From assembly GCA_963699545.1 (NCBI GenBank), contig CAVOUE010000004.1:96001-160000 (forward strand): a stretch of 64,000 nucleotides of DNA, given 5' to 3'. Both the position numbers and the translations under genes were made by a program. Source of the DNA: Nitrospirota bacterium (lineage in GTDB: Bacteria > Nitrospirota > Thermodesulfovibrionia > Thermodesulfovibrionales > UBA9159). The notes beneath the pieces are model-generated. The model saw only the letters and a list, made by a program, of their open reading frames with translations, was not told the origin of the DNA and searched no databases. The stretch's first letter is position 1. Every line of letters begins with the position of its first letter. Shown in pieces: positions 1 to 64,000 of this stretch.

Positions 1-2418
1 ACAAGCCTAGTTAACGAACTCGAAAACAGGGGGGGATGGGATGGCCTATGCGAATACGGTGAAATGCTGTTTGACCGAACGCACTCTTTGCACGATGCTG
101 AGCGTCTGGCTAGAGCGTTTGCCAACGCACAGAAGAATGAAGAACTCGTAGCATTTCTAAGAAATAACGAAACTTTCTTACTGCAGTCTATGAAGCTGCA
201 AATGCTTTATTGCTGGTCTTTGTACCATGAGGGCGCGTTTCTGGAGGCTCGCGCAGAATTGGTAAAGCTAAGTGAGGATAGAGATGATCCTAACTATCGA
301 GCACTACAAGTAAATCTAGGAATCGCCTTGGGCGATTGGAATTCTATTTTAGCCATTATAGCTAATGAGTGTCGGGAAAAAGATAAGAGGGGAGCTGAGG
401 AGCTGATACGTACAGCTCACTTGGCATTTCATTTGGGTTCGACAAACGCCAAAGAGTTGGTTTTTGCAGCGGCATCTAAAGGCAGTGAGGACGCTGGCAT
501 ATTGACTGCTGCCTATTTCTTGGCTTCAAACGCTGGGTGGGAAGACGATCCAACGGTTTTTCAGTGGCTTCAAAAGGCCGCAGCGCTTTCTGGCGACGAA
601 GGTCCAATCCGAAAGATGACTTTGAAAGATATTATAGACCGGAAACCAGAGTGGGAGCGTCGAGAGTCTGTTGCATGGCAACAGTTGAGCCGTGGCGACG
701 TGCCTATGTTCGTTGCGGCTCAAGCGCTAAATAGATCTCTTGTTGGTTTTATGCTTTTCCCCGCTCTGGCAAATTTGTCGGAGAAGGATCCAAGGCGGAG
801 AGCGAATATTGCTGCTTTTAGCGGCAGACGACATGAAAGACCTTTTAATATTGGAGGATTAATTGGAATAGATGCCACAGCCTTGCTCACCCTGAGTTTC
901 CTTGACTTGCTTGATGAGGCATTAGACGCTTTCGACAAAGTCCATGTGCCTCATTCGACCCTTACATGGCTTTTTGAGGAGAAACAAAAAGCTGCATTTC
1001 ATCAGCCAAGCAGAATAAAGGAGGCACACCTATTGCGTAATTTGCTCGCTACAGATGCACTAGAAAAGCTCTTGCCTAATACTGTGCCGGATAGTGATTT
1101 GTCTGCTCAGATTGGCGAGGAACTATCACTGCTAATAGCAGAGGCCGAGAAGGCTAGAAACCAGGACGATCCGCAGCGCATCGTTGTTCGGCCATCTCCC
1201 GTTCATCGGGTCGGATCTCTGATGGAGGAGGAGGCTGATTTGACAGCACACGCTGCTGTGTTGAGCAGTTGTCAAGCCATCGTAGACAAATTGAGGGGCC
1301 AGATTACAGCCGAAGACGAAAAGAAGGCGCGCCTTTATTTGCAAATTCACGAGAAGCCGTGGCCGCATCAGCCGGAGATAATGGATGGGGCAATACTATA
1401 TCTGGGTGATTTGTCTGTAACTTATTTTCTTCATCTTGGAATTCTGCAAAAACTACGAGCCGCGGGTTACAGGCCAGTTGTTTCACCGAGAACGGTGTCC
1501 GAAGCAAACGAACTGATTTCTTATGAGAGCATTTCTTCCAAGGTAAATGACGCAATAGAACGCATAAGGGCTGCCGTAAACTCACGAATAGAATCAGGGA
1601 AAATAATAGTAGGAAAACGAATCAATACCGATGAGCCAATAGAACGCTCAATATCAGAACATCCAACCGTTGCTGTCATAGGCCTGGCAAAACAGTGTGA
1701 TGCGATCATTGCCGACGATAGATTCCTCAATCAGCATGCCAATATCGCTGATCCTAGCGGTCTGAAGCCCGTATTTTGCACGTTAGACCTTCTGCACGCA
1801 CTTGCCGCCGCTAGGTCTGTAAGTCCTGAAGAGCTATTGGAACATAGAACACTCCTTCGACGGGCTGGGTACTTCTTTATGCCCGTAATCGAGGAGGAAC
1901 TGCGACATCACATAGAAGCTTCTACAGTCAAAGATGGCAAGGTCATTGAAACAGCTGAACTGAAAGCGATTCGCGAAAACATCCTTTGCGTCCGAATGAG
2001 GACTTGGCTTCAGCTTCCAAAAGAGGCACTCTGGTTGCAAATGTTGCTAACGACGTTCCTCCGAGTTCTGAAGGGCCTATGGAGAACCGGCGCTGAGTTT
2101 ACCAAGACTCGAACACGGGCAGACTGGATCATCGAGCAGATTGACATGCTTGGCTGGGCTCACAGCCTCGCTGGCGAAAGCAGAGATAACATGGTCAAAA
2201 CTGGGCGAGGTGCCCACATTCTGTTGCTTCTGGCACCCCCTGCAGAAACAGTGCCAGAGGTCGTGAAGGAGTACTGGCTTTGGCTGGAAGACAGGGTCTT
2301 AACTCCAATCAAAGAACAAGATCCTGATCTGTATTCCTGGATCATTGAATGGGAGCTGCAGCATATCGCCGATATAGCAGGGACGGAGTTGCCCTTGGGG
2401 GGGCAAAATGGCCAATAA
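1..2418 (+). CDS. Large helical-repeat (TPR-like) protein with C-terminal PIN-like domains, 5'-truncated by window; putative conflict/defence effector
   Basis: Frame open from base 1; amphipathic helical repeats, then PIN-like motifs GIDATALLTL...VPHSTL, LYLGDLSV and IIADDRFLN. Confidence 0.65.
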   Translation, partial: TSLVNELENRGGWDGLCEYGEMLFDRTHSLHDAERLARAFANAQKNEELVAFLRNNETFLLQSMKLQMLYCWSLYHEGAFLEARAELVKLSEDRDDPNYRALQVNLGIALGDWNSILAIIANECREKDKRGAEELIRTAHLAFHLGSTNAKELVFAAASKGSEDAGILTAAYFLASNAGWEDDPTVFQWLQKAAALSGDEGPIRKMTLKDIIDRKPEWERRESVAWQQLSRGDVPMFVAAQALNRSLVGFMLFPALANLSEKDPRRRANIAAFSGRRHERPFNIGGLIGIDATALLTLSFLDLLDEALDAFDKVHVPHSTLTWLFEEKQKAAFHQPSRIKEAHLLRNLLATDALEKLLPNTVPDSDLSAQIGEELSLLIAEAEKARNQDDPQRIVVRPSPVHRVGSLMEEEADLTAHAAVLSSCQAIVDKLRGQITAEDEKKARLYLQIHEKPWPHQPEIMDGAILYLGDLSVTYFLHLGILQKLRAAGYRPVVSPRTVSEANELISYESISSKVNDAIERIRAAVNSRIESGKIIVGKRINTDEPIERSISEHPTVAVIGLAKQCDAIIADDRFLNQHANIADPSGLKPVFCTLDLLHALAAARSVSPEELLEHRTLLRRAGYFFMPVIEEELRHHIEASTVKDGKVIETAELKAIRENILCVRMRTWLQLPKEALWLQMLLTTFLRVLKGLWRTGAEFTKTRTRADWIIEQIDMLGWAHSLAGESRDNMVKTGRGAHILLLLAPPAETVPEVVKEYWLWLEDRVLTPIKEQDPDLYSWIIEWELQHIADIAGTELPLGGQNGQ

Positions 2419-4345
2419 TTCATACATCAGGGCAGTTTTGGTTCAAGCAGCTTTGGAGTTGGCTCCCCCGCTAATACGTGAGACACTGTTGGATGATGCG
2501 ACCTTTCGGAAAACGTATGGTATTAAAGCGGACGGTCTGCTTTCCTTCGCTGAATTTGGCGTATTTGTCCGGAGGTCGGTTTTATTTTCTGCTGTTCGGT
2601 CTGTTTTTATTGGCAAGCCGGAAGTGAAAGTACGGGACACCCAAGGTCGAAAATGGAAAGTGAAAAGAATCAACGGCGAAAGCAGCCTCCCAAAGCTTTC
2701 CCTTACACGCGGTCAGCAACAGCTCATTCTGCCTGACTTGTGTGCCCTATCTCCCGATCAGGCGACACGCCTCCGCTCCCTTGATAAGGCCGCTTCTGAC
2801 GTCAATCTGCCCAACAGTTCACAAGAGCAGTGGCGCAAGATTCTTGCAGAAAGCCCTCTCGTAGATGATGAGATTGCCTCGTATCACGGTGAGTTTCGAG
2901 AGACGCCAGTAGATAAGGCTCGCTCAATACACAGAGAGATTCTTAAAGGGCAGAGCAGCATAGCATCTCTGGTTCCCAAGTCATTGAGATACTTTGAAAG
3001 ACTCGTAGGCACATATGACGGCAGCGCCACTATTAGAGATTATGCAGGCGGTTGTTGCAAACGATTTTTTCATGAATTGTCTGCCTGGCAACCTTACAAA
3101 GGGTTCTTGTTTTCCCTTTTTCTGTCGTCTCATTCTTCCTTGCCGGCTGAAATCACTGTCGATCGGCTTGGCCCTGAAGAACTCGTGCGGGCTTTCGATC
3201 TTCTGGAGAAGCGGGGAGACAGAATCTCGCAATTGGGTGCGATTGAAATCGGCTTACGAGTCCTTTCGTCAAGACCAGAGATTGAGCCAAGTCTTATTCG
3301 TCTTATTGAGTTGGTTCGTGACGATGATGCTACTGGACTGACGAGCGGCTTCAAGCTCCTCTCAGCCTTGTTCATACTTGTGGATGGAGAGTTGTCAAGA
3401 AACCGACTATTGTCAGGCAGACCACCTTTCTACAGAAGATTGGCATCCTTGGCCCAAGCTGCGCTTATTCAGCGTCAGCTCATGAATTCGGACGCTAATA
3501 TCAATCTATTTTGTGAATGGGCGATGAGCCATCGTGTAGGGGAATTCTTTTTGCAGTCCCTCACGGATATGCGGACAGAGCCGCGCTGGAATCCCCATCT
3601 TTCGGCTGCTACACAAGTGAGGGAGGATTCTTTGGGCCGCATCATGATTGCGGCCAAGAACTACGAGCAGAATATAAAAGGGGGAAAGCTATTTGATCTT
3701 GTCCTCGGATCTGCGCCGGAAAGCGTCCGATCCCACACTGATTTCTTATGCCCTTACTTCCCCGGGCCGTTAGAGGGAGCCGAGGAAACGCTGAACATTT
3801 TACCCGCTGAAATGGTAGAGACGATAAAGAATCAGGTCAGGGCAAGCGAGGTAAGCCCATCCTCCTTCATAGCTCTCGTTAATTCCGCCTTAATCTTCAG
3901 CCTTGGAACAGACGAGGCCGCATTGGCGGCCGAGGCTCTGAGGCTTGGCAGTTATCGACTTGCAAACGTAGAAGACAAACAACAGCTTCTGTCTGTATTG
4001 AATGGATTGGCGACAGTTGCCGCTGTCACTAGGAGTACAGCACTCGCGGACGACTTGCGTATTCTTGGACGCAGATACAGACGCGATGCTCAGTATGTGC
4101 TGTCTATCCCAGAATCCGTAGGGATTTGTCTCGTTGCTGCTGCAAGCCGTGCCGGTCTGAATGATTGGAGAGAGTTTGTCGGTGATTGGCTGACCGAACT
4201 GGCGTTTGGCGACTTGGAGGGGGATGAGAGTGAAGTGCTCTATTGGCACCTGCAACACCTCTGTCATGCGGTGCCTGAATTATGGGTTTCTTGTGGAAGG
4301 GCGGATGCGGCCCTGATGGCGTATAATGCCACTCTTCATCTATGA
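2408..4345 (+). CDS. Hypothetical 645-aa protein, partner of the upstream PIN protein
   Basis: Long ORF overlapping upstream gene by 11 nt; same atypical codon style. Confidence 0.7.
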   Translation: MANNSYIRAVLVQAALELAPPLIRETLLDDATFRKTYGIKADGLLSFAEFGVFVRRSVLFSAVRSVFIGKPEVKVRDTQGRKWKVKRINGESSLPKLSLTRGQQQLILPDLCALSPDQATRLRSLDKAASDVNLPNSSQEQWRKILAESPLVDDEIASYHGEFRETPVDKARSIHREILKGQSSIASLVPKSLRYFERLVGTYDGSATIRDYAGGCCKRFFHELSAWQPYKGFLFSLFLSSHSSLPAEITVDRLGPEELVRAFDLLEKRGDRISQLGAIEIGLRVLSSRPEIEPSLIRLIELVRDDDATGLTSGFKLLSALFILVDGELSRNRLLSGRPPFYRRLASLAQAALIQRQLMNSDANINLFCEWAMSHRVGEFFLQSLTDMRTEPRWNPHLSAATQVREDSLGRIMIAAKNYEQNIKGGKLFDLVLGSAPESVRSHTDFLCPYFPGPLEGAEETLNILPAEMVETIKNQVRASEVSPSSFIALVNSALIFSLGTDEAALAAEALRLGSYRLANVEDKQQLLSVLNGLATVAAVTRSTALADDLRILGRRYRRDAQYVLSIPESVGICLVAAASRAGLNDWREFVGDWLTELAFGDLEGDESEVLYWHLQHLCHAVPELWVSCGRADAALMAYNATLHL

Positions 4346-4424
4346 TTGGCTTTTTATTTTCTGGCATCCATAGATTTCTGCTTATAACCTCCATTTAGTT
4401 TCGGCTTCTTGACCCTCTCGACTA

Positions 4425-4752
4425 CTGTGAGAAAGGTGCATTAGACTCTTGAGCGCGGTCTTTTTTGTGAAGCAGGAAGGGGAGGGCTACTTTATCCCGT
4501 ACTTCTGCAGCCTATGCCTGAAGGAACGGAAGGAAAGGTTCAGCAGTTTTGCGGCGTCGGTCTTCACCCCGTCGGTAAGGGTAAGGGCTTCGAGAAGGTA
4601 TCGCTTCTCGAGTTGAGTTATTAATGTTTCCAGGTCGATGCCCTCTTTTGTCAGATCGGGAACAGCCTTTGCTTCAGGCGAGGAACTTACTATCTCTGAT
4701 GGCAGGTCCTCGACCGATATCTCCTCGTGCTCTGTAGACATGAGAAGGATTC
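4425..4752 (-). repeat. Diverged direct-repeat copy of the pilR 3' end plus downstream flank (partner 5895..6220)
   Basis: Visible nucleotide alignment; encoded 84 aa differ from the PilR C-terminus at 8 positions. Confidence 0.95.
4487..4741 (-). pseudogene. pilR: Orphan PilR C-terminal Fis-type HTH fragment
   Basis: [18 protein letters not shown]...[25 protein letters not shown]; no receiver or AAA+ part. Confidence 0.85.
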
Positions 4753-4766
4753 CTCAATAGCACGTT

Positions 4767-5024
4767 TCATTTCCACATGGTTTCATCTATTGTTTCAAAA
4801 TCCTTTATCACCTTCTGGAACTCTTTATAATCCTTATCGCTCCAGGTTCCTGCGAGATGGTTTAAATCATTATACACAACCGTCCTTTTTTTCTTTTTTA
4901 GCCCCAGTTCTTCCTGAAGAAGTTTTACCAACGCTGCATTAACGCTTGTGCCTTCCTGTTTTGCTTTTTCTTTTAGAGCCGTTACCGTCAGCTCATCGAG
5001 TCCTCTAATTGTCATCGTTGACAT
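4767..5024 (-). CDS. vapB: Antitoxin, ribbon-helix-helix (VapB/FitA-like)
   Basis: MSTMTIRGLDE...LKEKAKQEGTSVN; RBS CAGGAGG; adjacent to PIN toxin. Confidence 0.75.
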   Translation of the reverse strand: MSTMTIRGLDELTVTALKEKAKQEGTSVNAALVKLLQEELGLKKKKRTVVYNDLNHLAGTWSDKDYKEFQKVIKDFETIDETMWK

Positions 5025-5037
5025 GCTTGCCTCCTGT

Positions 5038-5436
5038 TTACAAATTTCTCTTCTGTAAAATAAGACCATCGATGTTGTCAAAATGCTCATCATATGTGAA
5101 GAGCGCAAGCCCATGCCTCATAGCGGAAGCTGCCACCCATAAATCGTTAGTCGGGACGGGCTTGCCCTTTCTCTTCAGGTCCCAGTATACCCGTGCATAA
5201 AACTCTGCAGTTTCTTCATCCATTTGAATAAGATCGACACGCGGGGAATCAAGGAACTGCTCAAGCTCTTTCCTGTTGTTTGCTTCTTTGTTCCCGCCCC
5301 TAAAGCCACTCAATAATTCGCCCAAGACAACAATATTTATGCCTATATATTCTACTGTTCTAAAGGTGCTTACGGCAGCAGCTTCGTTTTTTTTGAAAGC
5401 AGCATATGCATTTGTATCAATCAGAATTCTTTTCAT
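5038..5436 (-). CDS. vapC: VapC PIN-domain toxin
   Basis: ILIDTN, GEL, PTNDLWVAA, TYDEHF motifs. Confidence 0.92.
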   Translation of the reverse strand: MKRILIDTNAYAAFKKNEAAAVSTFRTVEYIGINIVVLGELLSGFRGGNKEANNRKELEQFLDSPRVDLIQMDEETAEFYARVYWDLKRKGKPVPTNDLWVAASAMRHGLALFTYDEHFDNIDGLILQKRNL

Positions 5437-5471
5437 TTGTTTTTGTCCTTTTTAGTAAAATGCTTTCACAT

Positions 5472-5494
5472 AATGATAGCATATTGCTTTCATT
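5472..5494. promoter_or_regulatory. Palindromic operator upstream of the TA operon
   Basis: AATGATAGCA-TAT-TGCTTTCATT (one mismatch), extra TGCTTTCA half-site at 5461. Confidence 0.55.
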
Positions 5495-5524
5495 GTGTGC
5501 CATCACAAAAAGTATTTATAAACT

Positions 5525-5740
5525 TCAAACCTCCAGCACCACCCATGCAAAACGGGTATTAATCTGACCGATAACTTTTAAAACATCTGAAGTCGGATAA
5601 GTAAGGTTAAAAAATGCCTCCGGATTAGCTTCAATTCTTCTGGGAGATCCGGACGTCAGATTTGCAAGATCAATGATCCCCTCGATCCCATCCTCAGAAA
5701 TGGTCTCTGGTCTTGGCTTTAGGTATGCTGAGTAACCCAT
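5525..5740 (-). pseudogene. N-terminal stub resembling a DUF499 AAA+ ATPase
   Basis: LKPRPET...NPEAFFNLTYPTSD resembles DUF499 N-termini; ends after 71 aa with no P-loop. Confidence 0.5.
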
Positions 5741-5894
5741 TTATTTGTCTATCCATTCAAAATAATAAGAATTATACCCATAATAAGTATTAAAAGAATA
5801 GAGCGAGTTAATTTCCTGGGCTTGGCCGATGCTTGTTGCAAGGATTTCCACAAGTAACCCTCAGAATTCTGAAGACCATCTGAAGTGCTTGTTC

Positions 5895-6220
5895 CTGTGA
5901 GAAAGATGCATTAAACTCTTGAGTGCGGTTTTTTGTGAAGCAGGAAGGGGAGGGCTACTTGATCCCGTACTTCTGGAGCCTATGCCTGAAGGAACGGAAG
6001 GAAAGGTTCAGCAGTTTTGCGGCATCGGTCTTCACCCCGTCGGCGAGGGCAAGGGCCTCAAGGAGATATCGCTTCTCGAGTTGCGCTATCAATGTTTCCA
6101 GATCGATGCCCTCTTTTGTCAGATCGGGAACCGCCTTTGCTTCAGGCGAGGAACTTGCTATCTCTGACGGCAAGTCCTCGACGGATAGCTCTTCTTTATC
6201 TGCGGACATGAGAAGAATTC
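5895..6220 (-). repeat. Resident pilR 3' end (partner of 4425..4752)
   Basis: Visible alignment. Confidence 0.95.
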
Positions 6221-7323
6221 TCTCCAGAACATTCTCCAGTTCCCTCACGTTTCCCTTCCACGCGTAGTTGATGAGAAGGTTCATGGCGTTCTGTGATATC
6301 TTCTTCTCCGTCGACACGAATTTCTTGATGAAATGCTCAATGAGCAAAGGGATATCCTCTTTTCTCTCCCTGAGAGGAGGGATATGCAGATGGATAACAT
6401 TCAGGCGGTAGTAGAGGTCTTCACGAAAGCGGTGTGATGCGACCTCTTCCGTCAGGTTCTTGTTCGTTGCCGCGACGATCCTGACGTCGACCTTGATGTC
6501 ACTTGTGCCCCCAACCCGTCTGAAGATGCCGTTCTCGAGCACCCTGAGGAGTTTTGCCTGGAGGTTCACGGGCATCTCTCCTATCTCGTCCAGGAAAAGA
6601 GTGCCTTTATCAGCTATTTCAAAGAGTCCCTGTTTGTTTTCGACTGCGCCTGTGAACGCACCTTTCATATGTCCAAACAGCTCGCTTTCAAGGAGACCCT
6701 CCGGAAAAGCCGCACAGTTAGAGGAGAACAAAGTTGTTCTTCTGCCGACGGCTCAGATCGTGAAGTAATTTTGCAATGAAGTCTTTGCCTGTTCCGCTCT
6801 CCCCGGTGATAAGGGCACTGGCGTTGCTCTGCGCGACCTTATGCAGCACGTTGAGGAGTTCATGCATTTTCGCACTTCGGTAAACAAGATTTTCCAGTTT
6901 ATACTTTGTCTGCAGCTCTTCCCGCAGGATCGAGACTTCTCCCCTCAATTTCCGCTTTTCAAGGGCATTTCTCACCACCAGCCGTATCTCATCGATCTTG
7001 AAGGGCTTGTGAATGTAGTCATATGCGCCGATCTTCATAGCCTCGATCGCCGACTCTGTGGTGCCGAAGGCGGTCATCATGACCACCAGTGTTTCCGGCG
7101 AGATCTGCTGCGCCTTTTTCAGTATCTGGAAGCCACTGACCCCGGGCATCTTTATATCAGTGATGATGAGGTCAAAGATGTCACGGTTCAACCATCCCAG
7201 TCCCTCTGTCCCGTCCCTGGCTGTGGATACTTCGTATCCTTCCCCTTCGAGCAGGATCTTCAGGATCTCACGCATGTTCTTCTCATCTTCGATGACCAGT
7301 ATCTTGCTCTTCCGTTCTTCCAT
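5955..7323 (-). CDS. pilR: Sigma54-dependent response regulator PilR (frameshift near 6725)
   Basis: Receiver, GESGTGK, GAFTGA, HTH; downstream of pilS. Confidence 0.88.
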
Positions 7324-7348
7324 GGATATCTCTCCGTAGGTGGGCAGG

Positions 7349-8992
7349 TCAGGAAATGCCCGTCTTGATGAGACCCCCTTTCGCTGTCCGGTCCTGTGCA
7401 TGGGAATGTTCCGGGGAAAGAGGCAAGACCACCGAAAAGGTGGTTCCCTGTCCCGGGACGCTCTTCACCGTGATCTTCCCCTTGTGTTCTTCGACGATCC
7501 GGTACGCAATGGAAAGGCCGAGTCCGGTGCCCCTATCCTTGGTGGTGAAGAAGGGAAAGAATATGTCCTTCAGGTTCTCCTTCGGAATTCCCGTGCCGGA
7601 GTCCTTTACCGAGATAAGGACGGTGTCCTTGAGGTTCCTGGTGCTTATAGCCACCTCTCCCCCTGCGGTCATGGATTCAACGGCGTTCATGCCGAGATTC
7701 AGAAAGACCTGTCGAAGTTTTTGGGGATCTGCAACGATCACGTTCTCTCCCGAGAAATCCTTCTTTATCGTTATCGTGTCGGTATTCATGGTGGCGCTTT
7801 TTATAAGTTCAATGATCTCGTCAAGCATGGAGTGCAGGTCAAACCTGAAGAATTCGAGATCTTTCGGCCTTGAATAGGTGAGAAAATCGGTGATGATTGT
7901 GTTTAACCTGTCCATTTCACTCAGGGCGATATTCATGAGCTTCGCCCCGTGGTCTTTGGTGAGGGTCCCTTCCTTGAGCATTTCTATGGAGCCTTTCAGC
8001 GACGCAAGGGGGTTCCGTATCTCGTGGGCCATATTGGCGGAAATTTCACCGATAGCGGCAAGGGTCTCTTTATGCTTCAGTTCTGCCTCAAGTTTCTTTA
8101 GCTCCGTGATATCCTGAAAGATGCAGATGTACCCTGTTCTGTGCTCACTGCTGTCCGTGGATGCCGAAATACTAAGCCCCACGGTCCGAGAATCTCCGTC
8201 CAGCGCGATGAGCCCTTCGCTCCTCTGTGTCTCCAAGGGCGGCTTGATAAAGGGGAATATCTCCACGATATTCTTTCCTACCGCATATGAGCGCTGAACC
8301 CCCACGATGTTCTCCGCCGCCCGGTTAAAGATCAGGATCTTTCCCGAAAGGTCGGTGGTGAGGAGGCCGCTCGGGAGCCCCTCAATGAGCTCGCGGTTAA
8401 AATAGGTAAGGTCTCTCAGGTCGGAATCCGTCTCCGCGAGCGTCAGCGATGTCTTTTCCAGCCGTGACGACATGTACCCTGTGAGGTACGCGGTGAGGTA
8501 AAGCGAGGTGATGTGTGAGAAGATGTTATACAGGAAATCCTTCTCCCTCACCGAAAAATCGTAGGCGACCGGGATAACCCGGTAAAACTGAAGATCGATC
8601 ATCAGACCGTAAAGAATACTGCATATGGTGGCAGTGATGAATCCTGCCTTTTTGTTAACGGTTATCGCCGAGGCGATAACCGTTAACAACATGACAAAAG
8701 AGAACCAGCTCTCGATACCTCCTGTCACGAGGATAAGTGCAATGGCCGCAAGCGCATCCACCGACAGCTGGACGTATGCATAGGCGACGAGATTTTTTAC
8801 GCGGGAGAGGATAATGGCATAGAGAACGGACAGGAGGTACAGGGGTATGATGATATAGAGGATTGCGTGGGGGTAGGGGAAACGGTAAAAACCTATTTCG
8901 AATACGAGGAACGTTCCGAGGAGCAGGGTCACAAAAAAGGCCCTGAGTATGATCAGGGCCTTCAGGCGCTTGAAAAGGGTGGTATCCTCCAT
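7349..8992 (-). CDS. pilS: Sensor histidine kinase PilS
   Basis: Multi-TM N-terminus, PAS, AHEIRNPL H-box, GTGLGL. Confidence 0.9.
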   Translation of the reverse strand: MEDTTLFKRLKALIILRAFFVTLLLGTFLVFEIGFYRFPYPHAILYIIIPLYLLSVLYAIILSRVKNLVAYAYVQLSVDALAAIALILVTGGIESWFSFVMLLTVIASAITVNKKAGFITATICSILYGLMIDLQFYRVIPVAYDFSVREKDFLYNIFSHITSLYLTAYLTGYMSSRLEKTSLTLAETDSDLRDLTYFNRELIEGLPSGLLTTDLSGKILIFNRAAENIVGVQRSYAVGKNIVEIFPFIKPPLETQRSEGLIALDGDSRTVGLSISASTDSSEHRTGYICIFQDITELKKLEAELKHKETLAAIGEISANMAHEIRNPLASLKGSIEMLKEGTLTKDHGAKLMNIALSEMDRLNTIITDFLTYSRPKDLEFFRFDLHSMLDEIIELIKSATMNTDTITIKKDFSGENVIVADPQKLRQVFLNLGMNAVESMTAGGEVAISTRNLKDTVLISVKDSGTGIPKENLKDIFFPFFTTKDRGTGLGLSIAYRIVEEHKGKITVKSVPGQGTTFSVVLPLSPEHSHAQDRTAKGGLIKTGIS

Positions 8993-8995
8993 TGA

Positions 8996-10210
8996 CTACT
9001 TTATGAGAGTGATCAGTTTGAAGATGGGAAGATACATGGCGATAACGATGAAACCAACGGCTGTGCCGAGGAACACCATGAGCAGAGGTTCCATCATGGC
9101 GGTGAGGTTGGCGACTGCATTATCCACTTCATCGTCGTAAAAGTCCGCGATCTTGCTGAGCATGGCGTCCAGGGCGCCTGTGGATTCTCCCACTGCTATC
9201 ATGTGGGTAACCATGGGGGGGAAGACCTTTGCCTTGGTAAGGGGTTCCTCGAGAGTCTTTCCCTCCGCAACGGCCTTTCTGACGTCCATGACCGCATATT
9301 CGACCACCTTGTTGCCGGCGGTCTTAGCCGTGATCTCGAGGCCGTCGAGAATCGGCACACCGCTGCTCACCAGGGTGCCCAGCGTGCGGGTGAATTTTGC
9401 GACAGCGACCTTGGTGAGGATGGCGCCGAAGATGGGGAGTTTCAGCAGAAGGGTGTCAATGATCTTCTTCCCCTTTTCGGTCTTTCTTACCTGCACGATA
9501 AAAACGATAACTCCGACTATCACTGCCGCGACGAGGACACCGCCGATGCCGGCGAGAAAGTTGCTCATAGTAATGACCAGACGTGTCGGGCCGGGAAGGG
9601 TACCACCCATGGTGGCGAACATCTTCGAAAAAGTGGGGACCACAAAGATCATGATGACAGTGATAACCCCGACAGCAATGGAACTGACGACGGCGGGATA
9701 GATCATGGCGCCCTTGACCTTTTTCTTGAGCTTCATCGCCTTTTCGATATATGCGGCGAGTCTGTTCAGAATGGTGTCGAGAATACCACCTGCTTCACCG
9801 GCGGCCACCATGTTGACATAGAGCTCCGAGAATATCTTAGGGTGTTTCTTGAGGGCATCAGCATAGGTGGAACCGGACTCCACATCTGCCTTTATTACAA
9901 TGAGGGCTTTGGCCAGTGCCTTGCTTTCGACCTGTTCCGAGAGGATCTCAAGCCCCTGCACAAGGGGTAAGCCTGCGTCTATCATGGTGGAGAACTGCCG
10001 TGTAAAAACCACGATATCCTTGTCCTTGACGCCCGAACCAAGAAAGCCCAGGAGTGGGGTCTTCCCGGCCGCCTTTTCAGTAACGATCGTGGCGGTAATA
10101 TTCTTTCGTCTGAGCTGTGTTATAACATCTTCCCGTGACGCCGCAACCATCTCTCCTGACTCGACGTTGCCTCTCATCGTTTTCCCCGACCACTGGAATG
10201 TTGTGGGCAT
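8996..10210 (-). CDS. pilC: Type IV pilus platform protein PilC
   Basis: FTRQFSTMIDAGLPL, AGEAGG, MMEP; two T2SSF domains. Confidence 0.95.
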   Translation of the reverse strand: MPTTFQWSGKTMRGNVESGEMVAASREDVITQLRRKNITATIVTEKAAGKTPLLGFLGSGVKDKDIVVFTRQFSTMIDAGLPLVQGLEILSEQVESKALAKALIVIKADVESGSTYADALKKHPKIFSELYVNMVAAGEAGGILDTILNRLAAYIEKAMKLKKKVKGAMIYPAVVSSIAVGVITVIMIFVVPTFSKMFATMGGTLPGPTRLVITMSNFLAGIGGVLVAAVIVGVIVFIVQVRKTEKGKKIIDTLLLKLPIFGAILTKVAVAKFTRTLGTLVSSGVPILDGLEITAKTAGNKVVEYAVMDVRKAVAEGKTLEEPLTKAKVFPPMVTHMIAVGESTGALDAMLSKIADFYDDEVDNAVANLTAMMEPLLMVFLGTAVGFIVIAMYLPIFKLITLIK

Positions 10211-10212
10211 TT

Positions 10213-11301
10213 CTATCCCCTCCCTTTCGAAGTGCTCGATACCCGTTGGATCATCGTGAGCAGCTCTTCGGGTACCATCGATCGACCAATAGCCTCTTCA
10301 TAAGAGATCAACCCCTTTGTATAGAGTTCAAAGAGCGACTGGTTCATGGTCTGCATTCCCGACTTTGACTGTCCGGTCTGCATCTGGGAATAAATCTGGT
10401 GCACTTTGTCTTCCCTGATAAGGTTGCGTATGGCAGGATTCGGTACGAGTATCTCCACCGCCATCACCCTGCCGTGCCCGCTTCTCTTGGGGAGAAGCTG
10501 CTGGGAGAGTATTCCCTCAAGAACGAAGGACAGCTGAACCCTTATCTGTTCCTGCTGGTGGGACGGGAAGACATCGACGATTCGGTTGATGGTCTGGACG
10601 GCTGAGTTCGTATGCAGGGTTGCCAGCGTCAGGTGTCCTGTTTCGGAGACCGTCAATGCTGCTTCAATGGTCTCCAGATCACGCATCTCACCGATCAGGA
10701 CCACGTCAGGGTCCTGCCGGAGGACGTACTTCAGGGCTGCCTTGAACGAGATGGTGTCGGCGTTCACCTCTCTCTGGTTTATGAGGCATTTCTTGTGGCC
10801 ATGGAGGTATTCGATGGGATCCTCCACCGTGATGATGTGATCGTACCGTTCATCATTGATACGGTCTATCATGGCCGCAAGGGTGGTCGATTTTCCACTT
10901 CCGGTCGGTCCTGTGACGAGAATGAGGCCCCGTGGCTTCCTCACCAGTTCATTGACTATGTCCGGTAACATAAGGTCATTGAATGTCCTTATGGTGAAGG
11001 GAATGGTTCGGAAGGCGCCTGCCACTGCGCCCCGTTGCATGAAGATGTTGGCCCTGAACCTGCTGAGTCCTTTTATCCCGAAGGAAAGATCAAGCTCGCT
11101 GTTCTCTTCAAAGCGGTGCTTCTGCGCATCCGTCAGGATGCTGTAACAAAGGGCCTTTGTGTCGGTTGGGCTGAGAACAGGATGATCCATGCTCGACAGC
11201 TTTCCGTCAACCCTCAGCCTGGGCGAGGAGCCGGTCGTGATATGGAGGTCGGATGCGCCACTTTCGATCATGTTCTTCAGCAGGTCATATAACGTTGCCA
11301 T
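10213..11301 (-). CDS. pilT: Retraction ATPase PilT
   Basis: GPTGSGKST, LRQDPD, AIRNLIRE. Confidence 0.97.
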   Translation of the reverse strand: MATLYDLLKNMIESGASDLHITTGSSPRLRVDGKLSSMDHPVLSPTDTKALCYSILTDAQKHRFEENSELDLSFGIKGLSRFRANIFMQRGAVAGAFRTIPFTIRTFNDLMLPDIVNELVRKPRGLILVTGPTGSGKSTTLAAMIDRINDERYDHIITVEDPIEYLHGHKKCLINQREVNADTISFKAALKYVLRQDPDVVLIGEMRDLETIEAALTVSETGHLTLATLHTNSAVQTINRIVDVFPSHQQEQIRVQLSFVLEGILSQQLLPKRSGHGRVMAVEILVPNPAIRNLIREDKVHQIYSQMQTGQSKSGMQTMNQSLFELYTKGLISYEEAIGRSMVPEELLTMIQRVSSTSKGRG

Positions 11302-13130
11302 TTAGTATCCCCTAGTTCTCCAAAAGTTACTCTCAATACCTCTTCTATGGAGGTAACGCCATCTTTAATTTTTGTCAGGCCGCTCATCCTCAGGGTCTTT
11401 GTCCCCAGCCGAACGGCGGCCTTCTTGATCTCGTTTGCAGAGGCGCCTTCAAGGATCAGTTCCCTGATTTCATCGCTGATCGGCATCACCTCGTACAGGG
11501 CTATTCTCCCCTTGTATCCCGAATTGTTGCATATGGCACAGCCTTTACCCCTGAAGCATTTGAGGGTCTTTGCCTCCTCTTCAGAGAAACCGATCTTGAC
11601 AAGAGCCTGAGCAGGCGCCTTTTCCTCTTCCTTGCACTGCTGACATACCTTCCGTGCAAGCCTCTGGGCCAGGATAAGGATGACCGATGACGAGACGAGA
11701 AACGGCTCGATACCCATGTTCAGAAGCCTGCTAATGGTACTCGGGGCATCGTTGGTATGGAGCGTGCTCAGGACGAGATGGCCGGTGAGGGCCGCCTTGA
11801 CCGCGATCTCCGCCGTCTCAAAATCCCTGATCTCTCCTACCATGATGATATCAGGGTCCTGCCTGAGGAACGACCTCAAGGACGATGCAAAGGTAAGGCC
11901 TATCTCTTCCCTCACCTGAACCTGGTTGATCCCCATAAAGTTATACTCCACCGGGTCCTCAGCGGTCATGATATTGATTCCCGGCTTGTTCAAGTGGTTC
12001 AGCGCAGAGTAAAGAGTTGTGGTCTTTCCGCTTCCGGTGGGGCCGGTCACGAGGACCATGCCATAGGGTTTCTCGATAGCTTCCATGAAGTCCTCAAGCT
12101 GTTTTTTCTCAAACCCCAATTTCGTGAGGTCGACCTGGAGGTTTGCTTTGTCGAGGAGCCTGAGAACGGTCTTTTCACCAAACAGCGTCGGCAGTGTCGA
12201 AACGCGAAAGTCAATCTCTCTCTTCTTTCCTAGTTTCAGCTTGATCCGTCCGTCCTGAGGGAGCCTCCGCTCCGCGATATCGAGCCTTGACATGATCTTC
12301 ACCCTGGAGGTGAGGGACGCTCTTATCTTCGGGGGCAGGCTCATCACTGTGTACATGACGCCGTCAACCCTGTATCTCACCCTCATGGAACTTTCATAGG
12401 GCTCCAGATGAATATCGCTCGCTCCGGCCTTTATCGCATTTACGAATATTCCGTTCACCAGCTTGACGATGGGCGCCTCCACATCTTTGACAACCTCTGC
12501 GTCTTCCCTAACTTCCACGACATCGATGGTATCGAGAGCGCTTCCCACGATCTTGTCGAATTCATCCACATCCACGCTCGGCCCATCCTCCGAACCCATC
12601 GGCGGACCCTCATTCCCTTCCATCTCCTCGTCAGTAAGTGTGTAGTCTCTCGCCTGCACCGCCTGCGATGAGCTCGTCTTTTTTGAAGCTACCAGGCCGT
12701 CCCCCCCTTTTGAATAATTGTTGGCGATGGCACTGATGATTGCGGATTCCGCAGCAACGACCACTTCAACATTGTATCCCGTCATGAACTTCACATCGTC
12801 AATGGCAAATACATTTGAGGGATCAGCCATTGCGATCGTAAGGGTAGCTCCCACTCTTGCAATGGGCATGATAAGATATTTTCTCGCCATTTCGAGGGGG
12901 ATGAGTTTTACGACAGTGAGGTCAATGGTGTATTCTGAAAGGTTTATGGCCGGCACACCGAACTGCTTGGAGAGAAATGAGACCAGCTTGTCCTCGGTGA
13001 TGTACCCCAGTTTGGCGAGGTTGGTGCCGAGCCTGCCCCCCTCCTTTTTCTGGAGGCTCAAGGCTTGTTTGAGCTGTTCCTCGGAGATGATATTCGAGGT
13101 GATCAGTATTTGACCGAGCTTAGCCACCAT
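11277..13130 (-). CDS. pilB: Extension ATPase PilB (true stop possibly near 11312)
   Basis: MshEN/T2SSE_N N-terminus, GPTGSGKTT, tetra-Cys motif. Confidence 0.96.
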   Translation of the reverse strand: MVAKLGQILITSNIISEEQLKQALSLQKKEGGRLGTNLAKLGYITEDKLVSFLSKQFGVPAINLSEYTIDLTVVKLIPLEMARKYLIMPIARVGATLTIAMADPSNVFAIDDVKFMTGYNVEVVVAAESAIISAIANNYSKGGDGLVASKKTSSSQAVQARDYTLTDEEMEGNEGPPMGSEDGPSVDVDEFDKIVGSALDTIDVVEVREDAEVVKDVEAPIVKLVNGIFVNAIKAGASDIHLEPYESSMRVRYRVDGVMYTVMSLPPKIRASLTSRVKIMSRLDIAERRLPQDGRIKLKLGKKREIDFRVSTLPTLFGEKTVLRLLDKANLQVDLTKLGFEKKQLEDFMEAIEKPYGMVLVTGPTGSGKTTTLYSALNHLNKPGINIMTAEDPVEYNFMGINQVQVREEIGLTFASSLRSFLRQDPDIIMVGEIRDFETAEIAVKAALTGHLVLSTLHTNDAPSTISRLLNMGIEPFLVSSSVILILAQRLARKVCQQCKEEEKAPAQALVKIGFSEEEAKTLKCFRGKGCAICNNSGYKGRIALYEVMPISDEIRELILEGASANEIKKAAVRLGTKTLRMSGLTKIKDGVTSIEEVLRVTFGELGDTKWQRYMTC

Positions 13131-13287
13131 ACCCACTACGATATATGAAAACGCCGTTGATGTCAACTCTGAATGTCAACTATCTAACCCCCCGATGTCC
13201 TGCGATTTTTCTTCTCTTTCGAAACTGGGCCACAGGAAGTCGGTTGCGGTGCTATTTTTGCGGCAACCTGCGGAGAAGGATGGAGGT

Positions 13288-14871
13288 TCAGGAAGACCCT
13301 CTCGCCAGTTTCCTGTTGGTGAAGAATTGCTGGATAATGCTCAGAACGTTATTCACAAGCCAGTAGAGCACCAGACCGGAGGCAAAATTGAGGAACATAA
13401 AGGTGAATACCACCGGCATCATCATCATCATCCTGTTCTGCTTGGGGTCGAGGGAAGTGGGGGTCATCTTCTGCTGTATGACCATGGTAATTCCCATGGC
13501 CAGGGGCAAGGGCCCTACTGCGAACCCTCCGAGTAAAGGAAACCATGCAGGTATGTGACCGAAAAGCGTGTCAGGCCCCGAAAGGTCGGTTATCCAGAGG
13601 ATGAATGGGGCGCCCCTCAACTCAATGGCGACCATAAGTACCTTGTAGAGGGCAAAGAAAACAGGGATCTGGAGGAGCATCGGCAGGCAGCCGCCCACGG
13701 GATTCACCTTGTATTTCTTGTACATCTCCATGGTCTCTTTCTGTAGTTTCTGCGGGTCCTTCTTGTGTTTCTCCCTCAGTTCAGCGATCTTGGGCTGAAG
13801 TTCCTGCATCTTCCTCATGGATTTCTGGCTCTTGTTGAGGAGGGGGATGAACGGCACCCTCACCACAATCGTGAGGAGGACGATGGCCCACCCGTAATTG
13901 CCGAGGAATTTGTAGAAGAACTTCAATATCCAGAATAGGGGCCTTGACAGGATGGAGAAGAACCCGAAGTCGATGATATGCTCGAGGCCGACGTTCAGCT
14001 CCTGCAGGCGGTCGTAGTCCTTTGGCCCTGCGCAGACAAGGAAGTTGTTCTCCCCGGATTTCACCTTCAGCGCCAGGACAGGGGAATCCTGAACCTTCCA
14101 GGCCTTTGCTTCAACGACCTGACCGGACGGAACAATGGACGCAAAGAAATATTTGTCTTCCTGCGCGATCCACCTCAGACCTTCCCGGTATACTTTCTGT
14201 TCATTAAGCTTCTTGGCATCCAATTCTATGCGGTCCGTGTCTTTGAGAATAACGGGGCCGATATGGGGAGCGGAAGAATCTTTGGTATCGAATATGCCGA
14301 AATCCGAGCCAAGGGTAATCCAGTACTCGGAAAGGCCGCTCACTTCATCTTTAAGGTCGAATTTATACCGGTCACCATAAAAAGTGTACGTTCTCCTGAC
14401 GGACAATTGAGGTGTGGCATATTCAAAGATGATGGTGCCTGTCTGGGAGGTCTTGAGGGCCATGTCGCCCCCCCTCACGGTGAAAATGACCCTGGCGAGT
14501 CCGAAATCATCCTTTTCTCCCAGACCGAGGGCGGGAAACATTTCCTGGGGCTTCAGAAGGGAGACAGGGACCCCGTTTTCTTTATACGTCTTCAGGTCGA
14601 ATTTCTTGATCGTGCCGCCCCTTGAGCTAAGGGTAGCGATATAAAGCCCTGTATCGACCGTCACATCCCTTCCTGCCCGGGACGCCTCTTCTACGACCGG
14701 AGGAACAGTAGCCGGTGGAGGTTCCTTCTTGGCAGACCCGGTCACCGTCTCTGTCTTCGGCGGAGGTGGAGCCTGTTGCTGGGACGGTGTTTGAGCGAAG
14801 AAATACTGGGACCCTATCAGCACCACGAGTGCCAGCACAACAGCGAGAAGCGTTCGTTTATCGATATCCAT
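13288..14871 (-). CDS. yidC: Membrane protein insertase YidC
   Basis: GNYGWAIVLLTIVVR, GGCLPMLLQIPVF, GLVLYW. Confidence 0.97.
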   Translation of the reverse strand: MDIDKRTLLAVVLALVVLIGSQYFFAQTPSQQQAPPPPKTETVTGSAKKEPPPATVPPVVEEASRAGRDVTVDTGLYIATLSSRGGTIKKFDLKTYKENGVPVSLLKPQEMFPALGLGEKDDFGLARVIFTVRGGDMALKTSQTGTIIFEYATPQLSVRRTYTFYGDRYKFDLKDEVSGLSEYWITLGSDFGIFDTKDSSAPHIGPVILKDTDRIELDAKKLNEQKVYREGLRWIAQEDKYFFASIVPSGQVVEAKAWKVQDSPVLALKVKSGENNFLVCAGPKDYDRLQELNVGLEHIIDFGFFSILSRPLFWILKFFYKFLGNYGWAIVLLTIVVRVPFIPLLNKSQKSMRKMQELQPKIAELREKHKKDPQKLQKETMEMYKKYKVNPVGGCLPMLLQIPVFFALYKVLMVAIELRGAPFILWITDLSGPDTLFGHIPAWFPLLGGFAVGPLPLAMGITMVIQQKMTPTSLDPKQNRMMMMMPVVFTFMFLNFASGLVLYWLVNNVLSIIQQFFTNRKLARGSS

Positions 14872-14872
14872 A

Positions 14873-15082
14873 TTATTTTACCGGATCGTAGCCACCAGGA
14901 TGAAAAGGGTGGCACTTCAGTATCCTCCGGAGGGAGAGATACAGGCCTTTCAGGGTTCCGTATTTTCTTAGTGCCTCTATGGAATAGACGGAGCAGGTGG
15001 GCAGAAACCTGCAGCTTTGCGGAAGAAAAGGCGAAAGGAGATACTTATAAGCTCTCAGTATCAGAACAAATATTTTCGCCAT
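14873..15082 (-). CDS. yidD: Membrane protein insertion efficiency factor YidD
   Basis: [26 protein letters not shown]. Confidence 0.95.
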
Positions 15083-15186
15083 AGTTTCTTCCCCGGCCTC
15101 ACCAGAGGGGTACAGGTGCACAATGTACAGGTTGACTTTGAATGCGCTCAGGGAATTCAAGGTCGGTGACCTGCGGGGAAGGGAGG

Positions 15187-15327
15187 TTAAACGACTAAGC
15201 GCTTGCGTCCCTTAGCCCGTCTTCTCTGCAGGGTTCTCCTGCCTCCCTTTGTGCTCATCCTCTCCAGGAAGCCGTGCGTCCTTTTCCTTTTTATCTTATG
15301 TGGGCGGAATGTTGTGTACGTTCCCAT
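15187..15327 (-). CDS. rpmH: 50S ribosomal protein L34 (not in ORF track)
   Basis: Manual translation [46 protein letters not shown]. Confidence 0.97.
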
Positions 15328-15344
15328 AATTTTCCTCGACCGCC

Positions 15345-15374
15345 AGTATAAACGGTAAGAACGTATAAAGTCAA
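15345..15374 (-). promoter_or_regulatory. Sigma70 promoter of rpmH
   Basis: TTGACT-18 nt-TATACT. Confidence 0.6.
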
Positions 15375-15513
15375 GTTAGTAAAGAAGCGCAAGAAGCGGT
15401 CTGCGAATAATATGACAGCGATTCGGATCGACAACGCGTGATACGCAGGCGGCTCAATTTTGGCCCCGCGATTTTAAGTTGAACTTGTGCCACTCCATCG
15501 GTTAATATTTTGT

Positions 15514-18500
15514 ATGCACCAACATTCCGATTACGTCCCGCTCCACCTCCACACGGAATACAGCCTCCTTGATGGATCCATCAAGATCGATGAACTGGTG
15601 GAACTCGCGTCCCGGTACAGGATGCCCGCCGTAGCAATGACCGATCACGGTAATCTCTTTGGAGCCATAGAGTTTTACAAGAAGGTCGCGAAGGCGGGGA
15701 TAAGGCCTATCATCGGCTGCGAGGTCTATGTGGCGCCGGGGAGCCGCTTCGAAAAGAAAAGCGAGGGCGCGTCGGAGAACATCATTTCATCTTATCCTTC
15801 TCGCTAGGGACAATCACGGATACCGGAATCTTGTGAGCCTCGTTTCGAAGGCCTATACAGAGGGGTTCTATTACAAACCCAGGATCGACAAGGACCTTCT
15901 TGGTCAATACAGCGGAGGACTCATTGCCCTTTCAGCCTGTCTGAAGGGGGAGGTCCCCTATTATTTGAGCAGGGATATGACGGAGAAGGCGCGGAAGAGC
16001 GCTTTGGAGTATAAGAATATACTCGGCCCGGAGAATTTCTATATTGAGGTCCAGGACAACGGCATGGAGGCACAGGAGAAGGCGAACCGGAAGCTTGTGG
16101 AACTCGCCAATGAGCTCCATATCGGCATGGTCGCGACCAACGACTGCCACTACCTGAGGAAGGAGGACGCCCGGGCCCATGATATTCTCCTCTGCATCCA
16201 GACAGGGAAAACAGTGAGCGATGTAAACAGGATGAGGTTCGAGACCAGTGAGTTCTATGTCAAGTCCGCGGAGGAGATGAAGCGGGCCTTTACCGAGATT
16301 CCTTCCGTGGTGCTGGCAACGCGACAGATCGCGGAGCGGTGCAATGTTGAATTCAACCTCGGGGCGAGCTTGTTGCCCATGTACAGGGTGGAGAACGGGA
16401 CGCCTGAGGCATATCTGAAAAGGTTAGCTACGGAAGGGCTGAAGGAGAGGTTCGGCGATAACCCTCCTGAAATGTACAGGGACAGGCTGAGGACCGAACT
16501 GGATATCATCAACAGAATGAACTATGCTTCCTATTTTCTCATAGTCTGGGATTTCATCGAGTATGCAAAGAAGAACAGCATTCCCGTGGGTCCGGGCAGG
16601 GGCTCTGCAGCCGGGAGCCTTGTCGCATACTGCCTCGGGATAACCGAGATCGACCCCCTGAAGTACAACCTGCTTTTCGAAAGGTTTCTGAACCCCGATA
16701 GGATAAGCATGCCTGATATTGATGTGGATTTCTGCAAGGACAGAAGGGGCGAAGTGATATCGTATGTCTCGAAGGAGTACGGTGACGATCGTGTCGCTCA
16801 GATAATTACCTTTGGAACCATGGCTGCGAAGGCGGCAATAAGGGATGTCGGGAGGTCTCTGGACATCCCCTACGCCGAGGTAGACAGGATAGCAAAACTG
16901 GTTCCGAACACCTTGAACATAAGCATTGACGAGGCCCTAAAAGTTGAACCACAACTTAAGGAAATATATGATAACAGCCCTAAAGTTAAGGAGATACTCG
17001 ATATAGCAAAGAAGCTTGAGGGGCTTTGCAGGCATGCTTCGACCCATGCCGCTGGAGTAGTGGTTTCTCCGGAACCCCTCACCGAGTATGCCCCGCTTTA
17101 CAAGAACCCTGCGGACGGCACCATCACTACGCAGTTCGATATGGGGTCGGTCGAGGCTATCGGACTCCTGAAATTCGACTTCCTCGGGCTTAAAACGCTT
17201 ACTGTTATCGAAAAGACTATCGGTTATATCAGGTCCGGTGGCGCTGAATTCTCTCTTCAGGCTATTGCCCTGGATGATGCTGAAACGTACCGTTTGCTGA
17301 GTTCGGGTCAGACAACGGGAGTGTTCCAGCTCGAAAGCGCGGGGATGAGGGATATCCTCGTGAGGATGCAGCCGAACCGTTTCGAAGACCTCATCGCCCT
17401 TGTTGCCCTTTATCGTCCCGGTCCTATGGCGTGGATCGATGAATTCATCAAGGCAAAGAAAGGCGAGGTAAAGATCTCCTACGAACTGCCTCAGCTCAAA
17501 GAGATTCTGGACGAGACCTATGGAATCATCCTGTACCAGGAACAAGTCATGATGATCGCCAACAAGATAGCGCATTTCTCCATGGGACAGGCCGATATTC
17601 TGCGACGGGCCATGGGAAAGAAGAAGGCCGAGGAGATGGAGGAGCAGAAGGATGATTTCGTAAAGGGGGCAGTGAGCCACGGGATACCTGAGAAGAAGGC
17701 CAGAAGGCTCTTCGAAAAAATGGAGCCGTTTGCCAGGTATGGTTTTAACAAGTCCCATTCCGCGGCCTACGCTTATATCGCTTACCAGACCGCCTATCTC
17801 AAGACCCACTTCCCCGTGGAGTTCATGGCGGCTACCCTGAGTTCCGATACTGACAACACGGACAAGATCGTAAAGTCCATTGCAGAATGCAGAAACATGT
17901 CCATCGGTATTTTGCCCCCGGATATCAACCAGAGCGGCAAAGAATTCAAGGTGAGCGGGAAAGCGATTCGTTTTGGTCTCGAGGCGGTCAAAGGAGTTGG
18001 CGGTGCTGCCATCGAGTCCATACTCGAGGTAAGGGAGCAGGACGGGCTTTTCACCTCCATGGAAGATTTTCTCCGGAGGGTGGACGGAAGGAAGGTGAAC
18101 AAGAAGGTTGTGGAGAGTCTCATCAAAGCGGGGGCCTTCGATTCCTTCGGCATGCTCAGGGCCACGGCACTGGCCCTGTTCAATAGGGCAGCAAGCGGCG
18201 ATTCCTGCATGGGTAGCCTCTTTGATCAGCAGGATATCTTTGGCGAAGGCGATGGTGAGGAAGAGACGGAGTGGGATGAGATGACGCTCCTCAGATTTGA
18301 GAAGGATGCCCTGGGCTTTTATATTACGGGTCATCCGTTGTCAGGGTACCGGGAAGCCCTTTCTGCACTGAAGATCAAGGGAATGTCCGAACTGGAGGAC
18401 AGCCCGGACAAGGGAGAGGTTCAGGTGGCAGGGGTGGTAAGTGCCATTAAGAAGATCAAGACCAAGGGCAAGGCGGAGAGCATGGCATACCTCACCCTTG

Positions 18501-18908
18501 AGGATGAAGAGGGAAGCGCAGAAGTCATTGTGTTCCCCGAACTCTATAGAACTATGGCGGATGTCCTGGTGAAGGAAAGCCTGGTGGCGGTGAAAGGGAT
18601 CGTTGATAAGACTGAGAAAGGGCTTAAGATCGTTTCCAGGGAAGTTATGAGACTTGAAGAACTGATTGCGCGGAACGGCGCACAAAAAATGGAAATAACG
18701 CTGCAGAAGAATTCGTTGCCTCCGGCACAGCTCAGGGCTCTCAAAGATCTGTTGTCGTCCTCCGCAGGGAGATGTTCTCCTTTACCTCAGGATAGAGGTG
18801 AACGGGTCCTGTGCGCTCATCGCCACGGGCCTCAGGGTGGAACCTTCCGGGACGCTGGTCGAAAAGATCGAGGGGCTCCTCGGAAAGGGTATGGTGAGGC
18901 TGGGGTGA
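15514..18908 (+). CDS. dnaE: DNA polymerase III alpha subunit (frameshifts near 15780 and 18778)
   Basis: [31 protein letters not shown] fold; alternative-frame tail LYLRIEV...[11 protein letters not shown] stop. Confidence 0.95.
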
Positions 18909-19891
18909 GCTATTACCTGGAGTTCGAAAAACCCCTGGAGGAGCTGGAAACGAAGATCGATGAACTGAAGCGTCTGTCCGACGGGAAAGATATCGATATC
19001 ACCTCAGAGATAAAGAAGCTCGAAAAGAAGGCGAAAGAGCGCAGGGCGGAGATCTTTTCGAACCTCTCTCCATGGCAGAAGACAATGATCGCGCGACACC
19101 CCGACAGGCCGTACACCCTTGATTACATATCACTCATTGCCAGGGATTTCATCGAGCTACATGGCGACAGGAAATTTGCGGATGACCCATCGGTCGTCGG
19201 CGGATTCGGAAGGATAGAGGATGTCACCTTCATGATCATCGGGCACCAGAAGGGGAGGGGAACAAAAGAGAGGATCTACAGGAATTTCGGTCAGCCCCAT
19301 CCCGAAGGCTACCGAAAGACGCTCCGACTTATGAAACTCGCTGAGCGGTTCAGAAGGCCTGTCCTGACCTTCATTGACACGCCGGGCGCCTTCCCCGGCA
19401 TCGGTGCAGAAGAGAGGGGGCAGGCAGAGGCCATTGCCACGAACCTCATGGAGATGTCCAGGCTGAAGACCCCGATAATTTCGGTGGTCATCGGCGAGGG
19501 GGGAAGCGGTGGCGCGATAGCCCTGGGGGTCGCTGACCGGCTCTTCATGCTTGAACATTCCGTTTATTCGGTCATATCACCTGAGGGTTGTGCTGCCATC
19601 TTATGGAAGAAGAGCGGAGAGATCGGTCCCGATGAATTTGCGAAGGCTGCGGAAGCCCTCAGGCTCACGGCCCCGGAGCTTCTCAAGTTCAAGGTCATTG
19701 ATGAGGTGATTCCGGAGCCCCTTGGCGGCGCCCACAGGGATCCCGCCTTCACTGCGGAGAAGATCGCGGCAGCGGTCATGAAAGCCCTGGATGAAGTGAA
19801 GACAAAGACACCTTCAAAACTTGTGGATGAGAGATTCAAGAGATTGCGCAAAATCGGAATATACGAGGAAGGAGTATCTGGTCTCCAATGA
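18905..19891 (+). CDS. accA: Acetyl-CoA carboxylase carboxyltransferase alpha subunit
   Basis: [25 protein letters not shown] start overlaps dnaE TGA. Confidence 0.95.
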
Positions 19892-20133
19892 AGAACACGC
19901 TGTTATTCATCGTCTTTGTCCTTGTGGTCCTCGGGCTTCTCTACGCCATATCAGGGAAGCGGGTACCCCCCCGCCTTATCCCGGGAGACAGTCGTCATGC
20001 CGGGATACACGACACGGCGGTCTGTACGGGCTGTCACGGGCCGGGAAAGGAAGCCCCGCTGAAGGCGAAGCATCCGCCCAAACAAGAATGCTTCAAATGT
20101 CACAAGATAGCTAAAGAGGGCAGGCCCGGGTAA
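19888..20133 (+). CDS. Small membrane-anchored diheme cytochrome c
   Basis: N-terminal TM, CTGCH and CFKCH. Confidence 0.8.
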
Positions 20134-20153
20134 TTTTCCGGGGAAAGGGGATT

Positions 20154-20618
20154 ATGCAGGCGGCAACCACGGCTTCCGTGGTCAAGTGTCTTCTCTGTGA
20201 GAAATCCTTAGAGACCCGGAGGTCCTTTGCGTGCGGCAGGTGCAAAAAATCACCGTTCTGTCTTGAACATCTGGATAGTGAGTACAGGGTATGTTCGGGG
20301 TGTGCCGCTGAGAAGAGGATCGAGCTTTACCACGCCATCATGATGCAGGGAAAAAGCGTAAAGGGATTCTTACGGTTCACCCAGTTCATGTTCATGCTTG
20401 CGGCAGTCTTCTTTGTCTTTGACAGGCTTGTCAATGAACACATCCCTGAATTTCTGAAGGGAAGTATTTTCTTTGATTACGTCTTTTACTGGGGAGGAGC
20501 AGCCGTGGCTGGTATGGCACTCTGTTATGTGATCATCCTTTCTCAAAGGCAGAAGATGAAAGAGGTTGAGGACAAGATCCACAGTCATAAGGTCCACTCC
20601 CGGTATTTGTTTCGCTGA
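20154..20618 (+). CDS. Zn-finger membrane protein, hypothetical
   Basis: CxxC/CxxC/CxxH/CxxC then two hydrophobic segments. Confidence 0.65.
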   Translation: MQAATTASVVKCLLCEKSLETRRSFACGRCKKSPFCLEHLDSEYRVCSGCAAEKRIELYHAIMMQGKSVKGFLRFTQFMFMLAAVFFVFDRLVNEHIPEFLKGSIFFDYVFYWGGAAVAGMALCYVIILSQRQKMKEVEDKIHSHKVHSRYLFR

Positions 20619-20663
20619 CGTTGCCTGCTTCTTCTCCCTGAAGAAAGAAACGGAGGAAGGCGA

Positions 20664-20921
20664 TTGAACATCGTTATTTACACGTCTCCCACATGAGCTG
20701 ATTGCCAGGCGCTGAAGGAGTTTCTTTCAGAAAGGGGAGTGGCTTTTGAAGTCAAGGATATCGCCGCTGATGAGGCGGCGAGAAAGGAACTGGTGGAGAA
20801 ATACTGGAGACTTGCGACTCCCGCTATCGTTATTGACGGGAAGGTATTTGTTGGCTTCAGGGACAACAGGGCAGCGATAGAGAAGCTGTTGTCAGAGAGG
20901 GCCGGGGAGTCGAAACAATGA
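20664..20921 (+). CDS. Glutaredoxin/NrdH-like selenoprotein (UxxC)
   Basis: RBS GGAGG, TTG start, MNIVIYTSPT-TGA-ADCQALKEFL...ATPAIVIDG; hairpin after TGA. Confidence 0.85.
20712..20730 (+). promoter_or_regulatory. Candidate SECIS hairpin
   Basis: CTGAAGG-AGTTT-CTTTCAG starting 15 nt after the in-frame TGA. Confidence 0.6.
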
Positions 20922-21030
20922 CAGATGCAGTTTCATGTCTGGCGACTGAGGACCCGGCAAAAAAGAGGGGCATGAACCGTCGCAGCCCAAGCCCTTCTCT
21001 TCAATGCTTCTTCGGCGTATCCGGCTCGTG

Positions 21031-21201
21031 TCAGCTGTGGATCTTCTTTCTCCACGAATCAAGGTAGTCTTTTGTGACTCTTTTTACGCCGTGATCTTTC
21101 CGCGCATGTTCAGCGGCTTTTTTCAGCACTTCGTCGCTGGTTCTGCCGCGGACCTCGAAGTCACAGTTTACGCCTATATCTTTACATGATAACACTTTCA
21201 T
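21031..21201 (-). CDS. DUF1059-family small metal-binding protein (not in ORF track)
   Basis: MKVLSCKDIGVNCDFEVRGRTSDEVLKKAAEHARKDHG; RBS AAGGAGG. Confidence 0.85.
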   Translation of the reverse strand: MKVLSCKDIGVNCDFEVRGRTSDEVLKKAAEHARKDHGVKRVTKDYLDSWRKKIHS

Positions 21202-21425
21202 TTCTTGCCTCCTTTTTCATTCCCCCTCACTTTCTTTCGGCACCGTGGCAAAGAACATCCACCCCCGGGGAAGAGAGATACCATAATATCCGGCCTGTCC
21301 GGTGAACCAATGGAGGGGGATACGTCGGGTGCACCGGACAGGAGTGCCGGAACCATAGAGACTGCCGGAAAAAGAAGGAAAACGGCTGCATCGATCAGGG
21401 AAAGAACCTTTTCCATCATCGTCAT
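21198..21425 (-). CDS. Possible small hypothetical protein
   Basis: Strong RBS, ATGA overlap with DUF1059 gene; no recognisable motif. Confidence 0.3.
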   Translation of the reverse strand: MTMMEKVLSLIDAAVFLLFPAVSMVPALLSGAPDVSPSIGSPDRPDIMVSLFPGGGCSLPRCRKKVRGNEKGGKK

Positions 21426-21763
21426 CCGCCCTCCTTTCTCCGTTTCTTCTCGCTCTATCTAAGACTTATTTTATCCTATTTAAACGGTTTCGCATATCAG
21501 CAACAGACTGATTTTATTGTAGGCGTTTGTCCTACGGGATGTTTATAAATTGAGATACAAGCCATTTCGGCGGACAACCGATCGGACAGTTGTCCGTCAT
21601 TCCAACGCGCCAGGAATCTTTCTTTGAGGCGGTGAAGCGCACCGTGCGAAAGCACAGCGAATTCCCGTTCCCCTCTCAGCCGGAGGTTGGCAGGATACAG
21701 GCATAGAGAAGGGCCACAGCAGCGTGCCCGTTCCCTATGCCGCGATACGAACTCAACGAAAGT

Positions 21764-21826
21764 TCAACAGGACCCTTTACACTTGCAGGTGGTCGCCATT
21801 TTTTTAGTGACCTTTCGTATCTTCAT
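21764..21826 (-). CDS. 20-aa Lys/Cys micropeptide MKIRKVTKKMATTCKCKGSC
   Basis: Own promoter, RBS AAGGGGGTGA, downstream hairpin. Confidence 0.55.
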   Translation of the reverse strand: MKIRKVTKKMATTCKCKGSC

Positions 21827-21878
21827 ATATAATCATCACCCCCTTTTCATGCCTGAAGCAATCTGTCTCTCTGTTTTC

Positions 21879-21906
21879 AATATACCACAATCACAATCCA
21901 TGTCAA
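21879..21906 (-). promoter_or_regulatory. Sigma70 promoter for the micropeptide
   Basis: TTGACA-16 nt-TATATT with TG extension. Confidence 0.65.
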
Positions 21907-21928
21907 AAGGGAGAAGCCTGCTGTCTTG

Positions 21929-23353
21929 TCATCGGGGATTTAAGGCCATCAACCTCATTTCCGTCATCTCCTCGATGGCATATTTTATCCCTTCCCTGCC
22001 AAAGCCCGACATCTTCACGCCGCCATATGGCATGTGGTCCACACGGTAGGCAGGCACATCATTGATGATCACGCCGCCCACTTCGAGGTTCCCGAAGGCC
22101 GCGAAGGCATGTCTCAGGTTATTGGTGAACACTCCCGCCTGCAGGCCGTAGACGGAATCGTTGACAGATTTGAGACCGTCTTCAAAGGCGTTGATCTTTG
22201 TGATGGTCACCACCGGAGCGAACACTTCCATGCAACTCACCTTCATCCCGGGCGTTGTGTCGAGTACGACCGTCGGCTCATAAAAATTGCCGTTTCTTTT
22301 CCCGCCCGTGAGGACTTTTGCACCGGCGGCCATCGCCTCCCTCACCCATATCTCGACCCTCGCGAGATTGTCTTCGTCGATCATCGGACCCAAATGGTTC
22401 GAGGAGTCGAGGGGGTCGCCCATCTTCAACGCCTGAACCTTGGGAGCGAACATCCCGAGGAAATCATCATACACATCCTCATGGACGTAGATCCTCTGAA
22501 CCGATATGCAGACCTGGCCCGCGTAGGAGAAGGCGCCGCTCACACACCGTTGCACCGCGAATTCCAGGTCACAATCATTGTCTATGACTACCCCTGCGTT
22601 CCCTCCCAGTTCGAGGAGAACCTTCTTGTCATTTGCCAGTTTCTTGAGCTGCCACCCCACAGTGGCGCTCCCGGTGAAGCTCAGCACCTTGATCCTGTGG
22701 TCGGAGACCATGCCTTCGGCAATTTTCCCGGAGCACGGCAGTATGCTGACACCGCCCTCGGGAATGCCCGACTCCACCAGTATCTCGCCAAGCATCAAGG
22801 CACTGAGGGGAGTTTTTGACGCGGGCTTAAGAATGATGGGATTGCCTGCAGCAACGGCAGGGGCGATCTTGTGTACAACGAGGTTCAGGGGAAAATTGAA
22901 GGGCGTAATCCCCATGACCGGTCCGCAAGGAAAACGCCGTGTAATGCCCCATCTTCCTTCTGAAACAGGATTCCTGTCGAGGCTGATGAACTCCCCATTG
23001 ATGCGAGTTGCCTCTTCCGCCGCGATCCTGAAAGTGAGGGATGCCCTGTCCGTCTCACTTCTTGACTCGTTTATGGGCTTGCCGTTCTCGAGGGTAATAT
23101 TCCGCGCGATCTCTTCCCTTCGGGCCGAGATCTTTTCAGAGACCTTCTGGAGGATCTCCGCCTTCTGGTAAGAGGGAAGGCGCGCCATGGTCTCCCTTGC
23201 TCCCTCAGCCGCGTGCAAGGCCAGTTCCGCATGTTCGGAAGTCGCCCTGCAGACTTTCGCAACGGTCTGATTGTTGAACGGATTGATCACGTCCATAATA
23301 TCATCGCTCTCCCGCCACTGGCCGCCGATGAGCAAAGGGTACAAAGATTTCAT
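21929..23353 (-). CDS. NAD(P)-dependent aldehyde dehydrogenase
   Basis: ITPFNFP, FTGS, ELGGN, GQVCIS, EVFAP. Confidence 0.95.
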   Translation of the reverse strand: MKSLYPLLIGGQWRESDDIMDVINPFNNQTVAKVCRATSEHAELALHAAEGARETMARLPSYQKAEILQKVSEKISARREEIARNITLENGKPINESRSETDRASLTFRIAAEEATRINGEFISLDRNPVSEGRWGITRRFPCGPVMGITPFNFPLNLVVHKIAPAVAAGNPIILKPASKTPLSALMLGEILVESGIPEGGVSILPCSGKIAEGMVSDHRIKVLSFTGSATVGWQLKKLANDKKVLLELGGNAGVVIDNDCDLEFAVQRCVSGAFSYAGQVCISVQRIYVHEDVYDDFLGMFAPKVQALKMGDPLDSSNHLGPMIDEDNLARVEIWVREAMAAGAKVLTGGKRNGNFYEPTVVLDTTPGMKVSCMEVFAPVVTITKINAFEDGLKSVNDSVYGLQAGVFTNNLRHAFAAFGNLEVGGVIINDVPAYRVDHMPYGGVKMSGFGREGIKYAIEEMTEMRLMALNPR

Positions 23354-23467
23354 TACGCACCTCCTTCTTTCCTTTTAACAGAAAATGAAGGTGACTTCAA
23401 GCGGTGTATTTCAGGCCGGAGAGAAGTCGGGTTTTTTGATATAATCAAAAGAGGACGAAAGAAGAAA

Positions 23468-23555
23468 GTTCGAGGGAGCAGGGATTCAAGTGACTGAACC
23501 GATGATTCGCTGAGAGGTATGCCACTTGAACAATAGAACCCCCTGACCCTCGAAT
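23468..23555. repeat. Imperfect intergenic inverted repeat
   Basis: TTCGAGGG..CAGGG..TTCAAGTG versus CACTTGAA..CCCTG..CCCTCGAA. Confidence 0.5.
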
Positions 23556-23577
23556 CCCTTGAGAAGGAAAGGTATAC

Positions 23578-25985
23578 ATGATGAGGAAGATAGAATTGCC
23601 TGTAACCGGCATGACCTGTGCTGCCTGTGCTGCCGCAGTCGAGAATGATCTCCGCAAGATGGAGGGGATAAGCGGTGCAACGGTGAACTTTGCGTCCGAG
23701 AAGGCCACGGTGGAGATGGAAAAGTCTGTGGACCTGAACGCCATGATCGGGGCGGTAAAGGCCGGGGGATATGGCGTCCTGTCCAGCAGGGTGGACTTTG
23801 CGGTGCGGGGCATGACCTGTGCCGCATGCGTGGCTGCTGTGGAAAGCGCTCTCAGGGATCTCTACGGGGTCCTTAGGGTGACGGTAAACCTCGCCGCGGA
23901 GAGGGCGTCTGTGGAGTATATCTCCACCATCGTTGACTTCAATGATATCAAAAGAACCGTGAAGGATGCGGGATACGTCGCAGAACAGATAACCGGGGAG
24001 TATGTCGACAGAGAGAAGGAACAGCGTGAGAAGGAATTTTATGACATCAGGAACAAGCTCATCATCAGCGCATCGTTGTCCGTTCTTATTTTCATCGGAA
24101 GCATGATCTCCATCCCCGTCCTTTCCCTGTGGTCGGTCCTGTTCGTGCTTGCGACGCCCGTCCAGCTCTGGGCCGGCATGAGGTTTCACAAGGCGGCATG
24201 GGCAGCCATAAAGCATAAGACAACGAACATGAATACCCTCATCAGTGTAGGGACCTTTGCCGCATACCTCTACAGCGCCCTTGCTACCTTTGTCCCCGTG
24301 CTCTTTCTAAAAGGCGGCATCGCACCTGATGTCTATTACGACACATCAGCGACCATCATCACTCTCATTCTTCTGGGCAGGCTTCTGGAGGCAAAGGCAA
24401 AGGGAAGGACGTCCGAGGCGATCAAGAGGCTCATGAAGCTCCAGCCCAGGACGGCAAGGGTCCTCAGGGGCAGTGAAGAAAAAGAGATCCTCATAGAAGA
24501 GGTGACGGTGGGAGACATCGTGGTGCTGAGGCCGGGAGAACGGATACCGGTGGACGGCGAAATACTCGAGGGGTATTCCACGGTGGATGAATCCATGCTC
24601 ACCGGGGAGAGTCTCCCCATGGAGAAATCTGCGGGGGACAGGATCTTCGGGGGGACCATTAATAAGGTGGGGAGCTTCAAACTCCGTGCCTTGAGGATCG
24701 GGAAAGAGACTGCCCTTGGGCAGATCATAAGGCTTGTTGAAGAAGCCCAGGGAAGCAAGGCCCCGATCCAGCGGCTCGCGGACAAGGTGGCATCCATATT
24801 TGTGCCCGTGGTGATATCCCTGGCGGGAATCACCTTCATCACCTGGTATCTTCTGGGTCCAAAACCTTCCTTTACCATCAGTCTTATGAATTTCATCGCA
24901 GTTCTTATTATCGCCTGTCCCTGTTCCCTTGGCCTTGCGACACCTACTGCGATCATGGTGGGTACAGGGAAAGGGGCTGAGAAGGGGATACTGATACGGG
25001 ATGCAGGGGCCCTTGAACTCTCCCACAGGATACAGGCCATCGTCCTGGACAAGACCGGTACTATCACCAGGGGGGAGCCCGAGGTGGTGGAGATCATCGC
25101 GGGTAACGGTTTTTCTGCGAATGAGGTTTTACGGTATGCCGCATCCGCGGAAAGGACATCCGAGCATCCCCTCGGGCAGGCCATCGTCAGAAAGGCCGCT
25201 GAACAGGGGGTAGCGTGTGAAGAGCCGGGGGAGTTCACGGCGATACCCGGTGGCGGCGTCAGGGCCCTGGTGAACGGCTCACGAGTATTCATCGGGAATC
25301 TCGCGCTTATGGAAAGGGAGGGGATTGATGTCTCTTCCATGAAGAGTTTTGAGGAACTATATCCTCAGAGGGCAGGACACCAGTGTTTGTGGCCGTCGAC
25401 AACACAGTGGGTGCGATCTTTGCCATCGCGGACACCATAAAGGAGGGTTCTGCGGATGCGGTGAGGGAGTTAAAAGAAATGGGCATCGAGGTCTCGATGC
25501 TGACCGGCGACCATAAGAACACCGCTGAAGCCATTGCGAAGATCGTGGGAGTTGACAGAGTCTTTGCCGAGGTCTTCCCAGAGCAGAAGGTGGAGGTGGT
25601 GAAGGCGCTGAAGAAAGAGGGAAAGATAACGGCCATGGTTGGGGACGGAATAAATGATGCCCCCGCCCTCGCAGAGGCGGATGTGGGCATAGCCATAGGG
25701 ACCGGGACCGACATCGCAATTGAAGCATCGGACATAACCCTGATCAAAGGAGACCTCAGGAGCGTTGTTGAAGCGATAAGGCTGAGCAGGCTGACATTGC
25801 GGACCATCAAGCAGAACCTCTTCTGGGCGTTCTTCTACAATGTGGTCGGGATCCCGGTCGCAGCGGGTGTGCTCTATCCCTTTGGAGGGCCGCTCCTGAA
25901 CCCTATGATAGCCTCGGCAGCCATGGCCTTCAGTTCGGTGTCGGTGGTGAGCAATTCGCTGAGGTTGAGGAGGAAGAAGCTGTGA
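23578..25985 (+). CDS. copA: Cu(I)-translocating P1B-type ATPase (frameshift near 25360)
   Basis: Two GMTCAAC domains, [25 protein letters not shown]. Confidence 0.93.
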
Positions 25986-26176
25986 AAATCGACGGAAGAG
26001 ATAGGAAAGACTGTCTCAAAATCTTTATAATCGACTGATATTGAAATGGCAAATGTTATTGCCTTAATGTTTGCAGGATCATCGTTTTGTCCTAAGAGTT
26101 TTTTTTATAAGGTGTCGTATAAAGATTTCTCGTCAGCCTTTCCTATCAATAAAGCATCATTGGAGGTGATTTTCTG

Positions 26177-27812
26177 ATGAAAGTTGTCAACGCGCAGGAA
26201 ATGCAGGAGATAGACAGAAAGACTATTCGGCAATTCGGTGTCCCCGGGCGCGTTCTGATGGAGCGGGCCGGTGTGGTGGTTGCAAAAAGAGTGATGGAGC
26301 TCTTCGATAGGAAAAAGACCATTGTTCTTGCCGGAGGCGGAAACAACGGCGGTGACGGTCTTGTTGTGGCGAGAGAGTTATTCAATGCTCAGTGGAAGGT
26401 GAAGGTCCTGTTCCTCGCGAAGGAAGATAAACTGAGCCCCGACTGCCGTTTGCAGTTCAGGATCGCAGAACAGATGGGAGTGCCTGTTGAATTCAGGACA
26501 CAGATAACAGGAGCTGATCTTCACGGAGCGGTGGTGGTGGATGCACTGCTGGGTACGGGGTTGAACAAGGATATCGGAGGAGCAATGGCCAGGAGCATCA
26601 TGTTCCTCAATGACTCCGGTTCACCGGTGCTGAGTGTGGACATTCCCTCAGGGGTATCATCGGACTCCGGACAGGTGATGGGCGTTGCGGTGAAGGCTGC
26701 CTGCACGGTCACCTTTGGACTGCCAAAGAGGGGACATCTTCTCCATCCGGGGGCTGATCATACCGGAAGGCTCTTCATCGAGGATATAGGGTTTCCCGAA
26801 GACGTCCTCACGTCAGATGAACTCAAGGTGGAACTCCTGGAGAAGGACGCCCTCTCACATCTCGTTCCCGAAAGGCCGAGGTACTCGCACAAGGGAGATT
26901 ACGGTCATGTCCTCGTTGTAGCCGGATCGAGGGGCAAGACAGGGGCGGCGTTCATGGCGGCAAAGGCATGTTTGAGATCGGGCGCGGGACTCGTCACCCT
27001 TGGCGTCCCTGAGTCCCTCATGGATGTTTTTCAGGGCCGTGTGACCGAGGAGATGACCCTTCCTCTCCCTGACAGGGGAGACGGCACCCTTTCGTCACGT
27101 GCAGAGGATACGATCCTGAGGTTCCTGGCGGAAAAAGCGGATGTGTTATGCATCGGTCCCGGGATCGGGGTCTCGGATGAAACAGGGAAGCTCATGGCAG
27201 ATATCATTCTCTCCTCAAGGGCCCCTCTGGTGGTTGACGCTGACGGCATTAATTCATTGAGTGAGGCAACAGGGAAAGGGCAGGGGGCGCGGGAGATACT
27301 GAAAAAGGCCCATTCCCCTGTAATTCTGACTCCCCATCCCGGAGAAATGGCGCGGCTGCTCCAGGGGGCAAGGGGCAAACAGCAGGGAGGAAAGAGAAGG
27401 GCAACTGCAGGCTTCCCGCTTCGGCGGGTCGCCCGAGGTGGCAACCTGCGCGATGCAATAGAAAAGGACCGGATCAGCGCGGCAGTGAACTTCTCGAAGG
27501 AAGCCGCTCTCTATCTCATCCTCAAGGGTGTCCCCACGATCGTTACCGAACCGGAAGGCAGGGCATATATCAATCCCACGGGTAACCCCGGCATGGCTAC
27601 GGCCGGTGCAGGAGGACGTGCTTGCCGGCATGGTCTCGTCCTTTCTTGCACAAGGATTAGATCCCCTGAACTCGGCAATGCTCGGCGTGTTCATGCATGG
27701 CCTCGCGGGGGATCTCGCTGCTCAGGAGAAGGGCATGCATCCCCTCATCTCATCCGACATCATCGATGCACTGCCCGCCGCCTTTAGATCCATGGGGAAT
27801 GATGGAGCATAA
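26177..27812 (+). CDS. nnr: Bifunctional NAD(P)HX epimerase/dehydratase (frameshift near 27613)
   Basis: GNNGGDG, HKGDYG, TPHPGEM, ATAG.GDVLAG. Confidence 0.92.
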
Positions 27813-27878
27813 CAAATTCTTTAGGACAGGTGAGCTCACATAGAAACCCTCATCTTTCCCGAGGTCTTCGGCAGCAGG

Positions 27879-28517
27879 GTGAAGGCGTTCTTTACCGGGA
27901 AAATACCTGGTGCGGATCCGCAGCGCATATCAGAAATCGCCTCAGTCAGTAGACAGAATGTCTACTTTCCGATCCAGAAACATACCGACAAAATACTTCT
28001 GCTCGATTCCTTTGAACCAAGGATAGGAGATGCAGTGATCACAGACAGAAAAGGCGTGGTGATCGGAGTTCAGGGCGCGGACTGCGTCCCCATCCTTCTC
28101 TACGACAAAAGGACACATGCAACAGGGGCCGTCCACGCAGGGTGGCGCGGGACCGCGGCGGCGATACTTAAGAAGACGGTAAGGGCGATGGGAGAGAGAT
28201 TTTCTTCGTCGCCTTCCGATATCGTCATTGCCCTTGGTCCGGCGATCCGGTGGTGCTGTTACGGCGTTGGCTATGAGGTGGTTGAAGCAGTGGAGAAGGC
28301 TACCGGCACAGGTGACTATTTCACGATGAAGGGGGAAAAATACTGTCTCGACCTTCCATCGGCTAACCGGTATCAGGCCTTCTCAGCAGGTGTCCTGCCG
28401 GAAAATATCTGGATGTCGGATGACTGCACCTCTTGTCAGAATGAAAAATATTATTCACACCGCGTTGCGAAAGGGGCACCGGGGAGACAGGGAGGGTTCA
28501 TAGGCGTTGTCCGGTAA
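27879..28517 (+). CDS. pgeF: YfiH/PgeF family protein
   Basis: ADCVPILL, HAGWRG, YYSHR; start uncertain. Confidence 0.9.
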   Translation: MKAFFTGKIPGADPQRISEIASVSRQNVYFPIQKHTDKILLLDSFEPRIGDAVITDRKGVVIGVQGADCVPILLYDKRTHATGAVHAGWRGTAAAILKKTVRAMGERFSSSPSDIVIALGPAIRWCCYGVGYEVVEAVEKATGTGDYFTMKGEKYCLDLPSANRYQAFSAGVLPENIWMSDDCTSCQNEKYYSHRVAKGAPGRQGGFIGVVR

Positions 28518-28528
28518 AGGGTCGGCTT

Positions 28529-28726
28529 TTATTCTCTTTTGCTCAACACCTGTATCGCTAAAGGGACTGTGCTGATCGCTCCAATAATCAAAAGTGTCCA
28601 CCCTAGAGTTCTTCTCTGATCATCATTCAGTCTATTTGCCAATAACAGACCGGCCCCTGCTCCCAGCATGCCGCGTGTACCCGCTATAAGGGCGATTTCC
28701 GGTAATGTTAATGCCGCTTTCTTCAT
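28529..28726 (-). CDS. Small two-TM membrane protein
   Basis: RBS AAGGAGG; IAGTRGMLGAGAGLLLA. Confidence 0.75.
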   Translation of the reverse strand: MKKAALTLPEIALIAGTRGMLGAGAGLLLANRLNDDQRRTLGWTLLIIGAISTVPLAIQVLSKRE

Positions 28727-28943
28727 AGTTCCTCCTTCGATAATGTAATAGTACCAGTTCCTTGACGTGATGGCTACGGTACGATAGCGTGCACTTGAAA
28801 AAATGTTACTGGTCGATATTCCGATGAGAAATGCCCACGAGGGGTGGGTTTCCATGCCCGCGGTTCTCAGGTGATAGTGGACATTACAGCGGGAAGAGAA
28901 GTCCAGACTGTGGAAAGTGCCTGCACGTTGCTCTGAAGAAGCT

Positions 28944-29453
28944 TTATCCGGCCCATGGCATCCTGGAATAGATTTCAGTCAATTTGTCACGATACTCCCG
29001 AAAGAAACGTTCGTGCCTTTTTTCCCAATCAGAGAGCATGGTAAGCGCCTCTCTGGCCTTCCCTTCTGTCTGACGTGCCATCTTTTCATAGAAGTCGCTC
29101 AGATCCTTCTCAATCAGCCAGGCCACGCTGAAAATGGTGATATCGGTAACCATCGATTCATACAGGCGCTGCTGAAGAAATTCCGATCTGGCCCGCTCAT
29201 CAAAGAAATTCGTCCTGCCGAGGTCAACGTCCTTCGCTATCTTCACGTCATCCAGGGTTCCACGCTTCAGCGCGGCGAGGATCTCCTTGATAAAGAGGAT
29301 ATGCCGCTCTTCCTCCTTGATCAACAGCTCAAAGGCACTTATCGCATCTCCCCATGCCATTCGTTGAAGAGAAGTCTGGAAAAAGCTCTTGCCGGTCTCC
29401 TCCTGGTTTAGTGCATATTCGAAAATCCTCATCAGTTGCTGATTGGCTGGCAC
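28944..29453 (-). CDS. Ferritin-like (rubrerythrin family) protein
   Basis: EERH and EKRH diiron motifs. Confidence 0.85.
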   Translation of the reverse strand: MPANQQLMRIFEYALNQEETGKSFFQTSLQRMAWGDAISAFELLIKEEERHILFIKEILAALKRGTLDDVKIAKDVDLGRTNFFDERARSEFLQQRLYESMVTDITIFSVAWLIEKDLSDFYEKMARQTEGKAREALTMLSDWEKRHERFFREYRDKLTEIYSRMPWAG

Positions 29454-29711
29454 GGCGTCCTCCTTTTAAGACGGTTCTTGTTTAGCTTAGTTCTTATGCA
29501 GGGAAAAATCAAATTCTGTATCCCTCAGACGTCTCCCATGATTCAAACGTATGTCCACCCTCATTATATCAGAACATCAGATCGGCCTTGATGACCCATG
29601 CAACCCGAAATTATTGTCCGGCATCTGTTCTCGGGTGGCTGATTTGTTGTATGATGTAGAAAGGATTTCTCTCACGGCTATGATAGTTCACCTCAATACG
29701 ATAAAGGAGTA

Positions 29712-30173
29712 ATGATGCTCAAGGCAAAGGACATAATGACGAAGGATGTGATCACGGTTTTGCCGGACGCCACGGTGGAGGAGCTGGGAAGGCTCTTCAT
29801 CGAGAAACAGATTAGCGGCGCACCGGTGGTGGATACGGCGGGAAAGCTTCTCGGCGTCGTGACCGAAAATGACCTCATCAGCAAGAACAGCAGGCTCCAT
29901 ATCCCCACGGTCCTACGACTCTTTGACGCGTTCATTCCCCTGGGCGCCGGCAAGCTGGAAAGGGAGATGAGGAAGATGACCGCGTCCACCGTGAGCGAGG
30001 TCTGCGTGAAAAGGGTTGTGACCATCGATGAAGAGACCCCGATCGACGAAATCGCCACCATCATGAACGAAAAGAAGATCCATCTCCTTCCCGTGGTGAA
30101 AGCGGGGAGAATAGTGGGAATCATTGGCAAGAAAGACCTTATCAGGGGCATTGCCGGTGAAAATCCTGAGTAA
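29712..30173 (+). CDS. CBS-domain protein
   Basis: DIMT, ISGAPVVD, LPVV..GIIG. Confidence 0.92.
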   Translation: MMLKAKDIMTKDVITVLPDATVEELGRLFIEKQISGAPVVDTAGKLLGVVTENDLISKNSRLHIPTVLRLFDAFIPLGAGKLEREMRKMTASTVSEVCVKRVVTIDEETPIDEIATIMNEKKIHLLPVVKAGRIVGIIGKKDLIRGIAGENPE

Positions 30174-30606
30174 CGGGCCCGAGGAAACGTTCAGGTGCGG
30201 CTTTACTTTGGGAAAGCGCCTCAGGAAGGGAGATACGGTCTGTCTTTTCGGGGAACTGGGAGCAGGCAAGACTACGTTCGTGAAGGGCATTGCCTCGGCG
30301 TTGGGCATTCCTGAGAGGGAGGTCACCAGCGCCAGTTTCACCATTATTGCGGAATATACGGGAACCGTGAATGAAGCTTGTCTGCCTTTCTACCATATCG
30401 ACCTTTACCGGCTTCACGGAGCTGGTGAACTTGATTCCACCGGCATAGAGGAGTATATTGGTAAGGACGGAATTTCGGTCGTCGAGTGGGCCGAGAGACT
30501 GGGCGGGGTGGAAGGCTCTGTATCTGTGAAGTTTGCCATAGTGGCCGAGGACAAAAGGGAGATCACCATCGAGGGAATGGATGAAGCGGATCGGAATAAT
30601 CTGTAA
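30157..30606 (+). CDS. tsaE: t6A biosynthesis ATPase TsaE
   Basis: GELGAGKT, HIDLYR, VEWAE. Confidence 0.95.
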   Translation: MKILSNGPEETFRCGFTLGKRLRKGDTVCLFGELGAGKTTFVKGIASALGIPEREVTSASFTIIAEYTGTVNEACLPFYHIDLYRLHGAGELDSTGIEEYIGKDGISVVEWAERLGGVEGSVSVKFAIVAEDKREITIEGMDEADRNNL

Positions 30607-31432
30607 GACCGGGCGACCTGAAGCTGTTGAGATCCTTCGGGAGCTTCTGCCGTGGCTCAGAGAGAAGGGCGCAGAGGTCTTTATTGATATCGAGACCGCC
30701 CGATCCCTTGACGTAAAGGGGTATCCGCGTCCCGAAATACCGCCCCTCTCTGAAGCGGTGGTGGTGTTCGGCGGCGACGGGACCATGCTCTCCGTTGCCC
30801 GGATCGCCTGCGAAAAGGATATCCCCATTCTGGGCGTAAACCTGGGAGGCCTTGGGTTCATAACCGAAGTCCAGAGGACCGAGGTGTTTGACGCCATGGA
30901 AGGGATACTCTCCGGGCAAAGCGTGATTGAAGAACGTCTCATGCTCACCGCCTCTGTCCACAGGCACGGTGAAAAGATCGCTGAATATACGGCGCTCAAC
31001 GATGTGGTGATCAATAAGGGGGCCCTCGCAAGGATCATAGAGATGGAGACCCTCGTTGACAGGATGTATGTCACCTCCTTCAGGGCCGACGGATTGATCG
31101 TGGCCACTCCCACGGGCTCCACAGCATACAATCTTTCAGCGGGCGGTCCTATTCTCTACCCCGCCATGGATTGTGTCGTCCTTACGCCCATCTGTCCCCA
31201 CACGCTTACCAACAGACCCATTGTTCTTCCGGACAGTGTGCGGGTGGAGGTTACTCTGAAGTCTCCTGCAGAGGACGTCTTCCTCACCCTTGACGGTCAG
31301 GTGGGATTCTCGATGCGGCAGAACGATACCATTGTGATAGAGAAATCGCCGTTCAAGACGAAGCTCCTTATCCCGCGTGAGAGGAACTTCTTCCAAGTAT
31401 TGAGAAGGAAATTGAAATGGGGAGAACGGTGA
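30581..31432 (+). CDS. nadK: NAD kinase
   Basis: GGDGT, ALND, TPTGSTAYNLSAGG. Confidence 0.96.
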   Translation: MKRIGIICKTGRPEAVEILRELLPWLREKGAEVFIDIETARSLDVKGYPRPEIPPLSEAVVVFGGDGTMLSVARIACEKDIPILGVNLGGLGFITEVQRTEVFDAMEGILSGQSVIEERLMLTASVHRHGEKIAEYTALNDVVINKGALARIIEMETLVDRMYVTSFRADGLIVATPTGSTAYNLSAGGPILYPAMDCVVLTPICPHTLTNRPIVLPDSVRVEVTLKSPAEDVFLTLDGQVGFSMRQNDTIVIEKSPFKTKLLIPRERNFFQVLRRKLKWGER

Positions 31433-32145
31433 ACATTGCAGAGGACATAAAGACGCTCCTGCAGTTCTGCCAGTCCCTGGGGTTTGAGAGGCTGCCGATA
31501 CACATTGAAAAGAAGGGGTCAAGGGGGACAGTCTCCGAGCGCCGTATGCCCTACCATGTGCGAACCTCAGAACACGTTTCTGAAGATAACAAAGGTGCGC
31601 TCGCAGCGTTACGTGAAGAGATCGGGGACTGTCAGAGGTGCAAGCTCTCAAAGGGAAGGACCAATATCGTATTCGGCGAAGGCAACTGTGAGGCCGCGCT
31701 GATGTTCATAGGGGAAGGGCCGGGAGAAGATGAGGACATACAGGCCAGACCGTTTGTGGGCAAGGCCGGGCAAACGCTGAGGAGCCTCATCAGGAAGATG
31801 GGGATGAAGGAATCCGATGTCTATATCGCAAACGTCGTCAAATGCAGGCCTCCGGCAAACAGGACGCCGCTGCCTGAGGAGATCGCGACCTGCATCCCTT
31901 TTTTGCAAAAACAGATCGAGATCATATCCCCCAGAATCATCATGCTGCTCGGGAATGTTGCCCTGCAGGGGGTCATGAGCAATCCACACCTGCGGATTAC
32001 CGCAATGAGAGGTACATTCATTGACTATGAAGGGATCAAGGTAATGCCCACCTTTCATCCTTCCTATCTCCTGAGAAATCCGAAAGACAAATGGCTTGTC
32101 TGGGAGGACGCCCAGAAGGTCATCGGAATGCTGGGGGAAGGATGA
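31429..32145 (+). CDS. udg: Family-4 uracil-DNA glycosylase
   Basis: CQRC, GEGPG, KCRPP, FHPS. Confidence 0.93.
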   Translation: MNIAEDIKTLLQFCQSLGFERLPIHIEKKGSRGTVSERRMPYHVRTSEHVSEDNKGALAALREEIGDCQRCKLSKGRTNIVFGEGNCEAALMFIGEGPGEDEDIQARPFVGKAGQTLRSLIRKMGMKESDVYIANVVKCRPPANRTPLPEEIATCIPFLQKQIEIISPRIIMLLGNVALQGVMSNPHLRITAMRGTFIDYEGIKVMPTFHPSYLLRNPKDKWLVWEDAQKVIGMLGEG

Positions 32146-32630
32146 CCCAGCCGCTCTGGGCCCCCTGGAGGCTTCAGTATATTATTTCAAAAAAGGGACC
32201 CGGATGTATCTTTTGCGAAAAGCATGTCCAGGCTGCGGACAGGGACAACCTCATCCTTTACCGGAGCACCGGTGGCTTTGTGATGCTGAACCTCTATCCT
32301 TACAACAACGGCCACCTGATGGTGGTCCCGTACCGGCATGTGCACTCTATCACCGAACTTTCCGACGGGGAAGCCCTTGACCTCATGAAGATGACGCAGC
32401 GATCGGTGCAGTGCCTCAGGGAGGCCTTCAGGCCGGAGGGGTTTAATATCGGTGTGAACATAGGCAAGGTCGCCGGTGCGGGAATCGAAGAGCATCTCCA
32501 TTACCATGTCATCCCGCGATGGGTCGGGGATACCCACTTTATGGCGGTGCTGGGTGAGGTAAGGGTGATCCCCGAACATGTCCTGAGCACCTACGACAAG
32601 CTCTTCCCCTTCTTCAATCCCATACAATAG
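32142..32630 (+). CDS. HIT-family hydrolase
   Basis: LWAPWR, CIFC, HLHYH. Confidence 0.92.
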   Translation: MTQPLWAPWRLQYIISKKGPGCIFCEKHVQAADRDNLILYRSTGGFVMLNLYPYNNGHLMVVPYRHVHSITELSDGEALDLMKMTQRSVQCLREAFRPEGFNIGVNIGKVAGAGIEEHLHYHVIPRWVGDTHFMAVLGEVRVIPEHVLSTYDKLFPFFNPIQ

Positions 32631-32835
32631 CTTCCGATCCCGGTAGATTATCTCCCGCCGAAAGCAGTTCGCATGTTGGTTACCACTCCCGGGTGATCTC
32701 GCTTTCCCGCTGTAACCTTTTGCTCGCCCGCTGCGTCTTTGTAGCAGAAGGAGGAACTGGTACAAAGAAATACCGCGGAATTCGTCCTGAAGGGAAAGAA
32801 TGGCGTCTGAAAATCGAAAGAAAAGGGAGGTTCGT

Positions 32836-33393
32836 ATGAAAAAAGTACTTGCTGGTATGTTCCTTGGTCTTCTGTTCACGGTTCTTACACCCTATACCTC
32901 ATACGGAGAGAAGTGTGGTTGTGCTGGTAAGATGGGCGGGGATATGCCCAAGATGGAAGGAATGAGAGACCGGCATATGGGAATGCATGGTGGCGAGCAT
33001 CGCATGTGGAGGGGTCTCAGAGGCCTCGGGTTGGATGAAAAGCAAAAAGAAGCGATAAAGGAGATCAAAAGCAGAGTGATGAAGGATACCATCAGGAAGA
33101 GGGCGGATATCCAGGTCGCCAGGATAGAATTGAGGGATATCCTTGATAAAGACGTTGTGGATATGAACGCTGCTGAGGCGAAACTGAAGCAGATATCATC
33201 GATGATGACGGAGATGCGCCTGTCCCACATAAAAACGATGGAGGAGGTCAAGGCAAGACTCACCCCCGAGCAGAGGAAGAAATTCAGGGAAAACCTTCAA
33301 AGGCACGGGAGCTGGGCAGGCGGCCGTGCCGGAATGAGCCCGTACGGGAAAAAGGGGGACAAGGAGCAGGCGAAGGGGCGTAAGGGCAATTAG
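32836..33393 (+). CDS. Periplasmic Spy/CpxP/ZraP-like protein
   Basis: Signal peptide, Met/Gly/His-rich segment, LDEKQ and LTPEQ motifs. Confidence 0.85.
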   Translation: MKKVLAGMFLGLLFTVLTPYTSYGEKCGCAGKMGGDMPKMEGMRDRHMGMHGGEHRMWRGLRGLGLDEKQKEAIKEIKSRVMKDTIRKRADIQVARIELRDILDKDVVDMNAAEAKLKQISSMMTEMRLSHIKTMEEVKARLTPEQRKKFRENLQRHGSWAGGRAGMSPYGKKGDKEQAKGRKGN

Positions 33394-33542
33394 GAAGTTT
33401 AAGGGACAGCATACGCAGCGTGTCGATGCCGGATCAGTCCGGAACGGCTGCGGCGAGGGATGATACGATGGCAAACGCGCAGGCCTGTTGTTACGTTTTT
33501 CATCTTGCCCGAACCGGTCCTAAGGCATTACAATTGAGCGAG

Positions 33543-34109
33543 ATGACCGCACCCGATGAGATGCCGGCCGATGAATACTTCATCAAAGCAGCTCTTTCAG
33601 GCGATGACGAGGCATTCACCGAGCTGGTGCGACGTCATAAGCGAAAGGTGTTCAGCATCGTCGCCAGGTTTGTGAGGAATTCCCATGAACTCGATGATGT
33701 CTGCCAGGAGACATTTATGAAAGTGTATCAAAGTCTGAGAAACTATCGGGGTGATGCCCCGTTTGAGCATTGGGTTTCGAAGATAGCGGTGAATGCGTGT
33801 TATGACGCACTTCGCAGGCAGCGCCGCAGGCAGGCCGAGGTGCCACTGGAAGATGTTGAGTTCTGGCTGAGCGAGCCCGCCTCAGATTCAGGCAACCCCT
33901 CCTGGCAGGAATCGTGGGAGGTTCTGAGGCGTGCGCTGGAGGCATTACGTCCCGATGACCGGCTGGTGATCACCCTGCTCAACCTGGAAGAGAAATCCGT
34001 GCGTGAGGTTTCGGCATTGACCGGATGGAGCGAGGCAAAGGTGAAGGTGCGTGCCTTCAGGGCACGAAAGGAACTTAAGAGAATGATGGAGGATGGCCAT
34101 GGAAAATGA
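33543..34109 (+). CDS. ECF sigma factor
   Basis: GDDEAF, DVCQETF, WVSKIAVN, VKVRAFRAR. Confidence 0.92.
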   Translation: MTAPDEMPADEYFIKAALSGDDEAFTELVRRHKRKVFSIVARFVRNSHELDDVCQETFMKVYQSLRNYRGDAPFEHWVSKIAVNACYDALRRQRRRQAEVPLEDVEFWLSEPASDSGNPSWQESWEVLRRALEALRPDDRLVITLLNLEEKSVREVSALTGWSEAKVKVRAFRARKELKRMMEDGHGK

Positions 34110-34407
34110 TCGGAATGGAGATGCGCTTGACAGGTTGTTTGCCGCTGCCCGCAAGGCTGAGCCTTACCGGTCCGGTGCGGAATACGGGTTTGAGACCCGT
34201 GTTATGGCAAGGATACGATCGCAGCGTGAAGGACAGATGCCTTTCCTCCTGTGGTCATGGCGGCTTATCCCGTTTTTTGTTTCTGTTGTTCTTTTTCTTG
34301 GGATCTGGACCTATACATCTGAATCTTATCCGCTCGTTGACATAAGCGCACTAACCGGGATCGGGAATGAGGAGACGACGCTTGTGGCTTTTCTGACAGG
34401 TGAATGA
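34099..34407 (+). CDS. Single-TM putative anti-sigma factor
   Basis: FETRVMARI plus TM, overlaps sigma gene. Confidence 0.65.
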   Translation: MENDRNGDALDRLFAAARKAEPYRSGAEYGFETRVMARIRSQREGQMPFLLWSWRLIPFFVSVVLFLGIWTYTSESYPLVDISALTGIGNEETTLVAFLTGE

Positions 34408-34798
34408 GATGAAGAAGTGGAAAGCGATAGTGAGCATTGTCATCGTGTTCTTGCTCGGCGCACTGGCGGGCACCCTTGTGACGAATACTGTGTGCCAGCA
34501 AAGAACGGTGAACCTTATCAAAGGTGAAGCAAAATCAACGAGGGAATTCATTGTCCGGCGGCTGAACCTTGAGCTTCACCTTGATGCGGCTCAGCAGGAA
34601 CAGTTGCGCTCCATAGTGCAGGAAACACATGCCGAGATGAGGAACCTGCGCAGGCAGTTCAGACCTCAGACTGAAGAGATACTCGCACGTTCCCAGGAAA
34701 AGGTTCGGGCAATATTGCGGCCTGACCAGCTTGAAAAATACGAAAAGACAGTGGCAGAGCGCAGAAAGAAACGGGCGCATGAAGAAGACAGCAGATAG
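34400..34798 (+). CDS. Membrane-anchored Spy/CpxP-like protein
   Basis: N-terminal TM, LHLDAAQQ, ILRPDQ. Confidence 0.7.
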   Translation: MNEMKKWKAIVSIVIVFLLGALAGTLVTNTVCQQRTVNLIKGEAKSTREFIVRRLNLELHLDAAQQEQLRSIVQETHAEMRNLRRQFRPQTEEILARSQEKVRAILRPDQLEKYEKTVAERRKKRAHEEDSR

Positions 34799-34834
34799 TT
34801 CCGGAAGATTATAACAAACCTACAGGAGGTAGCT

Positions 34835-35539
34835 ATGCGAAAGACCGCAACGGGTAGATGGCTCAAGGCCTGGTTCCTTTTTTTTGGCGTCACGTTTCCC
34901 ATGCTTCTCAGTGGCTGTGGATCAAATGATTCTCTGCCAACGTGGAACATCACCGGCAGTTCGTTCATATACCATACGACAAACGGCACACCCGGAGAAC
35001 AAGGACCGGATCTCTTTGTGTTCACGCAGGCAGGTGGCAGCCTCTCCGGAACGACACCTCTGAACCAGCCTATCACAGGCAGTGTCAGCGAATCGACCGT
35101 TACTTTTTCCTGGGTTGGCAGCGATGGAGCTACGTATGATTATAACGGGGAAATAGAAACGAACGGGACCACGATGTCCGGGACGTGGACAAGCACCAAC
35201 GGGCAATCAGGGACATGGCACGCGATAGTGAATGCGTCCCCGGCGGTCGACATCACGGGGAACTGGAACACCTTTCATACGACAAACGGCACGCCCGGAG
35301 AACAGGGACCGGATCTCTTTGTGTTCACACAGTCAGGGAATGGTATTTCGGGGACAGCGATACAGGGCAGCCAGCTCAAAGGCACCATCAGCAGCCTGAC
35401 CATTACTTTTTCCTGGGTCGGCAGCGATGGAGCTACGTATATTTATACTGGGACAGTGAGTGGCGGGACGACGATGTCGGGCACATGGACAGCCACCAAC
35501 GGGCAAGCGGGCACGTGGCGTGCGACAAAGGGCAGCTGA
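34835..35539 (+). CDS. Lipoprotein with two tandem ~95-aa beta-rich repeats
   Basis: Lipobox LSGC; HTTNGTPGEQGPDLFVFTQ and FSWVGSDGATY each occur twice. Confidence 0.85.
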   Translation: MRKTATGRWLKAWFLFFGVTFPMLLSGCGSNDSLPTWNITGSSFIYHTTNGTPGEQGPDLFVFTQAGGSLSGTTPLNQPITGSVSESTVTFSWVGSDGATYDYNGEIETNGTTMSGTWTSTNGQSGTWHAIVNASPAVDITGNWNTFHTTNGTPGEQGPDLFVFTQSGNGISGTAIQGSQLKGTISSLTITFSWVGSDGATYIYTGTVSGGTTMSGTWTATNGQAGTWRATKGS

Positions 35540-35661
35540 GAAGAAAGAGCCGGGGAGGGAGGCATCGCAGGGCGGTCCGTGCAGGTGAGGGAGTGTCCCG
35601 CCTCCCTTCTTTCTGAAAAACGAAAAGCGAACAGTTCTGACCGTGGTTCGCAGCAAGCCTT

Positions 35662-36063
35662 TTAGATACTGTGGATCAGATAGATCGCGAGGAAGACCCC
35701 TATGGCCAGGACCGACATGGTGAGGAGTATGTCAAGGATCAGAGAGGGCCGGTAGGTATCTTCATCTATTTGCCGCTCGACCTTCTTGTACCGGATGAAA
35801 GAGAGCACGCCCATGAAGGTGCCGAGAAACACGAGGAATATTCCAAAGAATGAAGAATAACCTGTCGGCGGAGCCGCGGGCGTTTCTTTCCCGATGAAAT
35901 ACGACACCTGTTTGAGGAAGAGGGCGAACTTCTCCACAACGAAACCGAAAGCCATGATCCCTATGCTTGTCCTTATCCACGCCAGGAAAGTCCTTTCGTT
36001 CGCCATGTGAACACGGCGGTTAAGGACCTTCGGCGATTCTTTCCCTTCAGTTCTCACCGGCAT
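35662..36063 (-). CDS. YidH/DUF202 membrane protein
   Basis: MANERTFLAWIRTS plus three TMs. Confidence 0.9.
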   Translation of the reverse strand: MPVRTEGKESPKVLNRRVHMANERTFLAWIRTSIGIMAFGFVVEKFALFLKQVSYFIGKETPAAPPTGYSSFFGIFLVFLGTFMGVLSFIRYKKVERQIDEDTYRPSLILDILLTMSVLAIGVFLAIYLIHSI

Positions 36064-36135
36064 ACTGGTTCTCCCCTGGATGTGCCATCCCCGACAACAG
36101 GAAGCTCTTGCCAAAGTGTCTGTAAGAGAATTATT

Positions 36136-37734
36136 TCATTGTCTCTCAAGGAGTGCATACCTTCCGTCCTCATCAAGTACATGAAAGCCCAATTGCGTAA
36201 GTCCCGCAACTTCTTTTGCCTTTGTGATCAGCAGCAATCTGCCGACCCGTGCAAGAAAGGGCTTCATCTCATCCCTGTTCCCGACCCTCACGATCCTCCG
36301 GTCCGAATAAAAGACGATGCTCGGATTGTTGATCCCGTAAACGATGATCTTCTCTTCCCTGTTCAGTCTCTCCCTGGCGTAAAGGCTGTATTTGTGCAGC
36401 GTGCCCTGAAGCTGTCGGTTAGCCATGGGCAAGGCCTTTACAGAGAGGAGCAGGAGGAAGGTGACCATCATCAGCGCTATGAGACCATAGAGCGCCCTCC
36501 CGGTAACAGCGGCGTACATGCAGATGAGTGCCAGGGCACAGGCCATAAGACCTGCGGGAAGTGTCCAGCCGGCATCGGAGATCCCGAATGTCATGAGATA
36601 TTTTTCAGAGATCAAGAAGGCAATGCCTATGGCAACCATTATAACAGCAATGCCGGCGTTTGCATATTTTCTCCACCTCCCGTTTGCTGCCATGCCTGCA
36701 GAGATGAGGATGACCGCAGCAGGTATCGCAGGGAGAATATAATTGGGGAGCTTTGTCGTTGACACGGAAAAAAAGAGGAACACGAAAGAGAACCATGTCA
36801 GGGCAAACAAATCTAGTGCCGCCCAATGATTGAGGAGCGAGGAGTTCTCTTCCGGCGGGCGCTTGACTGTCATCCGCAACTTGGTGCGGTCCTTCAACCC
36901 TTGTCTGATCCCCGCGGGCAGAAAGGCGACCCAGGGCAAAAGTCCCGCGATGAGGACGGGGACGTAGTAATAGAAAGCCCCCTTGTGGCCTGATATGACA
37001 CCTGTGTAGCGCTTGAAATGATGTTTGATGAGGAACTGCTGGATGAATTCATTGCCGTTTATTTTGAGCTGTGCAATGTACCATGGAGCCGAAAGCGCCA
37101 GGAAGAGGAGGACCCCCGGTGCGCTGAATACCCGTTTCGTCCCCTTCACCCCCTCTGTGAGCAACAGATATGCGACCGCGACCCCAAAGGGGAAGAGGAT
37201 GCCTATGAGCCCCTTTGTGAGAAAGGCAAGGGCCGAAAAGACATAGAGTCCGTAAATGTACCTGCGCGCACCTTCCCGTGATTCGAGCGAAAGGAAGAAA
37301 GAGAAAAGGGCGAGCGCTATGAAAAGGGCCAATGCCATATCCGTGACGGCTGCATGGGAATATACAAGAAAGCACACCGAAAGACTCAGGGAGAGGGCAG
37401 CGTAAGAAGCCCGTTCCGTGTCGCGGAAATGCCTGACAAAGAGGAAAAGTGTCAGACAGAGGAGAAAACCGGAGAGGGCAGAGGGAAAACGAGCACCGAA
37501 CTCGTTGACGCCGAAGACCTTGTATGAGACCGCCATCAGCCAGTAAAAGAGGATGGGTTTGTCATAGCGGTTCTCGCCGTTATACGTCGGGGTTATCCAG
37601 TCACCGCCTTCGACCATCTCCTTTGTTGCCTCGGAGAAGACAGCCTCATCAACATCAAAGAGGGTGGCGGAACCAAGCCCGAAAAAGGACATGAGAAGAG
37701 CGATGGCAACGAGAGGCAAGAGGAATTTTGTCAT
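36136..37734 (-). CDS. ArnT/GT39-like glycosyltransferase
   Basis: DVDEA, DKPILFYW, LTKG, TKLPNYILP. Confidence 0.88.
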   Translation of the reverse strand: MTKFLLPLVAIALLMSFFGLGSATLFDVDEAVFSEATKEMVEGGDWITPTYNGENRYDKPILFYWLMAVSYKVFGVNEFGARFPSALSGFLLCLTLFLFVRHFRDTERASYAALSLSLSVCFLVYSHAAVTDMALALFIALALFSFFLSLESREGARRYIYGLYVFSALAFLTKGLIGILFPFGVAVAYLLLTEGVKGTKRVFSAPGVLLFLALSAPWYIAQLKINGNEFIQQFLIKHHFKRYTGVISGHKGAFYYYVPVLIAGLLPWVAFLPAGIRQGLKDRTKLRMTVKRPPEENSSLLNHWAALDLFALTWFSFVFLFFSVSTTKLPNYILPAIPAAVILISAGMAANGRWRKYANAGIAVIMVAIGIAFLISEKYLMTFGISDAGWTLPAGLMACALALICMYAAVTGRALYGLIALMMVTFLLLLSVKALPMANRQLQGTLHKYSLYARERLNREEKIIVYGINNPSIVFYSDRRIVRVGNRDEMKPFLARVGRLLLITKAKEVAGLTQLGFHVLDEDGRYALLERQ

Positions 37735-37742
37735 GAAGTGAG

Positions 37743-37913
37743 CTATTTCTCTAACTTCTTCTTATCTTCCGCAGGGTCTTCTTCCATTCCTTTCTTGAAT
37801 CCTCTTATGGCTTCCCCGATGCTCTTTCCAAGGGACGGAAGTTTACTCGGTCCGAACATCACAAGGGCGATGACCAAAACAACCACCAGTTCCGGTAATC
37901 CAAGGCCAAACAT
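37743..37913 (-). CDS. tatA: Twin-arginine translocase TatA
   Basis: MFGLGLPEL...FGPSKLP..GKSIG..IRGFKK. Confidence 0.93.
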   Translation of the reverse strand: MFGLGLPELVVVLVIALVMFGPSKLPSLGKSIGEAIRGFKKGMEEDPAEDKKKLEK

Positions 37914-38034
37914 ATATCCTCCTTTTCCACTGCGCGTTGGCAGAACGGCATGTTTAGTATACACGTTAAGGCGTTGCTATTGGCACAAAAAAAGTTCGGG
38001 AGTCTCTTTTCATGCCTGACAGTGAGGGTTCCCA

Positions 38035-40626
38035 TCAGTGGCAGTACCTCCCTTCCAGGAAATCCCTTGCATACCGTTCGGCGGTCCGGTCGTCGTGCAG
38101 TTCGGCATCCAGCTGCCGTGTATACGCGATAAGCCTGCCCAACTGGTCAAGGATGACTTCCATCTCCTCCTTTCTCAGGTTCGCGATGCGCGCGATGAGA
38201 AGATCCCCTTTGGCGCTCACAGAAAAGCCGTATTCTTTTAAGACAGTGGAGATAAGGCCCACCCTTCGGGATCGTTTCGTAATGTCCGTAGCGCCCCCGG
38301 CAAAGCGGAAATAGATGTGATTGTTTCTGGCAGTCTCACTGCAGAAGGAGTCTACGACCGTGAAATGGTAACCGAATCTCAGATTCAGGTTCGCATAGTC
38401 CTTTGACGCCACCGCCAGGTTGTATGGCGCGTGAGCTCCCGCATCCGTTACGATATCAGGCATCCTCATCATGCTTGAGAGAAAGTCGTTCACTTTGAGA
38501 GAGACCGTTGTGGACTTCCAGACGCCGGGGGAGATCAGGCCCGTGACAATCGCCCGCAAGGGAAGCGAAGTGATGCCATCAAGGGTCACACTGCTCTTCT
38601 TTTGGGTGTCCAGCGCCCCCCCGATATCGACGACCACGATCTCTGCAGGTACCGGAATATCAAGTCTTACTGCGATCTGACCGCGCACCTTTGGCTCCTG
38701 TGCGTTCTCGACGAGCTCTGTCACTGCCTTCTCATGGATGAACCGGATGATGTCGTGAATGGTTTTGCACCCTTCCGGAGTGAAGTCGTCCATCAATGGG
38801 TCTACAAGATTGAGGGGGGCGATATACCTGAGAATATATCTCTTCTTCCTGAACTCGTGGAGATTCTCCATTCTCGCAGAACGTGCGGCAGCGCTCTCAA
38901 GGAGTTCTTTTCTTATTCCCCGGTATAGTGCAGCGTTGCCTTCGTCGTCCGCATCAAGAGTGATCTCCTCTCCATGGACAAGGACGACCGTCGCGTTGCC
39001 GGTGTTCACCACAGTGGGGACCTTGAACTCCCTGCAGAGGGATGCCATATGGCTCGTGGGTGTTCCAATGTCGGTTACGATGGCCGAGACATAAGGCATG
39101 ACCCGCACATAATCAGAAGAATCGTGCGCCGCTACGAGTACCGCTCCTTTGGGGAACAGGTCAAGTTCTTCGGGATGTCTTGCGATGAAAACTTTGCCGG
39201 CGCCAATACCTCGCTGAATGACGACGCCTGGATCCCGGGTCAGAACCTTTGCATTGGAAGGGCCATCTGCAGTTTCATCCAGGCTGCCCCTCCGGGACAG
39301 CCGGAGAGCGGATAATGAAGAAACAGCCGTTTCGTCCACCTTCAGAGGCCGCGTCTGAAGGATAAATATCTTTCCTTCCCTGTCGACGGCCCATTCAATG
39401 TCCTGTGGCTTCCTGAAATGTCTTTCGATGAGGATCGCCTGCCTCGCAAGTTCTTTGGCCTGCTCCCGGGTCAGGCTCTGCCTCATCTTCAGGTCGTCGG
39501 GAGTTTGTATCGTCTCAATCCCCGATTCTTTCCCTTCGATTGTCATAACCTCTTTGCCACCCGTCTTACTGTCAACGATCTCAGGGTCCGCCGTCTTCTC
39601 CAGTACGTAAAGGTCTGCATCGGAACGCCCCTCAACTACGGTGGAGCCGAGTCCCCATGTGGCATTGATAAGCACCATGTTCGGATCGCCAGCCGGATGA
39701 GAGGAGTACATTACGCCGCTGGTCGCCGCATGGACCATGACCATGCATCCTACCGCCATCTTCATCTGTCCCAGGGGATAGCCCGATTGCCGCTGATAGG
39801 ATAGAGCTCTTGGAGAAAAGAGACTGGCCACTACCTGCCGGTACGCTTCAATGACCGCACTACGTTCAAGGGGAACGTTCAATCTTGTTTCGAACTGGCC
39901 GGCAAAGGAGAAGTCGGTGTCCTCTTCCTCAGCGCTGCTTCTCACCGCGAGAAAACAGTTTTCGCTGCAGCGCGCCTTCATTCCTTTCAGTGCCTGTTCG
40001 ATGGCGTTGCCCAATTGTGACGGGATTTCAGCAGTGAGGATGGAATCATGAAGTTCCCTTAGCGCAGCGTCAGTGGTTTCCTTGTCTGTGAGCGTCTCGA
40101 TCTTTCTGTCCAGGTGGTTGTGCCTCATGAATACGTCATAGGCAGCGGTTGTCAGAACAAAGGCCGCCGGAACGTCGAGGCGCAGGTAATTTCTTACCTC
40201 AGCAAGGTTGGCGTTTTTTCCCCCAACGGCGTGGCTGTTGTCCCATGAAATGTTGTCATAAAAAACGACCATTTCACCGGGGGATGGGATATCGAAGATC
40301 ATTCTTCTGATCCGGTCGTCGATACGGTCGACCGCGTCGTGAAGGTGGGGATATTTCTCTTGCGTGAGGAGATCGAAGTTGAGCAGGGAATCACCCAGCG
40401 CCGTGGAAAGTTCCGAGTAGGCCTTCTTTACATAGGAGATGTCAAAGAGATAATCTCCCCCGAGTTTATCACCGATATCGGTGATGATCTCCAGAGCACG
40501 GTTGTTCTTCTCAAGGACCTCCTTGAAATGCCCAAAGAGAAGGTCAAAGGGCAGGATACTCCCCCTCATGCGGCGTCCAGGCCACATCATCTTCTTCAAT
40601 CGCCCTGCAAACTTATTCACCGTCAT
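38035..40626 (-). CDS. PEP-synthase-like dikinase (ATP-grasp plus phospho-His domain, atypical C-terminus)
   Basis: GGKNANL, AVRSSA, FAGQF, DIEWA, ILQTRP, TSHMASLCRE. Confidence 0.85.
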   Translation of the reverse strand: MTVNKFAGRLKKMMWPGRRMRGSILPFDLLFGHFKEVLEKNNRALEIITDIGDKLGGDYLFDISYVKKAYSELSTALGDSLLNFDLLTQEKYPHLHDAVDRIDDRIRRMIFDIPSPGEMVVFYDNISWDNSHAVGGKNANLAEVRNYLRLDVPAAFVLTTAAYDVFMRHNHLDRKIETLTDKETTDAALRELHDSILTAEIPSQLGNAIEQALKGMKARCSENCFLAVRSSAEEEDTDFSFAGQFETRLNVPLERSAVIEAYRQVVASLFSPRALSYQRQSGYPLGQMKMAVGCMVMVHAATSGVMYSSHPAGDPNMVLINATWGLGSTVVEGRSDADLYVLEKTADPEIVDSKTGGKEVMTIEGKESGIETIQTPDDLKMRQSLTREQAKELARQAILIERHFRKPQDIEWAVDREGKIFILQTRPLKVDETAVSSLSALRLSRRGSLDETADGPSNAKVLTRDPGVVIQRGIGAGKVFIARHPEELDLFPKGAVLVAAHDSSDYVRVMPYVSAIVTDIGTPTSHMASLCREFKVPTVVNTGNATVVLVHGEEITLDADDEGNAALYRGIRKELLESAAARSARMENLHEFRKKRYILRYIAPLNLVDPLMDDFTPEGCKTIHDIIRFIHEKAVTELVENAQEPKVRGQIAVRLDIPVPAEIVVVDIGGALDTQKKSSVTLDGITSLPLRAIVTGLISPGVWKSTTVSLKVNDFLSSMMRMPDIVTDAGAHAPYNLAVASKDYANLNLRFGYHFTVVDSFCSETARNNHIYFRFAGGATDITKRSRRVGLISTVLKEYGFSVSAKGDLLIARIANLRKEEMEVILDQLGRLIAYTRQLDAELHDDRTAERYARDFLEGRYCH

Positions 40627-40988
40627 CTGATCAGTGCACGCCGTATGGAGGCCTTCAACTCCTTGATCTTGACGGGTTTTGGAAAGAAATCATGCACTTC
40701 CGCCCTCAATGCCTCTATGGCGGCGTCAAGATTTGCAAAGGCTGTTATCATGATGACCCTGGTTTCGGGGTAAAGTTGCTTCACTGTCCGCAGGACCTCC
40801 ATGCCGTCTATGCCCTTCATTTTGAGGTCTGTGACCACAACGTCAAATTTCTGATCCTTTAAGCGCGCAAGTGCCGGCTCGGCATTCACGAACGTTTCTA
40901 CCGTGTATCCGTCCTGCTCAAGTGACATCTTCGCCATATCACCTACGATTTTTTCATCGTCGATGACCATAATCCTGTACGTGCTCAT
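40623..40988 (-). CDS. Single-domain response regulator
   Basis: IDDE, TDLKM, ITA, KP. Confidence 0.93.
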   Translation of the reverse strand: MSTYRIMVIDDEKIVGDMAKMSLEQDGYTVETFVNAEPALARLKDQKFDVVVTDLKMKGIDGMEVLRTVKQLYPETRVIMITAFANLDAAIEALRAEVHDFFPKPVKIKELKASIRRALIR

Positions 40989-40997
40989 CTTTTCCTC

Positions 40998-42391
40998 CTA
41001 AGTTTTAAGGACCGGCAGCTCGATGGTGAAAGCGGTTCCGGTTCCCACGGTGCTCTCCACCCTGATGGTGCCTTTATGATTTTTTATTATTCCGTAGCTC
41101 ACGGACAGTCCCAGGCCTGTTCCCCCCACGCCCTTTGTGCTGAAGAAGGGATCAAATACGTGTGGCAGGAACTCGGCGGGTATGCCTTTGCCCGAATCCT
41201 TCACCACCACCTCCACCGCTTCCCTGCTTTTTTCATATCGCGTTGCAACTGACAATTCTCCCCCGGGTGACATTGCCTGGACGGCGTTCACCATGAGATT
41301 TACGAGGACCTGCTGCATCTGGTGGTCGTCCACGCGGACCCGGGGCAGTGCCTGTTGCCAGGGACAATTTCGTTTCAATTTTGGAGATGTCGAGCATATT
41401 CTGCACCAGCGCAAGCCCTTTGCGTACGACCCCGTTGATGTCGGTTTCCTGCAGGTTCGCCTCTTTCGGCTTCGAAAAATCAAGAAGGTTTTTCACGATC
41501 TTCCGTATCCTCTCTGTTTCCCCCTCCACCTTGTCCATGAAATCGAGTCGCTCCTCCCTGCTCAGCCTGTCGTAGAGTTCACTGTATGTCTGCGCGACCA
41601 TCGAAATGTTGTTCAGGGGGTTGGTGAGCTCATGGGCAACGCCGGCGGTGAGAATGCCGAGAGACGCCAGCTTCTTGGACTGTATGATCTCCTCTTCCCT
41701 GTTCCTGAGTTCGTCGGACATGAGATTTATCGCCTTCATCACCGAGCCGAGCTCGTCGGCAGACCTGGGGTTCTCGATCTTCCTGAAATTCCCTTCAGAT
41801 ATCAACAGGGCGAGCCGCTCGATCTCTCTCAGGGACCGAACGATCTTCTGGGAAATCAGATGGCTGATAATGACCGCAGAGAAGAGGACGGCCCAGAAGG
41901 AATAGAACAATGTCTTCTTTGCACCCGAAATGATATCATTGACCCGTTTTCTTTCCAGAATGGTAATGGTCTCGGAGAACTCCTTCAGTTTTTTCCCCTC
42001 TTCCCTGAGCTTTGTTCTCCAGTTGGACGTTTTCCGCGTTTCTTCTCACGTCCTCCACCGTGTCGGAATATCTTCCCAGGTGCGCGAGCAGCTGCCGGAG
42101 ATTGTCTTCACCGATGGCCCTGGATATGTCGTCGCTCACCCCGCCGATCGACTCCCGCGTACTATTTATCTTGTTCTTTATGTCGAAGAGGGCTGATTCA
42201 TCCCGGTAGAGGAAATAGTTCTTTTCCGAAAGCCGCATCTCAAGAAAGGAGGCGTTCAGGTCGTCGGCGATCTCCACAAACCTCAGCTTTGTGAGGATGA
42301 GATTGAGGCTCTGTATGGCAAAGAGACCTATGAGCACGATGAGAGCCATATTGAAGATGTTGGAAAGTACGATCTTTCGTTCGATCTTCAT
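40998..42391 (-). CDS. HAMP sensor histidine kinase (split into three frames)
   Basis: EMRLSEKNYFLY, DELG, AHELTNPL, GTGLGL. Confidence 0.85.
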
Positions 42392-42395
42392 GGTC

Positions 42396-43661
42396 TTAGT
42401 CTTTCATCTCCGCGGGAACAGGGCACCGGGGGACCTCAGACTGCTCTCTTCTCACCGGCAGGTACCACAGTACCCCGTCCGCAGTCATGCATATGCCTGC
42501 CACAATGAGCAGAGAATCCAGCACCGTTAGTATGCTGAAGCCGAAATACTGCACAAGGCCGAGTCCAAGACTCAGGAAGGAGATGCCCGAACGGATTAAT
42601 GAGAGCCCGGTCCTTGCCCGGGACTGGAGCGTGCGATAACATGCGGCCACGGTGCGCTGCCCTGCCAGGACATTCCTCTCCCGGGCAAGATGGGTGCGCT
42701 CCCTGCTCGCAGGGGACGGGTAGAGTATGGTGGAGTGGCCCGCAAGAAAATCGCCAAGACGCCCGAGCATCGTCTTTTTTGTGGGGACTGCTGTGCCCGC
42801 CTGCTCGATAAAATGATAGTCTTCAAGGAAATGCAGGGTCGCTGCCGTGACTTCCACAAGGGTCTGATGCCCCGGCGGTCTCATTCTAGATCTCCTCACC
42901 TTGAGATAGACGAACAGGCCGTAAGCGCCGATGGAAAAGCCCGCAGCCATCAGCAGCCAGAAGAGAGAAGACGTCGGCAGCAGCCGGTGGGCGCGAACAA
43001 GGGTGTCAGCCATGGCGATCATGCCGAGTCCCCACCTGAGAAGTGCAAGGCCCGTTCTCCCCTTTGCAAGGTCGTTTCTGTAGCATGCGAGCCTGGTCCT
43101 CCACTGGGCCATCGTATTGCGCCAGAAGGCCAGAGCGGTTCTTTCAGTTCCTATGAGGCGTCCCGGTTTTGCATGGAGGAAATCCTGAATGAACCACTCG
43201 ATATCCTCTCCGAGGGCCACTGAGAATTCATACTTCCCTGCCTTGATCGACCTTTTGACCTCATCCCGTACCCCGGGATCTTCGGGATTGTTTGCAACAA
43301 TGACCACCATCTCCCCGTGCCTTATTAGCGGGAACCACTGGCTCATGAAAAGCCTGTCACTGTCAAGTCCCGATAACAGTCCTGGCGGTACCGGCATTCT
43401 CTCATCATATTCCACAAAAGGACATTGATGATGTTCTGAAAGTGCCTGCAGCAGGGCACGGCGGGGAACATGGCAGTCTTTCAAGAGTATCTTCTCAAGG
43501 TCAATCCCTCTCGCCGCAGCCGCATCTTCTGCCCCACGAAGCTCCTTCTCCGTCAGGATGCCCCGGTCCAGCAGAGGGAGAAACCTTTCCGCCTGGGCAC
43601 TCCAGGCGGTTTCCTCCTGGTGAATCCTCGCCGCAGTCCTTGTCACATCAAAGTTCTTCAT
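42396..43661 (-). CDS. T2SSE_N-domain protein with two DUF202-like units
   Basis: PilB-N-like LSEHHQCPFVE..WFPL..ANNP; two RTxLA-heptad/TM units. Confidence 0.75.
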   Translation of the reverse strand: MKNFDVTRTAARIHQEETAWSAQAERFLPLLDRGILTEKELRGAEDAAAARGIDLEKILLKDCHVPRRALLQALSEHHQCPFVEYDERMPVPPGLLSGLDSDRLFMSQWFPLIRHGEMVVIVANNPEDPGVRDEVKRSIKAGKYEFSVALGEDIEWFIQDFLHAKPGRLIGTERTALAFWRNTMAQWRTRLACYRNDLAKGRTGLALLRWGLGMIAMADTLVRAHRLLPTSSLFWLLMAAGFSIGAYGLFVYLKVRRSRMRPPGHQTLVEVTAATLHFLEDYHFIEQAGTAVPTKKTMLGRLGDFLAGHSTILYPSPASRERTHLARERNVLAGQRTVAACYRTLQSRARTGLSLIRSGISFLSLGLGLVQYFGFSILTVLDSLLIVAGICMTADGVLWYLPVRREQSEVPRCPVPAEMKD

Positions 43662-45303
43662 GGCGAAAAACCACCTTTCCCCAATCACACGTGGGTCGGC
43701 CGTAATCAGGGACAACAATCTCCATATCGCCGAAACAATAGGGAAACTGCCCTTTTATTTCGTCTGCCGGGACATGCCAGTGGAGCCCGTCCGCCACGAG
43801 CGCGAGCCCGGCTATGATCAGAAAAGAATCGAAGAGTGTCCATGCGATGTTCCCGGTGCCGAAATATGCCAGAAGTGCCAGCCCCACGCCGGATATGCTC
43901 ATTCCGGTCCTAATGAAAGCCATTCCTGTCCTTGAGCGGGCCATGACCGTGCGGAGTCGTGCCATCACGTTTCTCCTCTCCGCAAGGACGGTCCTTTCAA
44001 GGGCTAATCCCGTTGTTGCCCAGATGCCGGGTGAGCAGGGCCTTGTCAGGGGAAGTGGGGATGATATCCCTTCACCATCGTGTCTTTTGTGAGCAGCGGG
44101 AAAGACAACGTCCCAGATCGTTGTTTTCTCCCCTGTCCTGATGACCGATGCAAAGCTGTCCCTGCCTGCCCGCCGCCCGGGGAGATACCAGTAAAACCCT
44201 TCCATGAGCATCAAAGAGCCCGTAAGGATAAGGGCCGCATAGAAAATCGTCCAGAGGCCCCCGGGGAACTGCCTCAACAGCGCAATCCCAAGTCCGGCGA
44301 AAGCGATCCCCGTCCGTGTAAAAGCAAGTCCTGTGCGGGCGCGTGCCATGATTGTCCGGTAGCATGAAAGGCTTGTCCTTTCCTCAGCGAGATCGGTCCT
44401 GTCGCTGGCCAGGAACCTGCGCCTCATCACCGGTGAAAGATCGCGCCAGCCGGTGCGCAGTACATCTGCACCTTCCACCTGTTCTGTTCTGGTAAACACA
44501 GGGTCACTCCCGGGATTTGAGACTCCGAGGACAGTCGTGCCCCCTGTGGACTCGGTGGAAGCACAATAGAGTTTTTTCCCGGAGATCTTTCTGGCAGGGA
44601 CATACCAGACAAGGCCGTCGACAGTCATAACGACACCAGCCGCGAGAAGCAGGGCCTCAAATATGGTGAGATATCCGATCCCCAAGATTCTCAAGAGCAC
44701 AAGGGCGACTGCCATAAAAGATACGCCTGTGCGGATGAATGCAAGCCCTGTCCTTCCCTTTGACAGGGACGTCCGGTAACATGCCATGAGTGACCGCCTT
44801 TCCGCGAGGAATGTCCTTACCTTGGCGAGGGGCGTCCTGCCCCCCGAGGGAGGAAAATGGGGATTCAGATCATAGCTGTTTTCGATGATCCTGATGAGAT
44901 CAGAGGGCAGGGCAACAATGTAGTCGATCCGGCCAACCTGCAGGGTCTTTCTGATGTCCTCAACCACCAGAGGGTCATCCGGATCATATGTAATTACTTC
45001 AGCCCGTTCCTCCGTCACGGACAGCGGAAACCAGAGGGCGCTTTTTTGCCGCTCCATATCCATGCGTTTGGTGATGAAGTGGGAGGCCGCAATATTCTCG
45101 TCATACTCCATGAAGGGATAGCCGTAATACTCGGACAGGCAGAAGAGCACTTCATGTTTCGGGAGCCCGTGGCCGATCAACACGTCCTCGGGGTATTGCC
45201 CGGAATCTTCAGCTTCCTTCATCAGCCTTTCGAACTCCTCTGACGTAAGAAGTTCCTTTCTTAAGAGTCTTTCAAACTTCCTTTTTTTCATTGTGTTGCA
45301 CAT
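43648..45303 (-). CDS. T2SSE_N-domain protein with three DUF202-like units
   Basis: LSEYYGYPFME..WFPL..YDPDD; three RTGLAFxRTG-type units. Confidence 0.75.
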   Translation of the reverse strand: MCNTMKKRKFERLLRKELLTSEEFERLMKEAEDSGQYPEDVLIGHGLPKHEVLFCLSEYYGYPFMEYDENIAASHFITKRMDMERQKSALWFPLSVTEERAEVITYDPDDPLVVEDIRKTLQVGRIDYIVALPSDLIRIIENSYDLNPHFPPSGGRTPLAKVRTFLAERRSLMACYRTSLSKGRTGLAFIRTGVSFMAVALVLLRILGIGYLTIFEALLLAAGVVMTVDGLVWYVPARKISGKKLYCASTESTGGTTVLGVSNPGSDPVFTRTEQVEGADVLRTGWRDLSPVMRRRFLASDRTDLAEERTSLSCYRTIMARARTGLAFTRTGIAFAGLGIALLRQFPGGLWTIFYAALILTGSLMLMEGFYWYLPGRRAGRDSFASVIRTGEKTTIWDVVFPAAHKRHDGEGISSPLPLTRPCSPGIWATTGLALERTVLAERRNVMARLRTVMARSRTGMAFIRTGMSISGVGLALLAYFGTGNIAWTLFDSFLIIAGLALVADGLHWHVPADEIKGQFPYCFGDMEIVVPDYGRPTCDWGKVVFRHEEL

Positions 45304-45429
45304 CTCTCGACGAAATTAGTCGGCAAAGAAGCAGAGTGGTCAGGAGGGGAAGGTCATAGCGGCTTTCCGATACCTGGTGCTGGTCCTTTGTGATTCTCTT
45401 ATCCTTCGATCACCGGGTCTGTATCGGGC

Positions 45430-45507
45430 TTATGTTCTATCGGGTCTTTTTCCTCTATCTGAAATGGTCTTTCTCAATCCCCTGATGCCCTTTCCAAGCC
45501 CCTCGCC
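45430..45507 (-). pseudogene. tatA: tatA remnant lacking start and TM
   Basis: GEGLGKGIRGLRK amphipathic-helix motif. Confidence 0.5.
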
Positions 45508-45531
45508 GGGCGTGTTGTCAGCCCGAGGGGG

Positions 45532-46431
45532 TCACTTCACCACGAGGATGGGACAGGCGGCATGGGTAATTACCCGTTCTGTGCTGCTGCCCATGATCGC
45601 CTTGTTCACGCCGCTCCAGCCGCATGTTCCCATAACGATGAGATCATTTCCCTGCCTGCCTGCGGTCTCAACTATCTTGTCTCCGGCGTGTCCCTGTTCC
45701 ATGACCGTTGTTATGGACACGCCCTCTCCTGAGGCCAGCTCTTTCGCCTTGTCCAGAATCTTTTGCGCCTCCGCGTGAAGGCTTTTCTCTATGGAAGCGG
45801 TCCTGAAGAACTCCACCATCTCCTCATACCGGGGGATCACGTAGATCGCGGTAATCTCAGCACCATCGAGTTTCGAAAGCTCACAGGCCCTCTTAAGGGC
45901 CTTTTTGCTGAAGTCCGAGCCGTCAAAGGGGACGAGAATGGACCCGTATGTGCCCGTGCATTCAGTACAGGGCTTCTTCACCACGAGGACATCAGTGGTG
46001 GAATTGATAATGACATGGGACGTCACGCTGCCCATGAGGAGTCTGTTCAGTCCCTTCCTCCCGTACGTGCCCAATACAATAAGGTCCGCCTCTTTCCCCT
46101 TTGCGACATCAACAATGACCGTGGGCGGATCGCCCTCGCAGAGCAATGATTGCACTTCTACTCCCCATCCCGACGTGAGCATTTCCTTTGTCTGGACGCA
46201 GACCTTTTCTCCGATCTTGAGACGCTTGTCCAGCTGGTCCGGAGCTATTCCGAATTCCTCTTCATCAAAGAACACCGCATGCACGAGGATGATCTTCCCC
46301 CCGTGCCTCTTGATCCAGTGCGCGGCCTCGGTGAGCGCCGCCTTGCTGGAAATGGATTCATCAAAACCAACGACGATATTCTCATATATGGTGTTCACCG
46401 CTTTATCCACCTGCTGTGCAGATATTCTCAT
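45532..46431 (-). CDS. Tandem universal stress protein
   Basis: Two USP domains (IVLGTYGRKG..MGSV; MGSS..CPILVV). Confidence 0.93.
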   Translation of the reverse strand: MRISAQQVDKAVNTIYENIVVGFDESISSKAALTEAAHWIKRHGGKIILVHAVFFDEEEFGIAPDQLDKRLKIGEKVCVQTKEMLTSGWGVEVQSLLCEGDPPTVIVDVAKGKEADLIVLGTYGRKGLNRLLMGSVTSHVIINSTTDVLVVKKPCTECTGTYGSILVPFDGSDFSKKALKRACELSKLDGAEITAIYVIPRYEEMVEFFRTASIEKSLHAEAQKILDKAKELASGEGVSITTVMEQGHAGDKIVETAGRQGNDLIVMGTCGWSGVNKAIMGSSTERVITHAACPILVVK

Positions 46432-46463
46432 TTTCTTCCGGGGTACGCAAGGGACCCTGCGTA

Positions 46464-47273
46464 TTAGTGCGCCCCGCCTCCTTTCCTGAATACCATGCCT
46501 ACACCGAAACCGGCAGCCAAGGCTGCCATGATCGAGACGATGCCATACAGCGCCCCGTTATTTCTTGCCATGCCCGCGAGGGACTTTACCATGCCGACCT
46601 GCTCCACAGAGACGTGGGTCTCTGCGGTTTCGACCACCTTGTGGTTCTTCACCGCGTATACGGTGATCGTGTAATCGTCCGGACGCGCCTGATAGGGCCA
46701 GTCCAGGAGCACGTAATAGTTCTGACTCCCGTTGTTTTCCGTCAGGTTGATCTTCCCGGATGTCACCGAGTAAAGGGATGACGACTCCTTGAATTTTACG
46801 AACTCACCAAACCACTTCTCTTTTTCTCCCGCATCGGCCACGGGTTCCATTTCAGCATGTTTCGCCAGGGCCGGGTACCCGATCACCTTCTTGTCCATCT
46901 CATCAGTGCTCAGGATGTCCTCGATCTTCCTTGTGCTGTGAAGGGAATAAAGGTTCGGCACCTTGTTAAAGGTCAATTGTCCCACATTCATCCATAACAC
47001 TCCTGCCACCTTGCCCTTCTTGCGCAAGGCCTGTTCCCCTTCAGCAGAAGCGATCTTGATGATAAGGTCAGTGCCGGGATCGGATACGCCTCTCACGCTC
47101 ACTGAACCCCCGTGGTAGAAAAAGTCGATCGAGATATGGTCATGATTTGCCTTTGCGGTGAGTTGCGCCGACGCCCTGTCGGACACGATGAACGTTGACA
47201 GCAGGCAAAGAATGACGGTGCTGAACCATAAAGGTACGTTGAACATTGAACGTTGAACGTTGCAGTTTTCCAT
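46464..47273 (-). CDS. TIGR02186-like membrane protein (TauE partner)
   Basis: Signal, RKKGKVAGVLWMN, C-terminal TM; TAATG coupling to TauE gene. Confidence 0.75.
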   Translation of the reverse strand: MENCNVQRSMFNVPLWFSTVILCLLSTFIVSDRASAQLTAKANHDHISIDFFYHGGSVSVRGVSDPGTDLIIKIASAEGEQALRKKGKVAGVLWMNVGQLTFNKVPNLYSLHSTRKIEDILSTDEMDKKVIGYPALAKHAEMEPVADAGEKEKWFGEFVKFKESSSLYSVTSGKINLTENNGSQNYYVLLDWPYQARPDDYTITVYAVKNHKVVETAETHVSVEQVGMVKSLAGMARNNGALYGIVSIMAALAAGFGVGMVFRKGGGAH

Positions 47274-48187
47274 TAGTGTCCTCCTCCCTGGTAAGAGCAA
47301 CGACGGGCTTAGGGTAAGATCAAAGACCATCTTTACAGTTACCAGAAGCACGATGCCTGCAAGGATTATCTTGAGCTGGTCTGCCTTGAGCTTCCGTCCG
47401 AAGACCGCGCCGACCTGGGCGCCTAAGGTTGAACCGATCAGAAGGAGTACTGCGAGGATAAAATCCACGCTGTGGTTCGTATAAGCCTGAAGAAAGGTGA
47501 CCTCAATGCAGTTAAAGAGGATCTGAAAAAGACTGGTGCCGACGACAACATGCATCGGCATCCTGAGGATATAGACCATCACAGGGACCATCAGAAAACC
47601 GCCTCCTACGCCCATGACAGCAGCAAGGATTCCGACAAAGCCTCCGAAGATGACCGGGACGAGCACGGAATGGGTGACCCCTGATTTTTCAAAACGGGTC
47701 TGCAGAGGAAGAGACTTAAGAAATTTCGCCATGCGCGATTCCTTCTCAGGTGCCGTGTCCTCGATCTTCTTTTTCTTCATGCTCTGAGGCTCTCGATAAA
47801 CATATAGGTGCCCACAATCCCGAGCATCAGCACATAGGTTATCTTTATGACAAAGTCCGCATTGCCCATGGCCTTGAGGATCTTTATGCCCTGGACGCCT
47901 GCAAGACCGCCGGCAAACCCCCCGACCAGGAGATAAAGCCCCATCTTGAAATCAACATTGCCGATCTTCCAGTGGGCATATGTCCCTGAGGTCGATGCAG
48001 CGACGATCTGGTTCGAATCCGTTGCAGCGGCAACGGTTGAGGGTATACCGAACATTATCAGAAGCGGTGTCATAAGAAAACCTCCGCCTACTCCGAAGAG
48101 GCCTGAGAGCAGACCGACTGCGAGGCCCAGCCCCACAGGGATTAAGACGTTAATACTTGTTAATGCTACCGGCAGATAAAGATACAT
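47273..48187 (-). CDS. TauE/SafE family transporter (frameshifts near 47785 and 47295)
   Basis: MYLYLPVA, GVGGGFLMTP, GVGGGFLMVP. Confidence 0.88.
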
Positions 48188-48209
48188 TTATATTCCTCCT
48201 TTTTTCGTT

Positions 48210-48700
48210 CTATGCGACATGCGCATTCTTTGCCATGGTGACAATCGGCCGTGACGCTGTTTTTACCAGCTTGTTAAGTACCTTTGCGTTGACATTCCCG
48301 TCATTGGTGACGCTCGGACTTAGAAGGACCATGTCGATTTTCGCGTTCTGTCTCAGGATATTTTTTATGGCTGAGATCGCGTCCATGGCTGCTGTGCTGA
48401 AATCAACGGCAATGCCTGACTTCGTGCACTTCTCTTTCAAAGGCCAATCTTCTTTTCATAGTCTTCGTTATTCTTTTTGTAGTCCTCACTGATCATTTCC
48501 CTTGCGGTTTTGTGCATGCCGGCCTCGGCAAAGGTGATTGCGGTCATCATGTCGTCGAATTTTTCGAGGACCTTCCTCTTGTAGATCAGCAGTATCTCGA
48601 TGCCGTCATTCATCGTCTTTGCGAGGTCCAGCGCATAGGAGAGACCGTCATCAAAGTTCTCGTCATGATACGTAACAAACAAAAGCTGATTTCTCTTCAT
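48210..48700 (-). CDS. USP-like hypothetical with TFAEAG motif (frameshift near 48440)
   Basis: Two abutting ORFs form one protein; MMTAITFAEAG. Confidence 0.65.
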
Positions 48701-48711
48701 TGTCTTCTCCT

Positions 48712-49131
48712 TTATGCTCCAACTACCAGGACAGGGCAGGGGGCCAGGTCAATGACTTTTTCGACGATATTTTTGCCGAACAGTCTGCTGAACCAGTTTG
48801 TCTTGTTGGTTCCCATGACTATCAGGTCGCATTTTTCATCTTCTGCAACCTCGACGATCTTCTCGGGGACCTCGCCTTCCTCCAGACGCGTCTTCACCAG
48901 GGCGCGTTCGGCCTTTGCAATATCACCTATTACGTGCGATCTCCTTTCTTGCCCCGTTGTCCAGCACGTCACCGATATTCCTGATACCGACAAGATTGAG
49001 ATCTCCCTCATTGGCGGGAACCACCTTTACCACAGTTACCCAGCATTTTTCGTCCTGGGCAAGCTTAATCCTTGGGTAAGGACGTCTTTTGAACCGTTTA
49101 CTGCTATAAGAATTTTTCTATAACCCTTCAT
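48712..49131 (-). CDS. Universal stress protein (frameshifted)
   Basis: MKGYRKILIAVNGS; CDLIVMG, APCPVLVV. Confidence 0.8.
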
Positions 49132-49164
49132 TTCGGCCTCCTCGCTAAATCTATGAGATGTAAT

Positions 49165-49180
49165 TGCAATGCTGATGCCA
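49165..49180 (-). promoter_or_regulatory. Sigma54 -24/-12 promoter
   Basis: TGGCATCAGCATTGCA, GG-N10-GC, 33 nt upstream of first gene. Confidence 0.75.
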
Positions 49181-49449
49181 AGATGTAACTCTATGATTTA
49201 TAGTGATAAAGTTGATTATTGCCTGACTTCAGCGTTTCATATTGGAACTGCGTTGAACAGCTGCTGATCGAAGCTTTGACCGGGCTTCGGTTTAAAAACC
49301 TTTTCATACCGGTGACTTGGCGACGAGGAAGTTCACGCTTCAAAAGGCACTTTAGCGGAAGTTCTGCCAAATTACCGTTTCAATTATGAACATCGTCCTG
49401 TCAGCCGGAAGGGTTGAGTCACATGCGTGATCTACGATAAGATAGACAA

Positions 49450-49995
49450 ATGATCATGACAGGTTCGCAAGGAATTTTGAGGCGTGCGACTTCTCTTTTA
49501 TCCGGGATATGCGTAACCGTTCTCTGTCTGTCCTGTTCGCAGGGGATCGACAGGGAAAGATTTCGGAATGCCGACCGTGTTGCCTCTGACGTGCAGCGTG
49601 CGGTTGTCGATCCTGCCGGCTACCAGCAGGTCGAGGAATTGGTGCAAAGGCTCTCGGACGAGGTAATGGCGCTCCAGGCCAGGGTGAAGTCAAAGAAAGA
49701 GCAGGAGTTGGCAGGGGAATATTCGGCGCTCCTGGGTATGTACCGGGACGGGTTGACGCTGCGGAGGTACCAGACTGAATTCTCCGGCCACGACTTCGTG
49801 CCCAAGGGACTCATCTATGTGGGTCAGGACGTTGAGCCTATCGTGACGAAATACCGACTTCAGACGGAATCGCACGTATTCGGACCGACCCAACAACACT
49901 GGAAGAGCATATCAGAGGATTCGATCCAGGTGATCTGGTATAACGCGGACCAGCAGTTGAAGAGGATAGGGGCGCTCCTCAAGGGAGAAGGCTAG
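49450..49995 (+). CDS. Hypothetical lipoprotein
   Basis: Lipobox-like LCLSC; helical body. Confidence 0.65.
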   Translation: MIMTGSQGILRRATSLLSGICVTVLCLSCSQGIDRERFRNADRVASDVQRAVVDPAGYQQVEELVQRLSDEVMALQARVKSKKEQELAGEYSALLGMYRDGLTLRRYQTEFSGHDFVPKGLIYVGQDVEPIVTKYRLQTESHVFGPTQQHWKSISEDSIQVIWYNADQQLKRIGALLKGEG

Positions 49996-50087
49996 GGAGT
50001 GTTGATTTCTTTCGGTGACTATTCTTTGTGAGGCAACTCATTGCGACTAATATGTACAGATTTTCATTATTTGCTGTATAATATTGT

Positions 50088-50363
50088 ATGAAGTTCGCTT
50101 GGGATGCTCGAAAAAGCGTTGCCAATAGGAGTAAGCATGGCATTGATTTCGAAATCGCTAAAGCACTCTGGCATGACGAAAACAGGATCGAGATCGAGGC
50201 GCCGCATCCTGTAGAGGATAGAAGAATCCTGATCGGGCGTCTTCAGGAGAAGCTCTGGACCGCCGTGTATACTATTCGGGGCGCGTCCACCGTCAGGATT
50301 ATTTCGGTGAGGCGTTCGAGGGATAAGGAGGTTGCATTATATGAAAAAGGAAAGATTGGCTAA
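50088..50363 (+). CDS. brnT: BrnT family toxin
   Basis: FAWDARK..NRSKHGIDFE, RIISVR. Confidence 0.93.
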   Translation: MKFAWDARKSVANRSKHGIDFEIAKALWHDENRIEIEAPHPVEDRRILIGRLQEKLWTAVYTIRGASTVRIISVRRSRDKEVALYEKGKIG

Positions 50364-50610
50364 GAGCGTAAGGGAGTTCGACCGGCGTTTCGATGCGGGC
50401 GAGGATGTTCATGAACTGATCGATATGGAGAAAGCAAAAGTAGTGCGGCACGGGAAGAAAGTCCGGCTGACGATCGACGTCGCAGAGTCCCTGGTGAATG
50501 AACTCGATGAGATACGTCAGAAGATCGGAGTGGACAGAGGCGCCTTAATAAAGATCTGGCTGCATGAGAGGGTGACGCAGGAAAAGGCGACGCGGAAAGC
50601 CAATACTTGA
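50341..50610 (+). CDS. brnA: BrnA/CopG-type antitoxin
   Basis: EFDRRFDAGED, GVDRGALIKIWLHER; overlaps brnT. Confidence 0.85.
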   Translation: MKKERLAKSVREFDRRFDAGEDVHELIDMEKAKVVRHGKKVRLTIDVAESLVNELDEIRQKIGVDRGALIKIWLHERVTQEKATRKANT

Positions 50611-50619
50611 CACTACATG

Positions 50620-50661
50620 GTTGGGAAATACGATTGAGAAAGTGGGATGTGTCCCCAGTTA
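50620..50661 (+). repeat. 42-bp direct repeat, copy 1
   Basis: 39/42 identical to 51799..51840. Confidence 0.95.
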
Positions 50662-50684
50662 ATTTACACTGCATTGTGGCACCA

Positions 50685-51779
50685 ATGAAAATAGATAATA
50701 TTAAGACCAATATCTTCTTCATTTTGCCAATTGCTATGTGGTCGGCATTTTGTGGAAGCCTTCTCAGGAAGCCAAGCCAATTCTCTTCCACAGCTACCCA
50801 TCGGAATGATGTCCTTTTCCCTCTCGTTGTTTTCGCAATAGTCCTGCTTCTCGCCTCTGTAATTGCGATTGGCTGGGCGGGACCTTCGGACGCAATCCAG
50901 AACCCTGGCGTTATCACTTCGCAGCCATCGAATCCGAAGGCAGAAGGCATGAATATAGAGGATGCGAAGCGTGTTCAGAAGTGTCGCGATAAGATTGACA
51001 AGCTGGAAGATCAGATCAAACAGCTCGAAAGAGGCATCGAGCACATGAAGAAGGTTGCGGAGAAGATCAAGCTTGTTGATCGTAAGATAGAAGAACTGCT
51101 GCCGATCATCATACCTATGGTCGGAACCGACCCGCAGAATGTCATGGGCAGGAAGCGCAAAGAGTTTGCAGATATGTTGGCCAACAAGCTGAAGATGGTG
51201 GGCATCAGGCTCGACCCGGGGCAGCTTGAGACCCTGACCAAGTCCATAATGCGCGGTGGTCAAAGCGGCATAGCTGATGCAATGTCTATCTGCTTCCAGA
51301 TTGCCGAGCTATCTGCCGTCCAGGCTATCAAGAACCAAGTCGCCGCGGACAGGGCTTCCGGCAAGAGGGGCGACAACTTCACCGAGGAAGACGCCAGAAC
51401 CGTCTCCGGCGCCATCGACCACTTCAAGAAGGAAGGCACGGTACGGGGTGACCATCGCAACGATCCAGCACACGCGGCCGGCGACCATACTTACGCCAGC
51501 CTGAACAATTCCAAGTCAACCGGTGATTTGGCTACCGCGCAAAAGGACGGCATTGAGATCAGGGGCTTCAGCATCTCACCCGCTGACATTAAGACCGCCT
51601 CAAATATGAGTGGCCAGGGCGCGGTGGTGTACGTATCCGGCGTCATGAACGGCCAGATGAAGGCGAGGCTCACCCAGGTCAACGATGCAATCGACAAGCT
51701 CAAGGGAGCGATTAAGAGCCTGCGCGGCGGGATCCGCAAGCTGGAGCAGGAAATCGAAGATATCGAGAAGGCCAAGTAG
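50685..51779 (+). CDS. Secreted or membrane-anchored coiled-coil protein
   Basis: Hydrophobic segment; heptad repeats at both ends; start uncertain. Confidence 0.65.
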   Translation: MKIDNIKTNIFFILPIAMWSAFCGSLLRKPSQFSSTATHRNDVLFPLVVFAIVLLLASVIAIGWAGPSDAIQNPGVITSQPSNPKAEGMNIEDAKRVQKCRDKIDKLEDQIKQLERGIEHMKKVAEKIKLVDRKIEELLPIIIPMVGTDPQNVMGRKRKEFADMLANKLKMVGIRLDPGQLETLTKSIMRGGQSGIADAMSICFQIAELSAVQAIKNQVAADRASGKRGDNFTEEDARTVSGAIDHFKKEGTVRGDHRNDPAHAAGDHTYASLNNSKSTGDLATAQKDGIEIRGFSISPADIKTASNMSGQGAVVYVSGVMNGQMKARLTQVNDAIDKLKGAIKSLRGGIRKLEQEIEDIEKAK

Positions 51780-51798
51780 GTAAAAAAGAGTCAGAATA

Positions 51799-51840
51799 GT
51801 TGGGAAATACGATCGAGAAAGTGGGATGTGTCTCTAGTTA
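51799..51840 (+). repeat. 42-bp direct repeat, copy 2
   Basis: GTTGGGAAATACGATCGAGAAAGTGGGATGTGTCTCTAGTTA. Confidence 0.95.
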
Positions 51841-51947
51841 TTCTCTGAAACACGCGAGCCTGAAACAAGCGCCGGAGAATCGCGGGTCATGGCAGGCATA
51901 ACAATTTCTGCGGACGTTTTGAACACACCACTAAGGAGAGACAGATT

Positions 51948-52859
51948 ATGGGCATCTTGACTTCGAAATTATTTACAAATGCCGACCAAGCCACTGTAAC
52001 AAAGCTTGAGGATTGTGCAACCGGACAACCCAACGAGGCTCAGAGCCACTTCACGATCGGTCAGACCGGCGAGCACATCAAGAAGGTTCAAGAGGCGCTC
52101 AAATCGGTTCAAGAAGAAAATCCAGGCCTTGGTATACCGGAATTCTCAGTGAATGGAGTTTACGATCAGGAATTCGCCAACGCGATACGCGTCTACAAAA
52201 CGAAGAGAGATATCCGAAACTTCGCGAACCAGATTGACGACATTGTCGGCGTAAAAACGATCCGCAGCCTCGACGAGGAAAACAAGAGCGATCCGCCGAA
52301 AGTCAATCCAAGTCCATCACCGACGCCAAGGAAGCCGGGCGAATTTCCAAGGCCGCTCCCAAACTGTGTGCCTGATTCTGATTGTCCATCCTCAAGAGAC
52401 TTTGATGTGACCCTGTTAACCGGTTTGTCTGGAGGGGAGGTCGTGGAAATTGGTAAATTCTTTTTTACAATCCGAGATACAACGAACGGTTTATCTACAA
52501 CTTATCTCCTCATGGTTGGTGGTTTCGGGGCCGGTAGCCCAATCAGCGTGGCCGTTGGGGGCGGCACAAAGCACTTCACAACGAGCCAACCGGTTCGGGT
52601 CACCCGATTCGGACCATTTGGCAGCATCGGCTCCGCCACAAACGTTGCGGGAGTTCCAGTGAATTTTGCACTGCTAGTTTTGGGCTTTCATCCAGATGGC
52701 CTGGTTCCCCGCCCGACTGCACCGATAATGATCGATACGGGACCAATTCCAATACCAGGTGCCAGCATCCTCGCAGGACAATTGAAGATCCTAAGCCTTT
52801 GCAACGGGCAGCCCGGAGCAACGCGTCGGGTCCTGGGCATCAACGACCTTCCATCATGA
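51948..52859 (+). CDS. Peptidoglycan-binding-domain protein with Pro-rich linker
   Basis: GEHIKKVQEAL..NGVYD..AIRVYK..DDIVGVKTI; RBS AAGGAG. Confidence 0.7.
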   Translation: MGILTSKLFTNADQATVTKLEDCATGQPNEAQSHFTIGQTGEHIKKVQEALKSVQEENPGLGIPEFSVNGVYDQEFANAIRVYKTKRDIRNFANQIDDIVGVKTIRSLDEENKSDPPKVNPSPSPTPRKPGEFPRPLPNCVPDSDCPSSRDFDVTLLTGLSGGEVVEIGKFFFTIRDTTNGLSTTYLLMVGGFGAGSPISVAVGGGTKHFTTSQPVRVTRFGPFGSIGSATNVAGVPVNFALLVLGFHPDGLVPRPTAPIMIDTGPIPIPGASILAGQLKILSLCNGQPGATRRVLGINDLPS

Positions 52860-52944
52860 CGGCAGCGTGAGGAGAGGATCGCTGCGCGGGTGCCAGTGCT
52901 CTTCGATTTGCAGGCAGGGAAAAACACTGAAGACAGAAGACCCA

Positions 52945-53121
52945 GCCCAACAAGCGGTTCAAGCCGACACGAACAAGCGGCGGGTTTTCGGCGTGCGAAG
53001 GTCTTTCGCTTCGTTGATCGTCTTTCGTGGTTCGCGCCGCTTGTCCGTGCGGCTTAACCTGGGCGCTCCCCACTCGCTCCGCTCGTGGGGACGTATAAAC
53101 GCTGACTAGACACCGTTCGGT
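52945..53121 (+). mobile_element. Integron attC-like site (composite)
   Basis: GCCCAAC inverse core; inverted repeat with extra C and A; distal GTTCGGT core. Confidence 0.7.
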
Positions 53122-53268
53122 CGGATACTCTTATGAGCGACGAGGTCGATCTAGCGCTCAGGCGTGTCGCGGCGCATTTGAGCGAGACGCTGACGGCGCT
53201 CGACGGTCTCAACGACTTCTATCAATCTAGCGGACATTTTACTGGTAACTGAAAGGAGGAATATAACA

Positions 53269-54789
53269 ATGAGCATTGCCGCGCGTGCCTTCATGGATCC
53301 AAGGAACACGTACATCGTCGACAACAACGATCCTACAGCGTTCGACAAGTCGTTTGCGGGGATCACTGGTACCCATCCAGAGCAGCGGTGCTGCGGGGAC
53401 TGGGCACCCTACTGGAAGACCTTTAGCGGCCTTTACGTTCAGGTCCCAGATAGACCCGAGGCGCCATACTGGAAGCGGATCCCAGAGGGAGGATATGCTG
53501 AGCTTTGGTGTCACGAGTGCAGCACCGCCCTCGAAAGAGGGTGGTCGGAGTTCCTTGGCGGGCTTGAGTTCTCTCTCCAGCAGATAGCTCCAGCCCTCAG
53601 GGCCGTAGCGATGGTCGCCTCGTACATGCCCGGCGCCGGAACGGCCGTCAGCGTTGTCATCAACACGTCCCTGACCCTCGCGGAAGGGGGTTCTGTCGAG
53701 GAGGCTGCTGTAAGCGCCCTTCGAGGTGCCCTGCCAGGCCAGCCCGCCTCGGGTGCAGCCTTCGACGCGGCTCGCTCGATCGTGAGGGGTGACTCTATAG
53801 GCAAGATAGCCATCGACGGGCTCATCGGAGGGATTTCTAACGATCCATCCGTTAGGAAGCACATCGGTACTGCCATCGACATCGCCAAGGACGTGATCGA
53901 TGGGAAGCGTATAGACACCCTAGCTCTGGAGAAGATCAAGGAGAACCTTCCCGACTCGGCCAAGGGCCTGCTGGACGTGGCCCGATCCGTGGCCGAGGGA
54001 AAAGACGTAGAAGACATCGCCATCCGAGCGGCAGATGCGGCATCAGGGATCACGGGCGCGGGATCTCTGGAGGCCGCACAGGCTCTTCGTCGTGCGGCAG
54101 AAGAAGCGCGCAGCAAGGGACAGGCCGCCGTCGACCAGTTCATGGCTCAGGTAGCTTTCCATGGAGTGCTCAGCCAAGTGCCCGGAGCTTTCCGCGAGGC
54201 TGTCATGGCAGGCCTGATCACGGGCCAAACAGAGAAACTACAGTTTATCGGCACATTCGGATCGGTGCCCGAGAAGAACGTGCCGGTCAATGACAGCTAC
54301 TTTCAAACAGGGCAGAGGCTCATCGATTCGGGTGCGAAGTACAAGGGCAATCTCATCTCCGACATTCTCAACGGCGGTGTGTTCACCATCGACATCGACC
54401 AGCTCGATGCCCTGAATGGTGTGTGGGGCAAGCGAACGGTTACCTACAAGGCGAATGGGCCTTGGACTTCCAGTGAAAGGCCGTTGACGGACGCATGGCG
54501 CCGAGGCTTTACCATCGCCTTCGGAGTTTGCGATGGTTCGTCCGAGCGAGATCCCGGTCAAACGGCGGTCTACCAGACGATGGCCGAGGCGGGGGGGCGG
54601 GCCGGATTCGACGCCGGACAAGCGGTGCAATTTGCCCGTACCAAAGCCGCCGCCAACTCCATCATAGACAAGCTTCAGGCCCAAGAAGGGTTCGCGGCGG
54701 AACAAGCGGCCAAAACCGACCGTTCCGTCAGAGACAAGCTTAAGAAGTTCGGGGACCAACGTACCTCAGCCCGGAAAAAACCGCATTAG
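53269..54789 (+). CDS. Hypothetical 506-aa protein
   Basis: RBS AAGGAGG; Gly/Ala-rich hydrophobic helices. Confidence 0.75.
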   Translation: MSIAARAFMDPRNTYIVDNNDPTAFDKSFAGITGTHPEQRCCGDWAPYWKTFSGLYVQVPDRPEAPYWKRIPEGGYAELWCHECSTALERGWSEFLGGLEFSLQQIAPALRAVAMVASYMPGAGTAVSVVINTSLTLAEGGSVEEAAVSALRGALPGQPASGAAFDAARSIVRGDSIGKIAIDGLIGGISNDPSVRKHIGTAIDIAKDVIDGKRIDTLALEKIKENLPDSAKGLLDVARSVAEGKDVEDIAIRAADAASGITGAGSLEAAQALRRAAEEARSKGQAAVDQFMAQVAFHGVLSQVPGAFREAVMAGLITGQTEKLQFIGTFGSVPEKNVPVNDSYFQTGQRLIDSGAKYKGNLISDILNGGVFTIDIDQLDALNGVWGKRTVTYKANGPWTSSERPLTDAWRRGFTIAFGVCDGSSERDPGQTAVYQTMAEAGGRAGFDAGQAVQFARTKAAANSIIDKLQAQEGFAAEQAAKTDRSVRDKLKKFGDQRTSARKKPH

Positions 54790-54798
54790 CCCTGAGAA

Positions 54799-55320
54799 AT
54801 GAATATGAATACGATGAAATGCTGGCTGTGTGATCCAGCTCAATATGCCTGGCTTGAATATGGTGACTTGCGTGTCCCAAGGTTGCTATTCGAGGACGAA
54901 CATACTTTTGTTATCATCCCGCGTGAGTCCCATGTCAAGCATCATCTTCTAGTCGCTCTGAAAGAAAAGAGAGGACAGCACAGGCGGGGTTTGATTGACT
55001 GCTCAGCTGAAGAGTTGGCTTATCTTGGTTCAACAATCTCATATTGGTGTGTCGTTCTCAAAAGAATGAAATATGACACCATGTATGCTGGTTGCTATTC
55101 TGACGAGGGTCACATGCATTTCCATCTTATCCCGCTGAGTCATACAAAGGATAAAGGATCGGCTGGTAGCGCGATGCAATGGCTTGCTGAAAAAGAGAAG
55201 TTATCCGATCTTAATCAATTTACTGAGATGTCTGATGCTCAAAAACGAGAAAGACTAACCACCGTGGAAACGCTCGTATATGAAATAAAGAAGATTGAAA
55301 AGGGCGAATCGGTTGAGTGA
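54799..55320 (+). CDS. Divergent HIT-family protein
   Basis: CWLC, HLLV, HMHFH; AT-richer codons. Confidence 0.7.
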   Translation: MNMNTMKCWLCDPAQYAWLEYGDLRVPRLLFEDEHTFVIIPRESHVKHHLLVALKEKRGQHRRGLIDCSAEELAYLGSTISYWCVVLKRMKYDTMYAGCYSDEGHMHFHLIPLSHTKDKGSAGSAMQWLAEKEKLSDLNQFTEMSDAQKRERLTTVETLVYEIKKIEKGESVE

Positions 55321-55358
55321 GCCGACGATGAGGAAAAGAACGCCACTTACGCAGGCCA

Positions 55359-55562
55359 TTGCGAAGGAAGTTCTGGAGGATTTATATCTCGTCAAGGGCC
55401 AAATCTTTGGAAGATATCGCTCGTCAGTTTAACTGCACCAGACCAATGATCCAATTTATTATGGAAAAGCACGGCATCGAAAGACGCAGACGCTCTCAGG
55501 CGCGTGTTCTGGCAATAAAACATGAAGAACAGAAAAGGGGACAGGCTAGTTTATTTGAATGA
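55359..55562 (+). pseudogene. HTH-like gene fragment
   Basis: KSLEDIARQFNCTR..MEKHGIERR; no clear start. Confidence 0.35.
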
Positions 55563-55629
55563 ATGATGGCAAGCGATGAGAAGACAGAGAATCACGAGGA
55601 ACTGTCACCGCAACTACTGACTATTGAGG

Positions 55630-56961
55630 TTATTCCTCCTTGAGCAATCTCCAGAGGCTCGTTCTCGATATACCGAGGATCTCTGCCGCCTTTGATCTGT
55701 TGCCACCGACCGTCTCAAGGATCTTCTCGGCATAGTCCTTGTTCAGTTCGTCAATAGTCAGCACCTGGCCCGGCTCGCGAGTTTCGATCTGGAACATGGT
55801 GAGGCTCTGGGGCAGACTCTCCGGTGTGATCACAGGGGTCTTCTCCAGTATTATCGCCCTTTCGATGATATTCTCCAGTTCCCTCACGTTGCCGGGGAAG
55901 CTGTAGCGCATGAGGATCTCCATGGCCGGTTTCGCCATGCCCGTTATCTTTTTGCCCGACTTGGGAATGTGTTTCTGGAGCAGGTACGATGCAAGGGGTT
56001 CGATGTCGTCTTTTCTGTCCCTCAGTGCGGGAATGAATATCTCCATGACGTTCAGTCGGTAATAGAGGTCTTCCCTGAACCTGCCCTCTGAGATAAGGTT
56101 CTTTACCGGCTGATTCGTGGCAGCGACGAACCGCACATTCACCCTGATCGGCCTGGTCCCGCCCACTCTGTAGAATTCTCCCTCTTCGATCACCTTCAGG
56201 AGCTTTGCCTGGAGGTTCGGCGCCATCTCGGATATCTCGTCAAGGAAGAGGGTCCCCTGATCAGCGATCTCCACCAGTCCCTGTTTCGTCCTCACCGCGC
56301 CGGTGAAGGCCCCTTTTTCATGCCCGAAGAGCTCGCTGGCGAGGAGGTCTTCCGTCAGGGTCGCGCAATTGATCGAGAGGAAGGGCATGTTCTGCCTTCT
56401 GCTGGTAAAATGTATGATCTTGGCGAGGAGGCTCTTGCCGACCCCTGTTTCGCCGGTGAGCAGCACATTGCAGTCCGAGTCCTTTATCCCTTCAATGACC
56501 TCCAGGATCTTCTTCATGCTCTCGCTCTTGGCGATGACGGAGATCGTCTTGTTCATTCCGAAGTAGGCCTTCAATGCCACGTTTTCTTTCCTCAGGACCT
56601 TTCGCTCGTGGATGTTCTTGACCTTCAGGATGAGTTCGTCAAGGTCAAAGGGTTTGGTGATGTATTCGTAGGCGCCTTTTTTCATCGCCTCCACCGCCGC
56701 ACCGATGCTGCCGAAACCGGTCACGATCATTACCTCGATCTCCGGGTCTTTTTCCTTCGCCCTTTCGAGCAGTTCGATCCCGTTCATCTCGGGCATCCTG
56801 ACATCAGTGATGAGGACGTCGAAATCATCGCGCGTGATCTGCTCAAGGGCCTCACGTCCGTTGCGGGTGCCCGTCACGTCGTATCCTTCTCTCTTGAGAG
56901 TGTTGACGAGGTGCTTGAGGGTTATTTCCTCGTCCTCAGCGATAATTATCTTGAAATTCAT
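55630..56961 (-). CDS. Sigma54-dependent (NtrC/AtoC-type) response regulator
   Basis: Receiver, GETGVGK, GAFTGA, HTH. Confidence 0.95.
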   Translation of the reverse strand: MNFKIIIAEDEEITLKHLVNTLKREGYDVTGTRNGREALEQITRDDFDVLITDVRMPEMNGIELLERAKEKDPEIEVMIVTGFGSIGAAVEAMKKGAYEYITKPFDLDELILKVKNIHERKVLRKENVALKAYFGMNKTISVIAKSESMKKILEVIEGIKDSDCNVLLTGETGVGKSLLAKIIHFTSRRQNMPFLSINCATLTEDLLASELFGHEKGAFTGAVRTKQGLVEIADQGTLFLDEISEMAPNLQAKLLKVIEEGEFYRVGGTRPIRVNVRFVAATNQPVKNLISEGRFREDLYYRLNVMEIFIPALRDRKDDIEPLASYLLQKHIPKSGKKITGMAKPAMEILMRYSFPGNVRELENIIERAIILEKTPVITPESLPQSLTMFQIETREPGQVLTIDELNKDYAEKILETVGGNRSKAAEILGISRTSLWRLLKEE

Positions 56962-58528
56962 TACGGCCTTTCCCCCGACGGCAGCACGATGGTGAATGTT
57001 GTCCCCTTGCCCTCCGTGCTCTCCGCCCTGATGTCGCCCCCGTGCTTTTGTATGACGTTGAAGACAATGGCGAGACCGAGCCCCGTGCCTTTGTCTCTTG
57101 TAGTATAGAACGGCTCAAATATCTTTTCTATGGTGTCCGACGGGATTCCCGCGCCTGAGTCGGACACCCTGATTTCGACCACCTCTCCTTTTCGCTGCAC
57201 CGCAACCTTCAGTTCCCCGGAGCCGGACATGGCAGCGACGGCGTTCGTGAAGAGATTGATGAAGACCCTCTCCAGCTGCTCGCGGTCAGCAGAGACTCGT
57301 ATCCCTTCAGGCTCAGTTCTCCATGGTGAACGTTACCCGATAGGTGTCTGTGGCGGTACTGACAAGCTTGTACGCCCCCATGATCAGCTCGTTCAGTTCC
57401 ACTTCCACGAAGACAGGGTTCCTTCCCCTGGCGAATTCCAGGAGGTCGCCCACAATGCCCTTTACCCTGATGGTCTGGCCGACAATGTCGCCCACTGTCT
57501 CCCTGATCACGGGAGAGGGGGTCTCCCCTTGTTTCCCGGGCAAGTATCTGGGCCGAGATATAGATGTTATTGAGGGGGTTGTTCAACTCGTGGGCAACCC
57601 CTGAGGCCAGGGTCCCGATGGCTGCCAGTTTCTTGGTCTGGAGAAGTTCCTGGTTCTTCTTCTCTATCTCTGCCTCTCTCTCGGAGAGCTGCTCTTCCAT
57701 TCCATTGAATTTCCTCATCAGCATTCCCACCTCGTCACGCCCCGAGGGAACGGGCATTCTGGAGAAGTCCCCCTTTCCGGTCCTTTCCACCAGATCGATC
57801 ACTTCTCTCAGACGTTTTACCACATTGTTGCTTATCACAAAGAGCGTGCCGATCCCGAGTATCAGGAAAAAGGGGAAGAAGATGAGAATGGCGACCTGCG
57901 AGATGCGGATAACCCTTTCGACGTTCTCCCTCGCGACCTTATCGAGTTCCTTGGAAAAGACCAGGATGTCTTCGCCGTACTTTCTGAGGACGATTATGTC
58001 CGAATCCAATGTCCTCAGCGCTGTCAGCGTCTCATGATCGGGAGCGAGGGTGAAGACTTCTTTCAGGAACTCTTCAACCTTAAGGGGCTGTTCCAGAAAC
58101 GTTGATTCAAGGAGAGGAAAGACTCTGGCGTAACTCTTATGCGTTACCCTGAGATTCCGGAAATGTTCCGAGACACCCGCAGCGAGCAGCTCAATATGAT
58201 TAAATCGCCACTCATATTCGTGCAGGCTTTTCTTTAGCTGTGACAATTCGCCGGACTTATCCATGAAAAGATTTTCATTGATGATGCTGTTCAGCTCTGC
58301 GAGGTATCGGTGAAGTGCCTGTGATTCTCCCGGGGCAGGGCCGTAGAGGAAGAAATTCTTTTCATGTCTCCTGAGCTGAAGCGATTTGCTTCTTATGGTG
58401 TCAGTGACCTCCAGATACCTTATTTCGTTCCTGATCTCGATAAAATTGATGTATTCGAACACTGCAAGGGCGCCTATGACGAATGCACTGATGACAAAGC
58501 TGAGAGCTATCTTCTTCTTAAGTGACAT
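56961..58528 (-). CDS. HAMP sensor histidine kinase (frameshifts near 57540 and 57310)
   Basis: LRRHEKNFFLY, DEVG, AHELNNPL, GTGLGL. Confidence 0.87.
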
Positions 58529-58589
58529 AGGATTCAGAGTCTCCGCACGCTATTTTATACCATTTCTCCCTGTAAAGTATAAGCAGGGC

Positions 58590-59192
58590 TTACCGGGACG
58601 CCCTGCGTGCGTACCTGATGTATCTGAAAAGGAAGTAGAGCGCCAGGAAGGTCACGGCAAGGAAAATCGCAACGTGTTCAATTCGGGAGATGTCCTTTTT
58701 AATGATCTGGAGACTGTTCCCTCCCATGTAGCCGGCACCGACCATGAGCGCGATAGTGAAGGATGCGGAGACAGCGTCTGTCAACAGGAATTTCAGTACG
58801 GACATCCTCATCACTCCCGCCGCGAGAAGTATCTGGGCCCGTAACCCGATGAGATGCCTCCCGAAGAGCACGACAAGAACTCCTCTTTTCGTAAACTTCT
58901 TTTCCAGGAACGAAAGCTTTTCAGGGGATATGATCTTCTGGAACCGCTTATGGGTGACGATCATGCGGCCGTATTTCCTTCCCACGAAATAGAGGAGGAG
59001 ATCGGTGAGCAAGACCCCGGCATAGACGACAAGCAGGGCAGGGGCCGGTCTTACCACATCAGTGGATATCAGAAATCCGCACAGAATGAGGGTCGTATCT
59101 TCCGGAAAAGGAAACCCGATGCCTCCGAGAACAAGAAGGACAAGAAGTCCCAGATACGGGAATTGCTCGATGATGGGTGTAAGCTGAAGCAT
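58590..59192 (-). CDS. DedA family membrane protein
   Basis: GFPFPED, YFVGRKYG, FGRHLIGLR. Confidence 0.9.
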   Translation of the reverse strand: MLQLTPIIEQFPYLGLLVLLVLGGIGFPFPEDTTLILCGFLISTDVVRPAPALLVVYAGVLLTDLLLYFVGRKYGRMIVTHKRFQKIISPEKLSFLEKKFTKRGVLVVLFGRHLIGLRAQILLAAGVMRMSVLKFLLTDAVSASFTIALMVGAGYMGGNSLQIIKKDISRIEHVAIFLAVTFLALYFLFRYIRYARRASR

Positions 59193-59247
59193 GGGAGCAG
59201 CACAGTCGCCTGCAACAGGAACCGCGACGCTTGTTGCAGGCATTATT

Positions 59248-59697
59248 TCATTTTCTCACGACGAGCACAGGTATCTTGGCGTCTTTATGCAGCACGCCGT
59301 AGGTCACGCTTCCGAGTACTGCTGCCCTCATGGCCCCCCTTCCGCGGGAACCAAGGACGATGAGGTCGGCCTTTGATTTCATTGCCTCCTTGACGATTTC
59401 ATCCACCGGGTGTCCCGACCTGATAACTTTCCTGAATCTGACGCCGCTCCTTCTACACAATTTTTCAGCCCTTTCCAGGTACGCCTCTGCAGCCTGTCTC
59501 AAGTAATCTTCTACCGGCTCTATGAGCCTGGTCGGTGCAGAAACGGCGGGGATTGACTGGGTCAATAAAGGACTTCTGTCGATCACGCTGAGCACGGTGA
59601 TCGCGGCGCCTGCCTCGTTCGCAAGCCCGACTGCATATTTGACCGCTTTCCATGCGGTTTCAGAACCGTCTGTTGCTGCGAGTATTTTAGAAATCAT
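59248..59697 (-). CDS. Universal stress protein
   Basis: ATDGS, GSRGRG..LGSVT, PVLVV. Confidence 0.93.
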   Translation of the reverse strand: MISKILAATDGSETAWKAVKYAVGLANEAGAAITVLSVIDRSPLLTQSIPAVSAPTRLIEPVEDYLRQAAEAYLERAEKLCRRSGVRFRKVIRSGHPVDEIVKEAMKSKADLIVLGSRGRGAMRAAVLGSVTYGVLHKDAKIPVLVVRK

Positions 59698-59777
59698 ACA
59701 TCCTCCTTTTGCTGCGGCAATACTCTTCCTCCTTTAGTCACTGTATCACAAACAGAGACTCCGTCAAACTGTACCTT

Positions 59778-60290
59778 TCAGAGGGAATTCCTCTCCAGAC
59801 GTTTTCCCATGGTCCGTATGCCGCCCATGGAGCCCAGTTCCTCAAATCCGAGCTTTTTCCAAAATGAGATGGACGGATGATTATCAGCTTTGATCGAGAC
59901 GACAAGTTTCTTTATGAATGAAGAACGCCAAAGGTTTGTGGTAAACGCGGTGTAAGCCTTACCCCCGTATCCATGACGCCTGTCTCGGCTGTCGGATACG
60001 ATGAGGGTGATCTCAGCAGATTCCTCGCCTAGATTATAGAGTCCGATGAAGCCTATGCACTTTGATTCAACTTCTATGCAGAACAGGATCGTATACGTTC
60101 TTTTCAGCCACCACCAGACCGAAAGACACCCTCCTGACAGCAGCTTTCCCGGTCCGGCAGTCCTCAAGACATCTTCACTGCATAACCACTCCCGGATGAG
60201 AGGAGCGTCAATGATCTTCAGAGGCCTCAGTCTGACGCCGTCATGCTCAATGCGTCTCGGGATCCTGAAAGAGAGAAGTGGCGGTCTCAC
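59778..60290 (-). CDS. GNAT (RimJ/RimL-like) acetyltransferase
   Basis: RRHGYG, NHPSISFWKKLGF. Confidence 0.8.
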   Translation of the reverse strand: MRPPLLSFRIPRRIEHDGVRLRPLKIIDAPLIREWLCSEDVLRTAGPGKLLSGGCLSVWWWLKRTYTILFCIEVESKCIGFIGLYNLGEESAEITLIVSDSRDRRHGYGGKAYTAFTTNLWRSSFIKKLVVSIKADNHPSISFWKKLGFEELGSMGGIRTMGKRLERNSL

Positions 60291-60296
60291 CCCGAA

Positions 60297-61151
60297 CTAC
60301 GACCTTACCACCAACACCGGACAGGGTGCATGACCGATGACCTTTTCAGCGACACTTCCCATGAGGAGTCTCTTCAGCCCGGTCCTGCCGTGAGAGCTCA
60401 TGACAATGATATTCACACCCTCTTTTTTCGCAAGGTCAGTAATGATCTGGTACGCGTCGCCTTCTCCCACAAAGCTCTCCGCCTTTATTCCCTCCGTTTC
60501 TGCCTGGAGCCTGATATCCCTAACATACCCCTTTGCCTTGCTGATCATCTCGTCCACGGCATTGGGGGCCTCCGCGTAAAACTCGGAAGGGACATCAACT
60601 ACTGACACCACCCTCAGTTCACCTCCATAAGACCTCGCAAAGTCAATGGCCCTCTCTGCCGCAATCCTGCTGTACCGGGAACCGTCAGTGGCGATGAGGA
60701 TCTTTTCCCATCCGACACGTGAACCATTGGGAACGACGAGGACATCTCTCTGACTGTGGCCGATGACCCTTGCCGTGACGCTGCCCATCAGAGATTTTTC
60801 GAGATGACGCGTCCCTTTTCTTCCCATGATGACCAGGTCGCAGTTCTCAGCATCCGCGAGGTCAACAATCCTCTCGTAGGGCTCGCCTTCTTCTTCGATG
60901 GATTTTATCAAAGCCCTCTCGGTATTCGCGATTTCCTTCGCGACCCCAAGGGCCTTTTCAAAGGGTTGTCTCAGGGCTGTCCGTATATCCGGCACGCCCA
61001 CAAGTTCCAGGTCCCCCTCGAAGGAGGGTATCACCGAGACGACAGTGATCCAGCTTTTCTCGTTGGAAGCAAGCTTAAAGGACTCCCGGAGAGCGTGGAG
61101 GCTGGATTCTGAGCCGTCCACGCCAACGAGTAGCTTCCGGTATCTTCCCAT
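60297..61151 (-). CDS. Tandem universal stress protein
   Basis: Two USP domains. Confidence 0.94.
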   Translation of the reverse strand: MGRYRKLLVGVDGSESSLHALRESFKLASNEKSWITVVSVIPSFEGDLELVGVPDIRTALRQPFEKALGVAKEIANTERALIKSIEEEGEPYERIVDLADAENCDLVIMGRKGTRHLEKSLMGSVTARVIGHSQRDVLVVPNGSRVGWEKILIATDGSRYSRIAAERAIDFARSYGGELRVVSVVDVPSEFYAEAPNAVDEMISKAKGYVRDIRLQAETEGIKAESFVGEGDAYQIITDLAKKEGVNIIVMSSHGRTGLKRLLMGSVAEKVIGHAPCPVLVVRS

Positions 61152-61154
61152 GCC

Positions 61155-62243
61155 TTATATCTTACCATGCTCCAGAACTTCCTGTGCCGCCTGACGCTCC
61201 GCCCTGCGTCCCTGCCACATGGCCTTCAGGATTATAAAGGCTCCGGAAAGGAGGGCAAATGCCATTATAGCAAAGCTTGTGCTCTTCAATATTTTCACCG
61301 CAGACTCACTTAGTGTCCCTATGATCCCCAGTTGTGACATATAAACCGGTACCATCAATCCGCGGCTGAAAAGAACAATAACCATTATTACGCCCATGAC
61401 CATTTTAATCATGACGGGCTTTACGTAAGTGGTTCCCATGGCGCCCAACTGGATGCCGAAGAGAGAGCCTGCCAGGATGATCATGGCGAGTCTGATGTCG
61501 ACCAAACCATGCATAGCATATTTGAATGATCCCCCGAGGCCCATAACAAACGCTATCACCAGTTCCGATGCAGAGGCCATCAAACTTGGCGCGCCAAGGA
61601 CATAAATCATGGCGGGGACGCCGATGAAACCTCCCACCGCAATGGTCGCTGCCAGCATGCCTGTTGCGAAACCGAGAGGTATAGTAAAGAGCACGGAAAT
61701 CTTCGCATTCAAGCACTTGAAATAAACCATAGTGCCGGGAATATTTATGGACTGCACCCAGTGCGCCAGTTTGGTAACCGTTTCTTCCTCATGCGAGGTT
61801 CCTGACCTGTTGGTCTTCCATGCATCCCGAAGCACAAAGCCGCCCACAACCGCCAGTATCACGACGAAAGCCGCGCTCACGTAAAGGTTTGAGCCTGCTT
61901 CTCCAAATGCCTTCTTGATGCTCTCCTGGATATGGGCGCCATAGAGAACGCCTGCCTCAGCAGAAATGCCGAGGACTATGCCCATCTTGACGTCAACCTG
62001 TCCGTATTTTGCGCGCTTGAGAGCACCGATAAGCGCTTTCGGGAACTTATGGCACATATTACTTGCCACGGCTACAAGTCCGGGCACGCCCATGCTCATC
62101 ATCGCAGGCGTGAGAACAAAAGCGCCACCTGAGCCGATAAATCCACTCACAAGACCCCCGACGAATCCTACGAAGAAAAGGTAGATGATATGTGCGGTAT
62201 CGAGATTGATGAAATTGGATGCCTGATTTACTATGTCGTGCAC
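61155..62243 (-). CDS. TauE/SafE family transporter
   Basis: GFIGSGGAFVLTP, AVGGFIGVP. Confidence 0.88.
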   Translation of the reverse strand: MHDIVNQASNFINLDTAHIIYLFFVGFVGGLVSGFIGSGGAFVLTPAMMSMGVPGLVAVASNMCHKFPKALIGALKRAKYGQVDVKMGIVLGISAEAGVLYGAHIQESIKKAFGEAGSNLYVSAAFVVILAVVGGFVLRDAWKTNRSGTSHEEETVTKLAHWVQSINIPGTMVYFKCLNAKISVLFTIPLGFATGMLAATIAVGGFIGVPAMIYVLGAPSLMASASELVIAFVMGLGGSFKYAMHGLVDIRLAMIILAGSLFGIQLGAMGTTYVKPVMIKMVMGVIMVIVLFSRGLMVPVYMSQLGIIGTLSESAVKILKSTSFAIMAFALLSGAFIILKAMWQGRRAERQAAQEVLEHGKI

Positions 62244-62244
62244 G

Positions 62245-62490
62245 TTATTTTACCTCCTTTCTCTTTTTTGAGGCCTCGATACCCAAAACTGTCCAGAAAT
62301 TGCCTGTAAATGAGCCATGAAAGAAAGAGAAGATGAACGCCGTCAGGACCGGCAATATGGCATATAATCCGCCCCTGCCGACATATTCATTCACAAGATC
62401 TTGCTTCACTAACAGGATTGTGTACAGCGCTAATGAAATAACCCCCATAAGTATCAACTTGCCTATGGGCTTTTTCTTTGTTCTTCCCAT
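62245..62490 (-). CDS. Small two-TM protein associated with TauE
   Basis: FSFFHGSFTGNFW; RBS AGGAGG. Confidence 0.8.
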   Translation of the reverse strand: MGRTKKKPIGKLILMGVISLALYTILLVKQDLVNEYVGRGGLYAILPVLTAFIFSFFHGSFTGNFWTVLGIEASKKRKEVK

Positions 62491-62539
62491 GTCTGCCTCC
62501 TTTTAGTTATGGCACTGAAAGTGCCCGATTTATTTTTTC

Positions 62540-63009
62540 TCAGACACTGTCAGCCACAACTACCAGCGGGCACTGGAGATTCCGCCATGCATCGGAAAGC
62601 CCTGTGCCTTTCCCCTTGCAGTCAACCTCCAGGTTCTCTGTCGACTCGATGACCGCAAAGAGGATCTCTTTTTCAACGCGGTGTAGTCGATGATCGCCTG
62701 TTTCAGACACCCGCTTCTCTGAACCAGCCGGTGGCTGATCCCTTCTTTCCCTAATTCTGAGATGCATTCATCAAACGCCGTGTCCGGAGCATCGGTGGAT
62801 GAGACATACAGAATATCCAGACCCGCTCCGATCCTTTTACAGGTATTCATGGCGTATCTGAATGTTCTTCTGTCCACCTGCCCTTTCATGAGCGCGAGCA
62901 GGACCCTTCTCTCGTCCTTCAGGAATTCCCTGGCTGTTTCAAACTCCCCTTCCTCTGCAAAGGAAACCGCAGACATCAGGTCTTCTATCTTCTTCTTCAT
63001 GCTCCTCAT
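62540..63009 (-). CDS. USP-like hypothetical with FAEEGE motif (frameshift near 62670)
   Basis: MSAVSFAEEGEFETARE; ends CPLVVV in second frame. Confidence 0.7.
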
Positions 63010-63017
63010 GGTAGCGG

Positions 63018-63191
63018 TTACCTTTTCGCTCCGGGTGCCGAAATCCGTGCCGTTTTCCGTGCAACCTGGGTATCACGCTTCCGATCCCTTGCCTCCTCCC
63101 GCATGATTTCCCTGGCTGTTTCAAACTCGCCAGCCTCCGCAAAGGTGATTGCTGTGAAGATCTGTTCAAATTTCTTTGTGAATCCTTTCAT
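63018..63191 (-). CDS. 57-aa FAEAGE-motif protein
   Basis: FTAITFAEAGEFETAREIM; RBS AAGGAGG. Confidence 0.8.
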   Translation of the reverse strand: MKGFTKKFEQIFTAITFAEAGEFETAREIMREEARDRKRDTQVARKTARISAPGAKR

Positions 63192-63227
63192 TATCTTGTT
63201 CCTCCTTTTACTGATTACCTTTCTTAT

Positions 63228-63243
63228 TACATGTTTCGTGCCA
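63228..63243 (-). promoter_or_regulatory. Variant sigma54 promoter
   Basis: TGGCACGAAACATGTA: perfect -24, GT instead of GC at -12. Confidence 0.45.
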
Positions 63244-63536
63244 AGCGCGTTCACAGACCTAACCAGCTGAAATTAAGTGGATATTATCTTCTGTCAGACG
63301 TGAGCAGAAAATCTTGGAAGATGCAAAGTGCAACAGGAATAAGATCGCGGTGAGAGGATGGCGCCATAAATCGGCCTGCGGGCTACCGGCAGGACCAAAA
63401 AATATACTGTTGATATTTGCAATGGCAGCAGACTATATGAAACGCCACGGGAGAGAGAGACCAAATCTTGTTCAAGACGGAGAACATGATACAATTGGGT
63501 AGTAAACTCCAGGAACAGGAAAGGGCAGGTTCCTTT

Positions 63537-63983
63537 ATGCCGCATGCCGGATTAATGGATGAGAGTGCCATGGGACCAGAGGAAGGACCGTTACAGCGGG
63601 CGAGACTTCACATTCGGGGTGGCAGGAGAAGGTTGCGACAGGGGAAGCTGCCCGCCGGAATTGTCACCCTTTACGATGCAGTTTGTTCGGCCCTCGAATG
63701 GTATTTTGCATCCCCCGGGCGAAGGGAGGGGCTGATTATCAATGAAGATGATGACCTCCGGGATGATAAAACCCTTTATGAGATATTAACTCGCTCCGGG
63801 GTGCTCGACGGTCGTTTTGATTACAAAGCGTTTAACAAGCTGATAGAAAGGGTGTTGTATACCGACTCTGTGGATTTTGATCACCAGGAGATGTTGCATG
63901 AAGTTGAATCCTTCATGACCCGGCTTGGCGTCATGCCCTTTGATGAAGGAGAGCTTCCCCCGGAGGACCCCTCAACGTTCTAA
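63537..63983 (+). CDS. Hypothetical protein
   Basis: MPHAGLMDE...LPPEDPSTF; protein-like composition; start uncertain. Confidence 0.7.
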   Translation: MPHAGLMDESAMGPEEGPLQRARLHIRGGRRRLRQGKLPAGIVTLYDAVCSALEWYFASPGRREGLIINEDDDLRDDKTLYEILTRSGVLDGRFDYKAFNKLIERVLYTDSVDFDHQEMLHEVESFMTRLGVMPFDEGELPPEDPSTF

Positions 63984-64000
63984 GGAATCCAGGAGTTTCT

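Follow-up and report, generated by a model that had tools for sequence, protein, structure and literature searches.

Two adjacent genes of a Nitrospirota bacterium raise the question of whether five membrane hairpins, encoded three and two on separate polypeptides, assemble into one pentameric ring. DUF202/YidH, a membrane family widespread in bacteria, has to our knowledge no assigned function, and it is understood only in the pore subunits of VTC. This eukaryotic polyphosphate polymerase and translocase consists of three copies of Vtc1 together with Vtc3 or Vtc2 and Vtc4 (PDB 7ytj, 8i6v, 9umg). An earlier note, made from the letters of a 64,000-nucleotide stretch of DNA (the window), had proposed that the two genes, here called A and B, supply the units of a single pentamer. 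We found no published description of the A/B family in the literature, and none of its members is known to have been studied.

Comparison with homologues and inspection of the sequence place the likely start of gene A at 45291 (MKKRKF), giving a product of homologue length (547 aa), and that of gene B at 43661, where the ATG is preceded by GGAAAGGTGG (Table 1). The start region of B overlaps the stop codon of A by 14 nt. The two proteins are paralogues (BLASTP 32% identity over 383 aa, E = 2e-51), and the earlier description of the pair as overlapping paralogous genes thus holds. In Pfam scans, the check that had been proposed for both domain types, A matches MshEN (4.9e-7, 30.1 bits against a cut-off of 23.1) and, in three stretches, DUF202 (2.3e-12, 47.6 bits against a cut-off of 23.4). 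A six-frame search of the genome also returned gene A as three separate DUF202 matches. B likewise exceeds the MshEN cut-off (2.5e-7, 31 bits); its DUF202 match, in two stretches, falls below the cut-off by itself (17.4 bits), yet the assignment is supported through the homology to A.

Table 1. Features of the A/B locus and two related proteins elsewhere in the window (positions are those of the window; res, residues of the encoded protein)
Feature	Position	Strand	Description
Gene A	43648-45291	minus	547 aa; MshEN-like N-domain, three Arg-ladder DUF202-type hairpins, conserved C-terminal tail
A N-domain	44857-45291	minus	res 1-145; MshEN/GSPII fold without c-di-GMP motif
Unit A1	44581-44841	minus	res 151-237; ladder R152, 159, 166, 173, 180, 187; inner helix 152-203, outer helix 209-237
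Unit A2	44128-44433	minus	res 287-388; ladder R291, 298, 305, 312, 319, 326; helices 287-341, 347-388
Unit A3	43747-44016	minus	res 426-515; ladder T426, then R433, 440, 447, 454, 461; helices 428-477, 482-515
A C-terminal tail (QFPYCFGDMEI...)	43651-43746	minus	res 516-547; partly in contact with B in the complex model
Gene B	42396-43661	minus	421 aa; MshEN-like N-domain, two Arg-ladder hairpins
B N-domain	43167-43598	minus	res 22-165; MshEN/GSPII fold without c-di-GMP motif
Unit B1	42885-43145	minus	res 173-259; ladder R174, 181, 188, 195, 202, 209
Unit B2	42438-42710	minus	res 318-408; ladder R322, 329, 336, 343, 350, 357
HAMP histidine kinase	40998-42391	minus	directly downstream of B; three reading frames in the window
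Receiver-only response regulator	40623-40988	minus	121 aa; no output domain
PpsA-like dikinase	38035-40626	minus	ATP-grasp and mobile His domain (res 118-582), 280-aa C-terminal domain
Tandem universal stress protein	45532-46431	minus	upstream of A
TauE/SafE-type permease and Alph_Pro_TM domain	46464-48187	minus	permease split in the window
Sigma54-type -24/-12 match	49166-49180	minus	TGGCATCAGCATTGC; near-consensus; upstream of USP fragments and TauE
YidH	35662-36012		canonical DUF202 (1.6e-20)
PilB	11277-13166		T2SSE ATPase domain present

A purpose-built unit HMM was used to count the hairpins, and it found three in A (residues 151-235, 290-374, and 426-510) and two in B (173-257 and 321-406), in agreement with the earlier count. 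In confident AF2 single-chain models (pLDDT 81.5 and pTM 0.74 for A; 80.7 and 0.63 for B), each unit is predicted to comprise one long and one shorter helix. Every hairpin begins with five or six arginines at an exact seven-residue spacing, 29 in total, so the long Arg heptad ladder that had been described is present. Heptad position a is Arg at 29 of the 30 ladder positions, b is Thr or Asn (92%), d is Leu or Met (87%), and e is Ala (94%), with c, f, and g variable. This ladder is the most conserved feature of A/B: in homologue alignments, 26 of its arginines are invariant and 3 are conserved at 90% or more. Together, the five ladders of the window pair contain 41 Lys and Arg residues versus 9 Asp and Glu residues. 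Past the last Arg, the transmembrane part of the inner helix is mostly hydrophobic, the +14 position being R, R, V, R, and H in the five units, and further conserved R/H/Y residues lie at the periplasmic ends. The most divergent unit is B1, with invariant W180, N182, and W187 and an outer helix that lacks D/E-G.

A survey of homologues for a constant total, suggested in the earlier note, found 3+2 in every intact locus, and the count does not vary freely. By the unit HMM, all 120 A homologues have three units and all 120 B homologues have two. A and B are both present and adjacent in 24 of 24 genome loci, and the B-like matches in a phylum search, among those listed, adjoin the A match. Nineteen of these loci carry an intact 3+2 arrangement, and the remaining five have frameshifts, run off a contig end, or are degraded, and none of them is intact at another count. 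Furthermore, a quick tree of the units resolves the five positions as separate groups (SH-aLRT 92, 98, 99, 94, and 97). Variants that break the count are a hybrid A protein with two units (P0243) and locus L024, and a length class of about 410 aa comprises three-unit A-type proteins without an MshEN domain (P0408, P0427, P0430, P0451, P0458, and others).

Another 107 relatives have one, two, or three units per chain and never four or five. Single-unit proteins with long ladders are undescribed in print; with one hairpin per chain, they would need five chains for a similar ring. A receiver domain (PF00072) is fused to such single-unit relatives in 8 of the 120 matches listed. Locus L025, found with the single-unit protein P0372 in metagenomes, encodes, among unrelated neighbours, a DUF202 protein that has three helices and a short ladder.

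The A-B complex was modelled at a single stoichiometry (1:1). Its median ipSAE is 0.70 (runs 0.73, 0.67, and 0.70; best of three controls 0.00), a mark that 58 of 80 solved complexes attain, compared with 2 of 110 mismatched pairs; a pass with this tool may reflect memory of a solved complex of like kind, and VTC is solved. At least 83% of contacts agree among runs, and the partner pLDDT is at least 64. One predicted seam sets the A1 helix (152-203) against the B2 helix (321-372), the other sets the A3 helix (429-476) against the B1 helix (171-221), and A2 makes no contact with B. These contacts yield the pattern of a closed ring of five in the order A1-A2-A3-B1-B2. The Arg position is found in both faces of each seam and touches both neighbours in the model. 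Homologous heptads pair at the A1-B2 seam, while the A3-B1 seam is shifted by one heptad from homologous register (R440-R181, R447-R188, and R454-R195), and because repeated heptads are prone to register errors, the fine geometry is uncertain. The proposal that 3+2 units make one pentamer is favoured by the closure of the modelled ring and disfavoured by the displaced seam. Judging from these models, A and B probably form a heteromer whose ring closes.

Fold searches with the whole A and B models (Foldseek against pdb; VIA wide) listed no VTC chains, the queries being 547 and 421 residues long and thus ill-suited to a 90-residue module. Matches to the helical parts were designed toroids and barrels, syntaxin-type bundles, and ABC-exporter helices, with Z up to 10.8 and 10.9, which is within the range that the fold tool calls common for helical repeats.

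Profile comparisons connect the units to YidH and to VTC. In an hhalign comparison with the window YidH, KGRTGLAFIRT lies over NERTFLAWIRT, which supports the resemblance pointed out previously, and within each A/B unit the YidH motif corresponds to the two final rungs. The DUF202 signature (N/E)-E-R-T-x-L-A-W-x-R-T has its counterpart in G-R-T-G-L-A-F-x-R-T-G, which is repeated upstream as extra heptads. A bridging profile of YidH relatives and the five units (profile A4) matches Vtc1 (9umg_B, E = 1.4e-4; 8i6v_A, 1.6e-4; 7ytj_A, 2.2e-4) and, weakly, Vtc4 (E = 0.5-0.8). Among PDB sequences, no VTC match was obtained with the A-family profile alone (at E <= 1) or with the window YidH alone. Because only the mixed profile matches VTC, the link between A/B and VTC runs through canonical YidH. 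In the A4 alignment, Vtc1 K24 and R31 fall on ladder rungs -14 and -7. According to excerpts of PMC9911596, these two residues line the pore of the VTC channel, which is formed by five TM1 helices, and the basic pore residues are needed for transport. A table in PMC7283521 gives VTC subunits three membrane helices each. The A/B units have two in the AF2 models, and they end in the A4 alignment where the third helix of YidH begins.

Both N-terminal domains have the MshEN fold (VIA against 5htl_B: Z 14.3, rmsd 3.2, 138 residues aligned for A; Z 14.3, rmsd 3.4, 139 aligned for B), and Foldseek (pdb) gave matches to PilF GSPII-B and MshE (E = 8.6e-5 to 2.3e-4). A likeness to the N-terminus of the window PilB had been noted for both proteins. 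It was recovered for A (BLAST 22% identity, E = 7e-5) but not for B (E = 4.3), whose domain is supported instead by Pfam and by fold. An excerpt of PMC5013675 gives a tandem pair of 24-residue c-di-GMP motifs, RLGxx(L/V/I)(L/V/I)xxG(L/V/I)(L/V/I)xxxxLxxxLxxQ, along with a relaxed pattern. Both motifs are degenerate in A and B. The relaxed pattern, in the form given in that excerpt, occurs in none of the 98 A-family or 99 B-family N-domains and once in the window's own PilB. NCBIfam model NF053729 for the motif scores B at 15.6 bits against a cut-off of 38 and does not match A. Pfam found no T2SSE ATPase domain (PF00437) in either protein, and TIGR02538 scores 22.3 and 18.1 bits for the pair against a cut-off of 675. 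The MshEN-fold domains are probably docking or gating modules and not c-di-GMP receptors. Gating is suggested with some reserve, since they have the fold of PilB/MshE N-domains but lack the c-di-GMP motif.

The conserved core of the cluster is A-B-histidine kinase-receiver, and in every locus that reaches far enough the kinase lies 3' of B and is followed by the receiver. In one locus (L001), the HAMP kinase is intact as a single 462-aa frame. The dikinase gene overlaps the receiver gene by 4 nt, and a search of the ESM Atlas with the dikinase C-terminal domain returned only unnamed 'PEP-utilizing enzyme family' clusters. The dikinase, TauE, and universal stress protein (USP) neighbours listed in the earlier note were all found, and the Nitrospirota loci share TauE-type anion permease genes on the upstream side. 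The conserved cluster contains no genes for pili or secretion. A strict sigma54 consensus is present at a place equivalent to that of the window's -24/-12 match in L002, L007, L013, L019, and L021. A loose sigma54 pattern gave 65 matches across the whole window against 53.6 expected and is not enriched. The suggested sigma54 operon keeps one line of evidence, the conserved match upstream of the USP-TauE genes. Sigma70-type promoters and intrinsic terminators between 37800 and 49400 are at chance level, and neither a promoter nor a terminator was found on the minus strand between the USP gene and gene A. A search for RNA datasets covering the 2.9-kb A/B stretch listed none.

As a whole explanation, we give about an even chance to a 1:1 A-B ring of five hairpins that conducts an anion or a thin, linear polyanion under regulation, or binds it along a track. 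A and B would be translated together and form a 1:1 complex in the inner membrane, where the 3 + 2 DUF202-type hairpins would close into the ring described above. Its five inner helices (about 50 residues each) would run parallel, with the last third of each serving as the first transmembrane helix and the first two thirds forming a five-helix bundle that extends about 5 nm into the cytoplasm. Because the Arg at position a is predicted to contact both neighbouring helices, it would lie on the bundle axis, and Leu at d and Ala at e would provide the helix-helix packing. Six rungs of up to five arginines each (29) would lead into a membrane pore homologous to the VTC TM1 ring. The two MshEN-fold domains would sit at the cytoplasmic end and would probably be controlled by the adjacent histidine kinase and receiver-only regulator, perhaps as a phosphorelay-gated system. 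Thirty positive charges along a single axis would have to be balanced by counter-ions, and because the transmembrane part is mostly hydrophobic past the last Arg, the pore may be closed or nonexistent.

That hydrophobic stretch would also suit an unlikely alternative, in which A-B is a signalling device. Here the pair would act with the adjacent kinase and receiver as their membrane co-sensor or output module. The ladder would recognise an anionic molecule of the cytoplasm, for example a nucleotide, a sulfur oxyanion, or a compound resembling inositol phosphate, or else an acidic partner protein, and the ring would serve only as a scaffold. The invariant A-B-kinase-receiver core, the receiver without an output domain, the receiver domains fused to single-unit ladder proteins, and the scarcity of polyphosphate kinases among carriers are all consistent with such a role. 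However, the homologous VTC helices form a real translocation channel for which basic residues are needed, as excerpts of PMC9911596 have it, and the conserved periplasmic R/H/Y residues and the upstream TauE-type permease genes likewise point to transport.

It is unlikely that there is no 1:1 ring of five at all, with A and B forming separate homo-oligomers or combining in another ratio and 3+2=5 being a coincidence of duplication history. The A-type proteins without MshEN domains and the rare two-unit A variants would fit this reading, and the complex model covers a single stoichiometry. Against it stand the strict adjacency and translational overlap of A and B, the fixed unit counts, the five unit positions as separately conserved lineages, the ceiling of three units per chain among the 107 further relatives, and the prediction, at low expected error, that both edges of A meet both edges of B. 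Highly improbable, and largely refuted, is the idea that A and B bind c-di-GMP as receptors or assist a type II secretion or type IV pilus machine. It could be drawn from the MshEN matches in Pfam, the fold match to MshE, PilF, and XpsE N-domains, and the database name 'type II secretion protein' of some B homologues. Yet neither protein has the T2SSE ATPase domain, the conserved cluster is free of pilus and secretion genes, the relaxed c-di-GMP motif found in the window PilB is absent from both families, and NF053729 fails for both proteins.

For the ring as a conduit, the case for polyphosphate as cargo is weakened because carriers of A-B mostly lack PPK1 and PPK2, the known polyphosphate kinases. 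As a mark specific to carriers, PPK absence was rejected, since whole families of the phylum lack PPKs regardless of A-B. We consider it distinctly unlikely that the ring is a bacterial counterpart, possibly of ancestor type, of the VTC channel that translocates polyphosphate or another thin linear polyanion through a 5-nm Arg-cored five-helix tube and the membrane, with the chain fed in Nitrospirota by the PpsA-like dikinase, the kinase and receiver as a switch, and polyphosphate metabolism independent of PPK.

A/B provides an unusually testable bacterial DUF202 case: its stoichiometry (3+2) is written in the genes, its putative pore-lining residues (29 Arg) are obvious and invariant, its regulators are co-encoded, and its single-unit and receiver-fused relatives offer natural comparisons. 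A structure of A-B would show whether an Arg-cored five-helix barrel exists and what neutralises the arginines. If A-B conducts a polyanion, this would be the first function for a bacterial DUF202 protein and would be relevant to how the VTC channel originated. It could also point to a new way in which sulfur-cycling anaerobes without PPK1 and PPK2 handle anions or polyphosphate.

Among known systems, the N-domains of MshE, PilF, PilB, and XpsE (PF05157; PDB 5htl, 8pdk, 2d28, 7lkm) share their fold with those of A and B. In those proteins an ATPase follows the N-domain, whereas A and B have a membrane module fused in its place, and both c-di-GMP motifs of MshEN receptors are degenerate in A/B. 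The single-unit ladder proteins (P0316, P0323, P0328, and P0372) have the same Arg-Thr-x-Leu-Ala-x-x heptad and a very similar two-helix hairpin, but they carry one hairpin per chain, much longer ladders, and no MshEN domain, and some have a C-terminal receiver domain that A/B lacks. YidH resembles A/B in running from (N/E)ERTxLAWxRT into TM1 and then a TM2 with a conserved Gly, and differs in that it consists of one module, which has three membrane helices and only two basic rungs. According to an excerpt of PMC10299036, a screen for D-alanine exporters turned up E. coli YidH, which the transport assay did not confirm.

VTC, like A/B, has a DUF202 membrane module, an asymmetric assembly of non-identical modules, and basic residues seven apart on the first helix, which face the channel in VTC. 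Its basic stripe spans 2 to 4 residues, whereas A/B has 5 to 6 Arg per helix that are predicted to reach about 5 nm into the cytoplasm. VTC combines its module with TTM/CYTH polymerase and SPX domains; Pfam found neither type in A, B, or the ten neighbouring proteins scanned, and A/B has MshEN-fold domains instead. Unlike the eukaryotic hosts of VTC, the hosts of A/B are bacteria mostly without PPK1 and PPK2. The arrangement of five modules round one axis, solved for VTC and only modelled for A/B, is built in VTC from five separate subunits with three membrane helices per module and in A/B from two polypeptides with 3+2 fused two-helix modules.

Genes A and B, the two open reading frames that fill the minus strand of the window from 42396 to 45303, represent a real, conserved and undescribed family. 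The earlier note had proposed two overlapping paralogous genes carrying three and two DUF202-type units, respectively, and the reading frames, the alignment of A with B and the Pfam stretches bear this out. Its gene bounds hold for the reading frames, and the start codons shift slightly, with A most likely starting at 45291 (MKKRKF) and B at an ATG at 43661, nine bases after GGAAAGGTGG. The first 14 bases of B therefore overlap the end of A. Nearly all homologues of gene A are 545-550 residues long. Judged from sequence, A and B are paralogues: they align over 383 residues with 32% identity (E 2e-51), and the second unit of B is also matched by the third unit of A. Pfam DUF202 matches three stretches of A (2.3e-12) and two stretches of B, the latter with a total of 17.4 bits that lies below the cut-off of 23.4. 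We refer to the units as A1, A2, A3, B1 and B2.

Coordinates of features in the window
Feature	Position	Strand	Remark
PilB-type ATPase	11277-13166	-	T2SSE + MshEN
Glycosyltransferase (PMT_2-type) and stand-alone YidH	35662-37734	-	downstream of dikinase
YidH	35662-36012		stand-alone DUF202 protein
Histidine kinase	40998-42391	-	three reading frames; frame changes near 41990-42012 and 41350-41492
Gene B	42396-43661	-	421 residues
Gene A	43648-45291	-	547 residues
Further broken-looking genes	46464-49011	-	upstream of A
TauE split	47777-47780
USP-like fragments	48210-49011		three, short
Sigma54-like element TGGCATCAGCATTGC	49166-49180	-	pattern match
NtrC-type sigma54 activator	55630-56961	-	REC + Sigma54_activat + HTH_8
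HAMP/HisKA kinase	57209-58528	-	domains

PilB-type N-terminal domains had also been claimed for both proteins. This assignment is upheld by Pfam MshEN, whose cut-off is exceeded by A (4.9e-7) and B (2.5e-7), and by a fold match of both models to MshE-N (5htl_B; Z 14.3, rmsd 3.2-3.4, 138-139 residues); the N-domains of PilF, XpsE and PilB were matched as well. The c-di-GMP site of MshEN consists of two 24-residue motifs, as described in the available part of PMC5013675. A relaxed pattern taken from that part of the paper fits a 24-residue stretch at 13034 in the PilB of the window, which served as a positive control, and it fits none of the 98 A-family or 99 B-family N-domains. Likewise, these N-domains were not matched by the NCBIfam c-di-GMP motif model, with scores far under the cut-off. 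A GSPII fold that lacks the c-di-GMP motif indicates that the known ligand site was lost or never present in A and B, and docking of a protein partner appears the more likely role.

Each unit is approximately 87 residues long and is modeled with confidence by AlphaFold2 (A, pLDDT 81.5 and pTM 0.74; B, 80.7 and 0.63) as a long helix (49-56 residues) joined by a loop of 4-8 residues to a shorter one (~28-42 residues). When the five units are aligned on the last ladder arginine, ladder arginines recur at offsets -35, -28, -21, -14, -7 and 0, and T426 of unit A3 is the sole non-arginine ladder position. Across the A and B family alignments (98 and 99 sequences), 26 of the 29 ladder arginines are invariant, and the remaining three, all in A (R312, R433 and R461), show at least 90% conservation. 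Over the ladders, Arg makes up 97% of heptad position a, Thr/Asn 92% of b, Leu/Met 87% of d and Ala 94% of e, with c, f and g variable. The five 36-residue ladders of the window proteins hold 41 Lys+Arg versus 9 Asp+Glu. Approximately 17 mostly hydrophobic residues follow the last arginine; at +14, heptad position a holds R in A1, A2 and B1, V in A3 and H in B2, and +15 is Tyr in A3 and B2. A Gly is conserved in the second helix, and all units except B1 also have a D/E-G pair close to the cytoplasmic end of that helix. Because each unit has two membrane helices, both of its ends are cytoplasmic, and thus units can be chained in one polypeptide.

The proposed conserved total of five units found support across homologues. 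Using an HMM built from the same A and B homologue families, we counted three units in all 120 best A homologues and two units in all 120 best B homologues. Among 24 loci with A/B homologues in species-representative genomes, 19 carry an intact 3+2 arrangement. Gene A is split over reading frames in L013, L016 and L021, and L022 is truncated where its contig begins. The remaining locus, L024 (9995-12158), is degraded: its A-like gene encodes a 394-residue hybrid in which the unit 2 ladder continues into the unit 3 outer helix and tail, whereas the B-like gene breaks off within unit 2, beside an unrelated opposite-strand gene. A cluster representative, P0243, is likewise a two-unit hybrid (unit 1 joined to unit 2). 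Such unit-deletion hybrids are rare and look like products of recombination between repeats. A maximum-likelihood tree, built by a quick search from 101 units and 16 single-unit outgroups, places each of the five positions in one group (SH-aLRT 92, 98, 99, 94 and 97), which argues that the positions existed before the family spread and cannot replace one another. What may tell against a strict 3+2 rule is a class of ~410-residue proteins (P0408, P0427, P0430, P0451, P0458 and others; source names Thermoleophilia or Actinobacteria) with three A-type units and the C-terminal tail of A but without the MshEN domain. Among 107 further relatives retrieved with a single-unit query, chains hold one (70), two (12) or three (25) units, and never four or five.

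The prediction that these units form one five-membered ring was examined by modeling residues 140-547 of A together with residues 160-421 of B, with the respective family alignment as input for each chain. The median ipSAE was 0.70 (runs of 0.73, 0.67 and 0.70; best of three controls, 0.00), a pass that may stem from the predictor's memory of a similar solved complex, of which VTC, the yeast polyphosphate polymerase/channel complex, is one. In calibration, 58 of 80 solved complexes attained this ipSAE mark, as did 2 of 110 mismatched pairs. Contact agreement between runs was at least 83% and partner pLDDT at least 64, and the model supports binding of A to B. In this model, the first long helix of A (152-203) contacts the second of B (321-372), the third of A (429-476) contacts the first of B (171-221), and the middle unit of A has zero contacts with B. 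This is the pattern expected of a closed ring ordered A1-A2-A3-B1-B2. At each modeled seam, one helix contributes positions g, a, d and e and the other a, b, e and f; position a is thus the sole heptad position facing both neighbors, which would place the arginines on the ring axis.

A caution concerns the register of the seams. The A1-B2 seam pairs homologous positions (T174 with R343), but the A3-B1 seam is one heptad off (R440-R181, R447-R188 and R454-R195). The divergence of unit B1 may account for this shift, or the predictor may have slipped in register on a repeat. Overall, the model supports assembly of A and B into a ring.

Regarding cargo, we surveyed 301 genomes of the phylum with the A profile (threshold 1e-20). 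Of 83 genomes matched, 52, including that of the window, carry a true A-type protein (E 7.4e-76 or better, read from the match table); the other 31 match the N-domain alone, inside open frames of ~770 residues among the matches listed. The B-like matches listed adjoin an A match. PPK1 (PF02503) occurs in 50 of the 301 genomes and in 2 of the 52 carriers, and PPK2 (PF03976) in 90 genomes and no carrier. Neither kinase was found in the genome of the window (86.9% complete) or in five carriers that are 90-100% complete. Among five carriers outside the phylum, the genome with L017 alone has clear PPK1 and PPK2, and two others give marginal partial PPK2 matches. Because whole families of the phylum lack both kinases irrespective of A-B, the absence follows clades and is not an anticorrelation specific to A-B. 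Either the carriers make no polyphosphate and the cargo is another one, or they produce polyphosphate by another route.

In the window, a sigma54-like element is followed by USP fragments, TauE, Alph_Pro_TM, a tandem USP, A, B, a HAMP histidine kinase, a receiver-only regulator and a PpsA-like dikinase. A adjoins B in all 24 loci. A histidine kinase follows B in 20 by its first segment, and a more divergent one is present in L023; L008 and L013 end at B, and L024 is degraded. A receiver comes next in 19 loci. From these occurrences, the core is A-B-kinase-receiver. Sixteen loci contain the dikinase, among them L023 (there upstream of A); the three Desulfobacterota-type loci that reach far enough, L012, L020 and L022, lack it. 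Residues 118-582 of the dikinase match PEP synthase (2ols, E 4.6e-59), far under equivalog cut-offs, and searches assigned no domain to its last 280 residues. TauE, Alph_Pro_TM and USP genes lie upstream in 12-15 of the 24 loci. As for the sigma54 operon suggested by the earlier note, a -24/-12-type element is present in the window, and strict consensus matches precede the USP-TauE genes in L002, L007, L013, L019 and L021; transcription from there may extend into A-B. The NtrC-type activator and HAMP/HisKA kinase, 6-9 kb upstream, are candidate regulators of this element.

Several genes near the pair appear broken. The histidine kinase has an orthologue in L001 with a single intact frame of 462 residues, and in the window it is either a pseudogene or affected by indel errors (the assembly has 13 contigs and is 86.9% complete). 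The TauE halves abut in-frame in L002, L007, L019 and L021, and the C-half is fused to Alph_Pro_TM in the window but occupies a separate frame in other loci, L001 among them; the split TauE and the USP fragments reflect either decay or assembly indels. The glycosyltransferase-YidH pair recurs at L002 17604-19619 and L019 18878-21475, the two closest loci reaching there.

The ladder also occurs outside A and B. P0316, P0323, P0328, P0372 and their relatives carry one DUF202 hairpin after 10-20 or more uninterrupted xRTxLAx heptads, with source names that include Acidobacteriota, Desulfomonilaceae and Thermoleophilia. A search with P0328 returned 852 matches at E<=0.001, with some A- and B-type proteins among the matches listed. 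In eight of the 120 matches listed (P0420, P0422, P0424, P0435, P0464, P0475, P0476 and P0478), a receiver (REC) is fused C-terminal to the ladder and single hairpin. These fusions are a Rosetta-stone hint that supports a functional tie of the ladder module to phospho-signaling.

Databases name the A/B homologues "DUF202 domain-containing protein," "YidH" or "type II secretion protein." MshEN and DUF202 were not found together in any paper by full-text search, the papers listed as naming DUF202 do not have the A/B architecture as their topic as far as titles and the start of abstracts tell, and nothing relevant was listed on bacterial homologues of Vtc1/DUF202/YidH. For YidH, the full-text search led only to a D-alanine exporter screen, and the available part of PMC10299036 reports YidH as unconfirmed by transport assay. 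Pfam DUF202 recognizes the YidH of the window (1.6e-20), and hhalign pairs KGRTGLAFIRT of the A family with its NERTFLAWIRT, together with two subsequent helices. The canonical DUF202 signature thus corresponds to the last two rungs (ladder arginines), which the remaining four extend toward the N terminus.

A small profile termed A4, which combines this YidH and two relatives with another DUF202 protein and the five units of the window, matches solved Vtc1 chains (9umg_B, E 1.4e-4; 8i6v_A, 1.6e-4; 7ytj_A, 2.2e-4) and matches Vtc4 weakly, and it aligns Vtc1 K24 and R31 to rungs -14 and -7. The A-family profile alone does not reach VTC, so the link passes through canonical YidH. According to the available part of PMC9911596, VTC is a 3:1:1 pentamer with three membrane helices per subunit, its channel is formed by the five TM1 helices and is lined in its upper part by Vtc1 K24 and R31 together with their basic counterparts in Vtc3 and Vtc4, and vacuolar polyphosphate depends on these residues. 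A table in PMC7283521 places diatom Vtc1-3 among DUF202 proteins and gives them three membrane helices. A-B is best interpreted as an architecturally new form of the five-module membrane ring of DUF202/VTC type, in which each predicted unit has two membrane helices, whereas a VTC subunit has three.
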